From: Candidatus Aenigmatarchaeota archaeon
GTDB taxonomy: Archaea > Aenigmatarchaeota > Aenigmatarchaeia > QMZP01 > QMZT01
DNA length: 64,000 nt
NCBI GenBank assembly: GCA_043808015.1
Contig: JAZDFI010000029.1
Location: forward strand, 7,003-71,002
Direction of reading: 5' to 3'
The stretch's first letter is position 1. Each line of letters starts with the position of its first letter. Shown in pieces: positions 1 through 64,000 of the stretch. The position numbers and the translations under genes were made by a program. The notes under the pieces were generated by a model. It saw only the letters and a list, made by a program, of their open reading frames with translations, was not told the origin of the DNA and ran no database searches.

Positions 1-1331
1 CCCTCGAAGTCCAGAGCGCTCTTCCAGTCGAAGATTATGGTCTTGCTTGGAGATGTCTTGATCATGTCGTATTTGAGCGACGCCAGCGCTATCGTCCTCG
101 AGGCCTCGCTGAGCTCGCTGTTTTTCATCTCTTTGTTTCTCTTCTCGGTTTCCTCGTGTGCGTGCTTCTCCAGCTCACCCAGGACATCTTCATAAAGTAT
201 GACTATCCCTTCGCGCGACGCCATCTTGCCCGTGGGAAGGTTTACCAGTTCATAACATAAATGGTGGCTCTTGCCGGCGAGCGGCGAGGCCATCAGCTCG
301 AACGTCTTGAACAGCTGCTGAAAATACATCTTCTGCTCCGAGCCGACCACGTGTATGGACTTGTCTATTTTGTATTCTTTTATCTTGAGTTCGGAAAGCC
401 CGAGGTCCTTGGCCGAATAAAGCGGAGTGCCGTCTGATTTCAGCAAAAGGTACATCCCGAGGCCGTATTTCTCCAGATCTATCAAAACCGCGCCCTCGCT
501 CTCCTTGGCCACGCCTTTTTTCAGCAGCTTTTTGGATATTTCCGTACCAGGCTTCTCGGTCTCGCTCTCGAAATAGAAGCGGTCGAACTTTATGCCGAAA
601 CTTTTGTAAATAGTGTCAAAATAATCAAGGCTCCACTGCCTTGTTTCTTTCCATATTTTTGTCATCTCATGGTCGCCGGCGTAAATTTTTCTGTTTATTT
701 CGTTCACTTCTTCCTCCAAGCCAGCGTCTTCTTTTATTTTTTTGCTGGCCTCGGCGTATATGGTGCCGAGCCGTTTTCCTCTCTCGCTTTCGGGTCCTTT
801 GCCGCCATGAATTTTCGTGAGGCCCCATAAACATCTCGCGACATGCGGCCCTATGTCTCCCTGATAGTTGACGCGTATGACATTGTATCCGCAGAATGTC
901 AGTAATCTGGAAAGCGATTCGCCCAGGCACGCCGTCCTTATGTGGCCGATGTGGACGGCCTTGTGCGTGTTGAAGTGACAGTATTCCACCATCACGTTCC
1001 CTTTCATGGGCCCGCGCCCGTAACTCTCGCCGGCGTCCAGCACGGTCTCGACTGTCGATTGACCTATCTTGTCCCAGTCCGCGAAGAAGTTGACATAACC
1101 GCCTTTCTGCTCGGCCCGCGTTATGAGGCCGTGCGGCTTCATCTTATCCGACATTTCCATCGCTATCGCATCGGGAGCTTTCCTGAATTTTTTCGAAAGT
1201 ATGAAACACGGGAAAGCCAGGTCGCCCATGTTCTCGGGTGGCTTTTCCAGCGTTATCTCCTCGCTTTTCAGGCCTGTCTCCTTCGCCAGCGAAGCCACGA
1301 CCTCTTTCCTGAATTCGTCAAAACTGCTCAT
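1..1331 (-). CDS. argS: Arginyl-tRNA synthetase, partial (N-terminal 443 aa; C-terminus lies beyond the window start)
   Basis: Reverse-strand translation from the ATG at 1331 gives MSSFDEFRKEVVASLAKETGLKSEEITLEKPPENMGDLAFPCFILSKKFRKAPDAIAMEM...GGYVNFF, which matches the ArgRS N-terminal domain pattern. It continues to ...VEYCHFNTHKAVHIGHIRTACLGESLSRLL, the class I HIGH region as found in ArgRS. The frame is open to the window edge, which is why it is absent from the ORF track. Confidence 0.6.
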   Translation of the reverse strand, partial: MSSFDEFRKEVVASLAKETGLKSEEITLEKPPENMGDLAFPCFILSKKFRKAPDAIAMEMSDKMKPHGLITRAEQKGGYVNFFADWDKIGQSTVETVLDAGESYGRGPMKGNVMVEYCHFNTHKAVHIGHIRTACLGESLSRLLTFCGYNVIRVNYQGDIGPHVARCLWGLTKIHGGKGPESERGKRLGTIYAEASKKIKEDAGLEEEVNEINRKIYAGDHEMTKIWKETRQWSLDYFDTIYKSFGIKFDRFYFESETEKPGTEISKKLLKKGVAKESEGAVLIDLEKYGLGMYLLLKSDGTPLYSAKDLGLSELKIKEYKIDKSIHVVGSEQKMYFQQLFKTFELMASPLAGKSHHLCYELVNLPTGKMASREGIVILYEDVLGELEKHAHEETEKRNKEMKNSELSEASRTIALASLKYDMIKTSPSKTIIFDWKSALDFE

Positions 1332-1399
1332 AATATTCTATTCCTAATTCTAACTTAATTAAATAAAAATAAAGAAAATGACGCCAAGCTGAGAAATTT

Positions 1400-1645
1400 C
1401 TATTTTTCACAGAGTTCGTCCTGATAGCTTTTGATACATTCCTGTACAACTTTGTCCAGTTCGCCGCCTGTGTATATTTTGGATATAGAGTTGTAGAAGA
1501 AGTCTATCATAGACTCAGGAACCACTCCACTAGATGCTTGGACCTGAAAGATCCCTTTCTTGAAATCCGTATTTTGATTCATGTCGCTATCTGTCGCTTT
1601 AAACGCTTTTAAAGCTTCCGCGTTATTTAAGACATAACGGGACAT
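1400..1645 (-). CDS. Small hypothetical protein (81 aa)
   Basis: ORF in the gap between argS and the next gene. No recognisable motif. Confidence 0.3.
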   Translation of the reverse strand: MSRYVLNNAEALKAFKATDSDMNQNTDFKKGIFQVQASSGVVPESMIDFFYNSISKIYTGGELDKVVQECIKSYQDELCEK

Positions 1646-1688
1646 TTTTGTTTCAAATGGGACATTTAATCATAGCGGCACGGAAAAT

Positions 1689-2288
1689 ATGAAAAAAGCC
1701 ATAAGCGTTTCGGAAAACGTGAGATTGTTTGTGAAGGGTAAACCATACCTGCAGGAAGCCCTGGAGCGCGGGGTGATAAATTATTCTGCGCTGGCGAGGG
1801 TAATAGAAGGGGAAATGGGCGGTAAAAATTTCGACGCCATAAAGGCGGCTCTCATGAGACTTGGCAGGAGATTCGCGAAAGAACGCAGGAATGCCGAGCA
1901 GAGGATGCTGAAAGTCGTCAGATCGAGCAGGCTCGAGATGCGCGACAGGATAGCCGTAATCATCTCGGGCGGCAGGCTGGACGTGCCTGCCATAGCCTCA
2001 GCGAAAAGCACAAGCGGTTATACCTATATAATAGATGAGCGCGATGCGGATAACGTCAAAAACAGAAATCTGCTTAAAGTTCAGACTGGCCTGAGCATGA
2101 TAACCATCATAAGCCAAGCGTCGCTGGAAGACACGCCCGGTGTGATAGCATATTTTCTTTCGTCGCTCACCACCGAGAACATAAACGTCGTCGAGTTCGT
2201 TTCCTGCTACAGGGACACACTGCTGGTTTTCAAGGACGCGGACGTGACGAAGGCGATAGAAATATTGTCCGGGCGCCTGAAGGTGTGA
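1689..2288 (+). CDS. ACT-domain protein with an HTH-like N-terminus
   Basis: C-terminal half (KVQTGLSMITIISQASLEDTPGVIAYFLSSLTTENINVVEF...) resembles the regulatory ACT fold of aspartokinase-type proteins. The N-terminus looks helix-turn-helix-like. Confidence 0.45.
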   Translation: MKKAISVSENVRLFVKGKPYLQEALERGVINYSALARVIEGEMGGKNFDAIKAALMRLGRRFAKERRNAEQRMLKVVRSSRLEMRDRIAVIISGGRLDVPAIASAKSTSGYTYIIDERDADNVKNRNLLKVQTGLSMITIISQASLEDTPGVIAYFLSSLTTENINVVEFVSCYRDTLLVFKDADVTKAIEILSGRLKV

Positions 2289-2680
2289 TTATGATAAACT
2301 ACGAACGCGCTCCGGACATAGACAAACGCGCACGCGAGATAATCGCGAAGCTCGGCATGGAGCACGTCGACCTGTCGCGCGTGTGGTTCATGCGCTCGCG
2401 CGGCTCGGAGAGCCGATATACGCTAGCGAGAATCCATGTCCTCTCCCGCATAATGCAGAAGGCGCTCGGCATTCCCACGCAATACGTAATAGAAGTGATA
2501 ACGGAAAAGTTCGACCGGCTTTCATACGACGACCAGACCAAGACAATCATCCACGAGCTGATGCACATACCTGAGGCGTTCGGCGGCGGCTTCCGCCATC
2601 ACAAGCCTTTCGTTAACAAGAGGACGGTCGATGAAATGTACAAAAAATATACGGGCAGAAAAAGGCTGTTTGATTTCTGA
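2285..2680 (+). CDS. Putative HExxH zinc metallopeptidase (small, archaeal type)
   Basis: IIHELMHIP HExxH motif. Overlaps the previous stop by 4 nt. Confidence 0.45.
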   Translation: MIMINYERAPDIDKRAREIIAKLGMEHVDLSRVWFMRSRGSESRYTLARIHVLSRIMQKALGIPTQYVIEVITEKFDRLSYDDQTKTIIHELMHIPEAFGGGFRHHKPFVNKRTVDEMYKKYTGRKRLFDF

Positions 2681-2681
2681 G

Positions 2682-3458
2682 TCAGGCGCGCACGACATCG
2701 AGCATTTTTTTGTGAATTTCGGGGTTGGCTGCCAGCACTCCCATTCTTTTCATTTCTATCGGTTTTCCGTCAGGCGACGTGACTTTCGTGCCTGCTTCCA
2801 TGGCGATGAGCGACGACGCCGCGAAGTCCCATGGGCTGAGGACGTATTCCCAGTAGCCGTCGATACGCCCGCAAGCGACGTAACACATGTCGAGAGCGGC
2901 AGAGCCGTCCCTGCGCACGCCGTGGACATTTCTTGACAGGAAGTCGCCCATCTTTTCGAGCGTCTTGCGCATGATTTCCCCGCGCTCATAATAGAAGCCC
3001 GTCGTTAGAAGCGAGTCTTTTAACTCGACTGCTTTTGAGACGCGTATCCTTTTGCCGTTGAGATACGCTCCGTGGCCGGCGACTGCGTGGAACATTTCGT
3101 CCCTTATCGGATCATAAACCACGCCCAGCGATTGTACTCCATTCCTTACCAGCGCGATGGAAACGCAGAAGAAAGGGTAACCATGCGTGAAATTAGTCGT
3201 GCCGTCAAGCGGGTCGATTATCCACATGTTTTCTTCGTTTTCTATCTTGGTGCCTTCCTCGGCCATTATGCCATGACCGGGGAAACGATGCCTTATCATC
3301 GATGTTATCAGCTTCTCCGAATTCTTGTCGACGTTTGTGACAAAGTCGATTTTCGATTTGAATGCGAGAATCCGCCTGTTACCGGTCTGGCTGAGGATGA
3401 GTTTTCCAGCCTTTCTGGCGGTCTCCTGGGCGAAAACCAGCTCTTTATTTTGTTTCAT
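2682..3458 (-). CDS. suhB: Inositol monophosphatase / fructose-1,6-bisphosphatase family protein
   Basis: WIIDPLDGTTNF metal-binding motif and overall IMPase-fold pattern. Confidence 0.8.
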   Translation of the reverse strand: MKQNKELVFAQETARKAGKLILSQTGNRRILAFKSKIDFVTNVDKNSEKLITSMIRHRFPGHGIMAEEGTKIENEENMWIIDPLDGTTNFTHGYPFFCVSIALVRNGVQSLGVVYDPIRDEMFHAVAGHGAYLNGKRIRVSKAVELKDSLLTTGFYYERGEIMRKTLEKMGDFLSRNVHGVRRDGSAALDMCYVACGRIDGYWEYVLSPWDFAASSLIAMEAGTKVTSPDGKPIEMKRMGVLAANPEIHKKMLDVVRA

Positions 3459-3756
3459 CTTCTATCCACCTGGTGAATTCTTTCGAGCCTCCGATAATCG
3501 GAAGCGCTATAATCTCCGGGTTGGTGTATTGGTGCACGGCTTTGACTTTTTTTATCAGTTCGCGCAGGACGGCTTTCTTCGTCTTCACGACCAGCAGCGC
3601 CTCGTCTGCCGTGTGTATTTTGCCCGTCCACCAGAATTTAGATTTCAGTCCGGGAATTATGTTCACGCAAGCGGCCAGGCGCTCCCTGAGAAGCATGTCC
3701 GCTATGCGCTCGCCGTCTTCGACGCCCGGGCACGTTATCATCACAACAATATACAT
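3445..3756 (-). CDS. cutA: CutA1 divalent-cation tolerance protein
   Basis: About 100 aa, with CPGVEDGERIADMLLRERLAACVNIIPG...YTNPEIIALPI, the CutA signature. Confidence 0.75.
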   Translation of the reverse strand: MYIVVMITCPGVEDGERIADMLLRERLAACVNIIPGLKSKFWWTGKIHTADEALLVVKTKKAVLRELIKKVKAVHQYTNPEIIALPIIGGSKEFTRWIEDETK

Positions 3757-3766
3757 ACAACAACCT

Positions 3767-4447
3767 TCATTCTATGGACGTACCTGCGAAGCTCTTGCAG
3801 TTTATGGCTTTTTTCATGTTCTCCATGTTCCTGCCGTCCAGCAGTATGGCCTTTATCTTCGTCTTTTCGAGCAGCCGTGCAGCGACTGTGTCCATGACGG
3901 TCAGGGGGCCAGCAACGTGCTTCTTGACCTTCACCATGCGGTAAAGGTCCTGGGTTTTTATCTTGCTTATCATCCTGGCGCTTTTATATTTTCTAGGATC
4001 CTTGTCGTATACGCCTTTGACGTCAGTGCCTATTATTATCAGATTCGCCCTGAAGAACTGGGCCGCGGCCACTGCGACGGCGTTGGTCGTCTGGCCAGGC
4101 ACGGTTCCTCCCATTACCACGACCTTGCCCGTCGAAATTCCATGCTCCAGCTCTTCCTTGTTTTTGACGATTTTCGGATATGCGTGCTTCCCCAGCGACG
4201 CCATCACGACCATGGCATTCATGCGCGCGCCCAGAATGCCCATGGTGTCGAGCAGGCTCTCGGAAGGCTTAAGCGTCCGCGCCGAGCGTATGTAGTCCTT
4301 GGTCATCTTGCCGCCGCCGACTACGATGATTAAGGCATTTTTTCTTTTAAGTTCCAGCAGGAATTTTGAAAGCTTTTTGACGTAATTAATGTCCGGCACG
4401 CCCTTCGGGCATATTATCGAGCCGCCTATTTTGAAAACTATGCGCAT
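3767..4447 (-). CDS. pyrH: UMP kinase (amino-acid kinase family)
   Basis: MRIVFKIGGSII N-terminus and about 226 aa length typical of archaeal PyrH. Isopentenyl phosphate kinase is the alternative. Confidence 0.6.
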   Translation of the reverse strand: MRIVFKIGGSIICPKGVPDINYVKKLSKFLLELKRKNALIIVVGGGKMTKDYIRSARTLKPSESLLDTMGILGARMNAMVVMASLGKHAYPKIVKNKEELEHGISTGKVVVMGGTVPGQTTNAVAVAAAQFFRANLIIIGTDVKGVYDKDPRKYKSARMISKIKTQDLYRMVKVKKHVAGPLTVMDTVAARLLEKTKIKAILLDGRNMENMKKAINCKSFAGTSIE

Positions 4448-4516
4448 ACCAACACCTCGCTAATAATATGGTTTCCTGATATTTATTTTTCAAAATCAGC
4501 ACTAAAAGCAAAAGGT

Positions 4517-5041
4517 TTAAGCTTTTCTGAGGCCGCGCATTTTCTTGCCGGACGATGTAAGGCCCTTGAAAACCCTGCCGGCATGCTGCTTCTCGGTGAT
4601 CCACTTTCTCTCGCTGTCGCTCGCTATGACCGGGCTTTCAGGATCGACCAGTATGACTTCGAACCACTCGAACTGGCCGTCTTCTCCGACGAAATAAGAA
4701 TTAAGTATCTCCATGTTGGGGAACTTCCTTGCAGCGCGTTCCTCGCCCATTATCTGGTTGGACTTGCCCGAAGAGAAGAAGCGTCCTCTCTTGCTGGGTC
4801 CGCGGCCGCCCGTGAATTTGGGGCGCTTTCGTTTACCCTTCATGACGCGCACTCTGGCGATGACGAAGCCCTGCTTGGCTTTGTAACCAAGCGTCCTGGC
4901 CCTATCGAGCCTGGTCGGCCCGGACAGTTTGGTGACTACATTCTCGTTTCTCCAGGCAATAATTCTTTCCTTCCACAGGCTGCCCAGATTCTGCCTCGGT
5001 TTCTTCCATAGCTGCTTCATGTTTCTGTTCATACCGACCAC
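4517..5041 (-). CDS. rpl15e: 50S ribosomal protein L15e
   Basis: Basic protein (WKKPRQNLGSLWKERIIAWR...GYVIARVRV...) matching the L15e family. Confidence 0.8.
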   Translation of the reverse strand: MVGMNRNMKQLWKKPRQNLGSLWKERIIAWRNENVVTKLSGPTRLDRARTLGYKAKQGFVIARVRVMKGKRKRPKFTGGRGPSKRGRFFSSGKSNQIMGEERAARKFPNMEILNSYFVGEDGQFEWFEVILVDPESPVIASDSERKWITEKQHAGRVFKGLTSSGKKMRGLRKA

Positions 5042-5136
5042 TGTAGGAATGATTTAGAATGATTAGATATTTAAACATATTTTGGCATGAAAGCTATAAA
5101 AACTTATACGGCCAATTCTATTTAAGAGGTGTAAAT

Positions 5137-5415
5137 ATGCACGCGATGGTAAAAATAATATTGGGACTTGTGCTTGTGCTGGTTGGTCTTGGGCTTTTCG
5201 TTGACTCGGTTTACCCCATAATGGGCGTAAAGGGAACGTTCGGGATAGACTGGCTTAGCAACTTCGTAACCGTGCTCACGGGAGTCATACCGATATTCCT
5301 GATACTCATCGGTCTGTTCATAGTGTGGCTTGAAGCCGATGAAATGAAGACCGCCAAGGAGTTCCAGGAGCCGGTTGAGGAAGTAAAGGAAGATAAGAAG
5401 CGCAAGAAAAAATAA
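5137..5415 (+). CDS. Small membrane protein (two TM helices, Lys-rich tail)
   Basis: ATG at 5137 is preceded by GAGGTG. Two hydrophobic helices. The upstream part of the listed ORF looks non-coding. Confidence 0.45.
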   Translation: MHAMVKIILGLVLVLVGLGLFVDSVYPIMGVKGTFGIDWLSNFVTVLTGVIPIFLILIGLFIVWLEADEMKTAKEFQEPVEEVKEDKKRKKK

Positions 5416-5416
5416 G

Positions 5417-7138
5417 CTACAAATCGGTTCTCTGAACGATGGAATCCTTTATATCTACATTCTTGTCTTTTTTCCTGATTTTTTCCCCTATTTTTGAACG
5501 CTGAACGATCGAATCTATAATGTTTATGGTCTCGCTGACCTCGATTTTCTGTATTTCAGTCGCTAGCGACATGGCTATGACTGTGTATTTGACTATGTCG
5601 GCAATCTTTTCTGATAGATTTTCAAGCTCTTCATCCTTGGATGAGTAGAGTTTGAAGGCGACGTGAACAAGACTATCGTCTTCTCGTAGCACGCAGGTAA
5701 GAAGGTAAGTGTCGCCGTCGCTGGACTCGCCGGAGAAAAGGTATAGCCTTTCATTGTCGAACTCATGCGACGCGACAGCCGCAAAATCCCTGCATTCCTC
5801 AAGGACGTGGCTCGAAACAGTCTTTATGTCCGTCCCTTTTAGTGTGTATCCTTTTATTGTCGACTGCAGGTCCGCCTTCATTTTCACGAACTCGTGCTCG
5901 CTTATTTCTTTCGGATGTATGAAGTTCTGCAGGAATCTTCTGAACTTCTGGGTATAATTGAGCTTGTCCATGTTCTCTTTGCTGGTCTGGCCGTTGCTAG
6001 CGGCTGTACGCGCCGTCTGCAGCGATTCCTCCAATACGAAAGGCTCGATATCCTTGATGAAATTCCTGCCGCGCAGGTCGTGGAAGCTTATCGCGGGCTT
6101 GAGCATCGTTTTGCCCGTGACCATCGGCAGTATCTTGAAAACGAAACCCTTCTCCTCGCCGGGGTTTATCTTTTCTATCTCGTAGCCGCTAACAGGGTCG
6201 ACTTTTATTTCCACCGGGAAATTCATGACCAGGTTCACGTCGCTTATGGGTTGCCTTGAGTTGTTGGCCACGGAAACCACGAAATATGACTTTTTGCCGA
6301 CTTCCAATCGCTCCCTAAGATACGGCCTCACATCGATGTTAGGGATGACGCACATTCTCGGCGGCTCTATCTCGCTTTCCATGCGCTCGCCCCTGGCGTT
6401 TTTCCATTCAACCTTCGAGTAAAACGGCTTCACGTTTTCGGATGACGTGACCATGTAACTGAGCGCTCTGGACTCGCCAGGCTTCATGGAAGCGACGCTT
6501 TCGAGAACGTTCGCCTTTACGCCAAGTATCCTTATATCACTGAGCGTCTCTTTCGTATCGTTTCTTAGTGCAAGCGTTACTTTGACTTTTTCGCCTTCCT
6601 TTACCACGTCGCTCTCGCAGGTATGGCTTATGCTGAGATGCGGGGCGATTCTGGCGATGTCATGTATCCTTTTTTCTATCTCCTCGCTGTATTCGATGTC
6701 GAGTGATTTCCTGTAATTTTTGATTGCCAAGTTGTAGTCGTTCATCTTCTCGGCCGCCTGCCCCATCAGGTTGTAGCACCACTGCACCGCATATAGCGAG
6801 CCTGCGCGTGTGAAATAGTCTATCGCCTTGGTTGCGAAGTTCATGGTGTTGTTGAAGTCATTGAAAGAGAACGAGTAAAACGCAGCGGACTTGTATGCCC
6901 AGCCCGTGTTGAAATCCTTGCCCAGCTTGAGGTTGCACTGCACCTCCTCAAGGCAGAAGTCGACGGCTCGTTTGTCGTTTACCGATTCAGCCAGCCTGGC
7001 GGCCTCCTGATAGACTTCGGCTGCTTCAGCGCACTTGCCCGACTTGGCCATTTTTTCCGCTTTTTTGGCCAGGCTTTCCACTTCTTTCGTCGTTTTTTTC
7101 ACTTCTTTCGCGTTGGCATGGGGCTGTTGCTTGTCCAT
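5417..7138 (-). CDS. Hypothetical 573-aa protein: N-terminal TPR/alpha-solenoid-like region, two Ig-like beta-sandwich modules, C-terminal alpha/beta domain; third gene downstream of the ESCRT-III and Vps4 genes
   Basis: No catalytic motif recognised. Same strand as the Vps4 gene and 38 nt downstream of it. Confidence 0.5.
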   Translation of the reverse strand: MDKQQPHANAKEVKKTTKEVESLAKKAEKMAKSGKCAEAAEVYQEAARLAESVNDKRAVDFCLEEVQCNLKLGKDFNTGWAYKSAAFYSFSFNDFNNTMNFATKAIDYFTRAGSLYAVQWCYNLMGQAAEKMNDYNLAIKNYRKSLDIEYSEEIEKRIHDIARIAPHLSISHTCESDVVKEGEKVKVTLALRNDTKETLSDIRILGVKANVLESVASMKPGESRALSYMVTSSENVKPFYSKVEWKNARGERMESEIEPPRMCVIPNIDVRPYLRERLEVGKKSYFVVSVANNSRQPISDVNLVMNFPVEIKVDPVSGYEIEKINPGEEKGFVFKILPMVTGKTMLKPAISFHDLRGRNFIKDIEPFVLEESLQTARTAASNGQTSKENMDKLNYTQKFRRFLQNFIHPKEISEHEFVKMKADLQSTIKGYTLKGTDIKTVSSHVLEECRDFAAVASHEFDNERLYLFSGESSDGDTYLLTCVLREDDSLVHVAFKLYSSKDEELENLSEKIADIVKYTVIAMSLATEIQKIEVSETINIIDSIVQRSKIGEKIRKKDKNVDIKDSIVQRTDL

Positions 7139-7176
7139 AAGAAAAATTAAACGCTAAACTTTATAATGCCAGCGTC

Positions 7177-8277
7177 TCAGACGCTGATGTTTTCCTTCCA
7201 GTCATCGTATCTCTTTATCAGTTTCTGGCTCACGGTCTTCTTTATTTTTGAAAGCGCGTATGTAAAATCATCCTTAGTGAGCGGCCTGTATTTAATGGCG
7301 TATTTCTCCACCTGTGTCGCCGTCATATCTTCGAGATTCGGGTTCTGCTCGCGTATCATGAACATTATGGCCTCGCGGCATATGCTGGCTATGTCACGGC
7401 CGGAATAACCCTCGCTCATTTCTGCCAGTTCGTCGATGGTTATGCCTGACAGCGACGAGCCTTTAACGTGTATTTCGAATATCTTCCTTCTCGAATCGAC
7501 GTCCGGCAGCGGCACGTATATCTTTCTCTGGAACCTCGATATCATCGCGTCATCGAGATCCCATGGCCTGTTCGTGGCGGCCATTATTATGACCTTTTCG
7601 TCCTTCTTGGTCGAGAAGCCGTCTATCTCCACGAGCAGCTGGGATATGACCCTTCTCGTCGCTTCGTGGACGCCGGCTTCCCTGGTGATCATTATCGAGT
7701 CGAACTCGTCCATGAAAATAAGCGAGGGCTGGTTTTTTCTTGCCTTTTCGAAAAGCGCGCCTATGATCTTCTCAGATTCGCCATAATATTTGGAGAGGAG
7801 AGTCGATGTCTTCGCCTCGAAGAAGTTCGCCTTCAGCGTGTTGCTGGCCGCCTTGGCTAGCAGCGTTTTTCCGGTTCCCGGAGGCCCGTAAAGCAGTATC
7901 GTGCGCGGCACCTCCACAAACGCCGGCTTGCCAGCAATCATGGGCAGGATTATCGACTCCCTTACCTCGCGCTTCGCTTCCTTTAGACCGCCTATGTCTT
8001 CCCACTTCGTCGTGGGCTTTTCGTAAACTATCATTTTGTCTATTGGCTGTTCGGACTTCTTTCGAGCGCTACTGACGCCCTCGAACTGGTCAGCAGAATG
8101 GAACAGTGATGCAGCTTCGCCTCTGGGGGATATGTAAGCCAGGCGCCTGTAAATAGATGCGGCGACCTTGTAGTGTGTTGTCGCCTGCTTTGATTTACCG
8201 TCCGCTTCAAGCTTCCTGGCGGTGTCCAGTTCGTGCTGGAGCTGCTGTTTCAAAAGCGACTCTCTCAGTTCGCCCAT
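7177..8277 (-). CDS. cdvC: Vps4-like AAA ATPase (MIT domain plus AAA); CdvC-like
   Basis: N-terminal MIT-like three-helix region. Walker A LLYGPPGTGKT, Walker B IFMDEFD. The SRFQRKIYVPLPD motif is typical of the meiotic-clade AAA proteins, Vps4 included. Length of 366 aa is like archaeal CdvC. Confidence 0.8.
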   Translation of the reverse strand: MGELRESLLKQQLQHELDTARKLEADGKSKQATTHYKVAASIYRRLAYISPRGEAASLFHSADQFEGVSSARKKSEQPIDKMIVYEKPTTKWEDIGGLKEAKREVRESIILPMIAGKPAFVEVPRTILLYGPPGTGKTLLAKAASNTLKANFFEAKTSTLLSKYYGESEKIIGALFEKARKNQPSLIFMDEFDSIMITREAGVHEATRRVISQLLVEIDGFSTKKDEKVIIMAATNRPWDLDDAMISRFQRKIYVPLPDVDSRRKIFEIHVKGSSLSGITIDELAEMSEGYSGRDIASICREAIMFMIREQNPNLEDMTATQVEKYAIKYRPLTKDDFTYALSKIKKTVSQKLIKRYDDWKENISV

Positions 8278-8296
8278 AAAACCACCAGAAAAAAAA

Positions 8297-8917
8297 TCAC
8301 TCTGTGTCCTCTTCCTTCTTTTCCTCTGTTATCGACTTCGCTTTCTCGCCGGCCATGCGCATCGCCGTCTCTTCATCCACCTTTTCCAGGTCGTTTATGG
8401 CGTGCATGAGCTCCTGCGATTCCTCGTCGACGAGCATCTGCTGCTTGCCGAAGACCCGTTCCAGCTTTTCCTTCACCTTATCCAGACGGCCTTCTTCCAA
8501 CGCTTCTCGTACATCGGTATCGGTAAGCACTTCGCTCAGCCTGTCCATGTCCGTGTCGAGAATTTCCTTCGCTATCGACGAAATTTTCTCGCTCTTCTCG
8601 CGCTGTTTCATGGCCTGGACAAGCAGTAGAAGCTGCAATTCGCGGAGAAAATGAGATGCTTCAATCTGCTTCGTGCGAGACTCGAGACTAAACGCCTTGA
8701 TTTTCTGCACGTTAAGCATCTTGAGTGTATTGGGCTGGCCCTTCGACTCGAGCATGAGCTTCTGGATTTTTTCGGCAATACCCCTGAGGTCGTCGGAAAT
8801 CCTCTCTACTTCCTTTTCTATTTTGAGGCGTTCCTTGAGCAAATCATTGTCTTTTATGGAAAATATGTCCTTGCCGAATTTCGATTTGATGAATTTCTTG
8901 AAATCCACCGCTCTCAC
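8297..8917 (-). CDS. cdvB: ESCRT-III / Snf7-like protein (CdvB-like)
   Basis: 206-aa all-helical, charge-segregated coiled-coil protein with an acidic C-terminus. It sits 19 nt upstream of the Vps4 gene on the same strand. Confidence 0.55.
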   Translation of the reverse strand: MRAVDFKKFIKSKFGKDIFSIKDNDLLKERLKIEKEVERISDDLRGIAEKIQKLMLESKGQPNTLKMLNVQKIKAFSLESRTKQIEASHFLRELQLLLLVQAMKQREKSEKISSIAKEILDTDMDRLSEVLTDTDVREALEEGRLDKVKEKLERVFGKQQMLVDEESQELMHAINDLEKVDEETAMRMAGEKAKSITEEKKEEDTE

Positions 8918-8953
8918 CTTGATATTTATTTTGACTGTTTTAAATATAAAGGT

Positions 8954-11900
8954 ATGAAGCGCGGTTTTCTGCTATCGCTCGACGCAATTGTGGCGATAAC
9001 TTTGTTGCTGTCGGTATCGACTTTTTTGGCGGGAATTTCGTTCACTTATTCGACGCCCGAGTTACGCTATCAGCGCTATTACTATGCCGGCAAGGATATC
9101 GCCGCATTGTTTCAGGAAGCCAGAATCAGCTCGGTATCGGACGTCGTCAACCTGACCAAATACAACCTTACACAAGAAGAGATGAACAGGACCATTCTCG
9201 ACGTTATCGGCTCTTTCTGGGCCGGCGGCAACATGAGTGTCGCTAGTAATCTGACAAGGGACATTTTCAGCGAAGTTTTAGGAAACACTGGTCTCAACTA
9301 CGAGGTTTCTTTCAACGACGAAACGATATATGCCAGCGACGACTCTTATTCGGATTTTGTGGCCAGGCTGTCGACTGTTGTATCAGGTTATGAAAAAACG
9401 AAACCTGTCAACGGATATCTTGCGAAGGTTTACGTAACGAAAGTCTCGAAAACCAATTCGGAGTTCATATATTTCGGCGGCTACGAGGGCGACGGTAACA
9501 TAACAAAGGTCATCACGCTTCCTGTCGACGTCAACGTGACCGGCGCGTATCTTGAAATGAACGTCGGCAACAATTTTTTGCTTTACATCAATGGCCAGGC
9601 TGCAGGAACGTACGTCAAGAGCGCCGTAAATTTTTCGGCGGACAACTGGACCATATGTTCAAAAACGAATCCGTCATACTGCTCATACTTTGCGGCCGGC
9701 CAGAACATTATACAGCTGAACTTCACAACAAACCAGAGCACATACGTGGGCGGCGGCTATCTTAAGGTCACTTACAAAACCTCCGAGCTTACGGAATACA
9801 CGACCAGCGGCAATGCCAGTGATTACTATGAATTTCCCGGCATACGCGGCATTATCAACCTTTATTCGTCTTTCTACGTGCCGGGCACGCTTAAAAACAT
9901 GAGTGCAAGATTGCATTACAACAACAACCTCAGCCTCAACAACCAGGGCGTGCCAGTCTATTTTGTTATTGGTTCAAAAGAAATATACAGGAGCAACGCC
10001 ACAGGGGAGCATGTAATCGATATCCCTGAAAAAAACATATCCGATGCGTTCGGAGGAAAAGCGAATCTCACGGAAAAGCTCAGCAACGCGACCATACCCA
10101 TACGCTTCGGCACGGATACCTTCGCCTTTACAAGCGGTGAGGGAACGAGCGACTCTATTCTAATAACAGACATTTCAGGCAGTATGGGCGGCTCCACGGC
10201 CTCATGTGACGTGCAGACTACCGCATGCGAGCACACGGACTGCAACACGGCCAGCGGCTGCCAGAACTACAGGATAGACGTGGCAAAGGACGTGGACAAC
10301 GATTTCGTGGATAACATCCTCAACTACACCGGCAACATGCTCGGCCTTATCAGCTACTCGACCACCGTATATGACAGCCACCCGCTGAGCAATGACAGCT
10401 CTTCACTCCATGCGGAAATAGACGGTTACACACCAACAGATTATACCTGCATATCATGCGGCATCCTCATAGCGACGGACATGCTCCTCGATGCGGCGGT
10501 AATAAATGAAACCATAAAACCGAATTCCACGTGGCTGTATAATGTCAGCTTCCCGTCAAGCGAGCCGCCCGTCGTGAACGGAAGCGAGTGGACATGGCAA
10601 AATTACAGCGATGATGGCTGGTCGTCCGGACAGTCAATACTTGGTTTCGAAAGTCCATCATATTTCCCCAACATAAACACGAACATAGGCAACAACGGCG
10701 GCAACTATTATTTCAGGAAGCACTTCAATTTCACCAAGGCGATGATAGACTCGGCGGACCTTTACGTGCTCTCAGACAACGCTGCCGAAATATACCTCAA
10801 TGGCCATCTTGTTTACAACGATACGTCCGAGCACAACGCCAGATACTGGAACAACTACTACGATGTCCTTGATGAAAATTTCGAAAGCTACTATGCCAGT
10901 GGCGACAACAGGCTTTATTCTACCGAAATAAACCGCACGCCTGGCTACTGGATTGTAGACGGAACGCCAGACGCTGACAAGGAAGTGTTTATCATGGCCA
11001 ACTACGCGGGTTACCCGGCTCATAAAGGGACGGACGTCATGGTCTTCAGGGACATGGACGCATACGGCTCGGTGGAAACGCATCTCAATCTCTCCGGAAA
11101 GGCGAACCTCACGCTTTCATACTGGTGGTCGCTGGGCGACGATGAACCGGACAGCGGGGAATATTCCAATATGCGCATATGGGACGGCAGCTGGCACACC
11201 GTGAAAACTTACAATGCGAGTCACGTTTACGGCGACTATCACAAGGAAACGATAGACCTGAACGCATATAACATGGTAAACAACTTCACTGTAAGATTCG
11301 GCTCAAGGTCGAGCAGCGATACTGAGAGGTTTTATGTCGACGATGTCCGTATCGCTGGTTCGGCAACGCACATAGAAACATCATATTTCAATGACGGAGA
11401 AAACGTCGTTGCCGTGAGACTCAGGAACAACGACGCTGTCGCGGCGAAGTTCGACGCGGCGCTCAACATAACAATGAAGCGATACAAGGCGATGCTGGTG
11501 ATGAGCGACGGGCTCGCCAACAGACCCCTGGGCGTCAATGCGACCGAAGACGCCGTGAGCAAGGCCTGCGATGCGAGAAGGCGCGACATCCAGACGTACA
11601 CGGTCGCCTTCGGCACACAGGCAGACGGAGAGACTCTCAAAAAAATAGCGTGCTGGAACTGCACCACAGGCTCATGGATTCCTAACTGTGACAGGTTCTA
11701 TAACAGCACTGATGCCGAGGAGCTGCAGCAAATATACAGGTCAATCGCAAGAGATATTGCTAACGCCAGCTACGCCGGACAGCTTTTCAATTTCACGGGT
11801 AACGTATCCATGAACAACATCCTATACACGGACTCTTACATATATTTTGATTACACGCCGGTTGTCAGGACCCCCGAATACGGTGAGATAACCCTTAATT

Positions 11901-12697
11901 TCGAATCCCCGCGCCTGGGCGCATCCACAGGCGATATTATGACGACCGATAACGAGACAGGAACAAAGGAGGGCTGGTTCTTCATACCGGGTGACACTGA
12001 AGTCTCGACGGAAGTGCTTGATTCCAAAATAACCTCTTATTCCTCGTACTATTGGACGGACAGGCTTTGGGTCAACTCGTCCAGCACGCCTAATCAAAAC
12101 TGGACGCGCGTATACTGGCTCGCAAATTACTCAAGCGACTACGAAAAACTGGGAGACCCGTACATAGTGCAGATACCGCCCAACATTCTTACAGCGAACG
12201 GCAACAATTCGTTTAAAATAGGCACCGGGCTTCGTCCGACTCCGCTGTCCGGAGGCAAAGGCGCCTCGCCGGACGACAGGGTGATTTACACGCTGGGCAT
12301 AAAAGGCATAAGCCTCACCCAATACAGCGATGTTTTTGCCAAGGCTAAAGGTTCGACTGTCACGATATATTACGATGCGAACGGCGATAACGTCGCGGAC
12401 AGCTCTTCTGTGGTGGAAATCGGACCGGACCCTGACGACAATTTCGACCCCATGAACGACTCGATAGATAATGGTTTTATGAAGCTCATTGACAGGATGA
12501 ATTTCATGAGCGATGTTAATTCAGGCGTGGTCGACTTAAATTACACGGCATCGGGACCAAGCGGCACCGGCGACGGCTCTTCAGGCAACCCGGTCGACCT
12601 GGAAATAACAGAAGACGTGAATTTCAATTCTGATTTCATATCCCAGATATCATCCATGTGGGGTCCTGCGATAATGGAGGTAAAAATATGGGGATGA
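8954..12697 (+). CDS. Giant (1247 aa) class III signal peptide (type IV pilin-like) surface protein with a vWA domain interrupted by a PA14-like insertion; putative glycosylated adhesin
   Basis: True start is the ATG at 8954: MKRGFLLSLDAIVAITLLLSV has the archaeal prepilin pattern of [KR]G followed by a hydrophobic helix with Ser and an acidic residue. The ORF extension upstream of 8954 overlaps cdvB antisense and looks spurious. vWA MIDAS motif DISGSMGG sits near 10169 and the MLVMSDGLAN...YTVAFG part about 440 aa later. Between them is a PA14-like stretch GNYYFRKHFNF...LYVLSDNAAEIYLNGHLVYND. There are dozens of N-x-S/T sequons. Confidence 0.7.
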   Translation: MKRGFLLSLDAIVAITLLLSVSTFLAGISFTYSTPELRYQRYYYAGKDIAALFQEARISSVSDVVNLTKYNLTQEEMNRTILDVIGSFWAGGNMSVASNLTRDIFSEVLGNTGLNYEVSFNDETIYASDDSYSDFVARLSTVVSGYEKTKPVNGYLAKVYVTKVSKTNSEFIYFGGYEGDGNITKVITLPVDVNVTGAYLEMNVGNNFLLYINGQAAGTYVKSAVNFSADNWTICSKTNPSYCSYFAAGQNIIQLNFTTNQSTYVGGGYLKVTYKTSELTEYTTSGNASDYYEFPGIRGIINLYSSFYVPGTLKNMSARLHYNNNLSLNNQGVPVYFVIGSKEIYRSNATGEHVIDIPEKNISDAFGGKANLTEKLSNATIPIRFGTDTFAFTSGEGTSDSILITDISGSMGGSTASCDVQTTACEHTDCNTASGCQNYRIDVAKDVDNDFVDNILNYTGNMLGLISYSTTVYDSHPLSNDSSSLHAEIDGYTPTDYTCISCGILIATDMLLDAAVINETIKPNSTWLYNVSFPSSEPPVVNGSEWTWQNYSDDGWSSGQSILGFESPSYFPNINTNIGNNGGNYYFRKHFNFTKAMIDSADLYVLSDNAAEIYLNGHLVYNDTSEHNARYWNNYYDVLDENFESYYASGDNRLYSTEINRTPGYWIVDGTPDADKEVFIMANYAGYPAHKGTDVMVFRDMDAYGSVETHLNLSGKANLTLSYWWSLGDDEPDSGEYSNMRIWDGSWHTVKTYNASHVYGDYHKETIDLNAYNMVNNFTVRFGSRSSSDTERFYVDDVRIAGSATHIETSYFNDGENVVAVRLRNNDAVAAKFDAALNITMKRYKAMLVMSDGLANRPLGVNATEDAVSKACDARRRDIQTYTVAFGTQADGETLKKIACWNCTTGSWIPNCDRFYNSTDAEELQQIYRSIARDIANASYAGQLFNFTGNVSMNNILYTDSYIYFDYTPVVRTPEYGEITLNFESPRLGASTGDIMTTDNETGTKEGWFFIPGDTEVSTEVLDSKITSYSSYYWTDRLWVNSSSTPNQNWTRVYWLANYSSDYEKLGDPYIVQIPPNILTANGNNSFKIGTGLRPTPLSGGKGASPDDRVIYTLGIKGISLTQYSDVFAKAKGSTVTIYYDANGDNVADSSSVVEIGPDPDDNFDPMNDSIDNGFMKLIDRMNFMSDVNSGVVDLNYTASGPSGTGDGSSGNPVDLEITEDVNFNSDFISQISSMWGPAIMEVKIWG

Positions 12698-13380
12698 GTA
12701 AAGCGAAAGTTTTGTTTGTGTCTGCTGTTGCGTTTTCAATTTTGATGTTGTTTATGAGTCATGCTACCGCTCAGGAGGATGAAGAAAAAATAGTGTGCCT
12801 GGTTTACTTCACAAGCAACGGCTGCGGGGACGAGTGCAGGTTCACTGATACTTTCATGAGCGGCCTGATGCGAGAATACGCAGGAACTCTAGTGTCGATA
12901 ATTTATTTCGTTGATGATAGCGCACAAAACAGCGTCGTTTTCAATGCGTACAGGTCGACATATAATCTGCCGGCCAACGTCCCCATAGTTTTGTTCGGCA
13001 AAGACGATTATCTGCAAGGGAGGAGTGACATATACGAGGGTACTGAAAAAAAAATATTCGATTTTCTGCTGGCCAACGGCACCAACTGCCCGCTGGACTC
13101 GGGCTTTGTTGCACCGAGCCAGCTCTCGCCTGGAAGCGTCCCCGGCGCGCAAATCCTGAGAATGCCCCCAGACAAGGAAGCTGTAAAAAATGACAGCATA
13201 GGGACGATTTCCGAAGATGATGATGTCATGAATGGCAATGACAGCGGACCCGGAGATATCCTGGCGCTGAACGAACCCATGAAAGAAAGCGTCTTCTCCC
13301 TTGTTATTATAGGAATTGTTCTGATAGTGGTGGCCGCCATCATTATTTATGTGTGGACTAAAACGCAGGAAAGTTTATGA
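12688..13380 (+). CDS. Secreted, C-terminally membrane-anchored protein (signal peptide, Cys-rich, Asn-sequons)
   Basis: GGAGGT lies 11 nt upstream of the ATG at 12688. The ATG overlaps the stop codon of the adhesin gene. N-terminal signal peptide and C-terminal TM helix plus short tail. Confidence 0.5.
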   Translation: MGMSKAKVLFVSAVAFSILMLFMSHATAQEDEEKIVCLVYFTSNGCGDECRFTDTFMSGLMREYAGTLVSIIYFVDDSAQNSVVFNAYRSTYNLPANVPIVLFGKDDYLQGRSDIYEGTEKKIFDFLLANGTNCPLDSGFVAPSQLSPGSVPGAQILRMPPDKEAVKNDSIGTISEDDDVMNGNDSGPGDILALNEPMKESVFSLVIIGIVLIVVAAIIIYVWTKTQESL

Positions 13381-13757
13381 AAAATACGATAAAGGCTCTC
13401 ATTTTTCTTTCGCTAGCGCTAGCCGAGACTCTCGCTCTGATCTGGTTCTCGCTGCAGCCGTCAGCAGCTTTCGTCCCTGGCGTTGGCTTCCTGCGACTTG
13501 GCGACCTGGAGCATTTAGCGGCTTATGCTGTGTATGGCTTCATGTGGTCTGCTTTTCTCCTCACTTACAAAAAAAAGCCCGGTGTCGCGATGGCGATTCT
13601 GCTGTCGCTGGCGATAGGTTCCGCGATCGGAGCGCTGTGCGAAACACTGCAGTTTTTCGTCCCCACGCGCGTGGCCGACCCGCTTGACTGGGCAATCGAT
13701 TCGGCAGGCTCGCTTTGCGGAGCGGCTGCGGCCGTTAAAGCCAAAAACCTTTTTTAA
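13377..13757 (+). CDS. VanZ-like small membrane protein
   Basis: Four-TM pattern with WFSLQP...AAYAVYGFMWSAFL resembling the VanZ family. Start overlaps the previous stop (ATGA). Confidence 0.45.
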   Translation: MKNTIKALIFLSLALAETLALIWFSLQPSAAFVPGVGFLRLGDLEHLAAYAVYGFMWSAFLLTYKKKPGVAMAILLSLAIGSAIGALCETLQFFVPTRVADPLDWAIDSAGSLCGAAAAVKAKNLF

Positions 13758-13797
13758 AGTCAAAGCCGAATCTGATTATATTGATGTTAGTGGTGTC

Positions 13798-14295
13798 ATG
13801 AAAACTCCAATATGCGGCATTTGCCTGAATTCGGACATGCTCTGCATGGCGTGCAATAAAAAGCTAGATGAAGGCATCATCAGCGATAGCGACGTTCGCC
13901 TGGCCCGGGCAGTCAAAACGCTAGCATCCACTTTCAAAGTTCTTGACAACATAACCATAAAAAAAGTCATGGAAGGCAGCACCATCATTTTAATGCTGTG
14001 CGGCAGGGGTGACAGGCCGAAGCTTGTGGGGAGGGAAGGTGTCGTGATAAACCGTCTTTCTAAAATGATGGGAAAACCCGTAAGGGTCGTAGAGGAGACG
14101 GAAGACCTGAAGGACTTCATAAAAAATGTCATACATCCGGTCCCGCTAGAAGGGATTAACGTGGTTTACAGCAACGAAGGCGAAACGCTGAAGGTGCTAA
14201 TCCCGCGCAACAGGAATTTGCCGCTGGCGGAGGCGACATTCAGGGAAATAATCAAGATGGTTTTCGGCAGGAATGCGGTCGTCGCAAAAGCGTGA
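13798..14295 (+). CDS. KH-domain RNA-binding protein with N-terminal zinc ribbon
   Basis: CGICLNSDMLCMAC zinc-ribbon-like motif. Type II KH GxxG (LVGREGVVINRLSKMMGKPVRVVE). Confidence 0.5.
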   Translation: MKTPICGICLNSDMLCMACNKKLDEGIISDSDVRLARAVKTLASTFKVLDNITIKKVMEGSTIILMLCGRGDRPKLVGREGVVINRLSKMMGKPVRVVEETEDLKDFIKNVIHPVPLEGINVVYSNEGETLKVLIPRNRNLPLAEATFREIIKMVFGRNAVVAKA

Positions 14296-14305
14296 AGTGA
14301 TATTC

Positions 14306-16078
14306 ATGGGCAGAAAAAGAATAGTCGTTTGTGACAGGGAATTGTGCAGGTTCGAGAAGTGCGGCTATCGCTGCATAAAATCATGTCCTGTCAACCGTTC
14401 CGGTGAAGAATGCATAGTGAAAGAGGCGAATGGCTATCCGGCGTTCAACGAAGAACTCTGCATCGGCTGCGGCCTCTGCGTCAAGGCATGCGACAAAGCC
14501 GGCTTCAGCGCCATAGCTGTCGTCAACCTTCCGAAAGAGCTTGACGAAGACCCGATACACAGATACGGCAAAAATCAGTTCGCTCTTTACCGCCTGCCGA
14601 TGCCAAAGAAAAACATGGTCATGGGCCTTATAGGCCCTAACGGGGTGGGCAAGACCACTGTGCTTAACATACTATCTGGAAATCTCAAACCGAACATGGG
14701 AACTTTCAGGGGTAAAGTGGAGTGGCGTGCCATAATCGAGAAGTTCAAGGGGACGGAGCTGCAGGACTATCTGCAGACGCTCGCGATGAACGGATTGAGT
14801 GTAGGTTACAAGCCGCAGCATGTCGATTTTATTCCAAAAATGTGGAAAGGCAAAGTGATAGACCTGCTCAAGAAGCATGGCGGCTATGAAAATGTCGCCG
14901 GGCGTCTGGGCATAGGTGAAATGTTTGAAAAAGAAATAAAGACGCTTTCCGGCGGGGAGCTGCAGCTGCTAGCGGTGGCCGCTGTGATTTCAAAGGAATA
15001 TGACTTTTATTTTTTTGACGAGCCTTCGAGCTATCTCGATGTACAACAGCGCTTGACTGTCGCCAGAGAAATACGGGAGCTGGCCAAGAAGCACGAGGTG
15101 ATGGTAGTGGAGCACGACCTGGCGATACTCGACTACCTGAGCGACCACGTGCACATACTTTATGGCCAGCCCGGCGCCTTCGGTGTCGTCTCGAATCCAT
15201 ACGGGGTCCGCGTAGGCATAAACACGTATCTGGAGGGTTTCATAAATGAGGAGAACGTCCGCTTCCGCGACAAACCCATTCTCTTCTCAAAAACCGCGAG
15301 GTCAGTATCCAAGGACCGGCTTCTTGCTGAATTCACCGGGTTCGAAAAGAAATTTGGCCAGTTCAGCATAAGAACTGAACCTGGCGAGATTTACAAAGGC
15401 GAGGTGATCGGGATTCTCGGGCCCAACAGTATAGGCAAGACTACATTCATCCGTATGCTCGTGGGCGAACTGAAAGCCGACAAAGGCAAGCCTGTCGAGA
15501 TGGCGCTATCTTACAAGCCACAGAGGCTCATTTTTGAAGGAGAAAACCTTGATGCGAGGGAATACATAAGGAACGCCATTGGCGACAAAGTCGATGACAC
15601 CGAATACAAGCGGATGCTTTCTGCGCTGAACATAGAGCGCAACATGGATAAAAAAATGAAAAACCTTTCCGGCGGCGAATTGCAGGCGGTGTTCATAGCT
15701 TGCGCCATGGGTAAAGAGCACGACATCCTGCTGCTCGACGAACCTTCCGCTTTTCTTGATGTGGAGCAGCGCCTGAGGGTGGCAAAGATAATAAGGTCTC
15801 ACGTAGAGGGACGCGAGACTTCAGCGTTCGTCGTCGACCACGACCTTCAGCTCATCGATTCCGTTGCTGACAGGATTATCGTTTTCGACGGCGAACGCGG
15901 CGTGAGCGGCCTTGGAAAAAAGCCGTGCTCGCTGAACGACGGCATGAATCGTTTTCTCAAAACGCTGGACATAACTTTCCGCCGCGACCCGCAGACGGGA
16001 CGCGCCCGCGCGAACAAGCCGGACTCGCAGAAGGACAGGGAACAGAAGGAAAACGGGCAATATTATTACTCTGATTGA
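14306..16078 (+). CDS. abcE1: ABCE1 / RNase L inhibitor (ribosome recycling factor)
   Basis: N-terminal 4Fe-4S ferredoxin motifs (CIGCGLCVKAC) plus two ABC ATPase domains with Walker A GPNGVGKTT and GPNSIGKTT, and LSGGELQ signatures. Start chosen at MGRKRIVVCD. Confidence 0.9.
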   Translation: MGRKRIVVCDRELCRFEKCGYRCIKSCPVNRSGEECIVKEANGYPAFNEELCIGCGLCVKACDKAGFSAIAVVNLPKELDEDPIHRYGKNQFALYRLPMPKKNMVMGLIGPNGVGKTTVLNILSGNLKPNMGTFRGKVEWRAIIEKFKGTELQDYLQTLAMNGLSVGYKPQHVDFIPKMWKGKVIDLLKKHGGYENVAGRLGIGEMFEKEIKTLSGGELQLLAVAAVISKEYDFYFFDEPSSYLDVQQRLTVAREIRELAKKHEVMVVEHDLAILDYLSDHVHILYGQPGAFGVVSNPYGVRVGINTYLEGFINEENVRFRDKPILFSKTARSVSKDRLLAEFTGFEKKFGQFSIRTEPGEIYKGEVIGILGPNSIGKTTFIRMLVGELKADKGKPVEMALSYKPQRLIFEGENLDAREYIRNAIGDKVDDTEYKRMLSALNIERNMDKKMKNLSGGELQAVFIACAMGKEHDILLLDEPSAFLDVEQRLRVAKIIRSHVEGRETSAFVVDHDLQLIDSVADRIIVFDGERGVSGLGKKPCSLNDGMNRFLKTLDITFRRDPQTGRARANKPDSQKDREQKENGQYYYSD

Positions 16079-16080
16079 GG

Positions 16081-17022
16081 TCACTCAAACTGGGTTGGCT
16101 GGCTTTCGACTTTAACTGAAACTATTTTGTATATAGAGAAAAGCATGAACGCCGCCCCGAGCCACTGAACCAGCGATAGCGTTTTGCCGTAAATCGCGAA
16201 TTCGAGTATTATCGCGGTAATGGGGAACGCCAGCTCGTATATTGTCGATTTTGATGCAGGCACGTGCTTGAGGCCGTAATAATATATGAATATCGCCACT
16301 CCACCCGTGGTGAAAGCTATGAGCAGTAAAGTCGCGATGTTCGCCGGCTCAACTGCCGCGAATTTGTCGAAACGATTAGTAGCCGTTATAATCAGCAGCA
16401 AGATTAATGTGGTTATGCCGAACCTGAGGTACGTTCCAACACGAAAGTTCACTTTGTGTATCGCCCTCTTGCTGAATGTCGTCGACGAGCCGAACGCAAA
16501 CGCTGCAACCAGCGAAAGACCGGCGGCGATTAACGTCTTGTTTTCTAGGCTCAGCACGGGCTGCTCGAAACCGAACGTCAATAGATAACTGCCAATCAGG
16601 GCAATGGCAGCCCATATGAAAAAGTTCTTCTGCGGTTTTTCTTTGAGCACGACAGCCGCGAGCAGGATGGCAAAAATCGGCTGCAGTTTTTGCAGCAGAA
16701 TCACGACTGAAAGCTGGATAAAACCGACGAAGAACAGCGCCGACGTTATGGCCATCGTGCCTATCGCGCCACCGAAGAGGCCGACCCACGCGAACGAACC
16801 CCAGTCTCTGGGCTTTAGTTTTTTCAGCTCTTTGCGCTCGATGAACAAAAACACTGCCATGTAGCAAAATGCTATCGCATGCTCGATGAATACGACTATC
16901 GCGACGTCAAGATGGTAAAGCGACGGACGGAGCAAAACGCCGTCGATGCCCCATAACGCCGCTGCGAACGCTATAGCAATCGCTCCGATTACGGGCATGG
17001 ATTTTTTGTCAAATGAAAACAT
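16081..17022 (-). CDS. EamA/DMT-family transporter (10 TM)
   Basis: Duplicated five-TM EamA-like topology. Start trimmed to MFSFDKK. Confidence 0.6.
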   Translation of the reverse strand: MFSFDKKSMPVIGAIAIAFAAALWGIDGVLLRPSLYHLDVAIVVFIEHAIAFCYMAVFLFIERKELKKLKPRDWGSFAWVGLFGGAIGTMAITSALFFVGFIQLSVVILLQKLQPIFAILLAAVVLKEKPQKNFFIWAAIALIGSYLLTFGFEQPVLSLENKTLIAAGLSLVAAFAFGSSTTFSKRAIHKVNFRVGTYLRFGITTLILLLIITATNRFDKFAAVEPANIATLLLIAFTTGGVAIFIYYYGLKHVPASKSTIYELAFPITAIILEFAIYGKTLSLVQWLGAAFMLFSIYKIVSVKVESQPTQFE

Positions 17023-17027
17023 GAAAA

Positions 17028-17684
17028 TTATATCCTTATTTCGACATGGACGTAATCGTCCTCTTTCAGGCAAAGCGTTTTTCTCAGGTCTTCCGATGCT
17101 ATTATTTCAACTATGTCCGTGGGATGGTGTGTCCTTTCTGGAATTATGACCGCGCCCCTGGCCTTGCGGTTTATCATGCACGGATAAGTGTTGATGTCGC
17201 CGAATGCCCTGTTGTCCTTTTTGAAGCCGCGTATGGTTATGGGCCGCATGTTTTCCATCTCGTCTTTTGCCTTAACGTCCTGGACCGTTTTCAGGCGTAC
17301 GTTAAGCGTGCCGAGAAACGGGCGAAACCCCAATTTTTCATGGAACTGCAAAAAGTATTCGTCCTGACCGACATAATAACGTCCTTCGCCGGATCCCGAC
17401 ACCAGCACGCCTCCGAATGCGATGGATTCGGTTTTAGGACGCTCGACAATTTCCCTGAGTTCCAGATATTTTTTCCTTATGAACTTCGCGCCTTCGTCCG
17501 TAAGCGATACGAACTGGCCTTTCGCCGCCGTCTCCCGCTCTATCAGACCGAGACTCTCCAGCTCGCGTATCTTGCGCGACATGGTCTGCTGTGACGAGCC
17601 GAGCCTCTTGGCCATATCCAGCGTGGTGACCCTGGTCTTTCTTTTAGCCAGCTCGACTAGCACGTCAAACATCTCGCACTTCAT
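17028..17684 (-). CDS. ribK: Archaeal CTP-dependent riboflavin kinase with N-terminal winged HTH
   Basis: N-terminal wHTH, then GTLNVRL...PERTHHPTDIVEI, characteristic of the archaeal riboflavin-kinase fold (MJ0056 family). Confidence 0.65.
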   Translation of the reverse strand: MKCEMFDVLVELAKRKTRVTTLDMAKRLGSSQQTMSRKIRELESLGLIERETAAKGQFVSLTDEGAKFIRKKYLELREIVERPKTESIAFGGVLVSGSGEGRYYVGQDEYFLQFHEKLGFRPFLGTLNVRLKTVQDVKAKDEMENMRPITIRGFKKDNRAFGDINTYPCMINRKARGAVIIPERTHHPTDIVEIIASEDLRKTLCLKEDDYVHVEIRI

Positions 17685-17740
17685 GCAAAGATATTGTCAG
17701 AACTCACTTAAAAATGTTATGCTTAACATAATTGGGTAAT

Positions 17741-18238
17741 CTATTCGAACTCTATCGATCCCATGCTGTAAATTTCCTTGATGACGGCTATGAATTTTTC
17801 CGACATGGCCTTGCATCTCTCTATCATGGCCTGCCTGACGGTATTGTAGAAAATGTGCCAGTATACCCACCAGAAAAACATGACAAGCTTGTTGCCTGTG
17901 AATTCGTGCCTGACCACAGGCTCTATCTCCATCTTGAAAGTTCCCTCGTTTTTCGCCTTGCCCTTGAAGCCCACCATCTTTATGCCGACGATTATTTGGG
18001 AGAATCTGCCAGTCGTCCTGTTGTGCTTGGCTATGCGCCAGTAATACATCTGTATCGGGTCGCCGCCCCAGTCCCACATCCAGCGCGGTTCGCCTGTTCC
18101 GGTGGTAGTGACCTCGAACACCGAACGAAGGATTGACGTCCCTTCCCTGGTCCAGGCAAGCGGATCGGGCCCTGCATAATCTATCCATCTGTTCCTGCGC
18201 GGAGCAAAACAATCGTCTTCAACTATGAACTTGCCCAT
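17741..18238 (-). CDS. Hypothetical protein, tandem paralog 1 (165 aa)
   Basis: Homologous to the adjacent ORF (FIVEDDCF..YAGPDP vs LIQEDCY..YVGPNP, and conserved aromatic C-terminal helix). Confidence 0.5.
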   Translation of the reverse strand: MGKFIVEDDCFAPRRNRWIDYAGPDPLAWTREGTSILRSVFEVTTTGTGEPRWMWDWGGDPIQMYYWRIAKHNRTTGRFSQIIVGIKMVGFKGKAKNEGTFKMEIEPVVRHEFTGNKLVMFFWWVYWHIFYNTVRQAMIERCKAMSEKFIAVIKEIYSMGSIEFE

Positions 18239-18250
18239 GTTACACCTGGT

Positions 18251-18769
18251 TTACCCGCTCTCGTCCCTCAGCTGTCTCAAGAACTCGTGAACGTTCCTGT
18301 TGAAAATAGTGACCATGTTCCTGCAGTCTTCCGCGTACTCCTCCCTCTTGCGGAAATAGAACGACCTGTGCCAGGCGACACGGAGCATCTCATAAAACAG
18401 GGAACGCTGCCATATCGTGTCCTGCGGGTATTCGGTCCTCATGACCGGCTTTACCCTGATCTCGGCGTTGCCAGTCTTTTCGTCTCCGTATCCGGAAATG
18501 TCGACTCTTATGAACATGTAGGTATACGGGTCAATGTCCTTGTGGATGTACCATCTTACCTTGAACTTCTCCTTTTCTCCCTTGCCCCAGCTGTATTTTT
18601 CTTCCTGTATGTCGGAATCGGCGGCTCGAAAGACCGCTTTCATGAGATCGTAAACCTTGTAATAAAGCTTCATGGGATTCGGGCCCACGTAATTTATAGT
18701 GACCCTTTCCGGTCTTTCCCTGTAGCAATCTTCCTGTATCAGCAGCTTCGTTCTCGCAAACTGTGGCAT
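18251..18769 (-). CDS. Hypothetical protein, tandem paralog 2 (172 aa)
   Basis: See paralog 1. 12-nt spacer between the two. Confidence 0.5.
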   Translation of the reverse strand: MPQFARTKLLIQEDCYRERPERVTINYVGPNPMKLYYKVYDLMKAVFRAADSDIQEEKYSWGKGEKEKFKVRWYIHKDIDPYTYMFIRVDISGYGDEKTGNAEIRVKPVMRTEYPQDTIWQRSLFYEMLRVAWHRSFYFRKREEYAEDCRNMVTIFNRNVHEFLRQLRDESG

Positions 18770-18844
18770 GACAACACCTTCTTAATTATTTATATTCAAA
18801 AACGAAATTATAAATTGCTATGGTATGCGTGTGAGGATGTTTTT

Positions 18845-19045
18845 ATGCTCTGGTGGCTTGTTTCAAAAATAATCGCCCTCGTAATGATAGCTGCGGGTGG
18901 TTTTCTGGTGTTCTTTTTTCCAGGCATAAGTGGACAGCAGGAGGCGGGCGCTTCCAACTACCCCCAGACGAATTTCGGCCTGGCCGGCATAGTGATAGGC
19001 CTCGTCCTCATAATAGCCGGCGGTTTCCTGCTATTCAGCCAGTGA
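18845..19045 (+). CDS. Small two-TM membrane protein (66 aa)
   Basis: MLWWLVSKIIALVMIAAGGFLVFFFPG...GLAGIVIGLVLIIAGGFLLFSQ is an internally repeated hydrophobic hairpin. The upstream part of the listed ORF is antisense to paralog 2. Confidence 0.4.
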   Translation: MLWWLVSKIIALVMIAAGGFLVFFFPGISGQQEAGASNYPQTNFGLAGIVIGLVLIIAGGFLLFSQ

Positions 19046-19089
19046 GGCGCTAGTAATACTTTTATCTCTTTCTTCCACAATTAATTATC

Positions 19090-20823
19090 ATGGCAGACAC
19101 AGAACTCGAGAAGCCGCTCGACCGCATGACCAGGGAAGAGAAGAAAAAACGAAAAGAAGAGGCGGAAGAACACAAGAGAGAAGCGAAGGTCAGATGGTGG
19201 AAAAAAGAGCTCGGCGATTATGACACGGTCCTGGAATATCTTTTCGCCAAGGCCAGGGAAACCGGCGGCATATATGGCGATATTGTGATAAGCCCCGCCC
19301 TCATAGACCAGATAGTGACTCTCAATCCCGTCGCGCTCGAGGGCCAGGCAGAAATAATTTTCAACGTCTTCATGTACAGGCTGGCCAAATGGCATTATCT
19401 TTTTGAAAAGGCGGACGAACTCATAAAAGTCACGCCGGTAGCGCCGCCAGCGTTCGCCCCGATGCTGGCACAGAAAGAGAAGCTGGAAAGCCACATAAAA
19501 GCGGGCCTCGCATCCGCAGCGCAGGCTGTCGCGGACTACGAGCTGCTGAAGCACGACGAAAGAAAATACAGGGAGATTCTCGACTACTTCAAGATGGGCG
19601 AGAAGGACCAGCACGTGCTGCGCGCGCTTTATGTCGACCGCGTCGACGCCTACATGGGCGATGGCTATTCGATGGTGACGATGACGAAACGCTGGCCCAC
19701 TATAATAGGCGACTTCCTGAAGATGCAGGATGCATGGACGGACACAAAACTCATAAGGGAAAGGCTTAGGGTGACGAACGTCGAGGCGAACGTGCTCAAG
19801 ACGAAAAACGAACTTTTCAAGGAGTGGAAGAAGCTGTTCTTCCCGGATGTGCGCGAGCGCTACGGCAGGATAAAGAACCTGCTCGACTCGAGGAAGCGCT
19901 CCGTCGACGAATACAGGGAATGGCTCAAGCCGTATTTCAACAAGCTAAAACTGATAAGGGAGGAGTCTGAGTTGAAGGACGCGGCATCGGACTTCACGGA
20001 CCCGTTAAAATTCGGGTTCACGCCGAATGGCGAGGTGAACGCGAAGCTCTGGTTCTGGAAACCCATCAGGCCGGAAGAGACAGGCAAACCCCTCATCATC
20101 CAAGGGTGGGGCGAGATACCGATATTCGACGACTGGGTGAAGGATATGCTTCCAGCCCTTGAGGCAAAACATGAAGTCAAGTGGACTGAAGAGCAAGTAA
20201 AAAAATTTATCACTGAAAAACGGCACGGCACTCCCGGTTCAAGGACGAGCAAGCGAAAGGAATTGCTGACCATATACCCTGCACAGGAAATAGACGAGAG
20301 ATTCATTTATTATTTTTTCGTGGATTTGGACTACGTGTGCCAGTACAAGAAAGGCTCGACGGGTCCGATGGTCGTTGAGGACCAGTATTGGCACTTCCAC
20401 CCTTTTCTGTTGTCAAAAAACGTCATCCTGCTCATGCAGCTTGAGCTTGCAAGTAAAAGTAAAAAGCTCAGGAATGAGATAGAGAGAATCATCGGCGTGA
20501 AGGAAATAGAGAGGGAACACATAGAACAGGCTGAGAAGGACTACAGGCTTGAGAGCGAAAACGTGCATGAGGACAAAAAGAAGACTCTCGCGAAATGGAA
20601 AGATGGCTGGGAAGGCAACAAAATAGCATGGAAGGCCAGACGGAGAAACCTCAAAAAGACGCTGCAACCACTGCTCAAATTTTTCTTCAAGCCGGGCCCG
20701 TACGAGATAAACGTCGCCGAGAGGGTCTCGAAAACGTATGGCCTGTATTTCGGAGCCCAGGTGGAGGAGATGAGGGAACTCATCAAGGAAACTAGTTATA
20801 GGATAAGCGGTCAGAGACCATAG
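19090..20823 (+). CDS. Large hypothetical protein (577 aa), Lys/Glu-rich N-terminus, mostly helical
   Basis: Long ORF with no recognisable catalytic motif. Followed 7 nt later by a second large unknown. Confidence 0.55.
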   Translation: MADTELEKPLDRMTREEKKKRKEEAEEHKREAKVRWWKKELGDYDTVLEYLFAKARETGGIYGDIVISPALIDQIVTLNPVALEGQAEIIFNVFMYRLAKWHYLFEKADELIKVTPVAPPAFAPMLAQKEKLESHIKAGLASAAQAVADYELLKHDERKYREILDYFKMGEKDQHVLRALYVDRVDAYMGDGYSMVTMTKRWPTIIGDFLKMQDAWTDTKLIRERLRVTNVEANVLKTKNELFKEWKKLFFPDVRERYGRIKNLLDSRKRSVDEYREWLKPYFNKLKLIREESELKDAASDFTDPLKFGFTPNGEVNAKLWFWKPIRPEETGKPLIIQGWGEIPIFDDWVKDMLPALEAKHEVKWTEEQVKKFITEKRHGTPGSRTSKRKELLTIYPAQEIDERFIYYFFVDLDYVCQYKKGSTGPMVVEDQYWHFHPFLLSKNVILLMQLELASKSKKLRNEIERIIGVKEIEREHIEQAEKDYRLESENVHEDKKKTLAKWKDGWEGNKIAWKARRRNLKKTLQPLLKFFFKPGPYEINVAERVSKTYGLYFGAQVEEMRELIKETSYRISGQRP

Positions 20824-20830
20824 GGTATTT

Positions 20831-22597
20831 ATGATCAAGGTCGGAGTCACGACTGGTTTGTATTACATTGCCAGGGCGGAAGAGCTAGCAACGTCGCTGA
20901 AAAAGATAGGTTATGCCCTGTCGAAAGGTGCGAACTCCATCGAGATATCGGGCGACACTCCGCACGAGATAGATTATACGATAGGACAGGAGATACGCGA
21001 CCTCGCCTTCAAGCAGGGCATCGACCTGTGTTTTCACGGCTCGCTAACCACGCCTTTCGAAATCCCCGAGCGCTCCGACTGGAGGGACGCGCAGGAGCAC
21101 GTCGAGAAGTCGATACGTTCCGCCGTTTTTTCCGGCTCGAAATACGTCCTGTTCCACGCCTGCCTGCACTTCTGGCTGGAGATGATAACGTTCACGTCAT
21201 CGAAGCTCGAAATAGTCATGTGCGACCACGCGGGACGCATCATATCCGACATACTGAAGGATGATGAGCGCCTCAGGAACTGGTTTTCCGTCAAGATGTG
21301 GGAATACGAAAGGCAGTATCCTCACCTGATTCTGAGGGAAGAGGACCGTTACGAAGCGGCTCTCAGGGCGCAGGAAGAAATGAGGATATGGTCGGAAAAG
21401 GAAAATGAAAGAAGGCTTGGCGAGGAAATCAAAAAGAACCCTCCAAAAAACGAAATGGAATTAATGAAAATGCAGGCTCATGTAAGAGAGGGTGTAGCAA
21501 AGGAATTGAGCATCGTGCAGTCAAAAAAACAAAAAGAATACGAAACGGAAATGGTAAAAAAACGAATGGCGAACAACAATCCCGACGAGAGAAGATGGAA
21601 AGTCGAGACTTACGGCAAGATGACCGACTGTTATGAAATAATAGCGCATCATATGTTCTACAGAAAAGACCCGTTATGGGTGGCCATGGCCGAAGTTTAC
21701 AAGGATGTGCTTGCACCTTATAACCTGGATTATAATGACGACTGGGCGCTTGACAAGGCTTGGAGAAAAGCGCAGGACAGTAACGACCGCCAGTTCAAGG
21801 AGTTCTGGTATGCAGCTATGGGCGCGAAGTTCCTTGAAGGCCACATGAAATCGGCCCTGGAATATCTGAACGGCAAGCTGCTGACTTTTCTCAAGCAGTT
21901 CCCGGATTCCGCAAAGCTGATAGAAAATGCCAAAAAACTGAAAATAACGATAGAGATGCCGGACGCCAGAGACCCCAGATACGCCGGGCAATACATATTG
22001 TGGCATCCCAAGCAGATTTATGCCGCCATAAAAACCATAAGAAAAACGCTCAATACCGACAGGATTTTCATGACCATCGACTGGGAGCACATAGCCGGTC
22101 AGGGAGTCGACCCGCTGATAGAGATCGGCAATCTTAAGCGATTGGCGCCGGACTTCGGCAAATACGTGCTTTCCGTCCATTCCAATGCTCCAAACCCGCT
22201 GCATGCCCATTACCCCATAGAGCTGGGCGACACCGAGGTTTACAAACTAAACTATTTTTTGCGCAGCACGGGCTTCGGCAAGCAGCCTGGATACGACGTG
22301 TATCTCTGGTTCGAGCGCGGCGGCGGCGACGACCCGTTCCGCCAGTCAGTCGATACGCTCAAGCTATGCGCCAAATTTCTCGAGCAGGACGTGCATCCGG
22401 ACAATCTGCCCCAGGAATATTTCGGCATAAAACTGACTGGCATGGACTTCTGGAGGCAGGAAAACATAATGAGGGACCACAGGTTCGAGCCGCTCAAGGA
22501 CCTGCTGGAAATGCCCGAAGAGGAATGGGGTATGCTCTCCTCGGTAGCGATGAGAAAGGGTAAGACAAAGGAATTCAAGAAGGAAGAACTGAAGTAG
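20831..22597 (+). CDS. Hypothetical 588-aa protein with split xylose-isomerase-like TIM-barrel signature and a coiled-coil insertion
   Basis: N-terminal GVTTGLYY...HGSLT...FHACLHFW and C-terminal DRIFMTIDWEHIAGQGVD...LSVHSNAPNPLHAHYP resemble metal-binding motifs of sugar-phosphate isomerase / AP-endonuclease-2-like TIM barrels. A charged helical insert of about 150 aa separates them. Confidence 0.5.
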   Translation: MIKVGVTTGLYYIARAEELATSLKKIGYALSKGANSIEISGDTPHEIDYTIGQEIRDLAFKQGIDLCFHGSLTTPFEIPERSDWRDAQEHVEKSIRSAVFSGSKYVLFHACLHFWLEMITFTSSKLEIVMCDHAGRIISDILKDDERLRNWFSVKMWEYERQYPHLILREEDRYEAALRAQEEMRIWSEKENERRLGEEIKKNPPKNEMELMKMQAHVREGVAKELSIVQSKKQKEYETEMVKKRMANNNPDERRWKVETYGKMTDCYEIIAHHMFYRKDPLWVAMAEVYKDVLAPYNLDYNDDWALDKAWRKAQDSNDRQFKEFWYAAMGAKFLEGHMKSALEYLNGKLLTFLKQFPDSAKLIENAKKLKITIEMPDARDPRYAGQYILWHPKQIYAAIKTIRKTLNTDRIFMTIDWEHIAGQGVDPLIEIGNLKRLAPDFGKYVLSVHSNAPNPLHAHYPIELGDTEVYKLNYFLRSTGFGKQPGYDVYLWFERGGGDDPFRQSVDTLKLCAKFLEQDVHPDNLPQEYFGIKLTGMDFWRQENIMRDHRFEPLKDLLEMPEEEWGMLSSVAMRKGKTKEFKKEELK

Positions 22598-22666
22598 ACG
22601 AACGGCTGTTTCTATATTAGAAATTTATAGAAAAATTTAAATGAAAGGCAAAAATCAATGCCGGTT

Positions 22667-23482
22667 TTATTCAGCCCACGTGCTGTTGAAGAACGGTTCC
22701 ACGAAGCTCTTGATGGCATGCTGGGACTGGGCCCAGAACGCGACATCCTGAGTCTGGTGCACCTTCTTGTCATCCGTGAGAGCGAATAACACGTGTTTGT
22801 CGTCGATTGTGTAAACCCTGTTAAGAGGTTTGTTAATGTTCTTCATCTCGGCTATTTCCGCGAATGCCTTAACGGGTACAGTTTCGCTCATGGGTGCAAG
22901 AATTCTGAGCTTCACGCCTTTTTTCGAAATGCGCTTGAGAGAATTGTAGTGGTGTGAGTAAAGCTCGTTTAGCCCGCTTTCGCTGGTTATGATTCTTATT
23001 TCTTTTGTTGCCCTCTTGAACAGCGAACCAAGGTGCTGGTTTATGGAATGCCTGCCCTTAAGTGTGCCTGTCATCTCGAAAGGCTGTACCAGGTTGAGAC
23101 CGTTCTTGTATATCGCTTCAAGCTCGTTTATAACTGGCGATGTCTTCATGTTTTCCATCCTTTCAACCATCTCTTCATGTCGCTTCTGCATGTTGTCCAT
23201 GGTCCTTTCGAGAGCGTCTTTGGGGGCGAGAGCCACGTATCTTATCGGTTTCGACGGCTGAACAATCACGAATCCTTTCTCGGCCAGCGATTCAAGAATG
23301 TCGTAGGATCTTGACCTTGGGACATTCGCTATTTGCGAAAGTTCGCCGGCAGTCGCTACGCCTCTTGCTAACAAAGCCACGAAAATTTTCCTCTCGTAAA
23401 GGTTCAGACCGATGCTCTTCAACGCATCCAGAGTTTTTGTTGTTGCTACCATTTTTTTCACCTTACTGTTAGTAATATTCAC
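22667..23482 (-). CDS. trmB: TrmB-family transcriptional regulator
   Basis: N-terminal wHTH (GELSQIANVPRSRSYDILESLAEKGFV) and C-terminal sugar-binding-like domain typical of TrmB. Confidence 0.7.
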   Translation of the reverse strand: MNITNSKVKKMVATTKTLDALKSIGLNLYERKIFVALLARGVATAGELSQIANVPRSRSYDILESLAEKGFVIVQPSKPIRYVALAPKDALERTMDNMQKRHEEMVERMENMKTSPVINELEAIYKNGLNLVQPFEMTGTLKGRHSINQHLGSLFKRATKEIRIITSESGLNELYSHHYNSLKRISKKGVKLRILAPMSETVPVKAFAEIAEMKNINKPLNRVYTIDDKHVLFALTDDKKVHQTQDVAFWAQSQHAIKSFVEPFFNSTWAE

Positions 23483-23591
23483 TACGGTTATATAAACATT
23501 TTCTTATACTTTTATTTGCGGCGAAAGCTTTATATAGGTTTATTACTCCTTAGTGAATATATTTAAAGGATGCATGTGCCCATAAATGCCG

Positions 23592-25313
23592 CTAGAATGC
23601 GGATTTTCTGCCCCTCTGCTGGCTGTAAAGCCTTTCTATGCGCCCTACATCGTCTGCTTCTCCAGGCGACTTGTCCGTTCGAATCCTCAGCAATCGCGGG
23701 AAGCGCAGGGCGAACCCGGAAGAATAAGTGGGTGACTTCTGTATTTCTTCGTAGGCGATTTCTACCACGATTTTGGGCTCCACCTGGACTACATTACCCT
23801 TCTTCGATGTTATGTGCGTTTTAAGCTGTTCTGTAAGCTCATCGAAAGTCACGTCTTCATCGACGGACTTTTTCTCCTTTATACCCGTGCCCATCATGCC
23901 GCATTCGGCAAACCCCTCGTCACGCCTGCACGATAGTATGAACGTCCCGAACCAGCTGGTGCGCTTTCCTGTGCCCCATTCCGCGCCCGTGATGACCAGG
24001 TCAAGCGTCTCCATTATCGGTTTTACCTTGAGCCAGTAGCCCACGCGCCTGCCCGGCTGGTAGCTCGCGTCGAGATTCTTCACCATCACGCCTTCCTGCT
24101 TCGCCTTGAGCGCGCGCTCGTAAAATTTCTGCGCTTCGCCTGGGTCTTTGGTAACGAGCTTCTCGGCCAGCTGGAACTTACCGGGAATTACATTGATCAC
24201 GGATTCGAGCAGCTTCTTTCGCTTTTCAAGCGTCTCGGAAAAAAGATCCCTGCCGTCCAGATAAACGATATCGAAAAGGTTTACCTGTATAGGGATTGTG
24301 CGGGCCATCTGTTCTATGTCGTATTTTCTCTTTATCCGCTGGGAAAGCTGCTGGAATGGCAGCGCTTCGCCTTTCGCGTCTATGCCCAGCATTTCGCCCT
24401 CTATTATGCATTCCTTTGCCTTTACGCCTTTCAAAACCAGCTCTTTCAGGTCCGGAAACTGCCGCGTCACGTCTTCGAGCCTTCTGGTATAAAACCAGAG
24501 CTTGTCGCCTTTTTTATGGATGCACACGCGGGCGCCGTCGTATTTGAATTCTAAAATAGGTTTTTCGAATGTTTCCAGCGCCTCCTTGAGATCCGGCGCT
24601 TTTTCGGCCAGCAGGACCTGGTATGGCTTGCCAACCTCGACTGTCACCTTCTCGAGTCCGCGGAGGCCGTGCTCTTTGGCGATTTTTGCTATTTCGGCAT
24701 AATCAGGCCGCAAGAACCATGCCCATTCTATGGCGCTTATTATTTTTTTCTTCTCTTCCTGGTCCTTGAAATCGAAAAACGCCGAGGCAATCGAATCGCG
24801 CAGCACTCCTTCCGCGACTCCGACACGCATCTGCTCAAGCACCGTGCGCACTATGTATTTCGCTTCCTTTGGCTGCGCGCTGGAAATGAGTTCTTTTATG
24901 AACGATATCTTGGAATCCTGGGAGCCTTTACCTTCTACCGATGCCAGTTTCTGGAGGTTTTCGAAAACTTTCGTCACGTCAAGCTCGCGGTTCACCAGGT
25001 TTTTCTGTTTTTTGACCGACAGCATTTTTTCCACGGCGAGGCCGAGGTCGCCTGTTTTTCTGAATTCATTCTCCACTTCGCTTTGTGAAAACCCGGCGGA
25101 TGATGCAATCACCTTCATCATCAGCTTATCGGCAACACCCATCTCCTTTTCGGAATAAGGGGGAAAAACTTTACCCTGCATCAGCAGCACGACTTTGTCG
25201 AGTGTTTTGGCATCCGCTTCCCTGAAGAAAGCTGCAATCTTCTCTATTTTGCTCAGGCGCGACGGAGTCTGCTCCAGATATTCGTAAAGCCCGACGAGTT
25301 CAGAATATTTCAT
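23592..25313 (-). CDS. lig: ATP-dependent DNA ligase
   Basis: KYDGARV adenylation motif, followed by EGEMLG and LFDIVYLDG motifs. Length of 573 aa. Confidence 0.9.
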   Translation of the reverse strand: MKYSELVGLYEYLEQTPSRLSKIEKIAAFFREADAKTLDKVVLLMQGKVFPPYSEKEMGVADKLMMKVIASSAGFSQSEVENEFRKTGDLGLAVEKMLSVKKQKNLVNRELDVTKVFENLQKLASVEGKGSQDSKISFIKELISSAQPKEAKYIVRTVLEQMRVGVAEGVLRDSIASAFFDFKDQEEKKKIISAIEWAWFLRPDYAEIAKIAKEHGLRGLEKVTVEVGKPYQVLLAEKAPDLKEALETFEKPILEFKYDGARVCIHKKGDKLWFYTRRLEDVTRQFPDLKELVLKGVKAKECIIEGEMLGIDAKGEALPFQQLSQRIKRKYDIEQMARTIPIQVNLFDIVYLDGRDLFSETLEKRKKLLESVINVIPGKFQLAEKLVTKDPGEAQKFYERALKAKQEGVMVKNLDASYQPGRRVGYWLKVKPIMETLDLVITGAEWGTGKRTSWFGTFILSCRRDEGFAECGMMGTGIKEKKSVDEDVTFDELTEQLKTHITSKKGNVVQVEPKIVVEIAYEEIQKSPTYSSGFALRFPRLLRIRTDKSPGEADDVGRIERLYSQQRGRKSAF

Positions 25314-25367
25314 GATAGAATATTGTTTTATGTTTTAATTTAATTAAAACACGGCCAACTAATGTAT

Positions 25368-26561
25368 ATGAAAGGGCAGTTTTATTCTGCAATCGCAATA
25401 CTCATCGCCATTCCCATCGTCGTATTCGTCACCCTTTATGTGGCCACCCAGGGCGGCGAGGATGGCATCTACCAGGCGATAGTCGCGGACCAGATACACC
25501 AAGTGGAATCGGGAATAGAAAACGATTTCGGCAAGGCCGTCGTGACGTCGGGAAAACGCGCCATGATAGCCGGCGACGACTATGTCGTCATGAGCGGCAA
25601 AGCGCTTTCCGACGCCGCGGGCGGCGTGAAAGAACTGATGCAGTACGGCACGATAGAAGGCAACGAAAGCATACTCATGCACAATAATACCATATCCAAC
25701 TGGACCAGCAAAATACTGGCCATACCGTCAAATTTCGACATCAACATAACTTACTGGGGCCTCGACGTCGCCGGTTCAGGTGCATTTCACATCAAAGCTT
25801 CTGCGAGAATAAACGTTTCTGTCGCTGATGAGGTCGGCATCGCGCGCATAGACAAAATAGGAGAGTATTATGAAGCTCTTATTCCGATTGAGGGGGCCGA
25901 AGATCCCGTATTCACCCTGAAAACAGGCGGCCTTGTCACCAGGACGGTCAAGCTTTCACCATATCCTTACAGGGCAAAAAAACTGGTGATTGGCGGCCTT
26001 AACTCGAGCGGCAACTGCACCGGCAACTTCACAATGAACAAGAGCGACTGCTCGTCAAAAATACTGGTTGCGGAAAACACGAGCGGTGTCGCTTTATCAT
26101 GCTTTTCCGGTTTCATAATAGAAACATCCATGAACCTCAGCTCCGATTCGGACTGTTACGTCACGGGCAACGGCAACGCAGTTGAATCTATAACACAAGC
26201 CCTCGCGGAAACGAATTACAATAAAATATACATAGACGGTCCGACAAAGGCGGCATGGCACCTGCCCATACGCGATGATATAGACGAGAAATATTATTTC
26301 AGCGGTGGTGGTCCGTTGTTTCTGAAGCGACTGGAAGGCAATCTCAACCAAACGCCCGATGGTCTGGAAACTTTTGTGAACCTGCCGGAACTGGAAAGCA
26401 ACCAGATTCCGATAAAGCAGAACGTCATCTCCGTGGATTATATATATTTTGGGGGACAAGACTATATTGGGTATCCGGTGAGGGGTTTGCAGGGCTGGTT
26501 CAGGCTTAACAGGACTTTTACGGACAGGTATAATCTCACCGAGTTGTGCAATGGTTGTTGA
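25368..26561 (+). CDS. Secreted pilin-like Cys-rich glycoprotein (class III-like signal peptide)
   Basis: MKGQFYSAIAILIAIPIVVFV N-terminus, KGQ then hydrophobic helix. Many N-x-S/T sequons and Cys pairs. Confidence 0.5.
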   Translation: MKGQFYSAIAILIAIPIVVFVTLYVATQGGEDGIYQAIVADQIHQVESGIENDFGKAVVTSGKRAMIAGDDYVVMSGKALSDAAGGVKELMQYGTIEGNESILMHNNTISNWTSKILAIPSNFDINITYWGLDVAGSGAFHIKASARINVSVADEVGIARIDKIGEYYEALIPIEGAEDPVFTLKTGGLVTRTVKLSPYPYRAKKLVIGGLNSSGNCTGNFTMNKSDCSSKILVAENTSGVALSCFSGFIIETSMNLSSDSDCYVTGNGNAVESITQALAETNYNKIYIDGPTKAAWHLPIRDDIDEKYYFSGGGPLFLKRLEGNLNQTPDGLETFVNLPELESNQIPIKQNVISVDYIYFGGQDYIGYPVRGLQGWFRLNRTFTDRYNLTELCNGC

Positions 26562-27414
26562 TATGAAAAAAGGGAAAGATGAAGTAACATCCACGGAAAC
26601 AAAAGATAAAGCTACAGGCGAAAATACAAAGGGTTCCGGGAAGAACGATATTCTGGAAAAGAAGTGGGAGAATCTTGTGAAAGAGTCCACAAAGGATTCT
26701 AAACAGACCAAAGACGCGGGCACGAAAGGCGAAGCGCTGAAAGGGGATTTGAAAAAAGAGGTGCCAAAGCACGAAAAACCGGCCAAAGAATCACCTGCAA
26801 AAAAAGAAGCTGCTCGAAAAAAAACAGAGTGGACAGAAGATGATGGGACGGACGATGATGAAAAATCGACCTATAATAAAAAGAAAGGCGTAATAAAAGA
26901 CCATCTGGAAACCGATGTAGATAAACTCTACGAGCTCGCCAGGGACAGGGGAATAATAAAAATAAACGAAGCTGCAAAATTACTGAAAATAGATATAGAT
27001 CAGATCGAAGAATGGGGCAGGATACTGGAAGAGCACAAACTGGTGCGATTACGTTATCCGCCTGTCGGTGAGCCGGTTCTGATACTGAAAAAATTCATGA
27101 CTGACACCGAAAAAATAAAGGAGATAAAGCAAAAAATAAAACTGAAACCGAGGAAGAGGGTGTTCATGATAAACATTATCATACTCGCCTGCTTCATCGT
27201 CGCCGTGTCATTCTATACCATAAGATTCGGGGCCATACGCATCACTTACACCCAAGCTTATTTAGCGGCGGCCGTAATTATTATAATAGCCGGGGTTTTG
27301 ATTTTCAAGTTCAAAATAAAGAAAAGGGTAAAAAAAGATGATAAAAAAAATACCGAGACTTCCTCAGAAGGATCCCAAGGGGACCATGGAAAGCCAGCCA
27401 GAAAACCGGCCTGA
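26551..27414 (+). CDS. Lys-rich protein with internal wHTH-like segment and two C-terminal TM helices
   Basis: Disordered K/E-rich N-terminus, then KLYELARDRGIIKINEAAKLLKIDIDQIEEWGRILEEHKLV, then TM helices. Overlaps both neighbours. Confidence 0.4.
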   Translation: MVVDMKKGKDEVTSTETKDKATGENTKGSGKNDILEKKWENLVKESTKDSKQTKDAGTKGEALKGDLKKEVPKHEKPAKESPAKKEAARKKTEWTEDDGTDDDEKSTYNKKKGVIKDHLETDVDKLYELARDRGIIKINEAAKLLKIDIDQIEEWGRILEEHKLVRLRYPPVGEPVLILKKFMTDTEKIKEIKQKIKLKPRKRVFMINIIILACFIVAVSFYTIRFGAIRITYTQAYLAAAVIIIIAGVLIFKFKIKKRVKKDDKKNTETSSEGSQGDHGKPARKPA

Positions 27415-28897
27415 GGAAAGAAAAATAATAGAGGATTACAGCATAGATTATCAGAATGTATCGGCCTCCGTTAAAATATATCACGACCCGCAGGAATACG
27501 TTCCTATTTATGACCTCAAATACCCCAAGATAGAGGAAGCCACATGGGCGATTCTCGACTCCATCAGGGAAAAAATAGTCACCGAGCTCGCTTTCAGGAC
27601 GGACGACATTCTGAGCACCGAAGAAACCGGGGACGTCAAGAAAAAATTCGTGCAGAAGGCCACCACCCTTATTCATGCGGAACTGCCAAGCCTGTCGAAA
27701 AACGACGTCGGCATACTTGTCGGCATTCTTTCCCAGGAATCGCTTGGCCTTGGCCCGATAGAATTCATGCTTAAAGACAATGACCTCGAAGAGATAGTCA
27801 TAAACAACGCCAAGGAACCCATATGGGTTTATCACAGGACTTACGGCTGGCTGAAGTCGAATGTTATACTGAGCGACGAAACCAAAATATATAATTATTC
27901 CGCACAGATAGGCAGGAAGGTCGGGACCCAGATAACAAATCTCAATCCCCTCATGGATGCTTATCTGACGACAGGCGACAGGGCCAACGCGACACTTTTT
28001 CCGATATCGTCAAAGGGCAACACGTTAACGATAAGAAAATTCGCCAGAAGGCCATGGACCATAACGGATTTCATAGAAACGAACACGATAACCCCGGAAG
28101 TCGCGGCATTTCTCTGGCTGGCTATACAGTTCGAAATGAACATCGTCTGCACTGGAGGCACGGCTTCGGGCAAGACGTCTTTCCTCAATGTATTGTGCAT
28201 GTTCATCCCGCCGAGCCAGCGCATCCTATCCATCGAGGATACGAGAGAAATCCAGCTTCCGCCATTCCTCCACTGGGTCCCCATGACTACGAGGCCGCCG
28301 AACATTGAAGGTAAAGGCGAGGTCACAATGCTTCAACTCATGATAAACGCGCTTAGAATGCGCCCCGACAGGATGATAGTCGGCGAGATACGCCGTTCGA
28401 AGGAAGCAGAAGTCCTGTTCGAGGCTATAAACACAGGCCACTCTGTTTACTCCACGCTTCACGCCAACACCAGCGAAGAAACGCTCAAGCGTCTCATCAA
28501 CCCGCCCATAAACATTCCCATGTCGCTTCTCACGTCGCTCCAGCTGATAGCGGTCATGCACAGGGACAGGCGCAGGAGAATAAGAAGGGTTCTTGAGATA
28601 ACCGAGCTCATACCTTCCGGTGGGCTGGACGAAATGAAAATCGAACTGAACAACGTGTTCAGATGGATACCATCCAAGGACCAGATAGTCGAATGGGGTA
28701 AATCGAACCGCGTCCTCAATGACATCAAGCTATTTTCCGGGATGGAAGATAATGAAATAAAGAAAAATCTCGAGGAAAAAAAGAGCATTCTGATGTGGCT
28801 GGTAAAAAACAAAGTCAACACGATAGATAAAGTTGGCAGTACGATATCCGATTACTATAAGGACCAGGAAAAGATTCTCAGAATGATAAAGAAATAG
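27386..28897 (+). CDS. FlaI/TadA/GspE-family secretion ATPase (type IV pilus assembly ATPase) 1
   Basis: Walker A VCTGGTASGKTSFLN, then SIEDTREIQL and GEIRR motifs typical of archaeal FlaI/TadA. Start trimmed. Confidence 0.8.
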   Translation: MESQPENRPEERKIIEDYSIDYQNVSASVKIYHDPQEYVPIYDLKYPKIEEATWAILDSIREKIVTELAFRTDDILSTEETGDVKKKFVQKATTLIHAELPSLSKNDVGILVGILSQESLGLGPIEFMLKDNDLEEIVINNAKEPIWVYHRTYGWLKSNVILSDETKIYNYSAQIGRKVGTQITNLNPLMDAYLTTGDRANATLFPISSKGNTLTIRKFARRPWTITDFIETNTITPEVAAFLWLAIQFEMNIVCTGGTASGKTSFLNVLCMFIPPSQRILSIEDTREIQLPPFLHWVPMTTRPPNIEGKGEVTMLQLMINALRMRPDRMIVGEIRRSKEAEVLFEAINTGHSVYSTLHANTSEETLKRLINPPINIPMSLLTSLQLIAVMHRDRRRRIRRVLEITELIPSGGLDEMKIELNNVFRWIPSKDQIVEWGKSNRVLNDIKLFSGMEDNEIKKNLEEKKSILMWLVKNKVNTIDKVGSTISDYYKDQEKILRMIKK

Positions 28898-28898
28898 G

Positions 28899-29480
28899 CT
28901 ACCTGTACATCGTCTGGGTGTTCTCAAACCTGGGCACAAATATCCTGTATTTGTCCTTGTCTTCGAGCTCCTCTAGAATTCTCTTTATAATCATTTTTTC
29001 CGGGTCGGGCAGCATGCTGACACGCTTCTTCATGTCTTCAAAACTCGCGAATGCGTTTTCTTTTCTCGCGGAGAGTATTTCCCATAGATGTTTCTTGCCT
29101 ATGCCGGGAAGCAGTTCCAGCTGATGGAGTCTGGTTGTTATGGGCCCGGCCTTGTTAAAGAAATCCAGAAACTTCTGCGGCGTGGATTTAACTAAGCTCT
29201 CGACTATGTCCGATACCTCTTCTTTTGATGCGGTCGTCAGGTCTTTGTAATCTATTCTTCTTTTGATGAACTTGACCTCGTCCCTTTTGCCGTCGCCAAT
29301 ATAAACAGGGGTACCGACTTTCAGGTAAACTCCTTCCCTGACTATCACCTCGAGCAGTGAAAAATACAGCTCCCCTATAACCTGGGCCACGGGTTGGGAA
29401 ACTTTCATGCCGTAATAGCCGTGCGGAAGGTAATCAAGCACTATCGCCTTCTCATCCTTCTTGATTTCTCTCTGAATCAT
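28899..29480 (-). CDS. COG1491/DUF655-family nucleic-acid-binding protein (OB fold plus HhH)
   Basis: LELLPGIGKKHLWEILSAR helix-hairpin-helix. Lies in the conserved archaeal L21e-RpoF-DUF655 neighbourhood. Confidence 0.55.
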   Translation of the reverse strand: MIQREIKKDEKAIVLDYLPHGYYGMKVSQPVAQVIGELYFSLLEVIVREGVYLKVGTPVYIGDGKRDEVKFIKRRIDYKDLTTASKEEVSDIVESLVKSTPQKFLDFFNKAGPITTRLHQLELLPGIGKKHLWEILSARKENAFASFEDMKKRVSMLPDPEKMIIKRILEELEDKDKYRIFVPRFENTQTMYR

Positions 29481-29526
29481 CCTTCCGCTCCCTTTTTTAT
29501 AAAGTTAGAATGCGTCTTTAAAAGCG

Positions 29527-29853
29527 CTACTTGTTGTCTTTTATAATTTTGATTATTTTTTTCTTGTCGTCCTCTGTCAAAACTAGTCTGTCGTTGGCAA
29601 ACAAAACCCTGATGTCGTTCTGGTTGTCAGGCAGGAAATTTATTATGGTGACTATGTGCCTCTCTTTGAGCTTTTCTATGCCCCGGAGTTCCTCCACTAT
29701 CTTCTCGTATTTTTTGTCCGGGAGCTTGCAGAATTTTCTAAGGTGGTCCAGAGCGTTCTTCTGCTCGTAAACAAGCTCCTTCTTCTTCTCGCTTTCAGAA
29801 AGTATTTTTTTGGCGTCTGTCCAGCTCGTCACTTTTTCGTCTTTAACATTCAT
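29527..29853 (-). CDS. rpoF: RNA polymerase subunit Rpo4/F-like protein
   Basis: About 108-aa helical protein immediately downstream of L21e, as in the conserved archaeal gene order. Confidence 0.5.
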   Translation of the reverse strand: MNVKDEKVTSWTDAKKILSESEKKKELVYEQKNALDHLRKFCKLPDKKYEKIVEELRGIEKLKERHIVTIINFLPDNQNDIRVLFANDRLVLTEDDKKKIIKIIKDNK

Positions 29854-29861
29854 GAAACCAC

Positions 29862-30173
29862 CTACTTTTTCAGGACCAGATGTTCCGGCCTGGATATTAC
29901 TTCTTTCAGGCTGTTGCCTATCTTTATCTGCACCACGTAAGCATCGCCTCGCCTCGCCTTTATCACTCCGGTCAGGCCCTTGAACTTGGGAAAGGGCATG
30001 CCCTTGTGCGACGATGGATTTGGTTTAAGCGTCACCCTGTCGTGTACCTTGAATTCCGTAAGGTATGGGGTGACCTTGAATTTGTGCCTGAGCGTCGCCT
30101 TCAGCTTCCTTCTTGTGGCTCTCCTGAATCCCATTGTAGCTCTTACCATATTATCATCCTTTTTTGATGCCAA
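29862..30173 (-). CDS. rpl21e: 50S ribosomal protein L21e
   Basis: HKGMPFPKFKG...RRGDAYVVQI matches L21e signature residues. Confidence 0.85.
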   Translation of the reverse strand: MASKKDDNMVRATMGFRRATRRKLKATLRHKFKVTPYLTEFKVHDRVTLKPNPSSHKGMPFPKFKGLTGVIKARRGDAYVVQIKIGNSLKEVISRPEHLVLKK

Positions 30174-31314
30174 TCAGGTCGAATTCCTTCATACGCGCCT
30201 GGTTTTCAAGAACCTGCGATATTGAAGGTTTCGTCCTGCCGCCGTCGCCGGTTACGAGTTCCTGCAGGTATAAGCCGGACTCCGCGGTTATATCAAATTG
30301 GTATCTTTTAGTATTAATCCTTTTCCATTTTATGCTTTTAACCTTTTTATGCTTTGTTTTGTCGGGTTTTGCCCCCAGAATTCTGCTGGGCGTCCGCTGT
30401 TTTATGGCGCCTACTATGCCTTTGAGGCGCTCCGGTTTTTCCACGGGTGCCTCGAAATCCACCACGACCCTGTAGACCTTGAATGGGTTCTGGGCCTTGA
30501 GCTCGGCCACTTTTTTCCTGGAGGAAAGGCGAAGCCTAGCGACCTTGACTTTAGCGCTTTTGTTTATGGCGCTCTCCATCTTTCGCAGCAGCAAGCTTCT
30601 TTTGAGCGGCTGCTTCAGCTCCACGATGAACGGCCTCCATGCCAGGCATCTGGCATCCCTGTCCTCCCTGCCTTGCGCGTGCAGTACATGGCTCGTCGCT
30701 AGCGACGCCTTCATGAGCGGCCGGGCTATGATATCCTCTACCGAATCCTTGAACTGCCTCGAACTCGTCTGCGGGAGGCCGCGGAAGAGCTTTTTGTATT
30801 CACCATAGATAAATAGCGGGTTGTAAAAAATCTCAGCCGACATTTTATGCACGTCGAACGTTATGATTATGTCCGGACGCTCGTTATCCTGTTTCTTGCC
30901 GGTTTTCTGCGCTATTATTTTTCCAAGTTCTCTCGCGATTTCGGCTTTCAGCGGCTCGCAGTATTTTATGCCGATTTTCCCCCACAACGCTTCTTCTTTC
31001 ATGACGAGCGAATCGCTCATCCTGACGCCTATCATGAAAGTCGAAAAACCGGCAGGCTTAATCTTATTGGCGATGCTCGCAGCCGCCGCCGCTATTCCGG
31101 CTATTGCATTTTCGCACAACGGGCACGAGGCATCTTTATGGGCGGGCTGTGCACGCCCGTCTTTGGTCAGCATGGCGCGTATCTTACTGCCTCTCTCGCT
31201 ATTGTCCGCCGCCCTGATGACCCCGGCGAACTGCCTGCCGAGGCATGAGTCGCACACGTCACCCGTCTCAAAAATTCTCAGCACTAGCGACGTTATCTCT
31301 TTGACATTTTTCAT
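30154..31314 (-). CDS. pus10: tRNA pseudouridine synthase Pus10
   Basis: N-terminal zinc ribbon CDSCLGRQFA...CPLCEN, THUMP-like region and catalytic domain. Conserved next to L21e. Confidence 0.65.
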   Translation of the reverse strand: MKNVKEITSLVLRIFETGDVCDSCLGRQFAGVIRAADNSERGSKIRAMLTKDGRAQPAHKDASCPLCENAIAGIAAAAASIANKIKPAGFSTFMIGVRMSDSLVMKEEALWGKIGIKYCEPLKAEIARELGKIIAQKTGKKQDNERPDIIITFDVHKMSAEIFYNPLFIYGEYKKLFRGLPQTSSRQFKDSVEDIIARPLMKASLATSHVLHAQGREDRDARCLAWRPFIVELKQPLKRSLLLRKMESAINKSAKVKVARLRLSSRKKVAELKAQNPFKVYRVVVDFEAPVEKPERLKGIVGAIKQRTPSRILGAKPDKTKHKKVKSIKWKRINTKRYQFDITAESGLYLQELVTGDGGRTKPSISQVLENQARMKEFDLIGIKKG

Positions 31315-31338
31315 AATACCATCTTGTCCGCCTTGTTT

Positions 31339-32091
31339 TTAAGCTATTTTAAGGCCGAAAACCCTGACCGCGTTTTCCTTGGCGGCGCGCAGGACGCTCT
31401 CGGTGGTATCGCCGCGCAATTCGGCTATCTTGGCAGCGGAAAGCTTTATGTTCCACGGGTAGTTGCGCGGATCCTGCTCCTTGTTCGGAGAAAGGAACGG
31501 TGAGTCGGTCTCAAGAAGCAGCCTGTCGAGAGGTATATAGCTAGCGATTTTGCGTATGTTTTTTGAGAAAAGCACCATAGTGGAAACGGATACATAAAAC
31601 CCGCGCTCCGTTATTTCTTTCGCCAGCTCTCTGGGCCCGGAAAAGCAATGGAAAACCGCTTCGACGCCCGCGTCTTTGACCATTTCGAAACACTCGCTTT
31701 CCGCGTCCCACGAGTGTATGACCAGCGGCTTTCCGAGGGTTTTAGCAAGCTTTATAAAAAGCGAAAATATCTCCGCCTGTTTCGCCTGTTTGGATGCGTC
31801 TTTTTCCCAGTGGTGGTCAAGGCCAACCTCGCCGACGCCGACAATCCTGTCTGCGTTTTCCTTTATCAGATGCATTATTTTTTCAGGGTCGCCACCCTCG
31901 GTTGGATGGTAACCGAGCGTCGGAAATATGAAGCCTTGGTTTTTTCTGGACAGCTCCAGGGCTTTCACGCCTTCATCGTATCTGGCCGTCCCTACTATGA
32001 CTGCTGCCAGTTCGCTACGACATCTCGCTAGCGTTTCATGCATGTCCTTATCGTAATCCCCGAAACACAAATGAGCATGCACGTCGATCAT
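31339..32091 (-). CDS. tatD: TatD-family metal-dependent hydrolase
   Basis: MIDVHAHL N-terminus and distributed His/Asp/Glu motifs of the TatD TIM-barrel. Confidence 0.8.
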   Translation of the reverse strand: MIDVHAHLCFGDYDKDMHETLARCRSELAAVIVGTARYDEGVKALELSRKNQGFIFPTLGYHPTEGGDPEKIMHLIKENADRIVGVGEVGLDHHWEKDASKQAKQAEIFSLFIKLAKTLGKPLVIHSWDAESECFEMVKDAGVEAVFHCFSGPRELAKEITERGFYVSVSTMVLFSKNIRKIASYIPLDRLLLETDSPFLSPNKEQDPRNYPWNIKLSAAKIAELRGDTTESVLRAAKENAVRVFGLKIA

Positions 32092-32861
32092 GCGTTATCT
32101 CCCCCGAAAAAATAAACCAGCGCCTCTTCTATGCTTTTAACTTCCTTTATTTCAATGCCGGTTTCCTTGGCTATATCGACGCTGACCGGCACGTTATCCG
32201 TGGTGCACACGGGCGCGGGACCTGCCTGATCGCAGTATTTTCTGGTATCATAAATTATTTCGGTGCTCTGGCCGCTTGGCACGAGAAACGTGCTCATGCC
32301 GGCTTCCTTTGCAGCCTTTGCCTTGGCCAGCACGTGACTTACATGCCCTATTGTGCCATCCTCGTTTATTGTCCCGGTTATCACGATACGCGCGTCAATT
32401 TCCTTTCCCGTCAGCGAAGCTACCGTGACTATCGCTAGCGCAGCGCCTGCCGACGGACCTTCTACCGACGTCGATTCTGTCTCAATATTGTATATTATAT
32501 CATATTTTGAAAGGTTCATGCCAGTTATGTTCGAGGCGACTTTGCTTGAAACACGTATGGAGTTCTGTGTGTCGGTCCAGAAAAGCATTTTGTCTATGTT
32601 GGCCAGAACCCTCCCATCGCCTTCGCTGGTCTGGACCGTGAGTTTCGCTAACATGCCAAAGCCATCGTCGTCCACTGCGGGGATGAGTATTGACGCTGAT
32701 GCATTGTGGCTTTCGTTTAATGATGTGTAAGGCATGTAATTCATAACTCCAACTAGGTAACCAGTCATGAATATCGCGGCCGCGGAGAATATTATCGCGC
32801 ATGTTCCGGCCTTGTTGCGGGGCTTCTTTTTTTTCACGGCGTCCTTCCTGTATTTATGCAT
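32088..32861 (-). CDS. Membrane-anchored Lon-like S16 peptidase domain protein
   Basis: Ser-Lys dyad context GPSAGAALAIV...KAKAAKEAG. N-terminal TM anchor. Start trimmed to MHKYRK so that it does not overlap the SRP RNA. Confidence 0.65.
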   Translation of the reverse strand: MHKYRKDAVKKKKPRNKAGTCAIIFSAAAIFMTGYLVGVMNYMPYTSLNESHNASASILIPAVDDDGFGMLAKLTVQTSEGDGRVLANIDKMLFWTDTQNSIRVSSKVASNITGMNLSKYDIIYNIETESTSVEGPSAGAALAIVTVASLTGKEIDARIVITGTINEDGTIGHVSHVLAKAKAAKEAGMSTFLVPSGQSTEIIYDTRKYCDQAGPAPVCTTDNVPVSVDIAKETGIEIKEVKSIEEALVYFFGGDNA

Positions 32862-32885
32862 AAAACCACGAGAGCGCTGCGGGTC

Positions 32886-32901
32886 TATATATTTAAATAC
32901 G
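32886..32901 (+). promoter_or_regulatory. TATA/BRE-like element upstream of the SRP RNA
   Basis: TATATATTTAAATAC about 20-30 nt upstream of the predicted RNA 5' end. Confidence 0.4.
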
Positions 32902-32917
32902 GCCTCTCGGATTATTA

Positions 32918-33203
32918 ATGCAGGGGCCTCCAACCATGGGGCTAGGCCTACCGTACCTTCGGGTGGCAAACGGTCTTCACGGCCGGTTGTAGTTTGCGGA
33001 TGGTTTTGCGCTGAGCTGCAAAGCCCAGACTGCCAACGTAGAAGCCTTGTCCTGCAGGATCATCTTCATGGCGAACCGGGTCAGGGTCGGAAGACAGCAG
33101 CTCTAAGTCATGTCGGCGGTGCTTGCAGGGTAGCAGGGTGGAGAAGGCAATCAGGTTAACTTTCGGTTTTGTGCAAAGTCTACCGCAAACATGTCCCTGC
33201 ATT
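32918..33203 (+). ncRNA. ffs: Signal recognition particle RNA (7S/SRP RNA)
   Basis: 284-bp ORF-free gap. Contains GGGUCAGGGUCGGAAGACAGCAGC (33078-33101), closely matching the conserved SRP RNA helix-8 motif GUCAGGUCCGGAAGGAAGCAGC. The terminal complementarity (5' GCAGGG ... 3' CCCUGC) closes the molecule. Ends approximate. Confidence 0.55.
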
Positions 33204-33253
33204 TTGTTTCGCTAGTGCGGGCCGCTTTTTATATGCGAATGTAATATTTTAAT

Positions 33254-34132
33254 ATGTCTTCCTTTTACAGAAAAATTTCCCTGCTTTTTTTCGGAGGGAT
33301 GGTCAACAAAAACATAGAATCTTTCAGGCCGCTCGAACCGCATATAAGAAACGCCAACATGAAAATCCTGCTGAAGACATGGATCAGCATGCTGTTTTTT
33401 TCGACGGCCCTCGCTTTTATTGCGTCTTTCGCCGCTATATACGTCCTGCTTTCATACGTTTTCCGGGTGGAATTTTACATATACATATTCAGCGTCATAT
33501 TCTTTCCCGTGTTCGTCGCGTCGCTCGTATTCATATCGTTTTACCTGTATCCGGTTCAGAAGGAGCGGTCGAGACAAAAATCGATTGATAACAACCTGCC
33601 TTTCGCTATAACTCACATGGCCGCTATTTCATCGTCCGGCATACCCACAGAGTTCATGTTCGAGCTGCTGACTGGTTTCAAGGAATACGGGGAGATAACA
33701 CAAGACGCGAAGCTCATAATGCGCAACATAAAAACGTTCGGCATGAGCTCGGTCGACGCGATGAAGGAAGTCGCCGATCGTACGCCATCGCAGGCTTTCA
33801 GGGAATTACTGCTTGGCATAGTCAACACCACAGAAACCGGTGGGGATATGATAGAATATCTCCACGGCATGGCGGAGAAGGCGCTTTTCGATTACAGAAT
33901 AAAAAGGGAGAAATACCTCAAAACGCTTTCTACGTATGCCGACATATACACCGCCCTGCTCGTGGCGGCGCCTCTGATGATGCTGTCGATGTTGGCATCG
34001 ATGAGTATAATAGGTGGCAGTATAATGGGCCTTACCATAGAAGAGCTGATATTGCTCATGACGTGGGTTTTGCTGCCCGTGATGAATATGGGATTCCTGG
34101 CATTCATCCATGTCACATATCCCGGTGTGTAA
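33254..34132 (+). CDS. TadC/FlaJ-like type IV pilus platform protein, N-terminal repeat (T2SS-F domain)
   Basis: N-terminal TM, cytoplasmic helical T2SSF-like domain, two C-terminal TMs. Confidence 0.65.
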   Translation: MSSFYRKISLLFFGGMVNKNIESFRPLEPHIRNANMKILLKTWISMLFFSTALAFIASFAAIYVLLSYVFRVEFYIYIFSVIFFPVFVASLVFISFYLYPVQKERSRQKSIDNNLPFAITHMAAISSSGIPTEFMFELLTGFKEYGEITQDAKLIMRNIKTFGMSSVDAMKEVADRTPSQAFRELLLGIVNTTETGGDMIEYLHGMAEKALFDYRIKREKYLKTLSTYADIYTALLVAAPLMMLSMLASMSIIGGSIMGLTIEELILLMTWVLLPVMNMGFLAFIHVTYPGV

Positions 34133-34991
34133 AATGGAAATAAGCAAGACGTTCGTGCTTGAAATGATGTTCATATGCGCAGGGTCAGCAATACTGCTGC
34201 TGAATTTTTTTGTAATCGGTAATATATTTCCTTTCATAATGCCCCTGTTCAATGTCCTTGGGGCGCTGGTGGCGATAGTGCCGCCCTTTCTCATTTTCTA
34301 CGGGCGCTACCGCGTAAGCAAGGAAATAGAGGAGCAGTTCATCATCTTCATAACCGACCTGACTGAATCGATAGATTCGGGTATGACGCTACCCATAGCC
34401 CTCAAGCACATAGGCAAGAAGGACTTCAGATCCATGTCCCCCTTTGTTCATGAGATAGCCAGCAAGGTGGAATGGGGCATACCTTTCGAGAAGGCACTGA
34501 AAATATTTTCCGAGAAAGTGAAGTCGACTCCCATCAGGAGGTCCGTCAGCACCATAATAGAAACATACAAGGTCGGCGGTAAGATATCCGACACGCTGAG
34601 AGCTATAGGCCAGTCTCTTATCGAAATAAACAAAATACGCCAGGAGCGCTCTGCATCGGTGCAGTCGCAGCTCGTGACCTCATACCTGATATTCTTCGTC
34701 TTCATTTTCATTCTGGTGGTGCTGAAAACGTTCCTGATACCCAGTTTCGGCACCATGCAGACGACACCATCGCTTCTCGGTGAAGAGCAAGCGCCGACAT
34801 CTACTCCGGCCGAGATGTATAACCAGGCTTTCGTCAACTTCATCATCGTCCAAGGGTTTTTTGCCGGCCTCGCTACCGGCAAGATGGCAGAAGGCTCCAT
34901 CATTGCCGGGTTAAAACACAGCATAGTGCTGATAGTGGTAGGCTACACTATATTCTCCCTTCTGGGCCAGATGCAAATATCAATGTTTTAA
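34110..34991 (+). CDS. TadC/FlaJ-like type IV pilus platform protein, C-terminal repeat (T2SS-F domain)
   Basis: Same architecture as the previous ORF. It starts 23 nt before that ORF's stop, in another frame. Confidence 0.65.
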   Translation: MSHIPVCKMEISKTFVLEMMFICAGSAILLLNFFVIGNIFPFIMPLFNVLGALVAIVPPFLIFYGRYRVSKEIEEQFIIFITDLTESIDSGMTLPIALKHIGKKDFRSMSPFVHEIASKVEWGIPFEKALKIFSEKVKSTPIRRSVSTIIETYKVGGKISDTLRAIGQSLIEINKIRQERSASVQSQLVTSYLIFFVFIFILVVLKTFLIPSFGTMQTTPSLLGEEQAPTSTPAEMYNQAFVNFIIVQGFFAGLATGKMAEGSIIAGLKHSIVLIVVGYTIFSLLGQMQISMF

Positions 34992-35030
34992 ATACTTATA
35001 GTGAGGAATAAGTAATATTGCGGTGAAATT

Positions 35031-35231
35031 ATGGGAAGGATAAAAACGATTCCTATCAAGTCACTTGGAGACCGTCTCCTTGAAGAACATGCTGACAAAT
35101 TCACGACTGATTTCGAAAAGAACAAGAAAGTCATTGACAGCCTGAAGGACATGCAATCCAAGAAAATGAGGAACATACTTGCCGGATACATAACCAAAGA
35201 AGTGAAGAAGATGAAAAAGGCCGGTCAGTGA
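35031..35231 (+). CDS. rps17e: 30S ribosomal protein S17e
   Basis: MGRIKTIPIKS...KKMRNILAGYITKEVKK matches S17e (MGRVRTK...KKLRNKIAGYVT). Confidence 0.85.
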   Translation: MGRIKTIPIKSLGDRLLEEHADKFTTDFEKNKKVIDSLKDMQSKKMRNILAGYITKEVKKMKKAGQ

Positions 35232-35235
35232 TTTT

Positions 35236-36330
35236 ATGAAAATAGAAGAAATACTGGAAAGCGCGTTCGTGGTCAAGCCAGATGACACACTTTCTCACGT
35301 GGTTGCTAGAATGACCGAGGAGAAGCGCTACGAGGCTTTTGTTTTCGACGGCGAGAACCACGGCATCGTCACCATGGACGACATAATAAGGAAGAACGTC
35401 AGTGAACCACAGAAGATGAAAATATCATATTTCATGAAGCCCATAAACGTCTTCTCAGCAGAGACGCCGGCCGAGGACATAATAAACTACATGCTCGTGA
35501 GCGAATACAGGTCGCTGCCAGTCGAGAAAGACGGCAAAATATATGCAATAACCAAGCCTAAGCTTCTCGGCTTCATAAAAGACGAGGTATTCGAAGGCAA
35601 GAACGCCGGGGATATAATGCAAAAGCCTTTCTGCGTGAAAACAGATGACTCGCTTAACATGGTGCTTTCCGTGATAAAGGACGGCGGCAACAACAGGGTC
35701 CCTGTAATAGATGATAAAGGCAAGTTCGCCGGTCTAGTCGATAGTCTCAGCCTTTCTGGCATAATAATTGGCAGGGAAAGGCTAAGTCTTGGGGCGCGCA
35801 GCGACGGTGAAAAGAGCAGGATAGGCGACTTGGATATAAGCAAGTTCGCTACCAGCGATGTCGTCAGAGTGGGCCCTGAAGAAAGCGTCAAGAAAATCGT
35901 CAAGAAGATGTCAGATAAAGAAGTTTATAATGTCGTCGTCGAAGATGACGATAAGTTCATTGGCATAATAACCATAAAAGACATTCTCAAGCTAATAGGC
36001 AAGTCGCTCGAGACTGTGTACATACGAGTCAGCGGCCTCGGGGACGAGGATGAATTCGTCAGGGAAAAGATAGACGAACTCATTGAAAAAAGCATACAAA
36101 AGGTTCTCAAGGTCGTGAGAGTTTCGTATGTCGTCATACACGTCGAGATACACAAGAAAAAGGAAAAAAGCGATAGGAAAAAATATTCGGTCCAGGGACG
36201 TTTCGTCACTGACAAAGGCAACTTCTACGCCAGCGACCATGAGTGGGAACCGATAAGCGCCGCCAAAATTTTCCTGGAAAGAATGGAAGGCGAAATATTC
36301 AAACAGGTAAGCAAAGAACGCGGACGCTGA
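35236..36330 (+). CDS. CBS-domain (x4) protein with C-terminal ribosome-hibernation-factor-like (HPF/RaiA, S30AE) domain
   Basis: Four CBS repeats. The C-terminal 100 aa (VREKIDELIEKSIQKV...VVIHVEIHKKK...YSVQGRFVTDKGNFYASDHE...ISAAKIFLERMEGEIFK) follows the HPF/YfiA pattern. Confidence 0.5.
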   Translation: MKIEEILESAFVVKPDDTLSHVVARMTEEKRYEAFVFDGENHGIVTMDDIIRKNVSEPQKMKISYFMKPINVFSAETPAEDIINYMLVSEYRSLPVEKDGKIYAITKPKLLGFIKDEVFEGKNAGDIMQKPFCVKTDDSLNMVLSVIKDGGNNRVPVIDDKGKFAGLVDSLSLSGIIIGRERLSLGARSDGEKSRIGDLDISKFATSDVVRVGPEESVKKIVKKMSDKEVYNVVVEDDDKFIGIITIKDILKLIGKSLETVYIRVSGLGDEDEFVREKIDELIEKSIQKVLKVVRVSYVVIHVEIHKKKEKSDRKKYSVQGRFVTDKGNFYASDHEWEPISAAKIFLERMEGEIFKQVSKERGR

Positions 36331-36333
36331 AGC

Positions 36334-37803
36334 TTAAAATGTTTTTTTGCCGGAAAAAAATTCATTCGCTGTTTTTTCCAGATCCTTTATTTTGACGCGT
36401 ATCTGCTTCATCGAGTCGCGGTCGCGGAGTGTGACATCGTCATTCGTCAGCGAATCGTAATCCACGGTTATCGCCAGAGGGACGCCGAGCTGGTCGTATA
36501 TGACGTAGCGCTTTCCTATCGACTGTTTTTCATCGTATTTGGTTTCGAAAAGCATTTTCAACGTCTCGTTTATTTCTAATGCCTTTTCGTCTATGCCATC
36601 TTTTCTGACGAGGGGCAGTATGACTACGTCTAATGGCGATAGTTTGCGCGGGAACTTGAGCACAGGCTTGCCTTCTCTTTCCGAAACGGAATTCTCGAGC
36701 ACGGTGTAGAAAATCCTGTCGAGACCCATGGAGAGTTCGAATACGTGGGGTGTGAATTTTTCCTCATCCTCCACGACGGACAGGTCGACGCCCGAAACCT
36801 TCGCGTGCGAAGATAGGTCATAATCGGTCCTGTAATTGCACGCTACCAGCTCCAGCCATCCAGTGCTCGTGTTAACCTCAAGGTCCCAGGTTTCCTTTGA
36901 ATAGAAAGCCCTTGCGTTTTCCTCCAGTTCTCGGAAGCGTATGTCCTTAGGGTCGAAACCGCATTTCTCCATGAATTCCTGAGCAACGGCGAGATAATAA
37001 GCGATAAGCTTGCCCGACACGAGTTTTTTCTCCACGGCATCCTGGACGCTTATGGAATGCGTTTCCTTGTCGACAAGTTTGAGCCTGAGCTTGAAATCTT
37101 TATACTTGTCGAAATCGTGGAAGTCGTTTATTTTTTTCGGGTTGAAAAACACCTCAGTCTCTAGTTGGGTGAATTCCCTGGTGCGTATGAGACCCTGGCG
37201 CGGCGAAATCTCATTACGGAATGAGCGCCCGGTCTGGGATATGCCCAACGGGAGCGAGACTCTTGCCGTCTTGTATATCTTGAGAAAGTCGGCGAATATG
37301 TTCTGGCACGTCTCCGGCCTCAGGTATGCGTTTTTTTCGTCCGTGAGCGGGCCTATTGAGACTCCGATCATCATGTTGAATTTCTGGACCTTCGCTAGCG
37401 TTCCCTTGCATTCCGGGCATTTGACTTCGTGTTTGTCTATGAACACGTCGAATTCGCCGGATGACATGGCTTCCGGAATCGTCTCGCCGGTCGCGTCTTC
37501 TATGATTTTGTCGGCGCGGAATATCTTGTGACATTTCTTGCACTGCACGAGCGGGTCCACGAAATTTTTCAGGTGGCCTGACGCTTCGAAATTCTTTTTG
37601 GGCAGTATGAGACAGCCGTCGATTTCAAGCGAATCCGTTTTCCTAACGACTTCCGCACGCCAAAGTTCCGTGATTTTTCTCTTCATCACGGTTCCCATGT
37701 GGCCGAAATCCATGAATCCCGAAAGTGAAGAGTGAATTTCAGCCGTGGGGAAGAATATGCCACGCTGGTCGGCAAGTTGCTGTATATGAGTGAATTTGTC
37801 CAT
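36334..37803 (-). CDS. glyS: Glycyl-tRNA synthetase (archaeal/eukaryotic type)
   Basis: N-terminus RGIFFPTAEIHSSLSGFMDFGHMG resembles GlyRS RRGFxxxSxEIYGGxxGxxDYGPLG. SGHLKNFVDPLVQCKKCHKIFRAD matches human GlyRS [24 protein letters not shown]. Class II motifs present. Confidence 0.75.
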   Translation of the reverse strand: MDKFTHIQQLADQRGIFFPTAEIHSSLSGFMDFGHMGTVMKRKITELWRAEVVRKTDSLEIDGCLILPKKNFEASGHLKNFVDPLVQCKKCHKIFRADKIIEDATGETIPEAMSSGEFDVFIDKHEVKCPECKGTLAKVQKFNMMIGVSIGPLTDEKNAYLRPETCQNIFADFLKIYKTARVSLPLGISQTGRSFRNEISPRQGLIRTREFTQLETEVFFNPKKINDFHDFDKYKDFKLRLKLVDKETHSISVQDAVEKKLVSGKLIAYYLAVAQEFMEKCGFDPKDIRFRELEENARAFYSKETWDLEVNTSTGWLELVACNYRTDYDLSSHAKVSGVDLSVVEDEEKFTPHVFELSMGLDRIFYTVLENSVSEREGKPVLKFPRKLSPLDVVILPLVRKDGIDEKALEINETLKMLFETKYDEKQSIGKRYVIYDQLGVPLAITVDYDSLTNDDVTLRDRDSMKQIRVKIKDLEKTANEFFSGKKTF

Positions 37804-37848
37804 AAAATCACATATAAATTTATTGCGAGAGTGCTTTTATAAGATATT

Positions 37849-38508
37849 ATGACAGGCAGAAAAGGTCTGAAAATCGATTTTCATGTCCATTCACATTTCT
37901 CTTCCGATGGCGACATGACGCCGGAAGAAATAATAAGATATGCCAAGAAAGCCGGGCTGGACGCGATAGCCGTTACGGATCATAACAGCCTGCGCGGAGG
38001 CAAGGAAGTGGAGAAGCTTTCAAAAGATCTTATTGTTCTCGTCGGTTCTGAGATAAAAACCGATGCCGGGGAAATCATAGCTCTCAATATAAAAAAGGAT
38101 ATAGAACGTGACCTGGGGCTCGAGGAAACGTGCAAGCTGGTCAAAGAGCAGGGCGGTTTCATAATAATTTCACATCCATTCGACAGGTTCAGAAGCGGTA
38201 TAGGAAGCGAGGCTGAAAAAATAGTAAAATACATAGACGCGGTCGAGGTTTTCAACGCGAGGACTATGGTCGGAAAATTCAACGACGATGCGCTCGCTTT
38301 CGCCAGGAAGCACAACCTGCCATGCGTCGCTGGTTCCGATTCCCACTTCGCCTCAGAACTGGGTTCTGCCTACACTCTGGTCATGGCCGAAAATAAAAAA
38401 GACATATTCAAGGCCATACGTCAGGGCAGGACTGAAATAGCAGGCAGGAAAACAGGCATAATGCCACACTGGAGAACCTTCATCAAGAACATGAACAGAA
38501 AATTATAA
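37849..38508 (+). CDS. PHP-domain metal-dependent phosphoesterase
   Basis: KIDFHVHSHFSSDG...AIAVTDHN His-rich PHP motifs. Confidence 0.75.
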   Translation: MTGRKGLKIDFHVHSHFSSDGDMTPEEIIRYAKKAGLDAIAVTDHNSLRGGKEVEKLSKDLIVLVGSEIKTDAGEIIALNIKKDIERDLGLEETCKLVKEQGGFIIISHPFDRFRSGIGSEAEKIVKYIDAVEVFNARTMVGKFNDDALAFARKHNLPCVAGSDSHFASELGSAYTLVMAENKKDIFKAIRQGRTEIAGRKTGIMPHWRTFIKNMNRKL

Positions 38509-39534
38509 TCACTTGTTCACTGTCGCATTTGTGATATTCCCTATTCCGGTTTCTATTTCTGACTGTATGTCGTCGATTGTTTTGTATTTGCCAAGGCCGC
38601 CAGTCAGGTTGTCCACAGGCTTCATGATATTTTCAGGTATTTCATTCGCCACAATCTCCTTGTAGTTGTCTATGGTGTCGGCAATTCTCTCGTTCGCCTG
38701 GCCGACGAACGGCACCATGAGAACGAGAAATGAAATTATCACCACCGGGAGAAGCAGGTATTCTATCACTATCATGTTGTTTATCTTGTGAAACTCGATG
38801 TCTATTTTTTTCATGAGCAGAAGTATTGAAAGGGGAATGACTATCAGCAGTATCATGCTCAGCGGGAAGCCGTACTGCAGCAGTGAAACCACGTAAGAGA
38901 ATGCGCCCAGAAGGCCGATCGCCACGAACATCTTTTTGTTGCCCTTTATGATGCTGCCCTTGAACTTGAATTTGTATATGAGGTAACTGGCCATGTAAAC
39001 CAGGGAAAACGCCATTATTATCCAGAAGGGGAATTTTGAAATGTCGGACGTGAGGGCGAACCATCCGCACGAATATTTTAGGAACTCTATGACCGTCATG
39101 TTGACCGCTGTCTTGCGCAGGCTTTTCTTGAAGCGCGCGCGCGGCGACGAGTGCAGCAGGTTGAGAAAAAGCATGGCAGTTATCATCAGGAAAAACCACT
39201 TGCTTATGAAAAACGACATACCCATTCCGACTACGATGAAAGTGGCAAGTATTATTTTGGCCTGCTTGAGGTTGATCATGTCCCCTGCCACGAGCTTCCA
39301 TTTCCTCTTCTCGGCGTCTTTCCTGTCTTCGTCGTGGTCGACGATGTCGTTGTAAACATATACAGCCGAATAGGATATCAGGAAGGCCGCCAAAGACGCG
39401 AGCGTCAGAAAGATATCCGGAACTCCCAGCAAAAACCAGAACAGTATTATTCCAAGAAGGAACTGGACCATGTTCTTGGGGAGGCTTATGGTTATGCTGT
39501 TGAAAAGGATTTTCTTTATTTTCATAAGCATCAC
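38509..39534 (-). CDS. UbiA-family prenyltransferase (membrane)
   Basis: NDIVDHDEDR (NDxxDxxxD) Asp-rich motif in a polytopic membrane protein. Start uncertain. Confidence 0.55.
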   Translation of the reverse strand: MMLMKIKKILFNSITISLPKNMVQFLLGIILFWFLLGVPDIFLTLASLAAFLISYSAVYVYNDIVDHDEDRKDAEKRKWKLVAGDMINLKQAKIILATFIVVGMGMSFFISKWFFLMITAMLFLNLLHSSPRARFKKSLRKTAVNMTVIEFLKYSCGWFALTSDISKFPFWIIMAFSLVYMASYLIYKFKFKGSIIKGNKKMFVAIGLLGAFSYVVSLLQYGFPLSMILLIVIPLSILLLMKKIDIEFHKINNMIVIEYLLLPVVIISFLVLMVPFVGQANERIADTIDNYKEIVANEIPENIMKPVDNLTGGLGKYKTIDDIQSEIETGIGNITNATVNK

Positions 39535-39543
39535 ATATAGATT

Positions 39544-40308
39544 TCAGGCCGGCTCCTTTTTATGCATTTCCCGCACCTTTCGTGCGCGGAATATTATGGT
39601 TGAGGCAAAGGTTGTTTTCCTGGCGAACGCGGAGTCGACGGCATTCCATAGTCTTTCCTGCCATTTTTTGCGCGAGCCGTCCGCCATCACCGGAGTACCT
39701 TTTATCTTTTCAATAGAGAAGCCATGCATCTCCAGCAGCTCTTTAAGAGAACGCTTTGTGAAGGCGTGTATGTGGCCTACGCCCTCCTTTATGAAAGGGT
39801 TGCCAGTGTACGTTTTCAGGGACGACTCTATCCACGTCGGCATGAAACCCAGGAAAAGGAAGCCGCGGTTATACCATGAGGCTATGTTCGGCACGGAAAT
39901 GACCAGGCAACCATTCGTCTTAAGCGAACGGTTTATGTTGGTGAGAAGGTTCTCGGTATCATAAATATGCTCTATCACGTCACCGCAGAAAACGGCATCG
40001 AAGCTGTTTTTTTCGAACGGAAATTCCTTGTCTATGTTGGCGGTCTTGGCGTCTATCCCTTTTTTTCCGGCCTCGGCCACGGCATCCGCGCTTATGTCTA
40101 TGCCATAAACCTTCGCCCCGGTTTCCTTGGATATGATCGCAGAAATGAAGCCGTCACCACAACCCACGTCCAGGATTTTTCCGTTCTTCTGGCCGCTGAA
40201 AAACTCCAGGACTACTTTTATTTTTTTCTCCTGTATTTTGTAGTATTTTCCGGATTCCTTGGCGAAAATATTGGAGTAGAAATTCTTGTTGTATTCGTTT
40301 GTGTCCAT
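39544..40308 (-). CDS. Class I SAM-dependent methyltransferase
   Basis: ILDVGCGDG motif I, plus DAVFCGDVIEH. Confidence 0.8.
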   Translation of the reverse strand: MDTNEYNKNFYSNIFAKESGKYYKIQEKKIKVVLEFFSGQKNGKILDVGCGDGFISAIISKETGAKVYGIDISADAVAEAGKKGIDAKTANIDKEFPFEKNSFDAVFCGDVIEHIYDTENLLTNINRSLKTNGCLVISVPNIASWYNRGFLFLGFMPTWIESSLKTYTGNPFIKEGVGHIHAFTKRSLKELLEMHGFSIEKIKGTPVMADGSRKKWQERLWNAVDSAFARKTTFASTIIFRARKVREMHKKEPA

Positions 40309-40369
40309 GGTAAAGGATTGTGGCCTCCAGTTATAAAAACGTATAAAAACGGAACGTCATTATAATTGT

Positions 40370-41878
40370 ATGGATTTGGTGAAAGCGCTGGAATCGCTGA
40401 GTCCCATTGAAAGGAGCGTGCTGCCGCACATCAAAGACGGCATGGAGCTCCGTGCAATAGCAAGGGACGCTAAATTGCAGGAAATAGAAGTCATGCGCGC
40501 CATCCAGTGGCTCGAAAACAAGGGCATGATAAAAGTTTCATCTTCCGCAAAAGACGTCGTTGTCGTTGGAAGCAACGGAAAGCTTTACATGAAAACCGGC
40601 TTACCTGAAAAGCGGTTTCTGGAGGCGCTTTCAGGAAAAATGAGCATTGATGACATCAAAAAGGTGACCAAGCTCGACGACAATGAAATAAGGATATGCC
40701 TTGGTCTGCTGAAAGCCAGATACGCGATTTCCATAATTGGTAATGTAATAGAACCGACCAGCGAGTGTGAGCGCATACTAAAAGAGGGTTTTGCGGAAGA
40801 AGCATTTCTCAAAAGCCTGCCGAAAAACTTCGATGGGCTGAGCGATGACGAAAAGATGCTTTTCGCCAGGCTTGCTAAAAGAAGGGACATCGTCCTGAAA
40901 GAAACGGCGAAACTGAGATTCGTGGAACTCACTGAGCTCGGCAAAAAACTTGCTGCCGGCTCAAAAAAAATAAAGATGGACCTCATAGAGTCGCTAACGC
41001 CGCAGATGCTCAGGGAAAAAACATGGAGCGGCAAGAAGTTCAGGAGATATGACATAAAGACAGGTGTGCCGAAAATAAACCCGGGCAAGAGGCAGCCGTA
41101 CAGCGAATTCCTGCAGGACGTGCGAGAACGACTGGTGTCGCTCGGATTCGAGGAAATGCACGGGCCTGTAATAGAGACTGAATTTTTCAATTTTGATGCG
41201 CTTTACCAGCCGCAGAACCACCCGGCAAGGGACTGGAGCGCCACTTACAGAATCAGGGAACCGAAATACGGCGACCTGCCTGAAAAAAGCATAGTTGCGT
41301 CAGTCAAAAAGGCCCATGAAAGGGGTATCGGTGGCTCTAGCGGATGGGGTTATAAGTGGGACAGCAAAATCGCGGCCCGTCTGATGCCAAGGGCGCATGA
41401 TACTGCCATATCACCCAGGTTTCTTGAGAAGGGTGTCAAGATACCAGGCAAATATTTCAGCCTCGTCCGCTGTTACAGGCCGGATGTCATCGACGCGACC
41501 CATGGCGTCGAATTCAGCCAGCTTGGCGGTTTTGTCATAGGCAATGATCTTAATTTCAGGCATCTGCTCGGCCTGCTGAAACAATTCGTATTCGAAATAA
41601 CTGGCATAGAAGACGTGCGCTTCTCGCCGGACTATTTTCCTTTCACGGAACCTTCGGTCCAGATTGCCGCAAAACACCCGAAGCTTGGCTGGATGGAGCT
41701 TGCCGGGGCTGGTATTTTCAGGCCGGAACTCACTCTGCCCATGGGTGTCAAAGAGCCGGTAATAGCGTGGGGCTTCGGCATAGACAGGCTTGCCATGATA
41801 AAGCTCGGTATAAAGGACATACGCGACATATTTTCGAATGATATAGAATTCTTGAGGAAAGCCGGAAAGGTGTTTTGA
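40370..41878 (+). CDS. pheS: Phenylalanyl-tRNA synthetase alpha subunit
   Basis: N-terminal wHTH repeats and C-terminal class II catalytic core (HPARD...FRPE...GFGIDRL). Confidence 0.9.
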   Translation: MDLVKALESLSPIERSVLPHIKDGMELRAIARDAKLQEIEVMRAIQWLENKGMIKVSSSAKDVVVVGSNGKLYMKTGLPEKRFLEALSGKMSIDDIKKVTKLDDNEIRICLGLLKARYAISIIGNVIEPTSECERILKEGFAEEAFLKSLPKNFDGLSDDEKMLFARLAKRRDIVLKETAKLRFVELTELGKKLAAGSKKIKMDLIESLTPQMLREKTWSGKKFRRYDIKTGVPKINPGKRQPYSEFLQDVRERLVSLGFEEMHGPVIETEFFNFDALYQPQNHPARDWSATYRIREPKYGDLPEKSIVASVKKAHERGIGGSSGWGYKWDSKIAARLMPRAHDTAISPRFLEKGVKIPGKYFSLVRCYRPDVIDATHGVEFSQLGGFVIGNDLNFRHLLGLLKQFVFEITGIEDVRFSPDYFPFTEPSVQIAAKHPKLGWMELAGAGIFRPELTLPMGVKEPVIAWGFGIDRLAMIKLGIKDIRDIFSNDIEFLRKAGKVF

Positions 41879-43551
41879 TGCCAACGATAGAAATTTCGCT
41901 TAAGGACATGAGCAGGCTGGTGCGCAAGAAATTATCATTGACGGAGCTAGCGACTGCGCTGCAATACGTAAAAGGCGAAATCGAATCTTCGGACGGCGAC
42001 AGGTTGAAAATAGAGATAGCTGACAGCAACAGGCCTGACCTCTGGTCTGCCGAGGGCATAGCCAGGGAGTTGCGGTCGAGGTACGTCAATGAAAGGGGTC
42101 TCGCTAAATTCAAAACCAAAAAGTCAGGCCTCAAGGTAATAGTCGAAAAGAGCCTCAGAAACATAAGGCCGAGAACCGTCTGTGCGGTTGTCCGCGGTCT
42201 TCGCATAGATGATGAAACGCTTTTCCAGATGATTCAGCTGCAGGAAAAAATATGCGAGAATTTCGGCAGGAGAAGAAAGGAAGTGGCGCTGGGAATATAC
42301 GACTACAGCAGGATTTCACCGCCAATTTATTTCAGGGCGTACGGCCCGGAAGATATAAAATTCGTACCGCTCGACTTCAATGTGGATATGAGCCTCAAGG
42401 CCATACTTGCAGAGCATCCGAAAGGTAAGGAATACGCGCATCTTCTCGCCGGTATGAAAAAATATCCTATCTTCATAGATTCGATGGACCACGTGCTTTC
42501 CATGCCGCCGGTCATAAACTCCGACTTCAGCGGCAAGGTCACGAAGGCGACGAAAGACGTGTTCATCGAATGCTCGGGATTCAGCATGAAATTCCTCCTG
42601 CCCGCACTCAACATAATGGTCGCGGCCCTCGCCGACAGGGGCGGGCGCGTCGAGACTGTCGATGTCGTTTTCCCGGACGGCAAAATGCAGACGCCGGATT
42701 TCACCTCGAAAAAAATACTGGTAAATCCTGATAGAGCAAGGCATATTTCAGGTTTGCATTTAACCGATGCCGATATTGCAAAGCTTCTGATGAAAGCAAG
42801 ATACGGCGTGAAAAAAGAGCGTGGCGCGCTGGCCGTTCTCGTCCCGTCATACAGGCAGGACGTGATGCACGAAGTTGATGTGATAGAAGACATGATTATA
42901 TCATACAGTTACAATAAAATAGAGCCCATCACGCCTTCCCTGGCCAGCACCGGAAAGCTGACGCCGGTTAATAATTTCGTTAAAAAAATAACCGAGCTTA
43001 TGGTCGGCCTCGGCAACCAGGAAGTCCTTTCATACACTCTTACCAACAGGGAGAACATGATAAAGAAGATGAACCTCGAAGGTATGAAAATCATAGAAAT
43101 AAACAATCCGGTTTCAAAAAACTGGAGCGTTTTCAGGACATGGATAACACCTTCGCTAATCGAATTCATGTCGAACAACACCAACAAGGAATACCCCCAG
43201 CGCGTGTTCGAAATAGGCGAGGTCGTCGTTTACGACGCCAAAGCGGAAACCAGAAGCAATAATCCCGTGATGCTCGCGCTGGCCTGCGCCGGGTCTGACG
43301 CCAACTTTACACTGGCCAGGCAGCAATTGGACTTCGTGCTGAGAACGATAGGCATTGAATACGTTGTAGAGGAAACCGAGCACTGTTCCTTCATAACAGG
43401 AAGGGTTGGAATCGTTTATGCTAAAGGCCGGGAAATCGCATGCCTGGGGGAAATACACCCCAAAGTCCTTTCTAATTTTGGCATAGAACAGCCGGTATGC
43501 ACTTTCGAAATGAACCTTAGCGAAATTCTCGCGCTGGTCGAAAAAAAATAA
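41875..43551 (+). CDS. pheT: Phenylalanyl-tRNA synthetase beta subunit
   Basis: Overlaps the pheS stop (ATGA). B3/B4 and B5 domain pattern. 558 aa as in archaeal PheT. Confidence 0.9.
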   Translation: MMPTIEISLKDMSRLVRKKLSLTELATALQYVKGEIESSDGDRLKIEIADSNRPDLWSAEGIARELRSRYVNERGLAKFKTKKSGLKVIVEKSLRNIRPRTVCAVVRGLRIDDETLFQMIQLQEKICENFGRRRKEVALGIYDYSRISPPIYFRAYGPEDIKFVPLDFNVDMSLKAILAEHPKGKEYAHLLAGMKKYPIFIDSMDHVLSMPPVINSDFSGKVTKATKDVFIECSGFSMKFLLPALNIMVAALADRGGRVETVDVVFPDGKMQTPDFTSKKILVNPDRARHISGLHLTDADIAKLLMKARYGVKKERGALAVLVPSYRQDVMHEVDVIEDMIISYSYNKIEPITPSLASTGKLTPVNNFVKKITELMVGLGNQEVLSYTLTNRENMIKKMNLEGMKIIEINNPVSKNWSVFRTWITPSLIEFMSNNTNKEYPQRVFEIGEVVVYDAKAETRSNNPVMLALACAGSDANFTLARQQLDFVLRTIGIEYVVEETEHCSFITGRVGIVYAKGREIACLGEIHPKVLSNFGIEQPVCTFEMNLSEILALVEKK

Positions 43552-44316
43552 TCATCTGCCATGAAGCCAGTTGAAAAGCCTGTAGCTTAACTGTATTTTC
43601 GGTGTGTAAGTTTCTCCGATGAGGCTGGCCGCTATGGCCCTTATGTGCTGCGCGGCTGGGGAACGCGGATTGTAAACGACAACCGGCTCTTTCATGGCAA
43701 TCGCCTTTCGCACTTCTCTGTCCTCCGGCACTGTACCTATTATGGGAAGGCCTATCATCCTCTCTATGTGTTCTGCCGGGAGCTCGTGCGTTTCGTTTTT
43801 CACCCTGTTGAGAATTATGCCGAGGTTGTGTGTTGAACACTTGTTTGACATCATGGTAAGCTTGAAGGCGTCCGTGACTGCCGGGAGCTCCGGATTTGTA
43901 ACTGTCAATAGCTCGTCGGCCGCTTCCATGGCCGCCACGGATTCCTTGCCCAGTCCGGCTGGCGTGTCGATGAGTATGAAATCATGGCCTTCGAGCAGCT
44001 TGTAAAGCACATCGATATAATGATGGGATTTTATATTCTTTGTTTTTCTCATGGATATGTCCGCAGGTATGACCTTGAAGCCGGTTTTATGTGTGTAAAG
44101 AACGTCGCTGACCTTTGCCCTGCCTTCAAAAACGTCATGTATTGTTTTGGGGTACAAATGCATGCCGAGATGCAGTGCCAGATTCGACGTCGTCAGGTTG
44201 GCGTCGATGGCCACTACCGATTTGCCATATTGTGCCAAAGCCGCGGCGAGATTCGCGACGAGCGTCGTTTTGCCCACCCCGCCTTTACCAGAAGAAATTG
44301 CTATTATGCGTGTCAT
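43552..44316 (-). CDS. minD: MinD/ParA-family P-loop ATPase
   Basis: Deviant Walker A SGKGGVGKTT. 254 aa. Confidence 0.8.
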   Translation of the reverse strand: MTRIIAISSGKGGVGKTTLVANLAAALAQYGKSVVAIDANLTTSNLALHLGMHLYPKTIHDVFEGRAKVSDVLYTHKTGFKVIPADISMRKTKNIKSHHYIDVLYKLLEGHDFILIDTPAGLGKESVAAMEAADELLTVTNPELPAVTDAFKLTMMSNKCSTHNLGIILNRVKNETHELPAEHIERMIGLPIIGTVPEDREVRKAIAMKEPVVVYNPRSPAAQHIRAIAASLIGETYTPKIQLSYRLFNWLHGR

Positions 44317-44369
44317 GCTATAGTCTTGTCTTCAAAAAGTTATAAAACTATCCTGTCAGAAACGCGGAG

Positions 44370-44476
44370 CGGACCTGGGGGGATTTTCGCTTAAGCCTTT
44401 TAGTTAAAAGACTTGTTTCGAACCCCCGACCTTTAGCTTAGGAGGCTACTGCTCTATCCAACTGAGCTACAGGCCC
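44370..44476 (-). tRNA. tRNA-Arg (anticodon CCU) carrying a 33-nt intron in the T-loop (between positions 59 and 60)
   Basis: Reverse complement reads GGGCCUG-UA-GCUC-AGUUGGAUA-GAGC-A-GUAGC-CUCCUAA-GCUAA-AGGUC-GGGGG-UUCGAA[33 nt]U-CCCCC-CAGGUCC-G. Cloverleaf stems pair: acceptor 7 bp including G3.U70, D 4 bp, anticodon 4 bp plus one G.A, T 5 bp. Insert ACAAGUCUUUUAACUAAAAGGCUUAAGCGAAAA can itself fold into a hairpin. No CCA encoded. Confidence 0.6.
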
Positions 44477-44496
44477 GTCGCTAGCGCTGTTTAATG

Positions 44497-46041
44497 TTAT
44501 AGTTTGAACAGGTTTTTAAAGAAGTTTATCACGCCATCGAGCGCCGAAGAGAACCAGTCATCATTCGTTTTCGAGATTATTTTTCCGGTGGGTATGTTTA
44601 TTGATTCATCATTTTGTGCGTCGTTTTTTGAGCCATTTTTATCCAGAACATTTTTTGTATTCCCGTCATCCTTTGCCTGTCCCGTGTTATTAAGAAAATA
44701 ATTTTTCAGTGCGACGCCGTCATTGTTTGTATTTCTTGCGTTCGTTACGCCGGTTGCATTGCACGTTGTCTTGTTTTCACACTTGCAAGCCTGACACGGC
44801 GGGCAGGAGCATGGCTTGGATGTTTCGATTGTTTTTGTTTTGCATAAAGAAGTTGCTTGGCCTTCTATTTTCAGTTCGCCATAATCCCGCGAATCGAGGC
44901 CTTCGGTCCTGACCGCATAGCTTCCGTTCGCATAATTGCCGTCGCAGTTGGGGTTTATTTGCAGCGGGATTGTAATTGTCTGGTTGGAAAATTTTTCATA
45001 AACGTTAAGGTTCGCCTTTGCTATTTTTGTTCCGGCTGCATTTTCTATCCAGACATCTATTGAACTCTTTGTCGTGTCGCCTTTGTAAACATTGACAACG
45101 ACATCAACCATGTCGCCGAACTTCGCTTTTTTGTCGGAGCCTACGTCGATTTCCAGTATTTTTATTGATGATTCTTTTACCGGTGGTTCGCCGCCGACCA
45201 CGACGATTTTGTCCGCATGGTTGTTGGAAGCGCCGGTGTCGTTGCATCCGAAAACATAAAGATGCGCCATGATGCGATACGCTTCAGTCCCCTTTGTCGC
45301 TGGTGGTGTCCACTCCCTGGAGATGTTTTCATTGCATTCCATGGCCGCAGACGAATTGTGTTTTGCTTTGATGGCCGCGCCGAACAAATCCTCTATCCAG
45401 TATTCTACGACAACGTCTTTTTTCATACACGACGCGTCTTTTAAAACCAAAAAATAGTTCTGTTTTTCACCTGAATTAAAAAATTGCTCTGATGCTATTG
45501 CGATTGATATGTCGCACGCATCCGCAACGGTCTCGTTGGTCTGGTTGTACGGTTCGCCCGCGCACGCGTTTTCGCGGCCGGGGGTCGATACATTCTGCTG
45601 GACTAATGCATCCGCGCAAATACCATAAGAAACATTCGCATCAGACCCCGAGTATATGATACTCTGGAGAGCGACTGAATTTTTGTACAGGGTGATGTTG
45701 CTCCCGGTGTTAGTCAGCCTCAGCGACTTGCCCTCCAGCAGTTTAACGCCTTCTGTATTCCACATCTCGCCAAATACGCTGGCGTTTCTTGTGATTAACA
45801 AATATTCTCCGGCTGAAAGCGAACTGTTGATTATCGTCTGGTATTTTCCAGTCTCCAGCAAGAGGCTCTCCGCTTCGACTGGCTCGCTTATAAAAATTTC
45901 CAGCCATTCGGAGCAGTCGGAGCAGTTATCGGCCGGGTCTGGCATGAATTCGCTCACGAAAATCGCCTGTGAACTTCCTGCTAAAATCAGAAACAACAAC
46001 GACATTATCGATAAAATAAGCAGTTCAGAACCATGCTTCAT
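44497..46041 (-). CDS. Secreted protein with lamin-tail-domain (LTD) motif and Cys-rich C-terminal region
   Basis: Signal peptide, then FVSEFMPDPADNCSDCSEWLEIF (LTD-like N..P..D..EWIEL motif), Asn sequons, and C-terminal CSCPPCQACKC cluster. Confidence 0.55.
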   Translation of the reverse strand: MKHGSELLILSIMSLLFLILAGSSQAIFVSEFMPDPADNCSDCSEWLEIFISEPVEAESLLLETGKYQTIINSSLSAGEYLLITRNASVFGEMWNTEGVKLLEGKSLRLTNTGSNITLYKNSVALQSIIYSGSDANVSYGICADALVQQNVSTPGRENACAGEPYNQTNETVADACDISIAIASEQFFNSGEKQNYFLVLKDASCMKKDVVVEYWIEDLFGAAIKAKHNSSAAMECNENISREWTPPATKGTEAYRIMAHLYVFGCNDTGASNNHADKIVVVGGEPPVKESSIKILEIDVGSDKKAKFGDMVDVVVNVYKGDTTKSSIDVWIENAAGTKIAKANLNVYEKFSNQTITIPLQINPNCDGNYANGSYAVRTEGLDSRDYGELKIEGQATSLCKTKTIETSKPCSCPPCQACKCENKTTCNATGVTNARNTNNDGVALKNYFLNNTGQAKDDGNTKNVLDKNGSKNDAQNDESINIPTGKIISKTNDDWFSSALDGVINFFKNLFKL

Positions 46042-46108
46042 GAAATGATTGTGAAATATATGTTAAAATAGTTATGTTTAAACATATGTTTAAACATTTT
46101 TCAGGTTT

Positions 46109-46648
46109 TCACACACAGTCGGAACAAATCCATCTGCCGTTCGTGTTTCTAAGTTCCTCGGAAAATTCACTGCACTTCTCGCAAATGCCGGATATTATTT
46201 CGTTGGGGCGCGCGACTATTTCTGCCCTGGCTTTCAGCCTCTCCGAAAGGATTTCAACAAGCTCAGGCGAGACAGTTATTATTTCCCTTGTCGAAACTAT
46301 GCCTTTCAGCTCGCCGTTCTCCACTACCGGGAATCTTTTGTAGCCGGTCTTGAGCATTTTTTTGGCGACCTTCATCATGCTCTCGTCCGAAGAAATGGTG
46401 ATGAAAGGTCTTTTCATGCTGGCCCAGTAATCCCCCGCCTTGACTTTCTTGAGGTCCTTCTCCTTTGCGACCAGCGTAACGATATCGTTCGTTGTTATGA
46501 GGCCGATGGGTTTGTTTTCGCTGATTATGACCACGCAGCCGATCTTGTTGTTCGTAAGGATTTTGGCTATGGTCGACATGTTCATTTTAGGGTCAATGGT
46601 GACCACGTGCTTCTTCATCACGTCTCTTACTCTTATCATCGAAAACAC
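46109..46648 (-). CDS. CBS-pair protein with C-terminal zinc ribbon
   Basis: Two CBS domains and CEKCSEF...CSDC. Confidence 0.65.
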   Translation of the reverse strand: MFSMIRVRDVMKKHVVTIDPKMNMSTIAKILTNNKIGCVVIISENKPIGLITTNDIVTLVAKEKDLKKVKAGDYWASMKRPFITISSDESMMKVAKKMLKTGYKRFPVVENGELKGIVSTREIITVSPELVEILSERLKARAEIVARPNEIISGICEKCSEFSEELRNTNGRWICSDCV

Positions 46649-46714
46649 CCCGATTATATTCGTCGAACAGACTTTTTAAGCGTGTTTTATGGCATCGTAG
46701 CTGGCGCGATTCAG

Positions 46715-49450
46715 CTACTTTTTGGCTTTTTCCCTTATCTTCGCCTGTGCAGCTGACAATCTTGCTACCGGAACCCTGAAAGGCGAGCAGGATACGTAGT
46801 CCATACCTATTTTATGACAGAATTCTATAGTCCTTGGGTCGCCGCCATGCTCACCACATATGCCGATTTCCAGGTTTTTCTTTGTTTTCCTGCCGCGCTC
46901 TATGCCTATCTTCATGATGTCGCCAATACCCTGCTGGTCGATTGTCTGGAACGGGTCTTCAGGTAGTATGCCTTTCTTCAGATAGTCCTGCAAAAAGCTG
47001 CCTATGTCGTCGCGGGAGAATCCGAAGCCCATCTGCGTCATGTCATTCGTTCCGTAGGAGAAGAACTGCGCGATCTCGGCAAGCTTGTCCGCGACGAAAG
47101 CGGCTCTGGGTATTTCTATCATCGTGCCGAACATGTACCTTATCCGTTTCAGCTTGTATTTGGCAAGCACATTTTTGTAAACCCTCTCCGCAATTTCGAG
47201 CTGGTTCTTTAGTTCCTTTGGTTCAGAAACGACTGCTATCATTATCTCCGGGTATGGTTTCTTGCCTTCTATTATCAGCTCTGCGGCCGCCTCAAAAATG
47301 GCGCGTATCTGCATCTCGGAAATCTCAGGGTATGTTATGCCCAGGCGCACGCCACGATGGCCCATCATGGGATTCGACTCGTGCAGATCGTCTGCGCGTG
47401 CTTTCAGCTCTTCCACGGTTATGCCAAGATTGCTGGCCAGGTGCTGCAGTTTTTCGCTGTCTTTTGGCACGAACTCGTGCAGCGGCGGATCAAGAAGACG
47501 TATGACGACGGGTAGATTATCCATCGCCAGAAGCGTTTCCTTTATGTCTTTTTTGACATATGGGTAAAGCTCGTCCAGCGCCTTTCTCCTCTCGCTCTCT
47601 GTTTTCGAAACTATCATTTTGCGCAGCCTGAAAAGCGGCTCTTCGGAATTCTTGCCGTAGAACATGTGCTCGGTCCTGAAAAGTCCGATGCCTTCTGCGC
47701 CGAACTGCCTTGCCTTTGCAGCGTCTTCCGGCGTATCTGCGTTCGTGCGGATGCCGAGCTTTCTCACCGAATCGCAAAGCCTGAGGAAATCGTTGAATAT
47801 TTTATTTTCCTTCAAGGCATCCATCATGGGCAGTCGTCCTTCGTACACGTTGCCTTTCGTGCCGTTGAGCGTCAGCCAGTCGCCTTCCTTGATGACTATG
47901 CCTTCCGCATGAATCTCTTTTTTGGCTGCGTCGACATGCAAAGCCCCTGCTCCGACGATGCAGCATTTGCCCCAGCCTCTCGCCACGAGCGCCGCATGGG
48001 ATGTCATGCCGCCGCGGGCGGTTAGAATCGCCTGCGCTGCGCGCATTCCTTCGACATCTTCTGGATTCGTCTCCTCGCGGACGAGGATGACGCACTTGCC
48101 CTGCCTGGCCCATTCCACCGCGTCTTTCGCTGTGAAAACTATCTGTCCTGAAGCGCCACCGGGCCCGGCAGGAAGGCCTTTGGCGATGATTTTGCATTTC
48201 GCTTCCACCTTGGTGTCGACTACAGGATGAAGCAGCTCATCGAGCTGCGACGGCGTCACCCGCATGATGGCTTCCTCTTTTGTGATGAGTTTTTCTTTTA
48301 GCATATCCATTGCCATGCGCACAGCGGCCGGGCCGTTCCTCTTGCCGATGCGGCACTGCAACATGTAAAGTTTGTCGCGCTCTATCGTGAATTCGATGTC
48401 CTGCATGTCGCGATAGTGATTCTCGAGTTTTTTCTGATACGTGAAAAGCTCCTTGTAAAGATGCGGCATGGTTTTTTCCAGCGTGACGAGCGATTTGTTG
48501 TGCTCCGATGTGGAATATACATTTATCGGGGCCGGCGTGCGGATGCCGGCAACGACGTCCTCGCCCTGCGCATTTATCAGGTATTCTCCGTAAAAATCGT
48601 TTTCACCGTTGCCTGGATTTCGCGTGAATGCCACTCCAGTTGCCGAATCGTTGCCCATGTTGCCGAAGACCATGGACTGCACGTTGACTGCTGTTCCCCA
48701 TTCGTCAGGTATCCCTTCTATGCGTCGGTAACTGACGGCGCGCTTGCCGTTCCATGACGAGAAGACCGCACTTATCCCGCCCCACAACTGTTCGTCCGGG
48801 TCGTCCGGGAAATTCTTGCCGAGAACGTCCTTGACCCTGGTCTTGAAAAGCCAGCAGAGCTTCTTCAGGTCCTCCACAGTAAGGTCTGTGTCGCTTTTGT
48901 ATCCATTTTCCTTTTTAACCTTGTCCATTATCTTTTCGAACTGTTTGCGTATGCCTTCATCGTCTTTTGGCTCGATACCAGCGGCCTTCTCCATCACGAC
49001 ATCCGAGTACATCATGATAAGGCGCCTGTATGCGTCATAAACGAAGCGCTCGTTGCCGCCGCTCTGCTTGATCATGCCGGATATGGTTTTTGTGGTAAGG
49101 CCGACGTTAAGGACGGTCTCCATCATGCCAGGCATCGACTTGCGCGCGCCCGAACGAACTGAAACCAGCAGCGGGTTTGCCGGGTCGCCGAATTTCCTGT
49201 GCATGAGCGCCTCGATTTTTTTCATTGCCTTGCTGACTTCGCCCTTAAGCTCCTTGGGATATTTCCTGCCGTTCTTGTAATAATGTGTGCATACTTCTGT
49301 AGTAATCGTGAAGCCCGGAGGGACCGGAAGCCGCAAAGCGGGATGACCAGCCATCTCTGCGAGGTTCGCCCCTTTGCCGCCCAGCAGTTCCTTCATCGTC
49401 TCGTTGCCGTCAGCCTTTCCTCCGCCGAAAAAATAAACATTTTTTTTCAT
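46715..49450 (-). CDS. ppdK: Pyruvate, phosphate dikinase
   Basis: 911 aa. N-terminal YFFGGGKADGN...LLGGKGANLAEM...GFTITTE and central His-domain plus PEP-utilising C-terminus characteristic of PPDK. Confidence 0.9.
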   Translation of the reverse strand: MKKNVYFFGGGKADGNETMKELLGGKGANLAEMAGHPALRLPVPPGFTITTEVCTHYYKNGRKYPKELKGEVSKAMKKIEALMHRKFGDPANPLLVSVRSGARKSMPGMMETVLNVGLTTKTISGMIKQSGGNERFVYDAYRRLIMMYSDVVMEKAAGIEPKDDEGIRKQFEKIMDKVKKENGYKSDTDLTVEDLKKLCWLFKTRVKDVLGKNFPDDPDEQLWGGISAVFSSWNGKRAVSYRRIEGIPDEWGTAVNVQSMVFGNMGNDSATGVAFTRNPGNGENDFYGEYLINAQGEDVVAGIRTPAPINVYSTSEHNKSLVTLEKTMPHLYKELFTYQKKLENHYRDMQDIEFTIERDKLYMLQCRIGKRNGPAAVRMAMDMLKEKLITKEEAIMRVTPSQLDELLHPVVDTKVEAKCKIIAKGLPAGPGGASGQIVFTAKDAVEWARQGKCVILVREETNPEDVEGMRAAQAILTARGGMTSHAALVARGWGKCCIVGAGALHVDAAKKEIHAEGIVIKEGDWLTLNGTKGNVYEGRLPMMDALKENKIFNDFLRLCDSVRKLGIRTNADTPEDAAKARQFGAEGIGLFRTEHMFYGKNSEEPLFRLRKMIVSKTESERRKALDELYPYVKKDIKETLLAMDNLPVVIRLLDPPLHEFVPKDSEKLQHLASNLGITVEELKARADDLHESNPMMGHRGVRLGITYPEISEMQIRAIFEAAAELIIEGKKPYPEIMIAVVSEPKELKNQLEIAERVYKNVLAKYKLKRIRYMFGTMIEIPRAAFVADKLAEIAQFFSYGTNDMTQMGFGFSRDDIGSFLQDYLKKGILPEDPFQTIDQQGIGDIMKIGIERGRKTKKNLEIGICGEHGGDPRTIEFCHKIGMDYVSCSPFRVPVARLSAAQAKIREKAKK

Positions 49451-49530
49451 ATTATCACCCTCAAACTAGATTAAACCTTTTGGTCTTTTTAATTTAAAAA
49501 TATATATTAGACCCGGCCCAACGTATATAT

Positions 49531-50013
49531 ATGGGCAAGAAAGGCATATCGCCAGTTATAGCCAGCGTCCTTCTCATAGGCATAACTGTCGCGGTTGGTG
49601 TGATGCTTTCTTCATGGATAACGCACTGGATAAGCAACAAGACGCAGGACATAAGCAGTGCCTGCGCCACGAGCACCAACTATAAGATAGATTCAATCAT
49701 CTATTCATCAGCCACAAAGAACATGACCATAATGCTGACGAACATGGGAAGCGTCGAACTTTACGGCTTCAGCGTCCAGATTCTGAACGGGACCGAGGTT
49801 ATAGTTTATAACTACACTGATACTAAATTTAAAATAAGTCCCAACATAACGCAATCGAATCCGTTGAAACAGCAGAGATCTGCAATAATAATAGTTTCGC
49901 TCGACGCAAGCGGATACGAAGCCGGCCTCGGCGAGACAGCCGATATGGTAAAGGTTCTCAACAGCGCCTGCCCGGCGTTTTCGCTTGAAACGAGAACCGT
50001 GACAAGGGAGTGA
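49531..50013 (+). CDS. Archaeal type IV pilin (Pilin_N class III signal peptide)
   Basis: MGKKGISPVIASVLLIGITVAVGV matches the archaeal pilin N-terminal RG[VI]SPVI motif. Asn sequons. Confidence 0.75.
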   Translation: MGKKGISPVIASVLLIGITVAVGVMLSSWITHWISNKTQDISSACATSTNYKIDSIIYSSATKNMTIMLTNMGSVELYGFSVQILNGTEVIVYNYTDTKFKISPNITQSNPLKQQRSAIIIVSLDASGYEAGLGETADMVKVLNSACPAFSLETRTVTRE

Positions 50014-50456
50014 TGTGCATGATGAGAAAAGGTATATCCCCATTGATAGCGACCATAATGTTAATAGCTTTTACTATGGTTGTTGCAGGCATAATCGCCG
50101 GCTGGGCGACGCAGTTTGTGACGCAGAGCCGTTCGGAGCTGCAGTTCTGCTCCAAAGCCCAGATGCTGATACAGAGGGCATATTACGACAACGTGTCAAA
50201 AACGCTCACTCTTGCACTTTTTAACACGGGTGACGTTCCTCTCGATGGTTTCTCCGTAAGGATTACATATAACAACGAGACCATAACATCCGAGAAGTTC
50301 GAGGATCTTAACATATCATATCAGGAAATAAAGACTGCGGTCGTGCTTACTGACGATACGCTCAAACAGATAGCGGTCCAGTCCCTGCAATGCAGGGGTG
50401 CGCAGGATATGATAAACAGGTATGACGTCCAGGGCATAGGCTTCAAGTCGTTCTAG
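50010..50456 (+). CDS. Archaeal type IV pilin (Pilin_N class III signal peptide), second copy
   Basis: MRKGISPLIATIMLIAFTMVVAG. Overlaps the previous stop by 4 nt. Confidence 0.75.
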   Translation: MMCMMRKGISPLIATIMLIAFTMVVAGIIAGWATQFVTQSRSELQFCSKAQMLIQRAYYDNVSKTLTLALFNTGDVPLDGFSVRITYNNETITSEKFEDLNISYQEIKTAVVLTDDTLKQIAVQSLQCRGAQDMINRYDVQGIGFKSF

Positions 50457-50496
50457 CGCTCTTGCGCCCTTTTATTTACCTTTCACAATTCTTTTT

Positions 50497-50907
50497 ATGA
50501 AATTCCAGTTTATCAAGGACATGACTTCGGATGTCGTGTTCGAGGCATTTGGAAAGGATAAGAAAGAGCTTTTCGAAAACGCAGGATTTGCCCTGATGAG
50601 CGTCATATGCCAGGTGGATAAAATAGCGCCGCTGCTTTCCAAAGAAGTCGAAGTCTCGGGTGAGAACGAAAAAGACCTGCTGTTCAACTGGCTGCAGAAG
50701 CTCATAGAGATGGTTGACATCGAAAACATTTTCTTCTCCAAATTCGAGATCAAAAAAATCAGCGGCAAACACATGATTGTCAAGTGCTTCGGCGAAGGCT
50801 CCGACCCCGGCAGGGGCGGCACGCTCGTCAAAGCGGTGACTTATTACAAGTTCAACATTGAAAAGACGAAAGACGGTCTCAAAGCGACTGTCAGCCTGGA
50901 TATATGA
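50497..50907 (+). CDS. Archease (RtcB cofactor)
   Basis: 136 aa, FQFIKDMTSDVVFEAFGKD...KVEVSG pattern typical of archease. Convergent with rtcB. Confidence 0.75.
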   Translation: MKFQFIKDMTSDVVFEAFGKDKKELFENAGFALMSVICQVDKIAPLLSKEVEVSGENEKDLLFNWLQKLIEMVDIENIFFSKFEIKKISGKHMIVKCFGEGSDPGRGGTLVKAVTYYKFNIEKTKDGLKATVSLDI

Positions 50908-50911
50908 GTGC

Positions 50912-52324
50912 TTAGCCTTTGCAGACGCCGATCGGCAGCGCCTTTGCGACCTTGAGTGAGATGCCCATTCCATGGACGGATTCTATCACGTCGTCTACGT
51001 TCTTGTAAGCGCCTGGCGCCTCTTCTGCGAGGACTTCTGGGTGCGTTGACTGGGCAACGATGCCCTTCTTCGCGAGGTCGTCCTTGACATTGCCTCCCCA
51101 GAACTTCTTTATCGCGTCGTTCCTTGACATCGCCCTGCCGGCGCCGTGCACGGTCGAGCCGAACGTCTTTTCCAGCGACGCTTCAGCGCCTTTGAGTATG
51201 TAACTCGACGTTCCCATCGTGCCCGCGATGAGCACCGGATCGCCCGGGAAGCTGCGCGTCGACCCCTTCCGATGGACGTACACTTTTCGCTTCTTGCCGT
51301 CTATTTTGTGTTCCTCCACCTTCACTACGTTATGGCAGAGGCCGTAAAGCGTGTGCATGCCCATCGCTTCCCACTCGCGATTGAATACCTTCTCGAACGT
51401 TTCGCGTATCCACTGGGTCATTACCAGACGATTGGTGAAAGAATAGTTCACGGCACATTTCATAGCGGAAAAATAATCCAACGCTTCCGGCGTCTTCGCC
51501 GGCGCGCACGCGAGCTGCCTGTCAGGGAGCCATATTTTGTATTTGTCGACCGCCTTCTCCTGTATTTTCAGGTAATCGGTCGCAACCTGATGGCCGAGCC
51601 CGCGCGAGCCGCAGTGCAGCATTATGAGGACCTGATCCGGACTCTCGATTCCCCATTTGCTGGCGACCGGCGCATCGTAAATTTCCGAGACCTTCTGTAT
51701 TTCCAGAAAATGGTTCCCGGCACCGAGCGTTCCCAGCTGTTCGAGGCCGCGTTTCTTGGCAAGGTCTGAAACCTTTTTCGGGTCGCCGCCTTCCATGCAT
51801 CCCTTTTCTTCCATGTGTTCCCTGTCGCTGGCGACGCCGTAGCCATTTTCGATAGCCCAGTTAACGCCGTGCGTGAGGACCTGCGCGAGCTGATCCTGCG
51901 TCAGCTTCAGCCTTCCATGAGCTCCGACGCCGCATGGTATGGTCTTGAAAAGGGCTGATATGAGTTCGTTGAGCTTCGGCTTCACTTCATCATAAGTGAG
52001 GCTGGTGCGTATGGAATTAACTCCGCAGTTTATGTCGAAGCCGCACAGGCCTGAAGAAATTATACCATCGTCAAAATCGAATGCAGACACCGCGCCCATG
52101 GGAAGACCGTAGCCCCAGTGCATGTCCGGGAGGCCGATAACTGGTTCTATCACACCCGGCAGGCAGGCGACATTGGTGAGCTGTTCGATGGCAGCGTCTT
52201 CGATACCATTTATGATCTGGCTGTTGCCCACGATTTTTGCCTTCACGTTCATCTTGGGCCTGACGTTTTTTTCGAGTTCCCACTCGTAATCTGAAACCTG
52301 TTTCAGCTTGCTTTTCATCGTCAT
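50912..52324 (-). CDS. rtcB: RNA-splicing ligase RtcB
   Basis: 470 aa with conserved His/Cys metal ligands (GFDINCGV, HNVV, GAGNHF, HGAGR). Confidence 0.9.
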   Translation of the reverse strand: MTMKSKLKQVSDYEWELEKNVRPKMNVKAKIVGNSQIINGIEDAAIEQLTNVACLPGVIEPVIGLPDMHWGYGLPMGAVSAFDFDDGIISSGLCGFDINCGVNSIRTSLTYDEVKPKLNELISALFKTIPCGVGAHGRLKLTQDQLAQVLTHGVNWAIENGYGVASDREHMEEKGCMEGGDPKKVSDLAKKRGLEQLGTLGAGNHFLEIQKVSEIYDAPVASKWGIESPDQVLIMLHCGSRGLGHQVATDYLKIQEKAVDKYKIWLPDRQLACAPAKTPEALDYFSAMKCAVNYSFTNRLVMTQWIRETFEKVFNREWEAMGMHTLYGLCHNVVKVEEHKIDGKKRKVYVHRKGSTRSFPGDPVLIAGTMGTSSYILKGAEASLEKTFGSTVHGAGRAMSRNDAIKKFWGGNVKDDLAKKGIVAQSTHPEVLAEEAPGAYKNVDDVIESVHGMGISLKVAKALPIGVCKG

Positions 52325-52426
52325 GCGCTCCCTCCAGAACTATGATGTGTTATTAATATTTAAAATAGTTTTTCTTATATAGGGTCATCAATTAATATAT
52401 TAATGATGTTGAAGGTAGGTGGATAA

Positions 52427-52681
52427 ATGAGCAGTAAACAATTTTACAAAAGAGGATGGCATCACAATAAAGGCAGGGGAAGGGAAACGTCTGTCACATG
52501 CGGTTTCTGCGGAAGGATTGTCCCTAAATACAAAACCTTTGCAGTTTACAGAGGATTTTCCATCACTGATCCTGCACTGAGACAGGAACTCGGCGGGAGA
52601 GGCGGTTCTTTGTTTTCTACCAAATTGTATGCGTGCCCTGGCTGTGCAAGGCACAGACAAATCGTAAAGAAAAAAAGATGA
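52427..52681 (+). CDS. rps26e: 30S ribosomal protein S26e
   Basis: KGRGRETSVTCGFCGRIVPKYK and KLYACPGCARHRQIV match eS26 ([22 protein letters not shown] and KLYVKLHYCVSCAIHSKVV). Confidence 0.7.
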   Translation: MSSKQFYKRGWHHNKGRGRETSVTCGFCGRIVPKYKTFAVYRGFSITDPALRQELGGRGGSLFSTKLYACPGCARHRQIVKKKR

Positions 52682-52688
52682 TGGTGCA

Positions 52689-54377
52689 TTGATGGGCCTG
52701 AGGGGATTGCTCAGAGATAAATTAGAAAAGAGGAAAAACGCAGATGAAAATGTATATCCCAAGATTGAAATAAAGGAGCCCAAGAATCTGATAATATTTC
52801 CATCGCTGAAAAAAGCGACGGAAATCGACATACAATACCCGCTTCTGGAGCCGTTCGTATATGCCCACGTGAGATGGGATCAAAAAAAGAAAGGCCTTTT
52901 TTATGAAATAATAGAGCCTTCCCTTTCGAATACGGAGAAGGAAATCCTGGAAACCATTAAGAAAGACCTTCTGGAAATAATTGACGTCGAGTTATCGGCC
53001 ATAAAGGCGGAGGGAAAGGTTTTCGAATACATACAGGAAAAACTGCAGAAAATACTCGAAGACGAGAATATGAAACTGCCTACGGAGGCATACATAAAGA
53101 TAACTTACTTCATCTACCGCGATTTCGTGGGCTATAATGAAATCGAGGGGCTGCTTCATGACCCTTACATTGAAGATATAGGGTGCCCGGGCCTCAGTAT
53201 GCCTGTCTTCGTGGTCCACAGGAAATTCGGCTCCATCGAGACGAACATCACGTTCGAAGACAGCGGCTACCTTAACAATTTTGTCATAAAGCTCGCCGAG
53301 CGCAGCGGTAGATATATATCATACGCGAAACCTCTGCTCGACGGCTCGCTTCCCGATGGCTCGAGGGTCCAGGCAACGCTCGCGAAAGACGTCACGACCA
53401 AAGGTCCGACATTCTCTATAAGGAAGTTCAGGGTCGAGCCATTCACCCCGATAGACGTCATAAACTTCAACACGGCGTCCAGCGAAATCATGGCTTATTT
53501 GTGGTTAATGGTGGAATCGCGCGCCTCGGCCCTCGTATGCGGCGGCGTGTCGACTGGAAAGACCACGTTCCTGAACGTTATGAGCATGTTCATCCCGCCC
53601 GAAGACAAGATCGTTTCGATAGAGGATACGCGAGAATTGAACCTGCAGCACCAGAACTGGATACCGAGCGTTTCAAGGATCGGTTTCGGCGTGCCTGAAA
53701 TAGGCGGCAGACGCTATGGCGAGGTTACGCTTTTCGAACTGCTCAAGGAATCTTTCAGGCAAAATCCGGATTATGTGATAGTCGGAGAGGTGAGGGGTAA
53801 AGAGGCATACGTCATGTTCCAGGGTATGGCAAGCGGCCACGCATCTTTGGGGACGATTCACGCAGGCTCAGTAGATGACGTGATAAAGCGCCTCGAAATG
53901 CCGCCAATCGAGCTATCGCCGACGCTGATAGAGACGCTGGACATGGTCTTGGTCATGATACACGCGAAGGAAAAGGGTAAATCCGCCAGACGATTGAAAG
54001 AAATAGACGAGATAGAGTCAATAGATCCGAAAACCGGAACGCCCCACACTGTAAAGGCGTTTGCGTGGAGCCCGTCATCCGATACTTATTCCTCAAATCT
54101 TGAGGAATCATACTTGCTTAAGAAAACTGCTTTCGAGAAGGGAATATCATACGACGACATGGTAAAGGAACTCAAGAAACGCCAGAAGATACTCGACTGG
54201 ATGAGAAAATTCGGCGTGACGAATTTCGATGATGTTTCAAAGCTGATAAACCTGTATTACAAAGAACCGGGCATAATAACAGACTGGGTGGAAAAGGATG
54301 TGCCGCCGTTCAAAACGAAAATGAAAGAGGTAAAAAAGGTGCTTGAATCGTACACCGGCCTCAAAGTAATCGAATAA
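52689..54377 (+). CDS. FlaI/TadA/GspE-family secretion ATPase (type IV pilus assembly ATPase) 2
   Basis: Walker A VCGGVSTGKTTFLN, SIEDTRELNL and GEVRG motifs. Paralogous to the ATPase at 27386. Confidence 0.8.
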   Translation: MMGLRGLLRDKLEKRKNADENVYPKIEIKEPKNLIIFPSLKKATEIDIQYPLLEPFVYAHVRWDQKKKGLFYEIIEPSLSNTEKEILETIKKDLLEIIDVELSAIKAEGKVFEYIQEKLQKILEDENMKLPTEAYIKITYFIYRDFVGYNEIEGLLHDPYIEDIGCPGLSMPVFVVHRKFGSIETNITFEDSGYLNNFVIKLAERSGRYISYAKPLLDGSLPDGSRVQATLAKDVTTKGPTFSIRKFRVEPFTPIDVINFNTASSEIMAYLWLMVESRASALVCGGVSTGKTTFLNVMSMFIPPEDKIVSIEDTRELNLQHQNWIPSVSRIGFGVPEIGGRRYGEVTLFELLKESFRQNPDYVIVGEVRGKEAYVMFQGMASGHASLGTIHAGSVDDVIKRLEMPPIELSPTLIETLDMVLVMIHAKEKGKSARRLKEIDEIESIDPKTGTPHTVKAFAWSPSSDTYSSNLEESYLLKKTAFEKGISYDDMVKELKKRQKILDWMRKFGVTNFDDVSKLINLYYKEPGIITDWVEKDVPPFKTKMKEVKKVLESYTGLKVIE

Positions 54378-54389
54378 ATGTTTAAACAT
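54378..54389. promoter_or_regulatory. ATGTTTAAACAT palindrome immediately upstream of the TATA-like element of the RPA gene
   Basis: Perfect 12-bp palindrome 43-54 nt upstream of the ATG at 54432. The same 12-mer occurs twice in tandem at 46074-46097. Confidence 0.35.
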
Positions 54390-54431
54390 AATCTTTTATA
54401 ATTTATTCTCAATCTTTATGCAGGGTTTGAT

Positions 54432-55460
54432 ATGTTCTCGCTCAAAGAGATGGTAAAGGAAATTTCGCTCTCTTCCGGTCTCAGCGAAGGTGATGTGGAA
54501 CTGAGAATAGAAGATAAACAGCTGGAGCTTTCCGGCCTTGTATCGCCTGAGGGGGCTGCATACATAGTCGGAAAGGAGTTGGGCGTCAGCCTGTTAAAAG
54601 AGTCACCGAAGAGGGGGCTTAAGATAAAAAACGTTGTCCCTGGCATGAGATCGGTCGACGTTGTCGGGCGTATAATACGAATTTCTCCCAGAAAGGATTT
54701 CCAGAGGGACGGACGCCTTAAAGGCGTTATAAACGTCACCCTGGGCGATGAAACCGGCGTTCTCAGGCTTTCATTATGGGACAGCGAAACAGAAATTGTC
54801 GAAAAAGCCGACATGAAGGAAAATGATGTAATGAGCATAATGAATGCCTACGTTAAGGAAAACAACCGCGGCGATATCGAGCTCCGCCTCGGCAGGAGCG
54901 GCAGGATAAACAAGTCCGACGAAAAAATACCCGAGATTAACGAGATAAGGAAGGACGTCGAGTCCGTGAATGCTAAGAGCATTGCCGACCTCAGAGAGGA
55001 TGAGTTTAGCGAAATAAAAGCCTCGCTTATACAAGTGTTCAAAAGAAATCCATTCTACAGCGTCTGCCCGTTATGCGACTCGCGGCTGGAGAAGGATGGT
55101 AATGATTCAAAATGCAAGGATCACGGCAAGGTCGAACCTAAATACAATCTCGTGATTTCAGGCGTCGTTGACGATGGCACGGGAAACGTGCGCGTCGTGT
55201 TCTTCAGGGACATGGCCGAGAAGATTTGCGGTAAAAACGCTGACGAACTCAGAAAAATCGCATTAAGCCAGGACCCGTCATCTTTATGTGAAGACGTGAA
55301 GCTGGGCCGTGAATTTGTGATAAGAGGCCGCGTGAAGAAAAATGAATACGCCGACAAGATTGAACTTGTCGCCAGCAGCGTCGAAGACGTCAATCCCAGG
55401 AGAGAATCCGAGAAACTGGTGCAAAAAATAGAGACGTTGAATATTAAAAATACGAAATGA
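54432..55460 (+). CDS. rpa: Replication protein A-like ssDNA-binding protein (OB folds plus zinc ribbon)
   Basis: OB-fold repeats and CPLCDSRLEKDGNDSKCKDHGKV zinc ribbon. Directly upstream of radA. Confidence 0.65.
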   Translation: MFSLKEMVKEISLSSGLSEGDVELRIEDKQLELSGLVSPEGAAYIVGKELGVSLLKESPKRGLKIKNVVPGMRSVDVVGRIIRISPRKDFQRDGRLKGVINVTLGDETGVLRLSLWDSETEIVEKADMKENDVMSIMNAYVKENNRGDIELRLGRSGRINKSDEKIPEINEIRKDVESVNAKSIADLREDEFSEIKASLIQVFKRNPFYSVCPLCDSRLEKDGNDSKCKDHGKVEPKYNLVISGVVDDGTGNVRVVFFRDMAEKICGKNADELRKIALSQDPSSLCEDVKLGREFVIRGRVKKNEYADKIELVASSVEDVNPRRESEKLVQKIETLNIKNTK

Positions 55461-55487
55461 ATATTTAAGCCCTAGTGAGGTGTTGGT

Positions 55488-56471
55488 ATGGCAAAAGAAG
55501 TTGAAGTGAACAAAGAGAATAAGGATATTGAAAATCTTCCAGGAGTTGGGGAGAAAACCCTTGAAAAATTCATAGAAGCTGGTTATGATAATCTCATGGC
55601 TATAGCCGCAGCTTCTGCCAGCGAGCTTGTAGCTTCAACGGGCATAGGCGTCGAAACCGCCAATAAAATAATCGCTGGTGCGAGGCAGAAACTCAAGATG
55701 GGTTTCGAGACGGCAAAGGAAGTCCTTGTCAAGAGGGAAAACATTGGAAAGATAACAACATGCGCGAAAGAACTCGACAAGCTTCTTGGCGGCGGCGTGG
55801 AAACGCAGGCCATCACTGAGATGCACGGCGCTTATGGCTCCGGCAAATCGCAGCTTGCACACCAGCTTTCCGTTTCTGTGCAGTTGCCGAGGGATAAAGG
55901 CGGCTTAGACGGGAAAGTGATTTTCATCGACACCGAGCAGACGTTCAGGCCTGAAAGGATAATACAGATGGCTGAAGGCCTTGATCTGGATTCTGATAAA
56001 ATTCTCGAGAACATATTCTTTGCCAGGGCTTACAACTCTGACCATCAGGTGCTTTTGATAGAAAAGGCCGAGGAAATCATAAAGAAGGAAAACGTCAAGC
56101 TTATAGTAGTCGACTCGCTTACATCGGCATTCAGGTCGGATTACACTGGCCGAGGCACGCTTGCTGACCGCCAGCAAAAGCTTAACAGGCATATGCACAA
56201 GCTTCAAAGGCTCGCCGACGTCTACAATCTGGCCGTTTACGTGACCAACCAGGTCATGTCAAGGCCCGACGTCATGTTTGGTGACCCGACCGCTCCAATC
56301 GGCGGGCACATTGTAGGCCACCAGGCGACATATCGCGTCTATCTGAGAAAGTCAAAAGAAGACAAGAGGATAGCCAAGCTTATAGACTCTCCTAACCTAC
56401 CAGAAGGCGAGACTATCTTCAGGGTTCTGCTCGAGGGCGTGAGGGACGCAGAAGAGGGCTCTAAAAAGTGA
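55488..56471 (+). CDS. radA: DNA repair and recombination protein RadA
   Basis: N-terminal HhH ([17 protein letters not shown]), Walker [15 protein letters not shown], Walker B LIVVDSL. 327 aa. Confidence 0.9.
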
Positions 56472-56763
56472 GACTTCTAAGCTTCAAAAACCTCAACACG
56501 TGCTCTCTTGTCATGTTTTTGTTTTTCAGGCGCACGAATTTTATTTTCAGCCCCACATCGTCGAAGCCTTCAGGAACGGTAATTTCGACATAGGGCGACA
56601 TATAGAGGTCCAAAGTCCGGGAAACCGTCCATTTGTGGAGACCAGTCGCCTTCGCTATTTTTGATACCGTAAGCAACTGCCCGTTCTCCGCGGTCTCTTT
56701 CAGCAGACTGAAGATCCGTATAACGTTTTTTACGGTATTCTTGTAGAATTCCCTTTCAGCCAT
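56461..56763 (-). CDS. Small winged-helix DNA-binding protein
   Basis: [27 protein letters not shown] pattern. A 17-bp palindrome lies 9 nt upstream. Confidence 0.5.
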
Positions 56764-56771
56764 GATAATAT

Positions 56772-56788
56772 ATTTGACCGGGTCAAAT
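56772..56788. promoter_or_regulatory. Perfect 17-bp palindrome ATTTGACC-G-GGTCAAAT between the putative TATA and the start codon of the wHTH gene
   Basis: Directly visible inverted repeat located 9 nt upstream of the ATG at 56763. Confidence 0.5.
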
Positions 56789-56835
56789 TTAAGCCTATGG
56801 CTAATGTAAAAAATGAAAATAAGAGAGAAAGGTAT

Positions 56836-57099
56836 TTAGATTATATCTTTCTCTGAAACGATTACGAAATCGCCTACAGACTTGACCGCCGAGAAAGGCA
56901 CAAGAGTTCTGCCCTTGTCGTCTTCCTGGAGATTAAGTTCGCCTGCATGCTTTGTGGGCTGAACCAGAACCAGATTTATTAACTCCCCAGATTCAACGAT
57001 GTAATCAAGGTCGCCAACGACACCGAATTTCTTGCCACTTTCTTCTGAAATCAGGATCTTGCCTATAAGGTCCCTGCTTCTTACTCTTTCATCTGCCAT
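56836..57099 (-). CDS. Stand-alone PRC-barrel protein
   Basis: 87 aa with GKKFGVVGDLDY...GELNL...LVPFSAVKSVGDFVIV PRC-barrel pattern. Confidence 0.65.
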   Translation of the reverse strand: MADERVRSRDLIGKILISEESGKKFGVVGDLDYIVESGELINLVLVQPTKHAGELNLQEDDKGRTLVPFSAVKSVGDFVIVSEKDII

Positions 57100-57150
57100 A
57101 AAAACCCTCCCGCTAGTGATATTTATATTATGAAAGAATCTATTTAAAAT

Positions 57151-58245
57151 TTATGCGTGGACCATTAACGTTCTTATTTTGTCAGATAAGACGTATTGGA
57201 AGCTCTTGCCGCGCCTTTTTCTGATGATTGTGCCGTCTTTCACCAGCCTTTTGAGTATGTTGTTTATCGATCTAATCGCGTTGTCCTTGCTCTTGTAATC
57301 TTCCATGTCCATCTTTTCAACAATCTCGGTTGGTGTCATCTCACCATATTTCCACAGTGTTTCGATTATGTGTTTCTGTTTCGATGGCAAATTGTCAAGC
57401 GAACCGAGTGAAATTCTTTTTGGTGAATGATGCATCACGTGTGAAAACTCGCTTTCTCTCAGGAAGTTGTGGTCTATTGTGGATACGTTATTTTCCATCG
57501 CCTTCTGAACAAGATCGTTGCACAGTCTTATGACTTCCCTCGGGAAGCCGCCGCTTTTTTCGTATATCTCTTCCACAGTTTCCGATGTGAATGGCTTTAT
57601 ATCTTCGCCGCCGGCCCATTCTATGCGTCTCTTTATCAGTTCTCTGGTTTCGGTTTTGGTGAGATTTGTGAGCTCAATTTTCGTGCTCATTCTACGAATG
57701 AATGTTTCAAGCTTGTCTCTCAGTACGTTCTCTAGAATAGGAAGGCCTGCAATGACCACTGTGAGGTTTTCTATCTGATCCGTCAGCGTCCGCAGCCATT
57801 CAAGCGTTTCTGTGCTGGCTTCGTGACTTTCATCGACAAAAAGCGCTATCTTTCTGTTCTTTGTTTTTTTGTTCACCCATTCACTAAGGTTGTATATGTT
57901 AACTTCACTTCTGCGTGAAAATAGCCTTTCGAACGTTCCTGTTCCTATGAAGTTGGTGAAGATCTTCACCCAGTCGTCCTGATTGCTCGGTGGCTTTGAC
58001 AAATAGAAAACCTTTCTCTGTTTTTCGAAAGATTTTGCGAGAAATTTGAGAAGGGTCGTTTTGCCTGAGCCCGTGGGGCCTATAAGAAGGGACATTTTAT
58101 CCTCGCTGCTTATGCTAGAAGCGAGTTTTTCCAGTTCCTTGCCATGTCCCACGTACAGACCGGGCATTATCTTGAAATTGAATGGATTTTCTTTCCACTT
58201 GAACATCTTCATGTATTTTTCATCCAAGTTCATGCTGAAGTTCAT
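57151..58245 (-). CDS. Archaeal AAA+ ATPase (arch_ATPase-like) with C-terminal winged helix
   Basis: FVGHGKELEKL followed by Walker A LLIGPTGSGKTT, Walker B LFVDESH, and a C-terminal wH. Start uncertain (58245 or 58233); the upstream extension of the listed ORF looks non-coding. Confidence 0.55.
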   Translation of the reverse strand: MNFSMNLDEKYMKMFKWKENPFNFKIMPGLYVGHGKELEKLASSISSEDKMSLLIGPTGSGKTTLLKFLAKSFEKQRKVFYLSKPPSNQDDWVKIFTNFIGTGTFERLFSRRSEVNIYNLSEWVNKKTKNRKIALFVDESHEASTETLEWLRTLTDQIENLTVVIAGLPILENVLRDKLETFIRRMSTKIELTNLTKTETRELIKRRIEWAGGEDIKPFTSETVEEIYEKSGGFPREVIRLCNDLVQKAMENNVSTIDHNFLRESEFSHVMHHSPKRISLGSLDNLPSKQKHIIETLWKYGEMTPTEIVEKMDMEDYKSKDNAIRSINNILKRLVKDGTIIRKRRGKSFQYVLSDKIRTLMVHA

Positions 58246-58368
58246 AATTTCATATAATTCGTGAATGAATTTAAAAGCTTTTCGTGAAGGTCGTGTAAAT
58301 CGTGTGAAAATGTAGTGTGATATATGTGAAATGACAAACAATTTATATAATGGCGGCATATTCATCTA

Positions 58369-58917
58369 ATGAGATGCTTTATATCAATAGATGTTGATGA
58401 TCGCCTCAAAGAAAGCATTTTGCAGATTCAGAAAAATATTTTAAATTTGGGCGTTGATGTGAAAATGGTAGAACCACAAAACCTCCATTTCACCGTCAAT
58501 TTTTTGGGTGAACTGGATGAAAATAAAATAAGCAACGTGAAGAAGCAACTTGACTACGTGAAGGGTGCATGTGAATTTGAAGTGAATGTCGCGGGTCTGG
58601 GATATTTTGGAAATGAAAATAACATAAGAACGCTTTGGTTGGGCCTGAAAGCTGGTGAACGTGAATTATCTGACTTGATGTCGGATGTAAATGAATGTGT
58701 GAAAATCGGCGAGAAATGCACAAAACCTCATCTTACAATAGGAAGGGTTAGAAGTGGTTCCGGCAGAAAGGATTTGCTCGACTTTATAAAAAATCACTCA
58801 GATGTGAACATAGGTGAAATGAACGTGAAGTGCGTGAAGTTGAAAAGAAGTGATCTTGGCGCCAGTGGGCCGATATACGATGTTTTGTACGATGTTAAGT
58901 TGGTTTCGCATGAATGA
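58369..58917 (+). CDS. ligT: 2'-5' RNA ligase / 2H phosphoesterase (LigT/ThpR)
   Basis: Two H-x-T-x motifs (HFTVNFLG and HLTIGRV) at the right spacing in a 182-aa protein. Confidence 0.75.
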   Translation: MRCFISIDVDDRLKESILQIQKNILNLGVDVKMVEPQNLHFTVNFLGELDENKISNVKKQLDYVKGACEFEVNVAGLGYFGNENNIRTLWLGLKAGERELSDLMSDVNECVKIGEKCTKPHLTIGRVRSGSGRKDLLDFIKNHSDVNIGEMNVKCVKLKRSDLGASGPIYDVLYDVKLVSHE

Positions 58918-59296
58918 AAAGACGCTGACAAAAATATCAGTAGTTGGATCTGTGTTAAGTATAATTTTACTGTATTTTATGACTCTGAACATCATTCCTG
59001 AGGGAATGGCTATCGGTAATCTTGATCGATCATTAATTGGCAGAAGCGTTAGCATAACCGGAAAAATAACTTCACTCTACGTGAACAACGGTAACATGTT
59101 CATGAACGTCGCTGACGAAAGCGGTGAAATAAAGGCAGTGTTATGGAAAGATACTCTGGAGATGATCCGTATCAATGACATTAATCCTGATACATTCGAA
59201 GTCGGTAAAAAAATAGACATAACAGGTGAAATCCAGGAATATAAAGGGGAACTTGAAATAGTGCCTGTGAAAGGCGTTGTGAAGCTGGCTGATTGA
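58910..59296 (+). CDS. Membrane-anchored OB-fold protein
   Basis: N-terminal hydrophobic anchor, then OB-fold-like beta region (VSITGKITSLYVNNGNMFMNVADESGEIKAVLW). Start overlaps the ligT stop. Confidence 0.45.
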   Translation: MNEKTLTKISVVGSVLSIILLYFMTLNIIPEGMAIGNLDRSLIGRSVSITGKITSLYVNNGNMFMNVADESGEIKAVLWKDTLEMIRINDINPDTFEVGKKIDITGEIQEYKGELEIVPVKGVVKLAD

Positions 59297-59297
59297 A

Positions 59298-60341
59298 TCA
59301 TATGCTAGTGCTGGCGCTCTTCACGAGCTCGGTCACCAATATCACGGCATTCTTCACGTCATTCATGTCTGCTACCTCTGTTGGTGTGTGAAGGTAACGT
59401 GAAGGTGTCAATATTGCGATGGATGGTATGCCTTCCCTTATCATCGGTGTAACAGACGCGTCGGTCGCTCCTCCTGAAAGGATGTCGAACTGGATTTTTA
59501 TTTTGTTCTTTTTAGCTACATCTTCAACCCATTCCTTCATCTCGCTTTGTATTATGCTGATAGCATCTTTCACTACAAGGACTGGACCCAAACCCATTCT
59601 GGCAGGGGCTTCGTATGGCTTTAACTCGGGCGTGTCGCCAGATGTGGTGGTATCGAGTGATATTACTACATCCGGATTTATGCTGAAAGCCGAACCCCTC
59701 ACGCCAACAAGGCCTATTTCTTCCTTGACCGTGCCGACGGCGTAAACCGTGCCTTTGAATTTCTTCAGATTTTTCATGACTTCTATCATGACTAGGCAGC
59801 CAATTCTGTCATCAAAGCCGTGAGCTGTTATCCTAGAACCATTTAGTTTGTTGAACTCTCCATAAATCGTTATGAAGTCCCCCAATCTTATGCCAATTGC
59901 TGCAACTTCTTTTTTGTTTTTGGCGCCTATGTCTATGAACATGTCGTTCAACTTCACGATTTTGTTCACGTCTTCTCTGTCCTGCAGATGAATCGGTTTC
60001 GAGCCAATGACACCTATGACCGGGCCTTTCGTGCCATGTATTTTGAACTTCTGCGAAAGCAGAACTTTCGGGTCCCAGCCACCGACTGGCTCGAATTTTA
60101 TGAAACCGTCTTCATCGATGTATTTGACCATCAGGCCAACTTCGTCCATGTGGGCGGTGAGCATGACTTTTGGCGAACCAGACCCCTTCTTGCAAATCAG
60201 GTTGCCTATCTTGTCAATCTTTATTTCATCAACATAAGGTTTGATTTCTTTCGATATCAAATCCCTTATATTTTTTTCGTAACCCGAAATAGATGCTGAA
60301 TCGACAAGTCTTTTTAATAAATCTTCCATTTTCTCACCCAC
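59298..60341 (-). CDS. M42-family (TET/FrvX) aminopeptidase
   Basis: VMLTAHMDEVGLMV, GFDDRIG and other M42 metal ligands. 347 aa. Confidence 0.85.
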   Translation of the reverse strand: MGEKMEDLLKRLVDSASISGYEKNIRDLISKEIKPYVDEIKIDKIGNLICKKGSGSPKVMLTAHMDEVGLMVKYIDEDGFIKFEPVGGWDPKVLLSQKFKIHGTKGPVIGVIGSKPIHLQDREDVNKIVKLNDMFIDIGAKNKKEVAAIGIRLGDFITIYGEFNKLNGSRITAHGFDDRIGCLVMIEVMKNLKKFKGTVYAVGTVKEEIGLVGVRGSAFSINPDVVISLDTTTSGDTPELKPYEAPARMGLGPVLVVKDAISIIQSEMKEWVEDVAKKNKIKIQFDILSGGATDASVTPMIREGIPSIAILTPSRYLHTPTEVADMNDVKNAVILVTELVKSASTSI

Positions 60342-60389
60342 ATAAGTCTAATAATAAAATATTGTAAGGCGTCCTATAAATCTGTTGTT

Positions 60390-61664
60390 TTAAACAATAT
60401 CCTCTTTTGACAGGATGCCCACCGGCGTTGACTTTATCATTTCCTTTTCCATGCCTATGAGGAACTTCACGCCTTTCTTTCTGGCTATCATATCCAACCT
60501 GTAGTCGACTTTTCCGTCGAATATGACCGCATACGGGTTATCGAGCGTTTTCAGCGTGTTCTGCAGTTCCTTGGTAGGAACCTTTCCTAGCAGGTTGAAT
60601 GATGAATCGAATATGCAAGCCGCCCTGGTGCCGATGAGCTCATCAAGTGTTTTTTTGAAATTCTTTTTCTGCTCGTCGGTTATCATCACTTTTCTCACAA
60701 GCGATGACTGCTGCGTTCTGAAGTCCCTTTCCCTGTTGTCATCGATACTCCTATCAATATTCCTTTCCTGTATGTGTTCCGGTCGCTCTTGCGGCCTGTC
60801 GCGCCTTTCGAAATTGTTATTGCTTTGGGGCCTGTCATTCTTGCCTTCTACCTTGAACTGCGAGGCCGATACTTTGTCCCTCAATGCCTTGAAAACTTCC
60901 TTCTTTGAAAGCTCCTCCACTTCCTTGCCTTCCGGGGCAATGGCGACAAAGTCGACTTCCGATGTTTCCAGTAGGCTCTTCAGGTTAAGGCTGCCGCCCC
61001 TGTCTCCGTCGAAGAACGCGGTTAACGTCTTCTCTCTGGAGAGGCTCACTATCTGAGGCGGTATTGAACTGCCCTCTATTGCTATTACATTTTTTATGCC
61101 GAATTTGATGAGGTTTATTACATCCGCTCGCCCTTCGACGACTATTATTTCCTCGGACTCCATTATGCCTGGACCGCATGGCAATCCCTGCCAAGTCGTT
61201 ATTTCATAAGCCTTTATTTCCTGCTTTATTTCTTCCGCCATTCTGCTCGTGTCAGGAATGCCTTTTTCGAGAAGTTCTTTCAGTATCGCCTTCGCCTTTT
61301 CGATGACAAATTTCCTTTTAAGTTCTCTTGTGTCCTCAACTGATTTAAGTATAATTTTAGCTATGCACGGGCCTACCCTTTCTATAGTTTCCAGCGTAGC
61401 CGCTATCAGAGCGGTCTCGGCCGAATCAAGAGATGAAGGTATTATCACTTCACCGTGCGATTTGCCCTTTTCCGAGTTTATGTTGACTTCTATCCTGCCT
61501 ATCCTGCCTGTCCTCTGCAACTCTCTCAAATCAAGGTCTGGACCGAGCAATCCTTCTGTCTGCCCAAAAATAGCTCCTATCACATCAGGCTTTTCTATTA
61601 CTCCCTGAGCATCTATCTCTGCTTTTACCACGTATTTTATCGAAGTTGGTGCAAGTTTTGACAT
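60390..61664 (-). CDS. dnaG: Archaeal DnaG primase-like Toprim protein
   Basis: Conserved N-terminus KAEIDAQGVIEKPDVIGAIFGQTEGLLGPDLDLRELQRTGRIGRI and central Toprim (IIVVEGRADV...DGDRGG). Confidence 0.85.
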   Translation of the reverse strand: MSKLAPTSIKYVVKAEIDAQGVIEKPDVIGAIFGQTEGLLGPDLDLRELQRTGRIGRIEVNINSEKGKSHGEVIIPSSLDSAETALIAATLETIERVGPCIAKIILKSVEDTRELKRKFVIEKAKAILKELLEKGIPDTSRMAEEIKQEIKAYEITTWQGLPCGPGIMESEEIIVVEGRADVINLIKFGIKNVIAIEGSSIPPQIVSLSREKTLTAFFDGDRGGSLNLKSLLETSEVDFVAIAPEGKEVEELSKKEVFKALRDKVSASQFKVEGKNDRPQSNNNFERRDRPQERPEHIQERNIDRSIDDNRERDFRTQQSSLVRKVMITDEQKKNFKKTLDELIGTRAACIFDSSFNLLGKVPTKELQNTLKTLDNPYAVIFDGKVDYRLDMIARKKGVKFLIGMEKEMIKSTPVGILSKEDIV

Positions 61665-62043
61665 GAAAATCATCCTCCACTACTGACATCTTCTCCGGGC
61701 TGTTTAAAGCTCCGAAGTCTTCTATCTTGTTTTTGCCAAATTCCATTAGTTTACACCTTAGCTTTGTGTTTGGCTGTTTGCCAAATCTCTGGAGCAGGGT
61801 TTTCAGTTTCCTTTCCAGCATCCTGCCCTTTTTATCGAAATCCGTCAATATTACTATTGGCTTTTGTGAGTTCGACGCGACCTCTGCCACTTCGTAAAGT
61901 GGCCTGCCATTGATCGCAATAATATCTTTCAGGCCAAGGCTTTTTAAAGCTTTTTCATCCCAGCCACCCTCGACAATAACTAGCGCGTCTTTCAGGTCGT
62001 CCAGTATATTTTGCAGTCTCTCTTCATCGATTTTTGTTTTCAT
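61585..62043 (-). CDS. Small Toprim-domain protein
   Basis: LVIVEGGWDEKAL...IVILTDFDKKG Toprim motifs. Its 3' end overlaps the dnaG 5' end by about 80 nt in another frame. Confidence 0.55.
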   Translation of the reverse strand: MKTKIDEERLQNILDDLKDALVIVEGGWDEKALKSLGLKDIIAINGRPLYEVAEVASNSQKPIVILTDFDKKGRMLERKLKTLLQRFGKQPNTKLRCKLMEFGKNKIEDFGALNSPEKMSVVEDDFHVKTCTNFDKIRGKSRDRCSGSNRKA

Positions 62044-62879
62044 GCAAAAGCATCCACTATATCCCTTTGCGTTATTATGCCCACAAGCTCCTCGTCGTCT
62101 ATCACCGGCAGCCCGCCCACGTTCATGCTAGTCATGAGGCTTACTGCATGCGCGACGTCCGCGCCGCCGCTGATAGTGACTGTTTTTCTCTTCATTATGT
62201 CTTCGATTCTTGTTTTATCCGAAAAGAAGCCTGAATATTTGCCCTTCAGCTTAAGGTATGACAGTATATCGACAGGCGTGACCACACCCAAAAGGATGTT
62301 ATTCTCCACGACCGGAAGGCGCCTGGTTCCGCCTTTACACATCATCCTAGCCACGTCATAAACAGTGTAATCTCTCCTGACGAATGTTGGCCTCTCTACC
62401 ATGACTTCACGCACTTTCACGCCGGTATTTTCTTTCACTAGCTTCATGAAATCCCATTCTGAAACTATCGAAACTAATTTTTTAGAGTCGACTACCGGGA
62501 AGAAACCCATTTTTTCATGCCTGAAAACATTCAGCGCCTTTCTTATGCTGGTCGTGTGATGGATCGTCCTGACGTGTCTGGTCATTATGTCGCTTATCTT
62601 CATGTCAATCCTTTCCCTGTTAATTTTGAAGATGCTGTGCTTTTCACCGCCGCCGAAGAGGTCGAGAATGTCAATCGAAGAGACGATACCCTTCAGATGG
62701 CCACTTTCGTCTATTACCGGCATTTTCCTTATGTTTTTGCTTATCATCGCCCCCAGGACATCGACAAGTTTGGCATTTTCATGAGTAGCCAGGGGTTTGG
62801 ATGATATTTCGGTTACCGGCTTGCCGGAATCTATGATGTTTTCCAAACTTATTCTATTCCCACCCATGCGACCACCCAC
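62040..62879 (-). CDS. CBS-domain (x4) protein
   Basis: Four CBS repeats. Stop overlaps the start of the small Toprim gene. Confidence 0.7.
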   Translation of the reverse strand: MGGRMGGNRISLENIIDSGKPVTEISSKPLATHENAKLVDVLGAMISKNIRKMPVIDESGHLKGIVSSIDILDLFGGGEKHSIFKINRERIDMKISDIMTRHVRTIHHTTSIRKALNVFRHEKMGFFPVVDSKKLVSIVSEWDFMKLVKENTGVKVREVMVERPTFVRRDYTVYDVARMMCKGGTRRLPVVENNILLGVVTPVDILSYLKLKGKYSGFFSDKTRIEDIMKRKTVTISGGADVAHAVSLMTSMNVGGLPVIDDEELVGIITQRDIVDAFA

Positions 62880-62919
62880 CAGACACTTTATTTTAAGCCG
62901 GCCTTAATAAATAATTTAT

Positions 62920-64000
62920 ATGGCATGCGAAAGTGTGATTGCGGCGGTTCTCTCGGAAATAACTCCAAGCCAAAAGGAAAGGGATGAGTTTTCGGACGTT
63001 CTGGGTCTGATAGAAAACGCAGCCGACGTGATCATAAAACCCCTACGACTAGAAAAAACAATAGCCGGCTCTTTCATACGCGATACGTGGCTTGCCGACA
63101 AAAAGGAAATGGACCTTTTCATCATGTTTCCTGTTTCATATTCAAGAGAGCGGCTGGAAAAGACGGGTCTTGAGGTGGGCAAAAAAATAATCAGGAAACT
63201 CAGAGGGAAATATGCGATTGCATATGCTGAGCATCCATACGTGAAAGGCGTCGTTAAAGGATTTTCTGTCGATATCGTTCCATGCTACAAAGTGGAGTCG
63301 GCAAGCAAGATAAAATCCGCGGTTGACCGCACTCCTTTTCATAACATGTATATATTGGAAAACCTGAAGCCTGCGATGGCGGCGGACGTGCGTTTACTAA
63401 AACAACTCTGCAAGGCGATGGATGTTTACGGCTCGGATATAAGAACGCTGGGTTTTTCCGGATATCTCTGCGAATTGCTTGTCATAAATTACAAAAACTT
63501 CACTGGCCTTGCAGCCGCGGCCAGCAAATGGAAATACGGCACATTCATCGACCTCCAGAAGCACGGCGCTCCGCCTTCGTCTGAGCGCTTCAAAGGTCAG
63601 CCACTGGTTGTCATAGACCCGACGGATCCTAAAAGAAACGTCGCTGCCTCTTTATCCGAGGAAAACTTCCTGAAATTCATTGATGGCTGCAGGAATTTCA
63701 TAAAAAAGCCGTCGAAAAGCTTTTTCCAAATAAAAAAAATTCCGCTTAAACCATCGGAACTCGTAAGGGCGCTGAGAGCCAGGAACACTGAAGTCCTGAT
63801 TGTAGAATTTAAAAGGCCGGACGTGGTGGATGACATACTCTGGTCCCAGATGAGGAAAACTGCATCGCGTCTAAAAAAACTCATGCAAGAGAATGATTTC
63901 AGCGTTACTGGTCATGACGTTTGGAGTGATGAGAAAAAATCGTATTTTATGTTCGAGCTGAATAAATGGGAACTGCCGGAACTGATGAATCTGGTTGGGC
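62920..64000 (+). CDS. cca: Archaeal class I CCA-adding enzyme (tRNA nucleotidyltransferase), partial (C-terminus beyond window end)
   Basis: Translation from the ATG at 62920 gives MACESVIAAVLSEITPSQKERDEFSDVLGL...IAGSFIRDTWLADKKEMDLFIMFP...VDIVPCY, the Pol-beta-like nucleotidyltransferase motif (GS...D.D) of archaeal CCA enzymes. Open to the window end. Confidence 0.75.
   Translation, partial: MACESVIAAVLSEITPSQKERDEFSDVLGLIENAADVIIKPLRLEKTIAGSFIRDTWLADKKEMDLFIMFPVSYSRERLEKTGLEVGKKIIRKLRGKYAIAYAEHPYVKGVVKGFSVDIVPCYKVESASKIKSAVDRTPFHNMYILENLKPAMAADVRLLKQLCKAMDVYGSDIRTLGFSGYLCELLVINYKNFTGLAAAASKWKYGTFIDLQKHGAPPSSERFKGQPLVVIDPTDPKRNVAASLSEENFLKFIDGCRNFIKKPSKSFFQIKKIPLKPSELVRALRARNTEVLIVEFKRPDVVDDILWSQMRKTASRLKKLMQENDFSVTGHDVWSDEKKSYFMFELNKWELPELMNLVG

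Follow-up and report, generated by a model that had tools for sequence, protein, structure and literature searches.

An archaeal-type intron at position 59/60 and a G3·U70 pair in the tRNA-Arg(CCU) gene of an Aenigmatarchaeota genome

An interrupted tRNA-Arg(CCU) gene

The minus strand of positions 44370..44476 of the window (the whole 64-kb stretch of DNA analysed here) carries a tRNA-Arg(CCU) gene which is interrupted in its T-loop by an archaeal-type intron located between positions 59 and 60. We consider it very probable that this is a functional, single-locus tRNA-Arg(CCU) whose 59/60 intron is of the archaeal endonuclease type, that a G3·U70 pair is tolerated in its acceptor stem and that it is charged with arginine, AlaRS presumably rejecting this tRNA or losing the competition for it.

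The precursor is 107 nt long, does not encode the CCA end, and was delimited by reading the sequence, with ARAGORN, with Rfam and by means of syntenic orthologs. Read on the minus strand from 44476 to 44370, it consists of GGGCCTGTAGCTCAGTTGGATAGAGCAGTAGCCTCCTAAGCTAAAGGTCGGGGGTTCGAA / ACAAGTCTTTTAACTAAAAGGCTTAAGCGAAAA / TCCCCCCAGGTCCG, that is to say a 5' exon of 60 nt (44476..44417, tRNA positions 1-59 and 20a), an insert of 33 nt (ACAAGTCTTTTAACTAAAAGGCTTAAGCGAAAA, 44416..44384) placed between A59 and U60 of the T-loop, and a 3' exon of 14 nt (TCCCCCCAGGTCCG, 44383..44370, U60 to G73). The 5' exon encloses G3 (44474), the D-loop residue A20 (44457) and the anticodon CCT (44442..44440), and the 3' exon encloses U70 (44373) and the discriminator G73 (44370), all on the same minus strand. 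When the insert is removed, ARAGORN recognises a tRNA-Arg(cct) whose cloverleaf is complete and includes a G3·U70 pair. In this spliced product, the acceptor strands are GGGCCUG/CAGGUCC, the T-loop is UUCGAAU, the discriminator is G73 and the D-loop, which includes A20, is AGUUGGAUA. An earlier note, made from the letters of the DNA, had claimed that the minus strand yields a cloverleaf once these 33 nt are taken out, and the ARAGORN call, together with a near-identical intronless ortholog in a relative (L003, described below), bears this out.

Standard gene finders miss this gene. ARAGORN returned no tRNA in the raw 64-kb window and no call on the unspliced region under the intron options -i, -i0,100 and -io; the introns that this program can handle are those of the anticodon loop. 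The Rfam tRNA model gave a borderline match to the unspliced gene (30.4 bits for a threshold of 29) with a wrong 3' end: the 3' half was mis-assigned and the 5' acceptor strand was paired with intron sequence. No further tRNA-like match was found in the whole window with Rfam at E<=1. Genomes of this lineage therefore seem, after such an annotation, to have no tRNA for their commonest arginine codon. The lack of proper recognition of the unspliced gene by both programs is also what can be said in favour of a decaying pseudogene, in which the insert would be a scar and the reading of AGG would fall to tRNA-Arg(UCU) or to a further copy, and the view given here is of 64 kb of the genome, other tRNA-Arg genes being possible elsewhere. 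Against it, removal of the insert restores a perfect cloverleaf exactly; this reading, which we regard as very improbable, is further contradicted by the comparison with relatives.

Source of the window and conserved gene order

The source of the window is supported by sequence comparisons to be a DPANN archaeon of the phylum Aenigmatarchaeota. Indeed, the window encodes an archaeal SRP RNA (Rfam), the closest matches of its PheRS beta subunit are proteins labelled Aenigmarchaeota or DPANN, and the genomes that could be matched by name (JAPLVC010000005, JAZGEG010000070 and JAGGYQ010000041) are all Aenigmatarchaeota. Positions 38077..46064 of the window share 90.6% identity with an 8-kb stretch of JAPLVC010000005 (Aenigmatarchaeota LacPavin_0920_SED3_MAG_50_31), a level which indicates that the source is closely related to that organism.

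The tRNA gene lies in a gene order that is conserved in the relatives: PheRS-alpha, PheRS-beta, a MinD-like ATPase, the tRNA, a surface and/or CBS protein, PPDK, pilins, archease, RtcB and an eS26-like gene. At this syntenic site, all the relatives have one tRNA-Arg(CCU) and no other, and ARAGORN yielded only tRNA-Arg(CCU) genes from 11 related loci. One of the relatives is L003, a contig of 1.1 Mb whose PheRS-beta is 63% identical to that of the window and which possesses, in the same intergenic spot, an uninterrupted tRNA-Arg(CCU) differing from the predicted spliced product by one D-loop base. This gene scores 68.9 bits on the Rfam tRNA model, and the four intronless genes (L003, L023, L119 and L130) span 68.9-71.5 bits. 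Scoring with a covariance model had been proposed in the earlier note as a check, and these syntenic orthologs back both the gene and its boundaries.

Structure of the splice motif

When the precursor is folded, its minimum free energy is -39.3 kcal/mol (z-score -4.0 relative to shuffled sequences). In this lowest-energy fold, the 5-bp T-stem forms the outer helix of the motif, and a central helix of four pairs (UUCG/CGAA, 4/4 pairs, pair probabilities 0.65-0.99) stacks on it; its 5' strand is U54 U55 C56 G57 (44419..44422, minus strand) and its 3' strand is the CGAA of intron nucleotides 28-31 (44386..44389, minus strand). The 3' splice site lies in a clean 3-nt bulge, A A / U60 (44383..44385, minus strand), between the T-stem and the central helix, and the 5' splice site lies in A58 A59 / A, the last A being intron nucleotide 1 (44416..44418, minus strand), with a predicted cut after A59. 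The insert had been described in the earlier note as able to form a hairpin, and one of 9 bp with an AACU loop is seen in the fold (44393..44414, minus strand).

The bulge-helix-bulge rule requires a 4-bp helix with 3-nt bulges at its opposite ends, cut after the second bulge nucleotide. Applied to the fold, this rule places the splice sites at A59| and |U60. As both junctions consist of runs of A, cuts at 57/58, 58/59 and 59/60 would yield an identical product, and it is the bulge-helix-bulge geometry that designates 59/60 among these equivalent positions. In the canonical 37/38 intron, a 5-bp stem carries a 7-nt loop and the intron is inserted between loop nucleotides 6 and 7, loop nucleotides 1-4 form the 4-bp helix with the 3' part of the intron, and the cut falls after bulge nucleotide 2. 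The geometry found here is identical, except that it is built on the T-arm instead of the anticodon arm and that, owing to a weak helix on the inner side of the 5' bulge, the 5' site opens into an internal loop when the RNA is free.

More precisely, the 5' site appears in the lowest-energy fold as a 4x3 internal loop, with A58-A59-A-C unpaired opposite A-A-G. The strict form of the motif, in which a lone C-G pair closes the 5' bulge, is 3.9 kcal/mol worse (pair probability 0.003), and the motif is therefore best termed mildly relaxed at its 5' site. It is predicted to be near-canonical, since its 5-bp outer helix, its 4-bp central helix and its 3' bulge are all perfect and the 5' site alone is loosened. 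The presence of a bulge-helix-bulge-like structure at the 59/60 junction, which the earlier note had suggested to look for, is thus found by folding, and the relaxed character that it had foreseen is a fair description in a mild sense, holding for the 5' site and not for the central helix or the 3' bulge.

When the insert was shuffled 2000 times with its composition preserved, the combination of T-stem, 4-bp helix and 3-nt bulge arose 15 times (0.75%). These shuffles, with the diverged introns of five relatives that are presented in the next section, show that the splice motif is not a chance feature. As a separate observation, the intron was inspected by eye for a box C/D guide RNA; this candidate was rejected, no C/D box motifs being visible and the intron being only 33 nt long.

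Introns and exons across related lineages

The comparison set contains the window and at least 13 further lineages, gathered by exon-pattern scans and synteny look-ups. A MAFFT alignment of intron-bearing with intronless genes placed the 3' exons wrongly, and pairs were counted instead with a scripted positional bulge-helix-bulge check. Besides the window, introns at 59/60 were found in L030 (33 nt), L001 (48 nt), L127 (59 nt), L125 (66 nt) and L136 (91 nt). Lineages L133-L137 have an intron of 31-40 nt in the D-loop, at 20/20a; L136 consequently combines a T-loop and a D-loop intron. The genes of L003, L023, L119 and L130 have no intron.

By this check, the central helix is complete (4/4 pairs) and lies where the exon boundaries place it in 6/6 T-loop introns, from 33 to 91 nt in length; L001 and L127 have U55·G instead of U55-A. 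The 3-nt 3' bulge is also present in 6/6, as AAU in five and as AUU in L136. Outside of the motif, T-loop introns vary between lineages in both sequence and length. The introns of the window and L030 (90.6% DNA identity) differ at three positions, all in the inner hairpin: two of the changes leave a pair in place (A-U to G·U and U·G to U-A), and the third falls in the hairpin loop. The D-loop introns are organised in a comparable way: G15-G18 form a helix with C[G/A][A/G]C, with 4/4 pairs throughout and one-sided changes, and two-sided compensatory changes are seen in the inner helix. The spliced forms of all the genes with a D-loop intron are called tRNA-Arg(cct) by ARAGORN.

The exons behave differently. 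Position 3 and D-loop base 20a are the only places where they vary among the six closest lineages, and the flanking DNA is 69-91% identical. Such near-invariance of the exons while the flanks diverge indicates strong purifying selection on the gene, on both exons, and argues against the pseudogene reading set out above, as do the six diverged introns that all retain the splice motif and the position of the gene as sole tRNA-Arg(CCU) at the conserved syntenic site of all relatives.

The same comparison bears on the proposal that the insert arose as an artefact of sequencing or assembly, or that it is a self-splicing intron (group I/II) or a fragment of a mobile element. Nothing specific speaks for it, and it was considered because the organism is uncultured. 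Assemblies made independently from different samples have introns at this same site: L030 (NCBI MAG), L001 and L002 (ENA, JGI), and L125, L127 and L136 (JGI). Furthermore, 33 nt are far too short for a group I/II intron, no second copy of the insert exists within the window, and archaeal viral contigs gave no match. We regard this origin as extremely improbable and retain an archaeal endonuclease-type intron. The scan of viral contigs returned bacterial phage tRNAs only, and gave no evidence of a virus attachment site.

To judge from the sequences compared, the structure of the gene turns over fast, since orthologs have no intron, a 59/60 intron, a 20/20a intron, or both. T-loop and D-loop intron types are both scattered over a tree of the MinD protein, which points to repeated loss and probably to repeated gain; this tree is weakly resolved, so that the numbers of intron gains and losses, and of changes at the 3:70 pair discussed below, are to be taken as approximate. 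The four exon-intron architectures at one orthologous locus offer a compact natural series for the gain, loss and resizing of introns.

Comparison with known tRNA introns

The earlier note had stated that non-canonical intron positions of this kind are known in archaea, and the 59/60 site is indeed documented for a DPANN archaeon, ARMAN-2 (Ca. Micrarchaeum acidiphilum): its pre-tRNA-Cys(GCA) has a 59/60 intron of 13 nt, of the relaxed hBH type, which is cleaved in vitro, and its pre-tRNA-Pro(GGG) has introns at 53/54 and 59/60 (PMC3239211). According to the same authors, the intron sites of ARMAN-2 overlap the major insertion sites of other archaea (PMC3239211). The resemblance thus covers the DPANN affiliation, the T-loop site at 59/60, the use of the T-stem as outer helix and a motif of bulge-helix-bulge type, relaxed hBH for Cys and strict for Pro (PMC3239211). 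The differences are the phylum (Micrarchaeota versus Aenigmatarchaeota), the tRNA (Cys and Pro versus Arg CCU), the length (13 versus 33 nt), and the fact that ARMAN-2 has a three-unit epsilon2 endonuclease with in vitro cleavage by this cognate enzyme, whereas the present case is known from sequence alone.

Thermoproteales and other Crenarchaeota also have non-canonical and multiple tRNA introns, including in the D-loop and T-loop, with relaxed motifs, rapid gain and loss, and variation between close relatives (cited in PMC3239211, PMC5829648). As a difference, these lineages use (alpha-beta)2 endonucleases with a Crenarchaea-specific loop (cited in PMC3239211, PMC5829648). The turnover reported here, unlike that of the Thermoproteales and Crenarchaeota, is observed in a DPANN phylum and at a single orthologous locus. 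In Thermoproteales, near-identical introns are described as having transposed from gene to gene, which was not seen in the one gene examined here. No description of tRNA introns in Aenigmatarchaeota was found in the literature searched. The intron, which the comparative data support well, is ordinary for DPANN/TACK archaea and new for its phylum as far as this literature goes, and the series of four architectures at one locus is a useful extension and not categorically new.

Splicing enzymes and proposed maturation

Two genes for RNA ligation are situated about 6 kb from the tRNA gene: the RNA 3'-phosphate ligase RtcB (50912..52324, minus strand; Pfam PF01139, E=3.7e-154) and, convergent with rtcB, the RtcB cofactor archease (50497..50907, plus strand; Pfam PF01951, E=8.1e-31). 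The earlier note had related these genes to the splicing of this tRNA. Their location stands, as identified with Pfam, and the specific link does not: the same archease-RtcB arrangement is present in L003, whose tRNA gene is intronless, so that the proximity is not specific. RtcB and archease are general archaeal genes, and their association with this tRNA is coincidental. Neither an EndA domain nor an AlaRS gene was found by a Pfam scan of ~60 ORFs of the 64-kb window.

We propose that maturation would proceed as follows. In the precursor, the T-stem (49-53/61-65) would serve as outer helix and U54-G57 with intron nucleotides 28-31 as central helix, the splice sites lying two nucleotides into A58-A59-A and A-A-U60. 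EndA, not found in the window, would cleave both sites and the exons would be ligated by RtcB with archease. The CCA end would then be added, and modification of the T-loop (e.g. by Pus10) would be possible only once the tRNA is spliced. Homotetrameric splicing endonucleases without accessory loops have been reported to require strict motifs (PMC3239211), and many of the alpha4 enzymes of DPANN archaea possess an additional loop, L3, whose presence goes together with a larger number of disrupted tRNA genes (PMC5829648). The diversity of introns described above predicts a splicing endonuclease of broad specificity in Aenigmatarchaeota. It can also be mentioned that Pus10 is encoded in the window.

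Arginine identity and the G3·U70 pair

ArgRS recognises, in E. coli and yeast, an identity set made of A20, C35, U36 and G73 or A73. The tRNA described here contains A20, the anticodon CCU and G73, the last being present in 14/14 orthologs. Among the 37 window genes used for codon counts, AGG is the commonest arginine codon (38% of arginine codons, 20 per 1000 codons). In PheRS-beta, 8 of the 17 AGG codons fall on columns where 99-100% of 93 homologs (<=58% identity) have Arg, and 0/17 fall on columns dominated by Ala. Since AGG is the commonest arginine codon and is aligned with invariant arginines, we consider the tRNA as arginine-specific. The earlier note had raised a mis-annotated anticodon as one way to account for the G3·U70 pair; this is refuted by A20, C35 and G73, by the usage of AGG and by its position at invariant Arg columns. 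The anticodon CCU does not decode alanine codons, and AGG behaves as Arg in PheRS-beta.

The G3·U70 pair itself, which the note had also reported, is present (G at 44474, U at 44373) and is neither an error nor a peculiarity of this one gene, since it recurs: the 3:70 pair is G·U in 6/14 lineages (window, L030, L125, L003, L023 and L136), A-U in 7/14 (L001, L127, L119, L133, L134, L135 and L137) and G-C in 1/14 (L130). These states are scattered on the weakly resolved MinD-based tree, and close pairs of lineages differ at 3:70 (window and L001, L125 and L127, L136 and L134). In addition to G3·U70, the acceptor stem shares G1-C72 and G2-C71 with tRNA-Ala, and departs from it by G73, which replaces A73, and by a 4:69 pair that is C-G and not G4-C69. 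According to the literature, G1-C72, G2-C71 and G3·U70, and also A73, are conserved in all tRNA-Ala (PMC9976931). G4-C69 is a trait of bacterial tRNA-Ala.

This resemblance supports another interpretation, namely that the tRNA has a dual identity, AlaRS alanylating a fraction of it and a low level of Arg-to-Ala replacement at AGG being tolerated or edited in trans. Indeed, the acceptor end G1-C72, G2-C71, G3·U70 matches all tRNA-Ala (PMC9976931), the addition of G3·U70 by itself is enough for AlaRS to charge non-alanine tRNAs (PMC7954030), and the alpha+beta holo-AlaRS of N. equitans, another DPANN archaeon, is G3:U70-specific (PMC11392972), so that rejection by AlaRS is not self-evident. The retention of G·U in the six lineages listed above goes in the same direction, as does its occurrence in 2/92 distinct intronless tRNA-Arg(CCU) genes among the matches listed, a mostly bacterial set in which both genes with G3·U70 are from Aenigmatarchaeota. 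On the other hand, appreciable alanylation would be costly, given that AGG is the most used arginine codon and occupies invariant Arg positions. Moreover, the free alternation of G·U and A-U in close relatives resembles neutral drift and not a selected trait, and G73 and C4-G69 are unlike tRNA-Ala. Taking these points together, we consider a dual identity as improbable.

The preferred reading remains an arginine-specific tRNA in which G·U is tolerated. The 3:70 pair would drift nearly neutrally in this clade between A-U, G·U and G-C, and charging with arginine would take place through A20, C35 and G73. We know of no editing domain in ArgRS. AlaRS presumably rejects tRNA-Arg(CCU), discrimination by AlaRS being the other explanation that the earlier note had offered, or loses the competition. 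The visible candidate antideterminants are the discriminator, G73 where tRNA-Ala has A73, and the 4:69 pair, C4-G69 instead of G4-C69. Near-neutral drift at 3:70, combined with an AlaRS that would not productively charge this tRNA, appears to us as the most economical reading. What is unusual at this locus is one element, the recurrence of G3·U70 on an arginine tRNA in heavy use.

The recurrence of G3·U70 beside sister lineages with A3-U70 raises the question of what, besides G·U, guides archaeal AlaRS. We see a modest chance of altered AlaRS identity rules or of tolerated mistranslation; specifically, it is unlikely that the full tRNA-Ala acceptor signature is kept through shifted AlaRS rules (e.g. 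strict dependence on A73 or on elements elsewhere than at 3:70) or through a tolerated or corrected reading of AGG as alanine. If this were true, a non-alanine tRNA bearing the 'universal' alanine determinant would occur naturally in a prokaryote, and the A3/G3 sister lineages would be built-in controls for it. The nearest parallel is the vertebrate tRNA-Thr with G4:U69, which is likewise a naturally conserved non-alanine tRNA bearing a G·U pair of the AlaRS type, and which can be mischarged by AlaRS and rescued via cross-editing by ThrRS or by ATD (PMC7337962, PMC5802732). In the vertebrate case, the pair is at 4:69 and the eukaryotic AlaRS alone mischarges the tRNA, whereas the pair described here is at 3:70 itself, and the tRNA that bears it is archaeal and charged by ArgRS.

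Intron architectures at the tRNA-Arg(CCU) locus

Orthologs of tRNA-Arg(CCU) on five further Aenigmatarchaeota contigs, L133 (5437-5664), L134 (5684-5919), L135 (5439-5674), L136 (5435-5792) and L137 (5465-5778), all on the minus strand of their locus, contain a D-loop intron of 31-40 nt inserted at A20/U20a. In these introns, G15-G18 pairs with C[GA][AG]C to give a 4-bp helix, and compensatory changes were found in the inner helix. The L136 gene contains in addition a second intron of 91 nt at position 59/60. Considering both the D-loop introns and this double intron, four architectures exist at one tRNA-Arg(CCU) locus among relatives.

The T-loop sequence itself is the palindrome UUCGAA (44417-44422 in the window, with an intron counterpart at 44384-44389). 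Because of this palindromy, the 3' end of the intron (CGAA, followed by AA|U), which is the partner of U54-G57, resembles a direct repeat of the T-loop, and two further GGTTCGA copies were found inside the T-loop intron of L136. We infer that a local duplication of T-loop sequence alone would give rise to the central helix, which may account for 59/60 being a hot spot for introns.

At its top pair, the anticodon stem of the window tRNA carries a G27·A43 mismatch (positions 43 and 27 at 44434 and 44450). This mismatch is kept in its closest relatives, and a Watson-Crick C27-G43 pair is present instead in the more distant orthologs (L023, L119, L134 and L136).

Upstream element and neighbouring ORF

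A conserved DNA element, TTTAAAAACCTGTT[C/A]AAACTATAA, is located 10-30 nt upstream of tRNA-Arg(CCU) (window 44477-44530; 12640-12690 in L001, a relative with a 59/60 intron) and may include a TATA-like promoter of the tRNA gene. The same element also encodes the C-terminal codons FFKNL[F/L]KL* of any ORF preceding the tRNA, namely a 514-aa secreted protein in the window versus a CBS-domain protein in L001. The 514-aa ORF, rich in Cys and Asn and with a signal-peptide-like N-terminus, has no counterpart in L001 and is replaced in other relatives by variable proteins of 492-611 aa, three of which contain LTD domains. The site adjoining the tRNA looks like a slot for fast-evolving surface proteins. 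No Pfam matches were obtained for the large window ORFs of 1348, 577, 588 and 514 aa (8651-12697 (+), 19090-22597 (+) and 44497-46041 (-)).

RNA-processing genes and other features of the window

Pus10, which in archaea forms pseudouridine 54/55 of the T-loop, is encoded at 30154-31314 (-), with THUMP and Pus10_C domains. Since the nucleotides that it modifies are engaged in base pairs as long as the precursor retains the intron, T-loop modification should come after splicing. An additional RNA-end-processing enzyme is the LigT-like 2H phosphoesterase/2'-5' RNA ligase family protein at 58369-58917 (+) (PF02834, E=1.5e-19). A protein of 84 aa that carries two CxxC motifs (52427-52681, +) adjoins rtcB here as well as in L001 and in the intronless relative L003; it matches ribosomal protein S26e weakly, below the Pfam cut-off (E=2.9e-5).

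The archaeal SRP RNA is located at 32920-33200 (+) (Rfam RF01857, 100.9 bits); two mechanically listed minus-strand ORFs that overlap it, one at the 5' end of the RNA (32088-32969) and the other of 84 aa (32948-33202), are probably over-extended or spurious. Finally, in surroundings that are otherwise housekeeping, a 131-aa protein (2285-2680, +) gives a match to PF18894, 'putative phage metallopeptidase' (E=5.5e-23).
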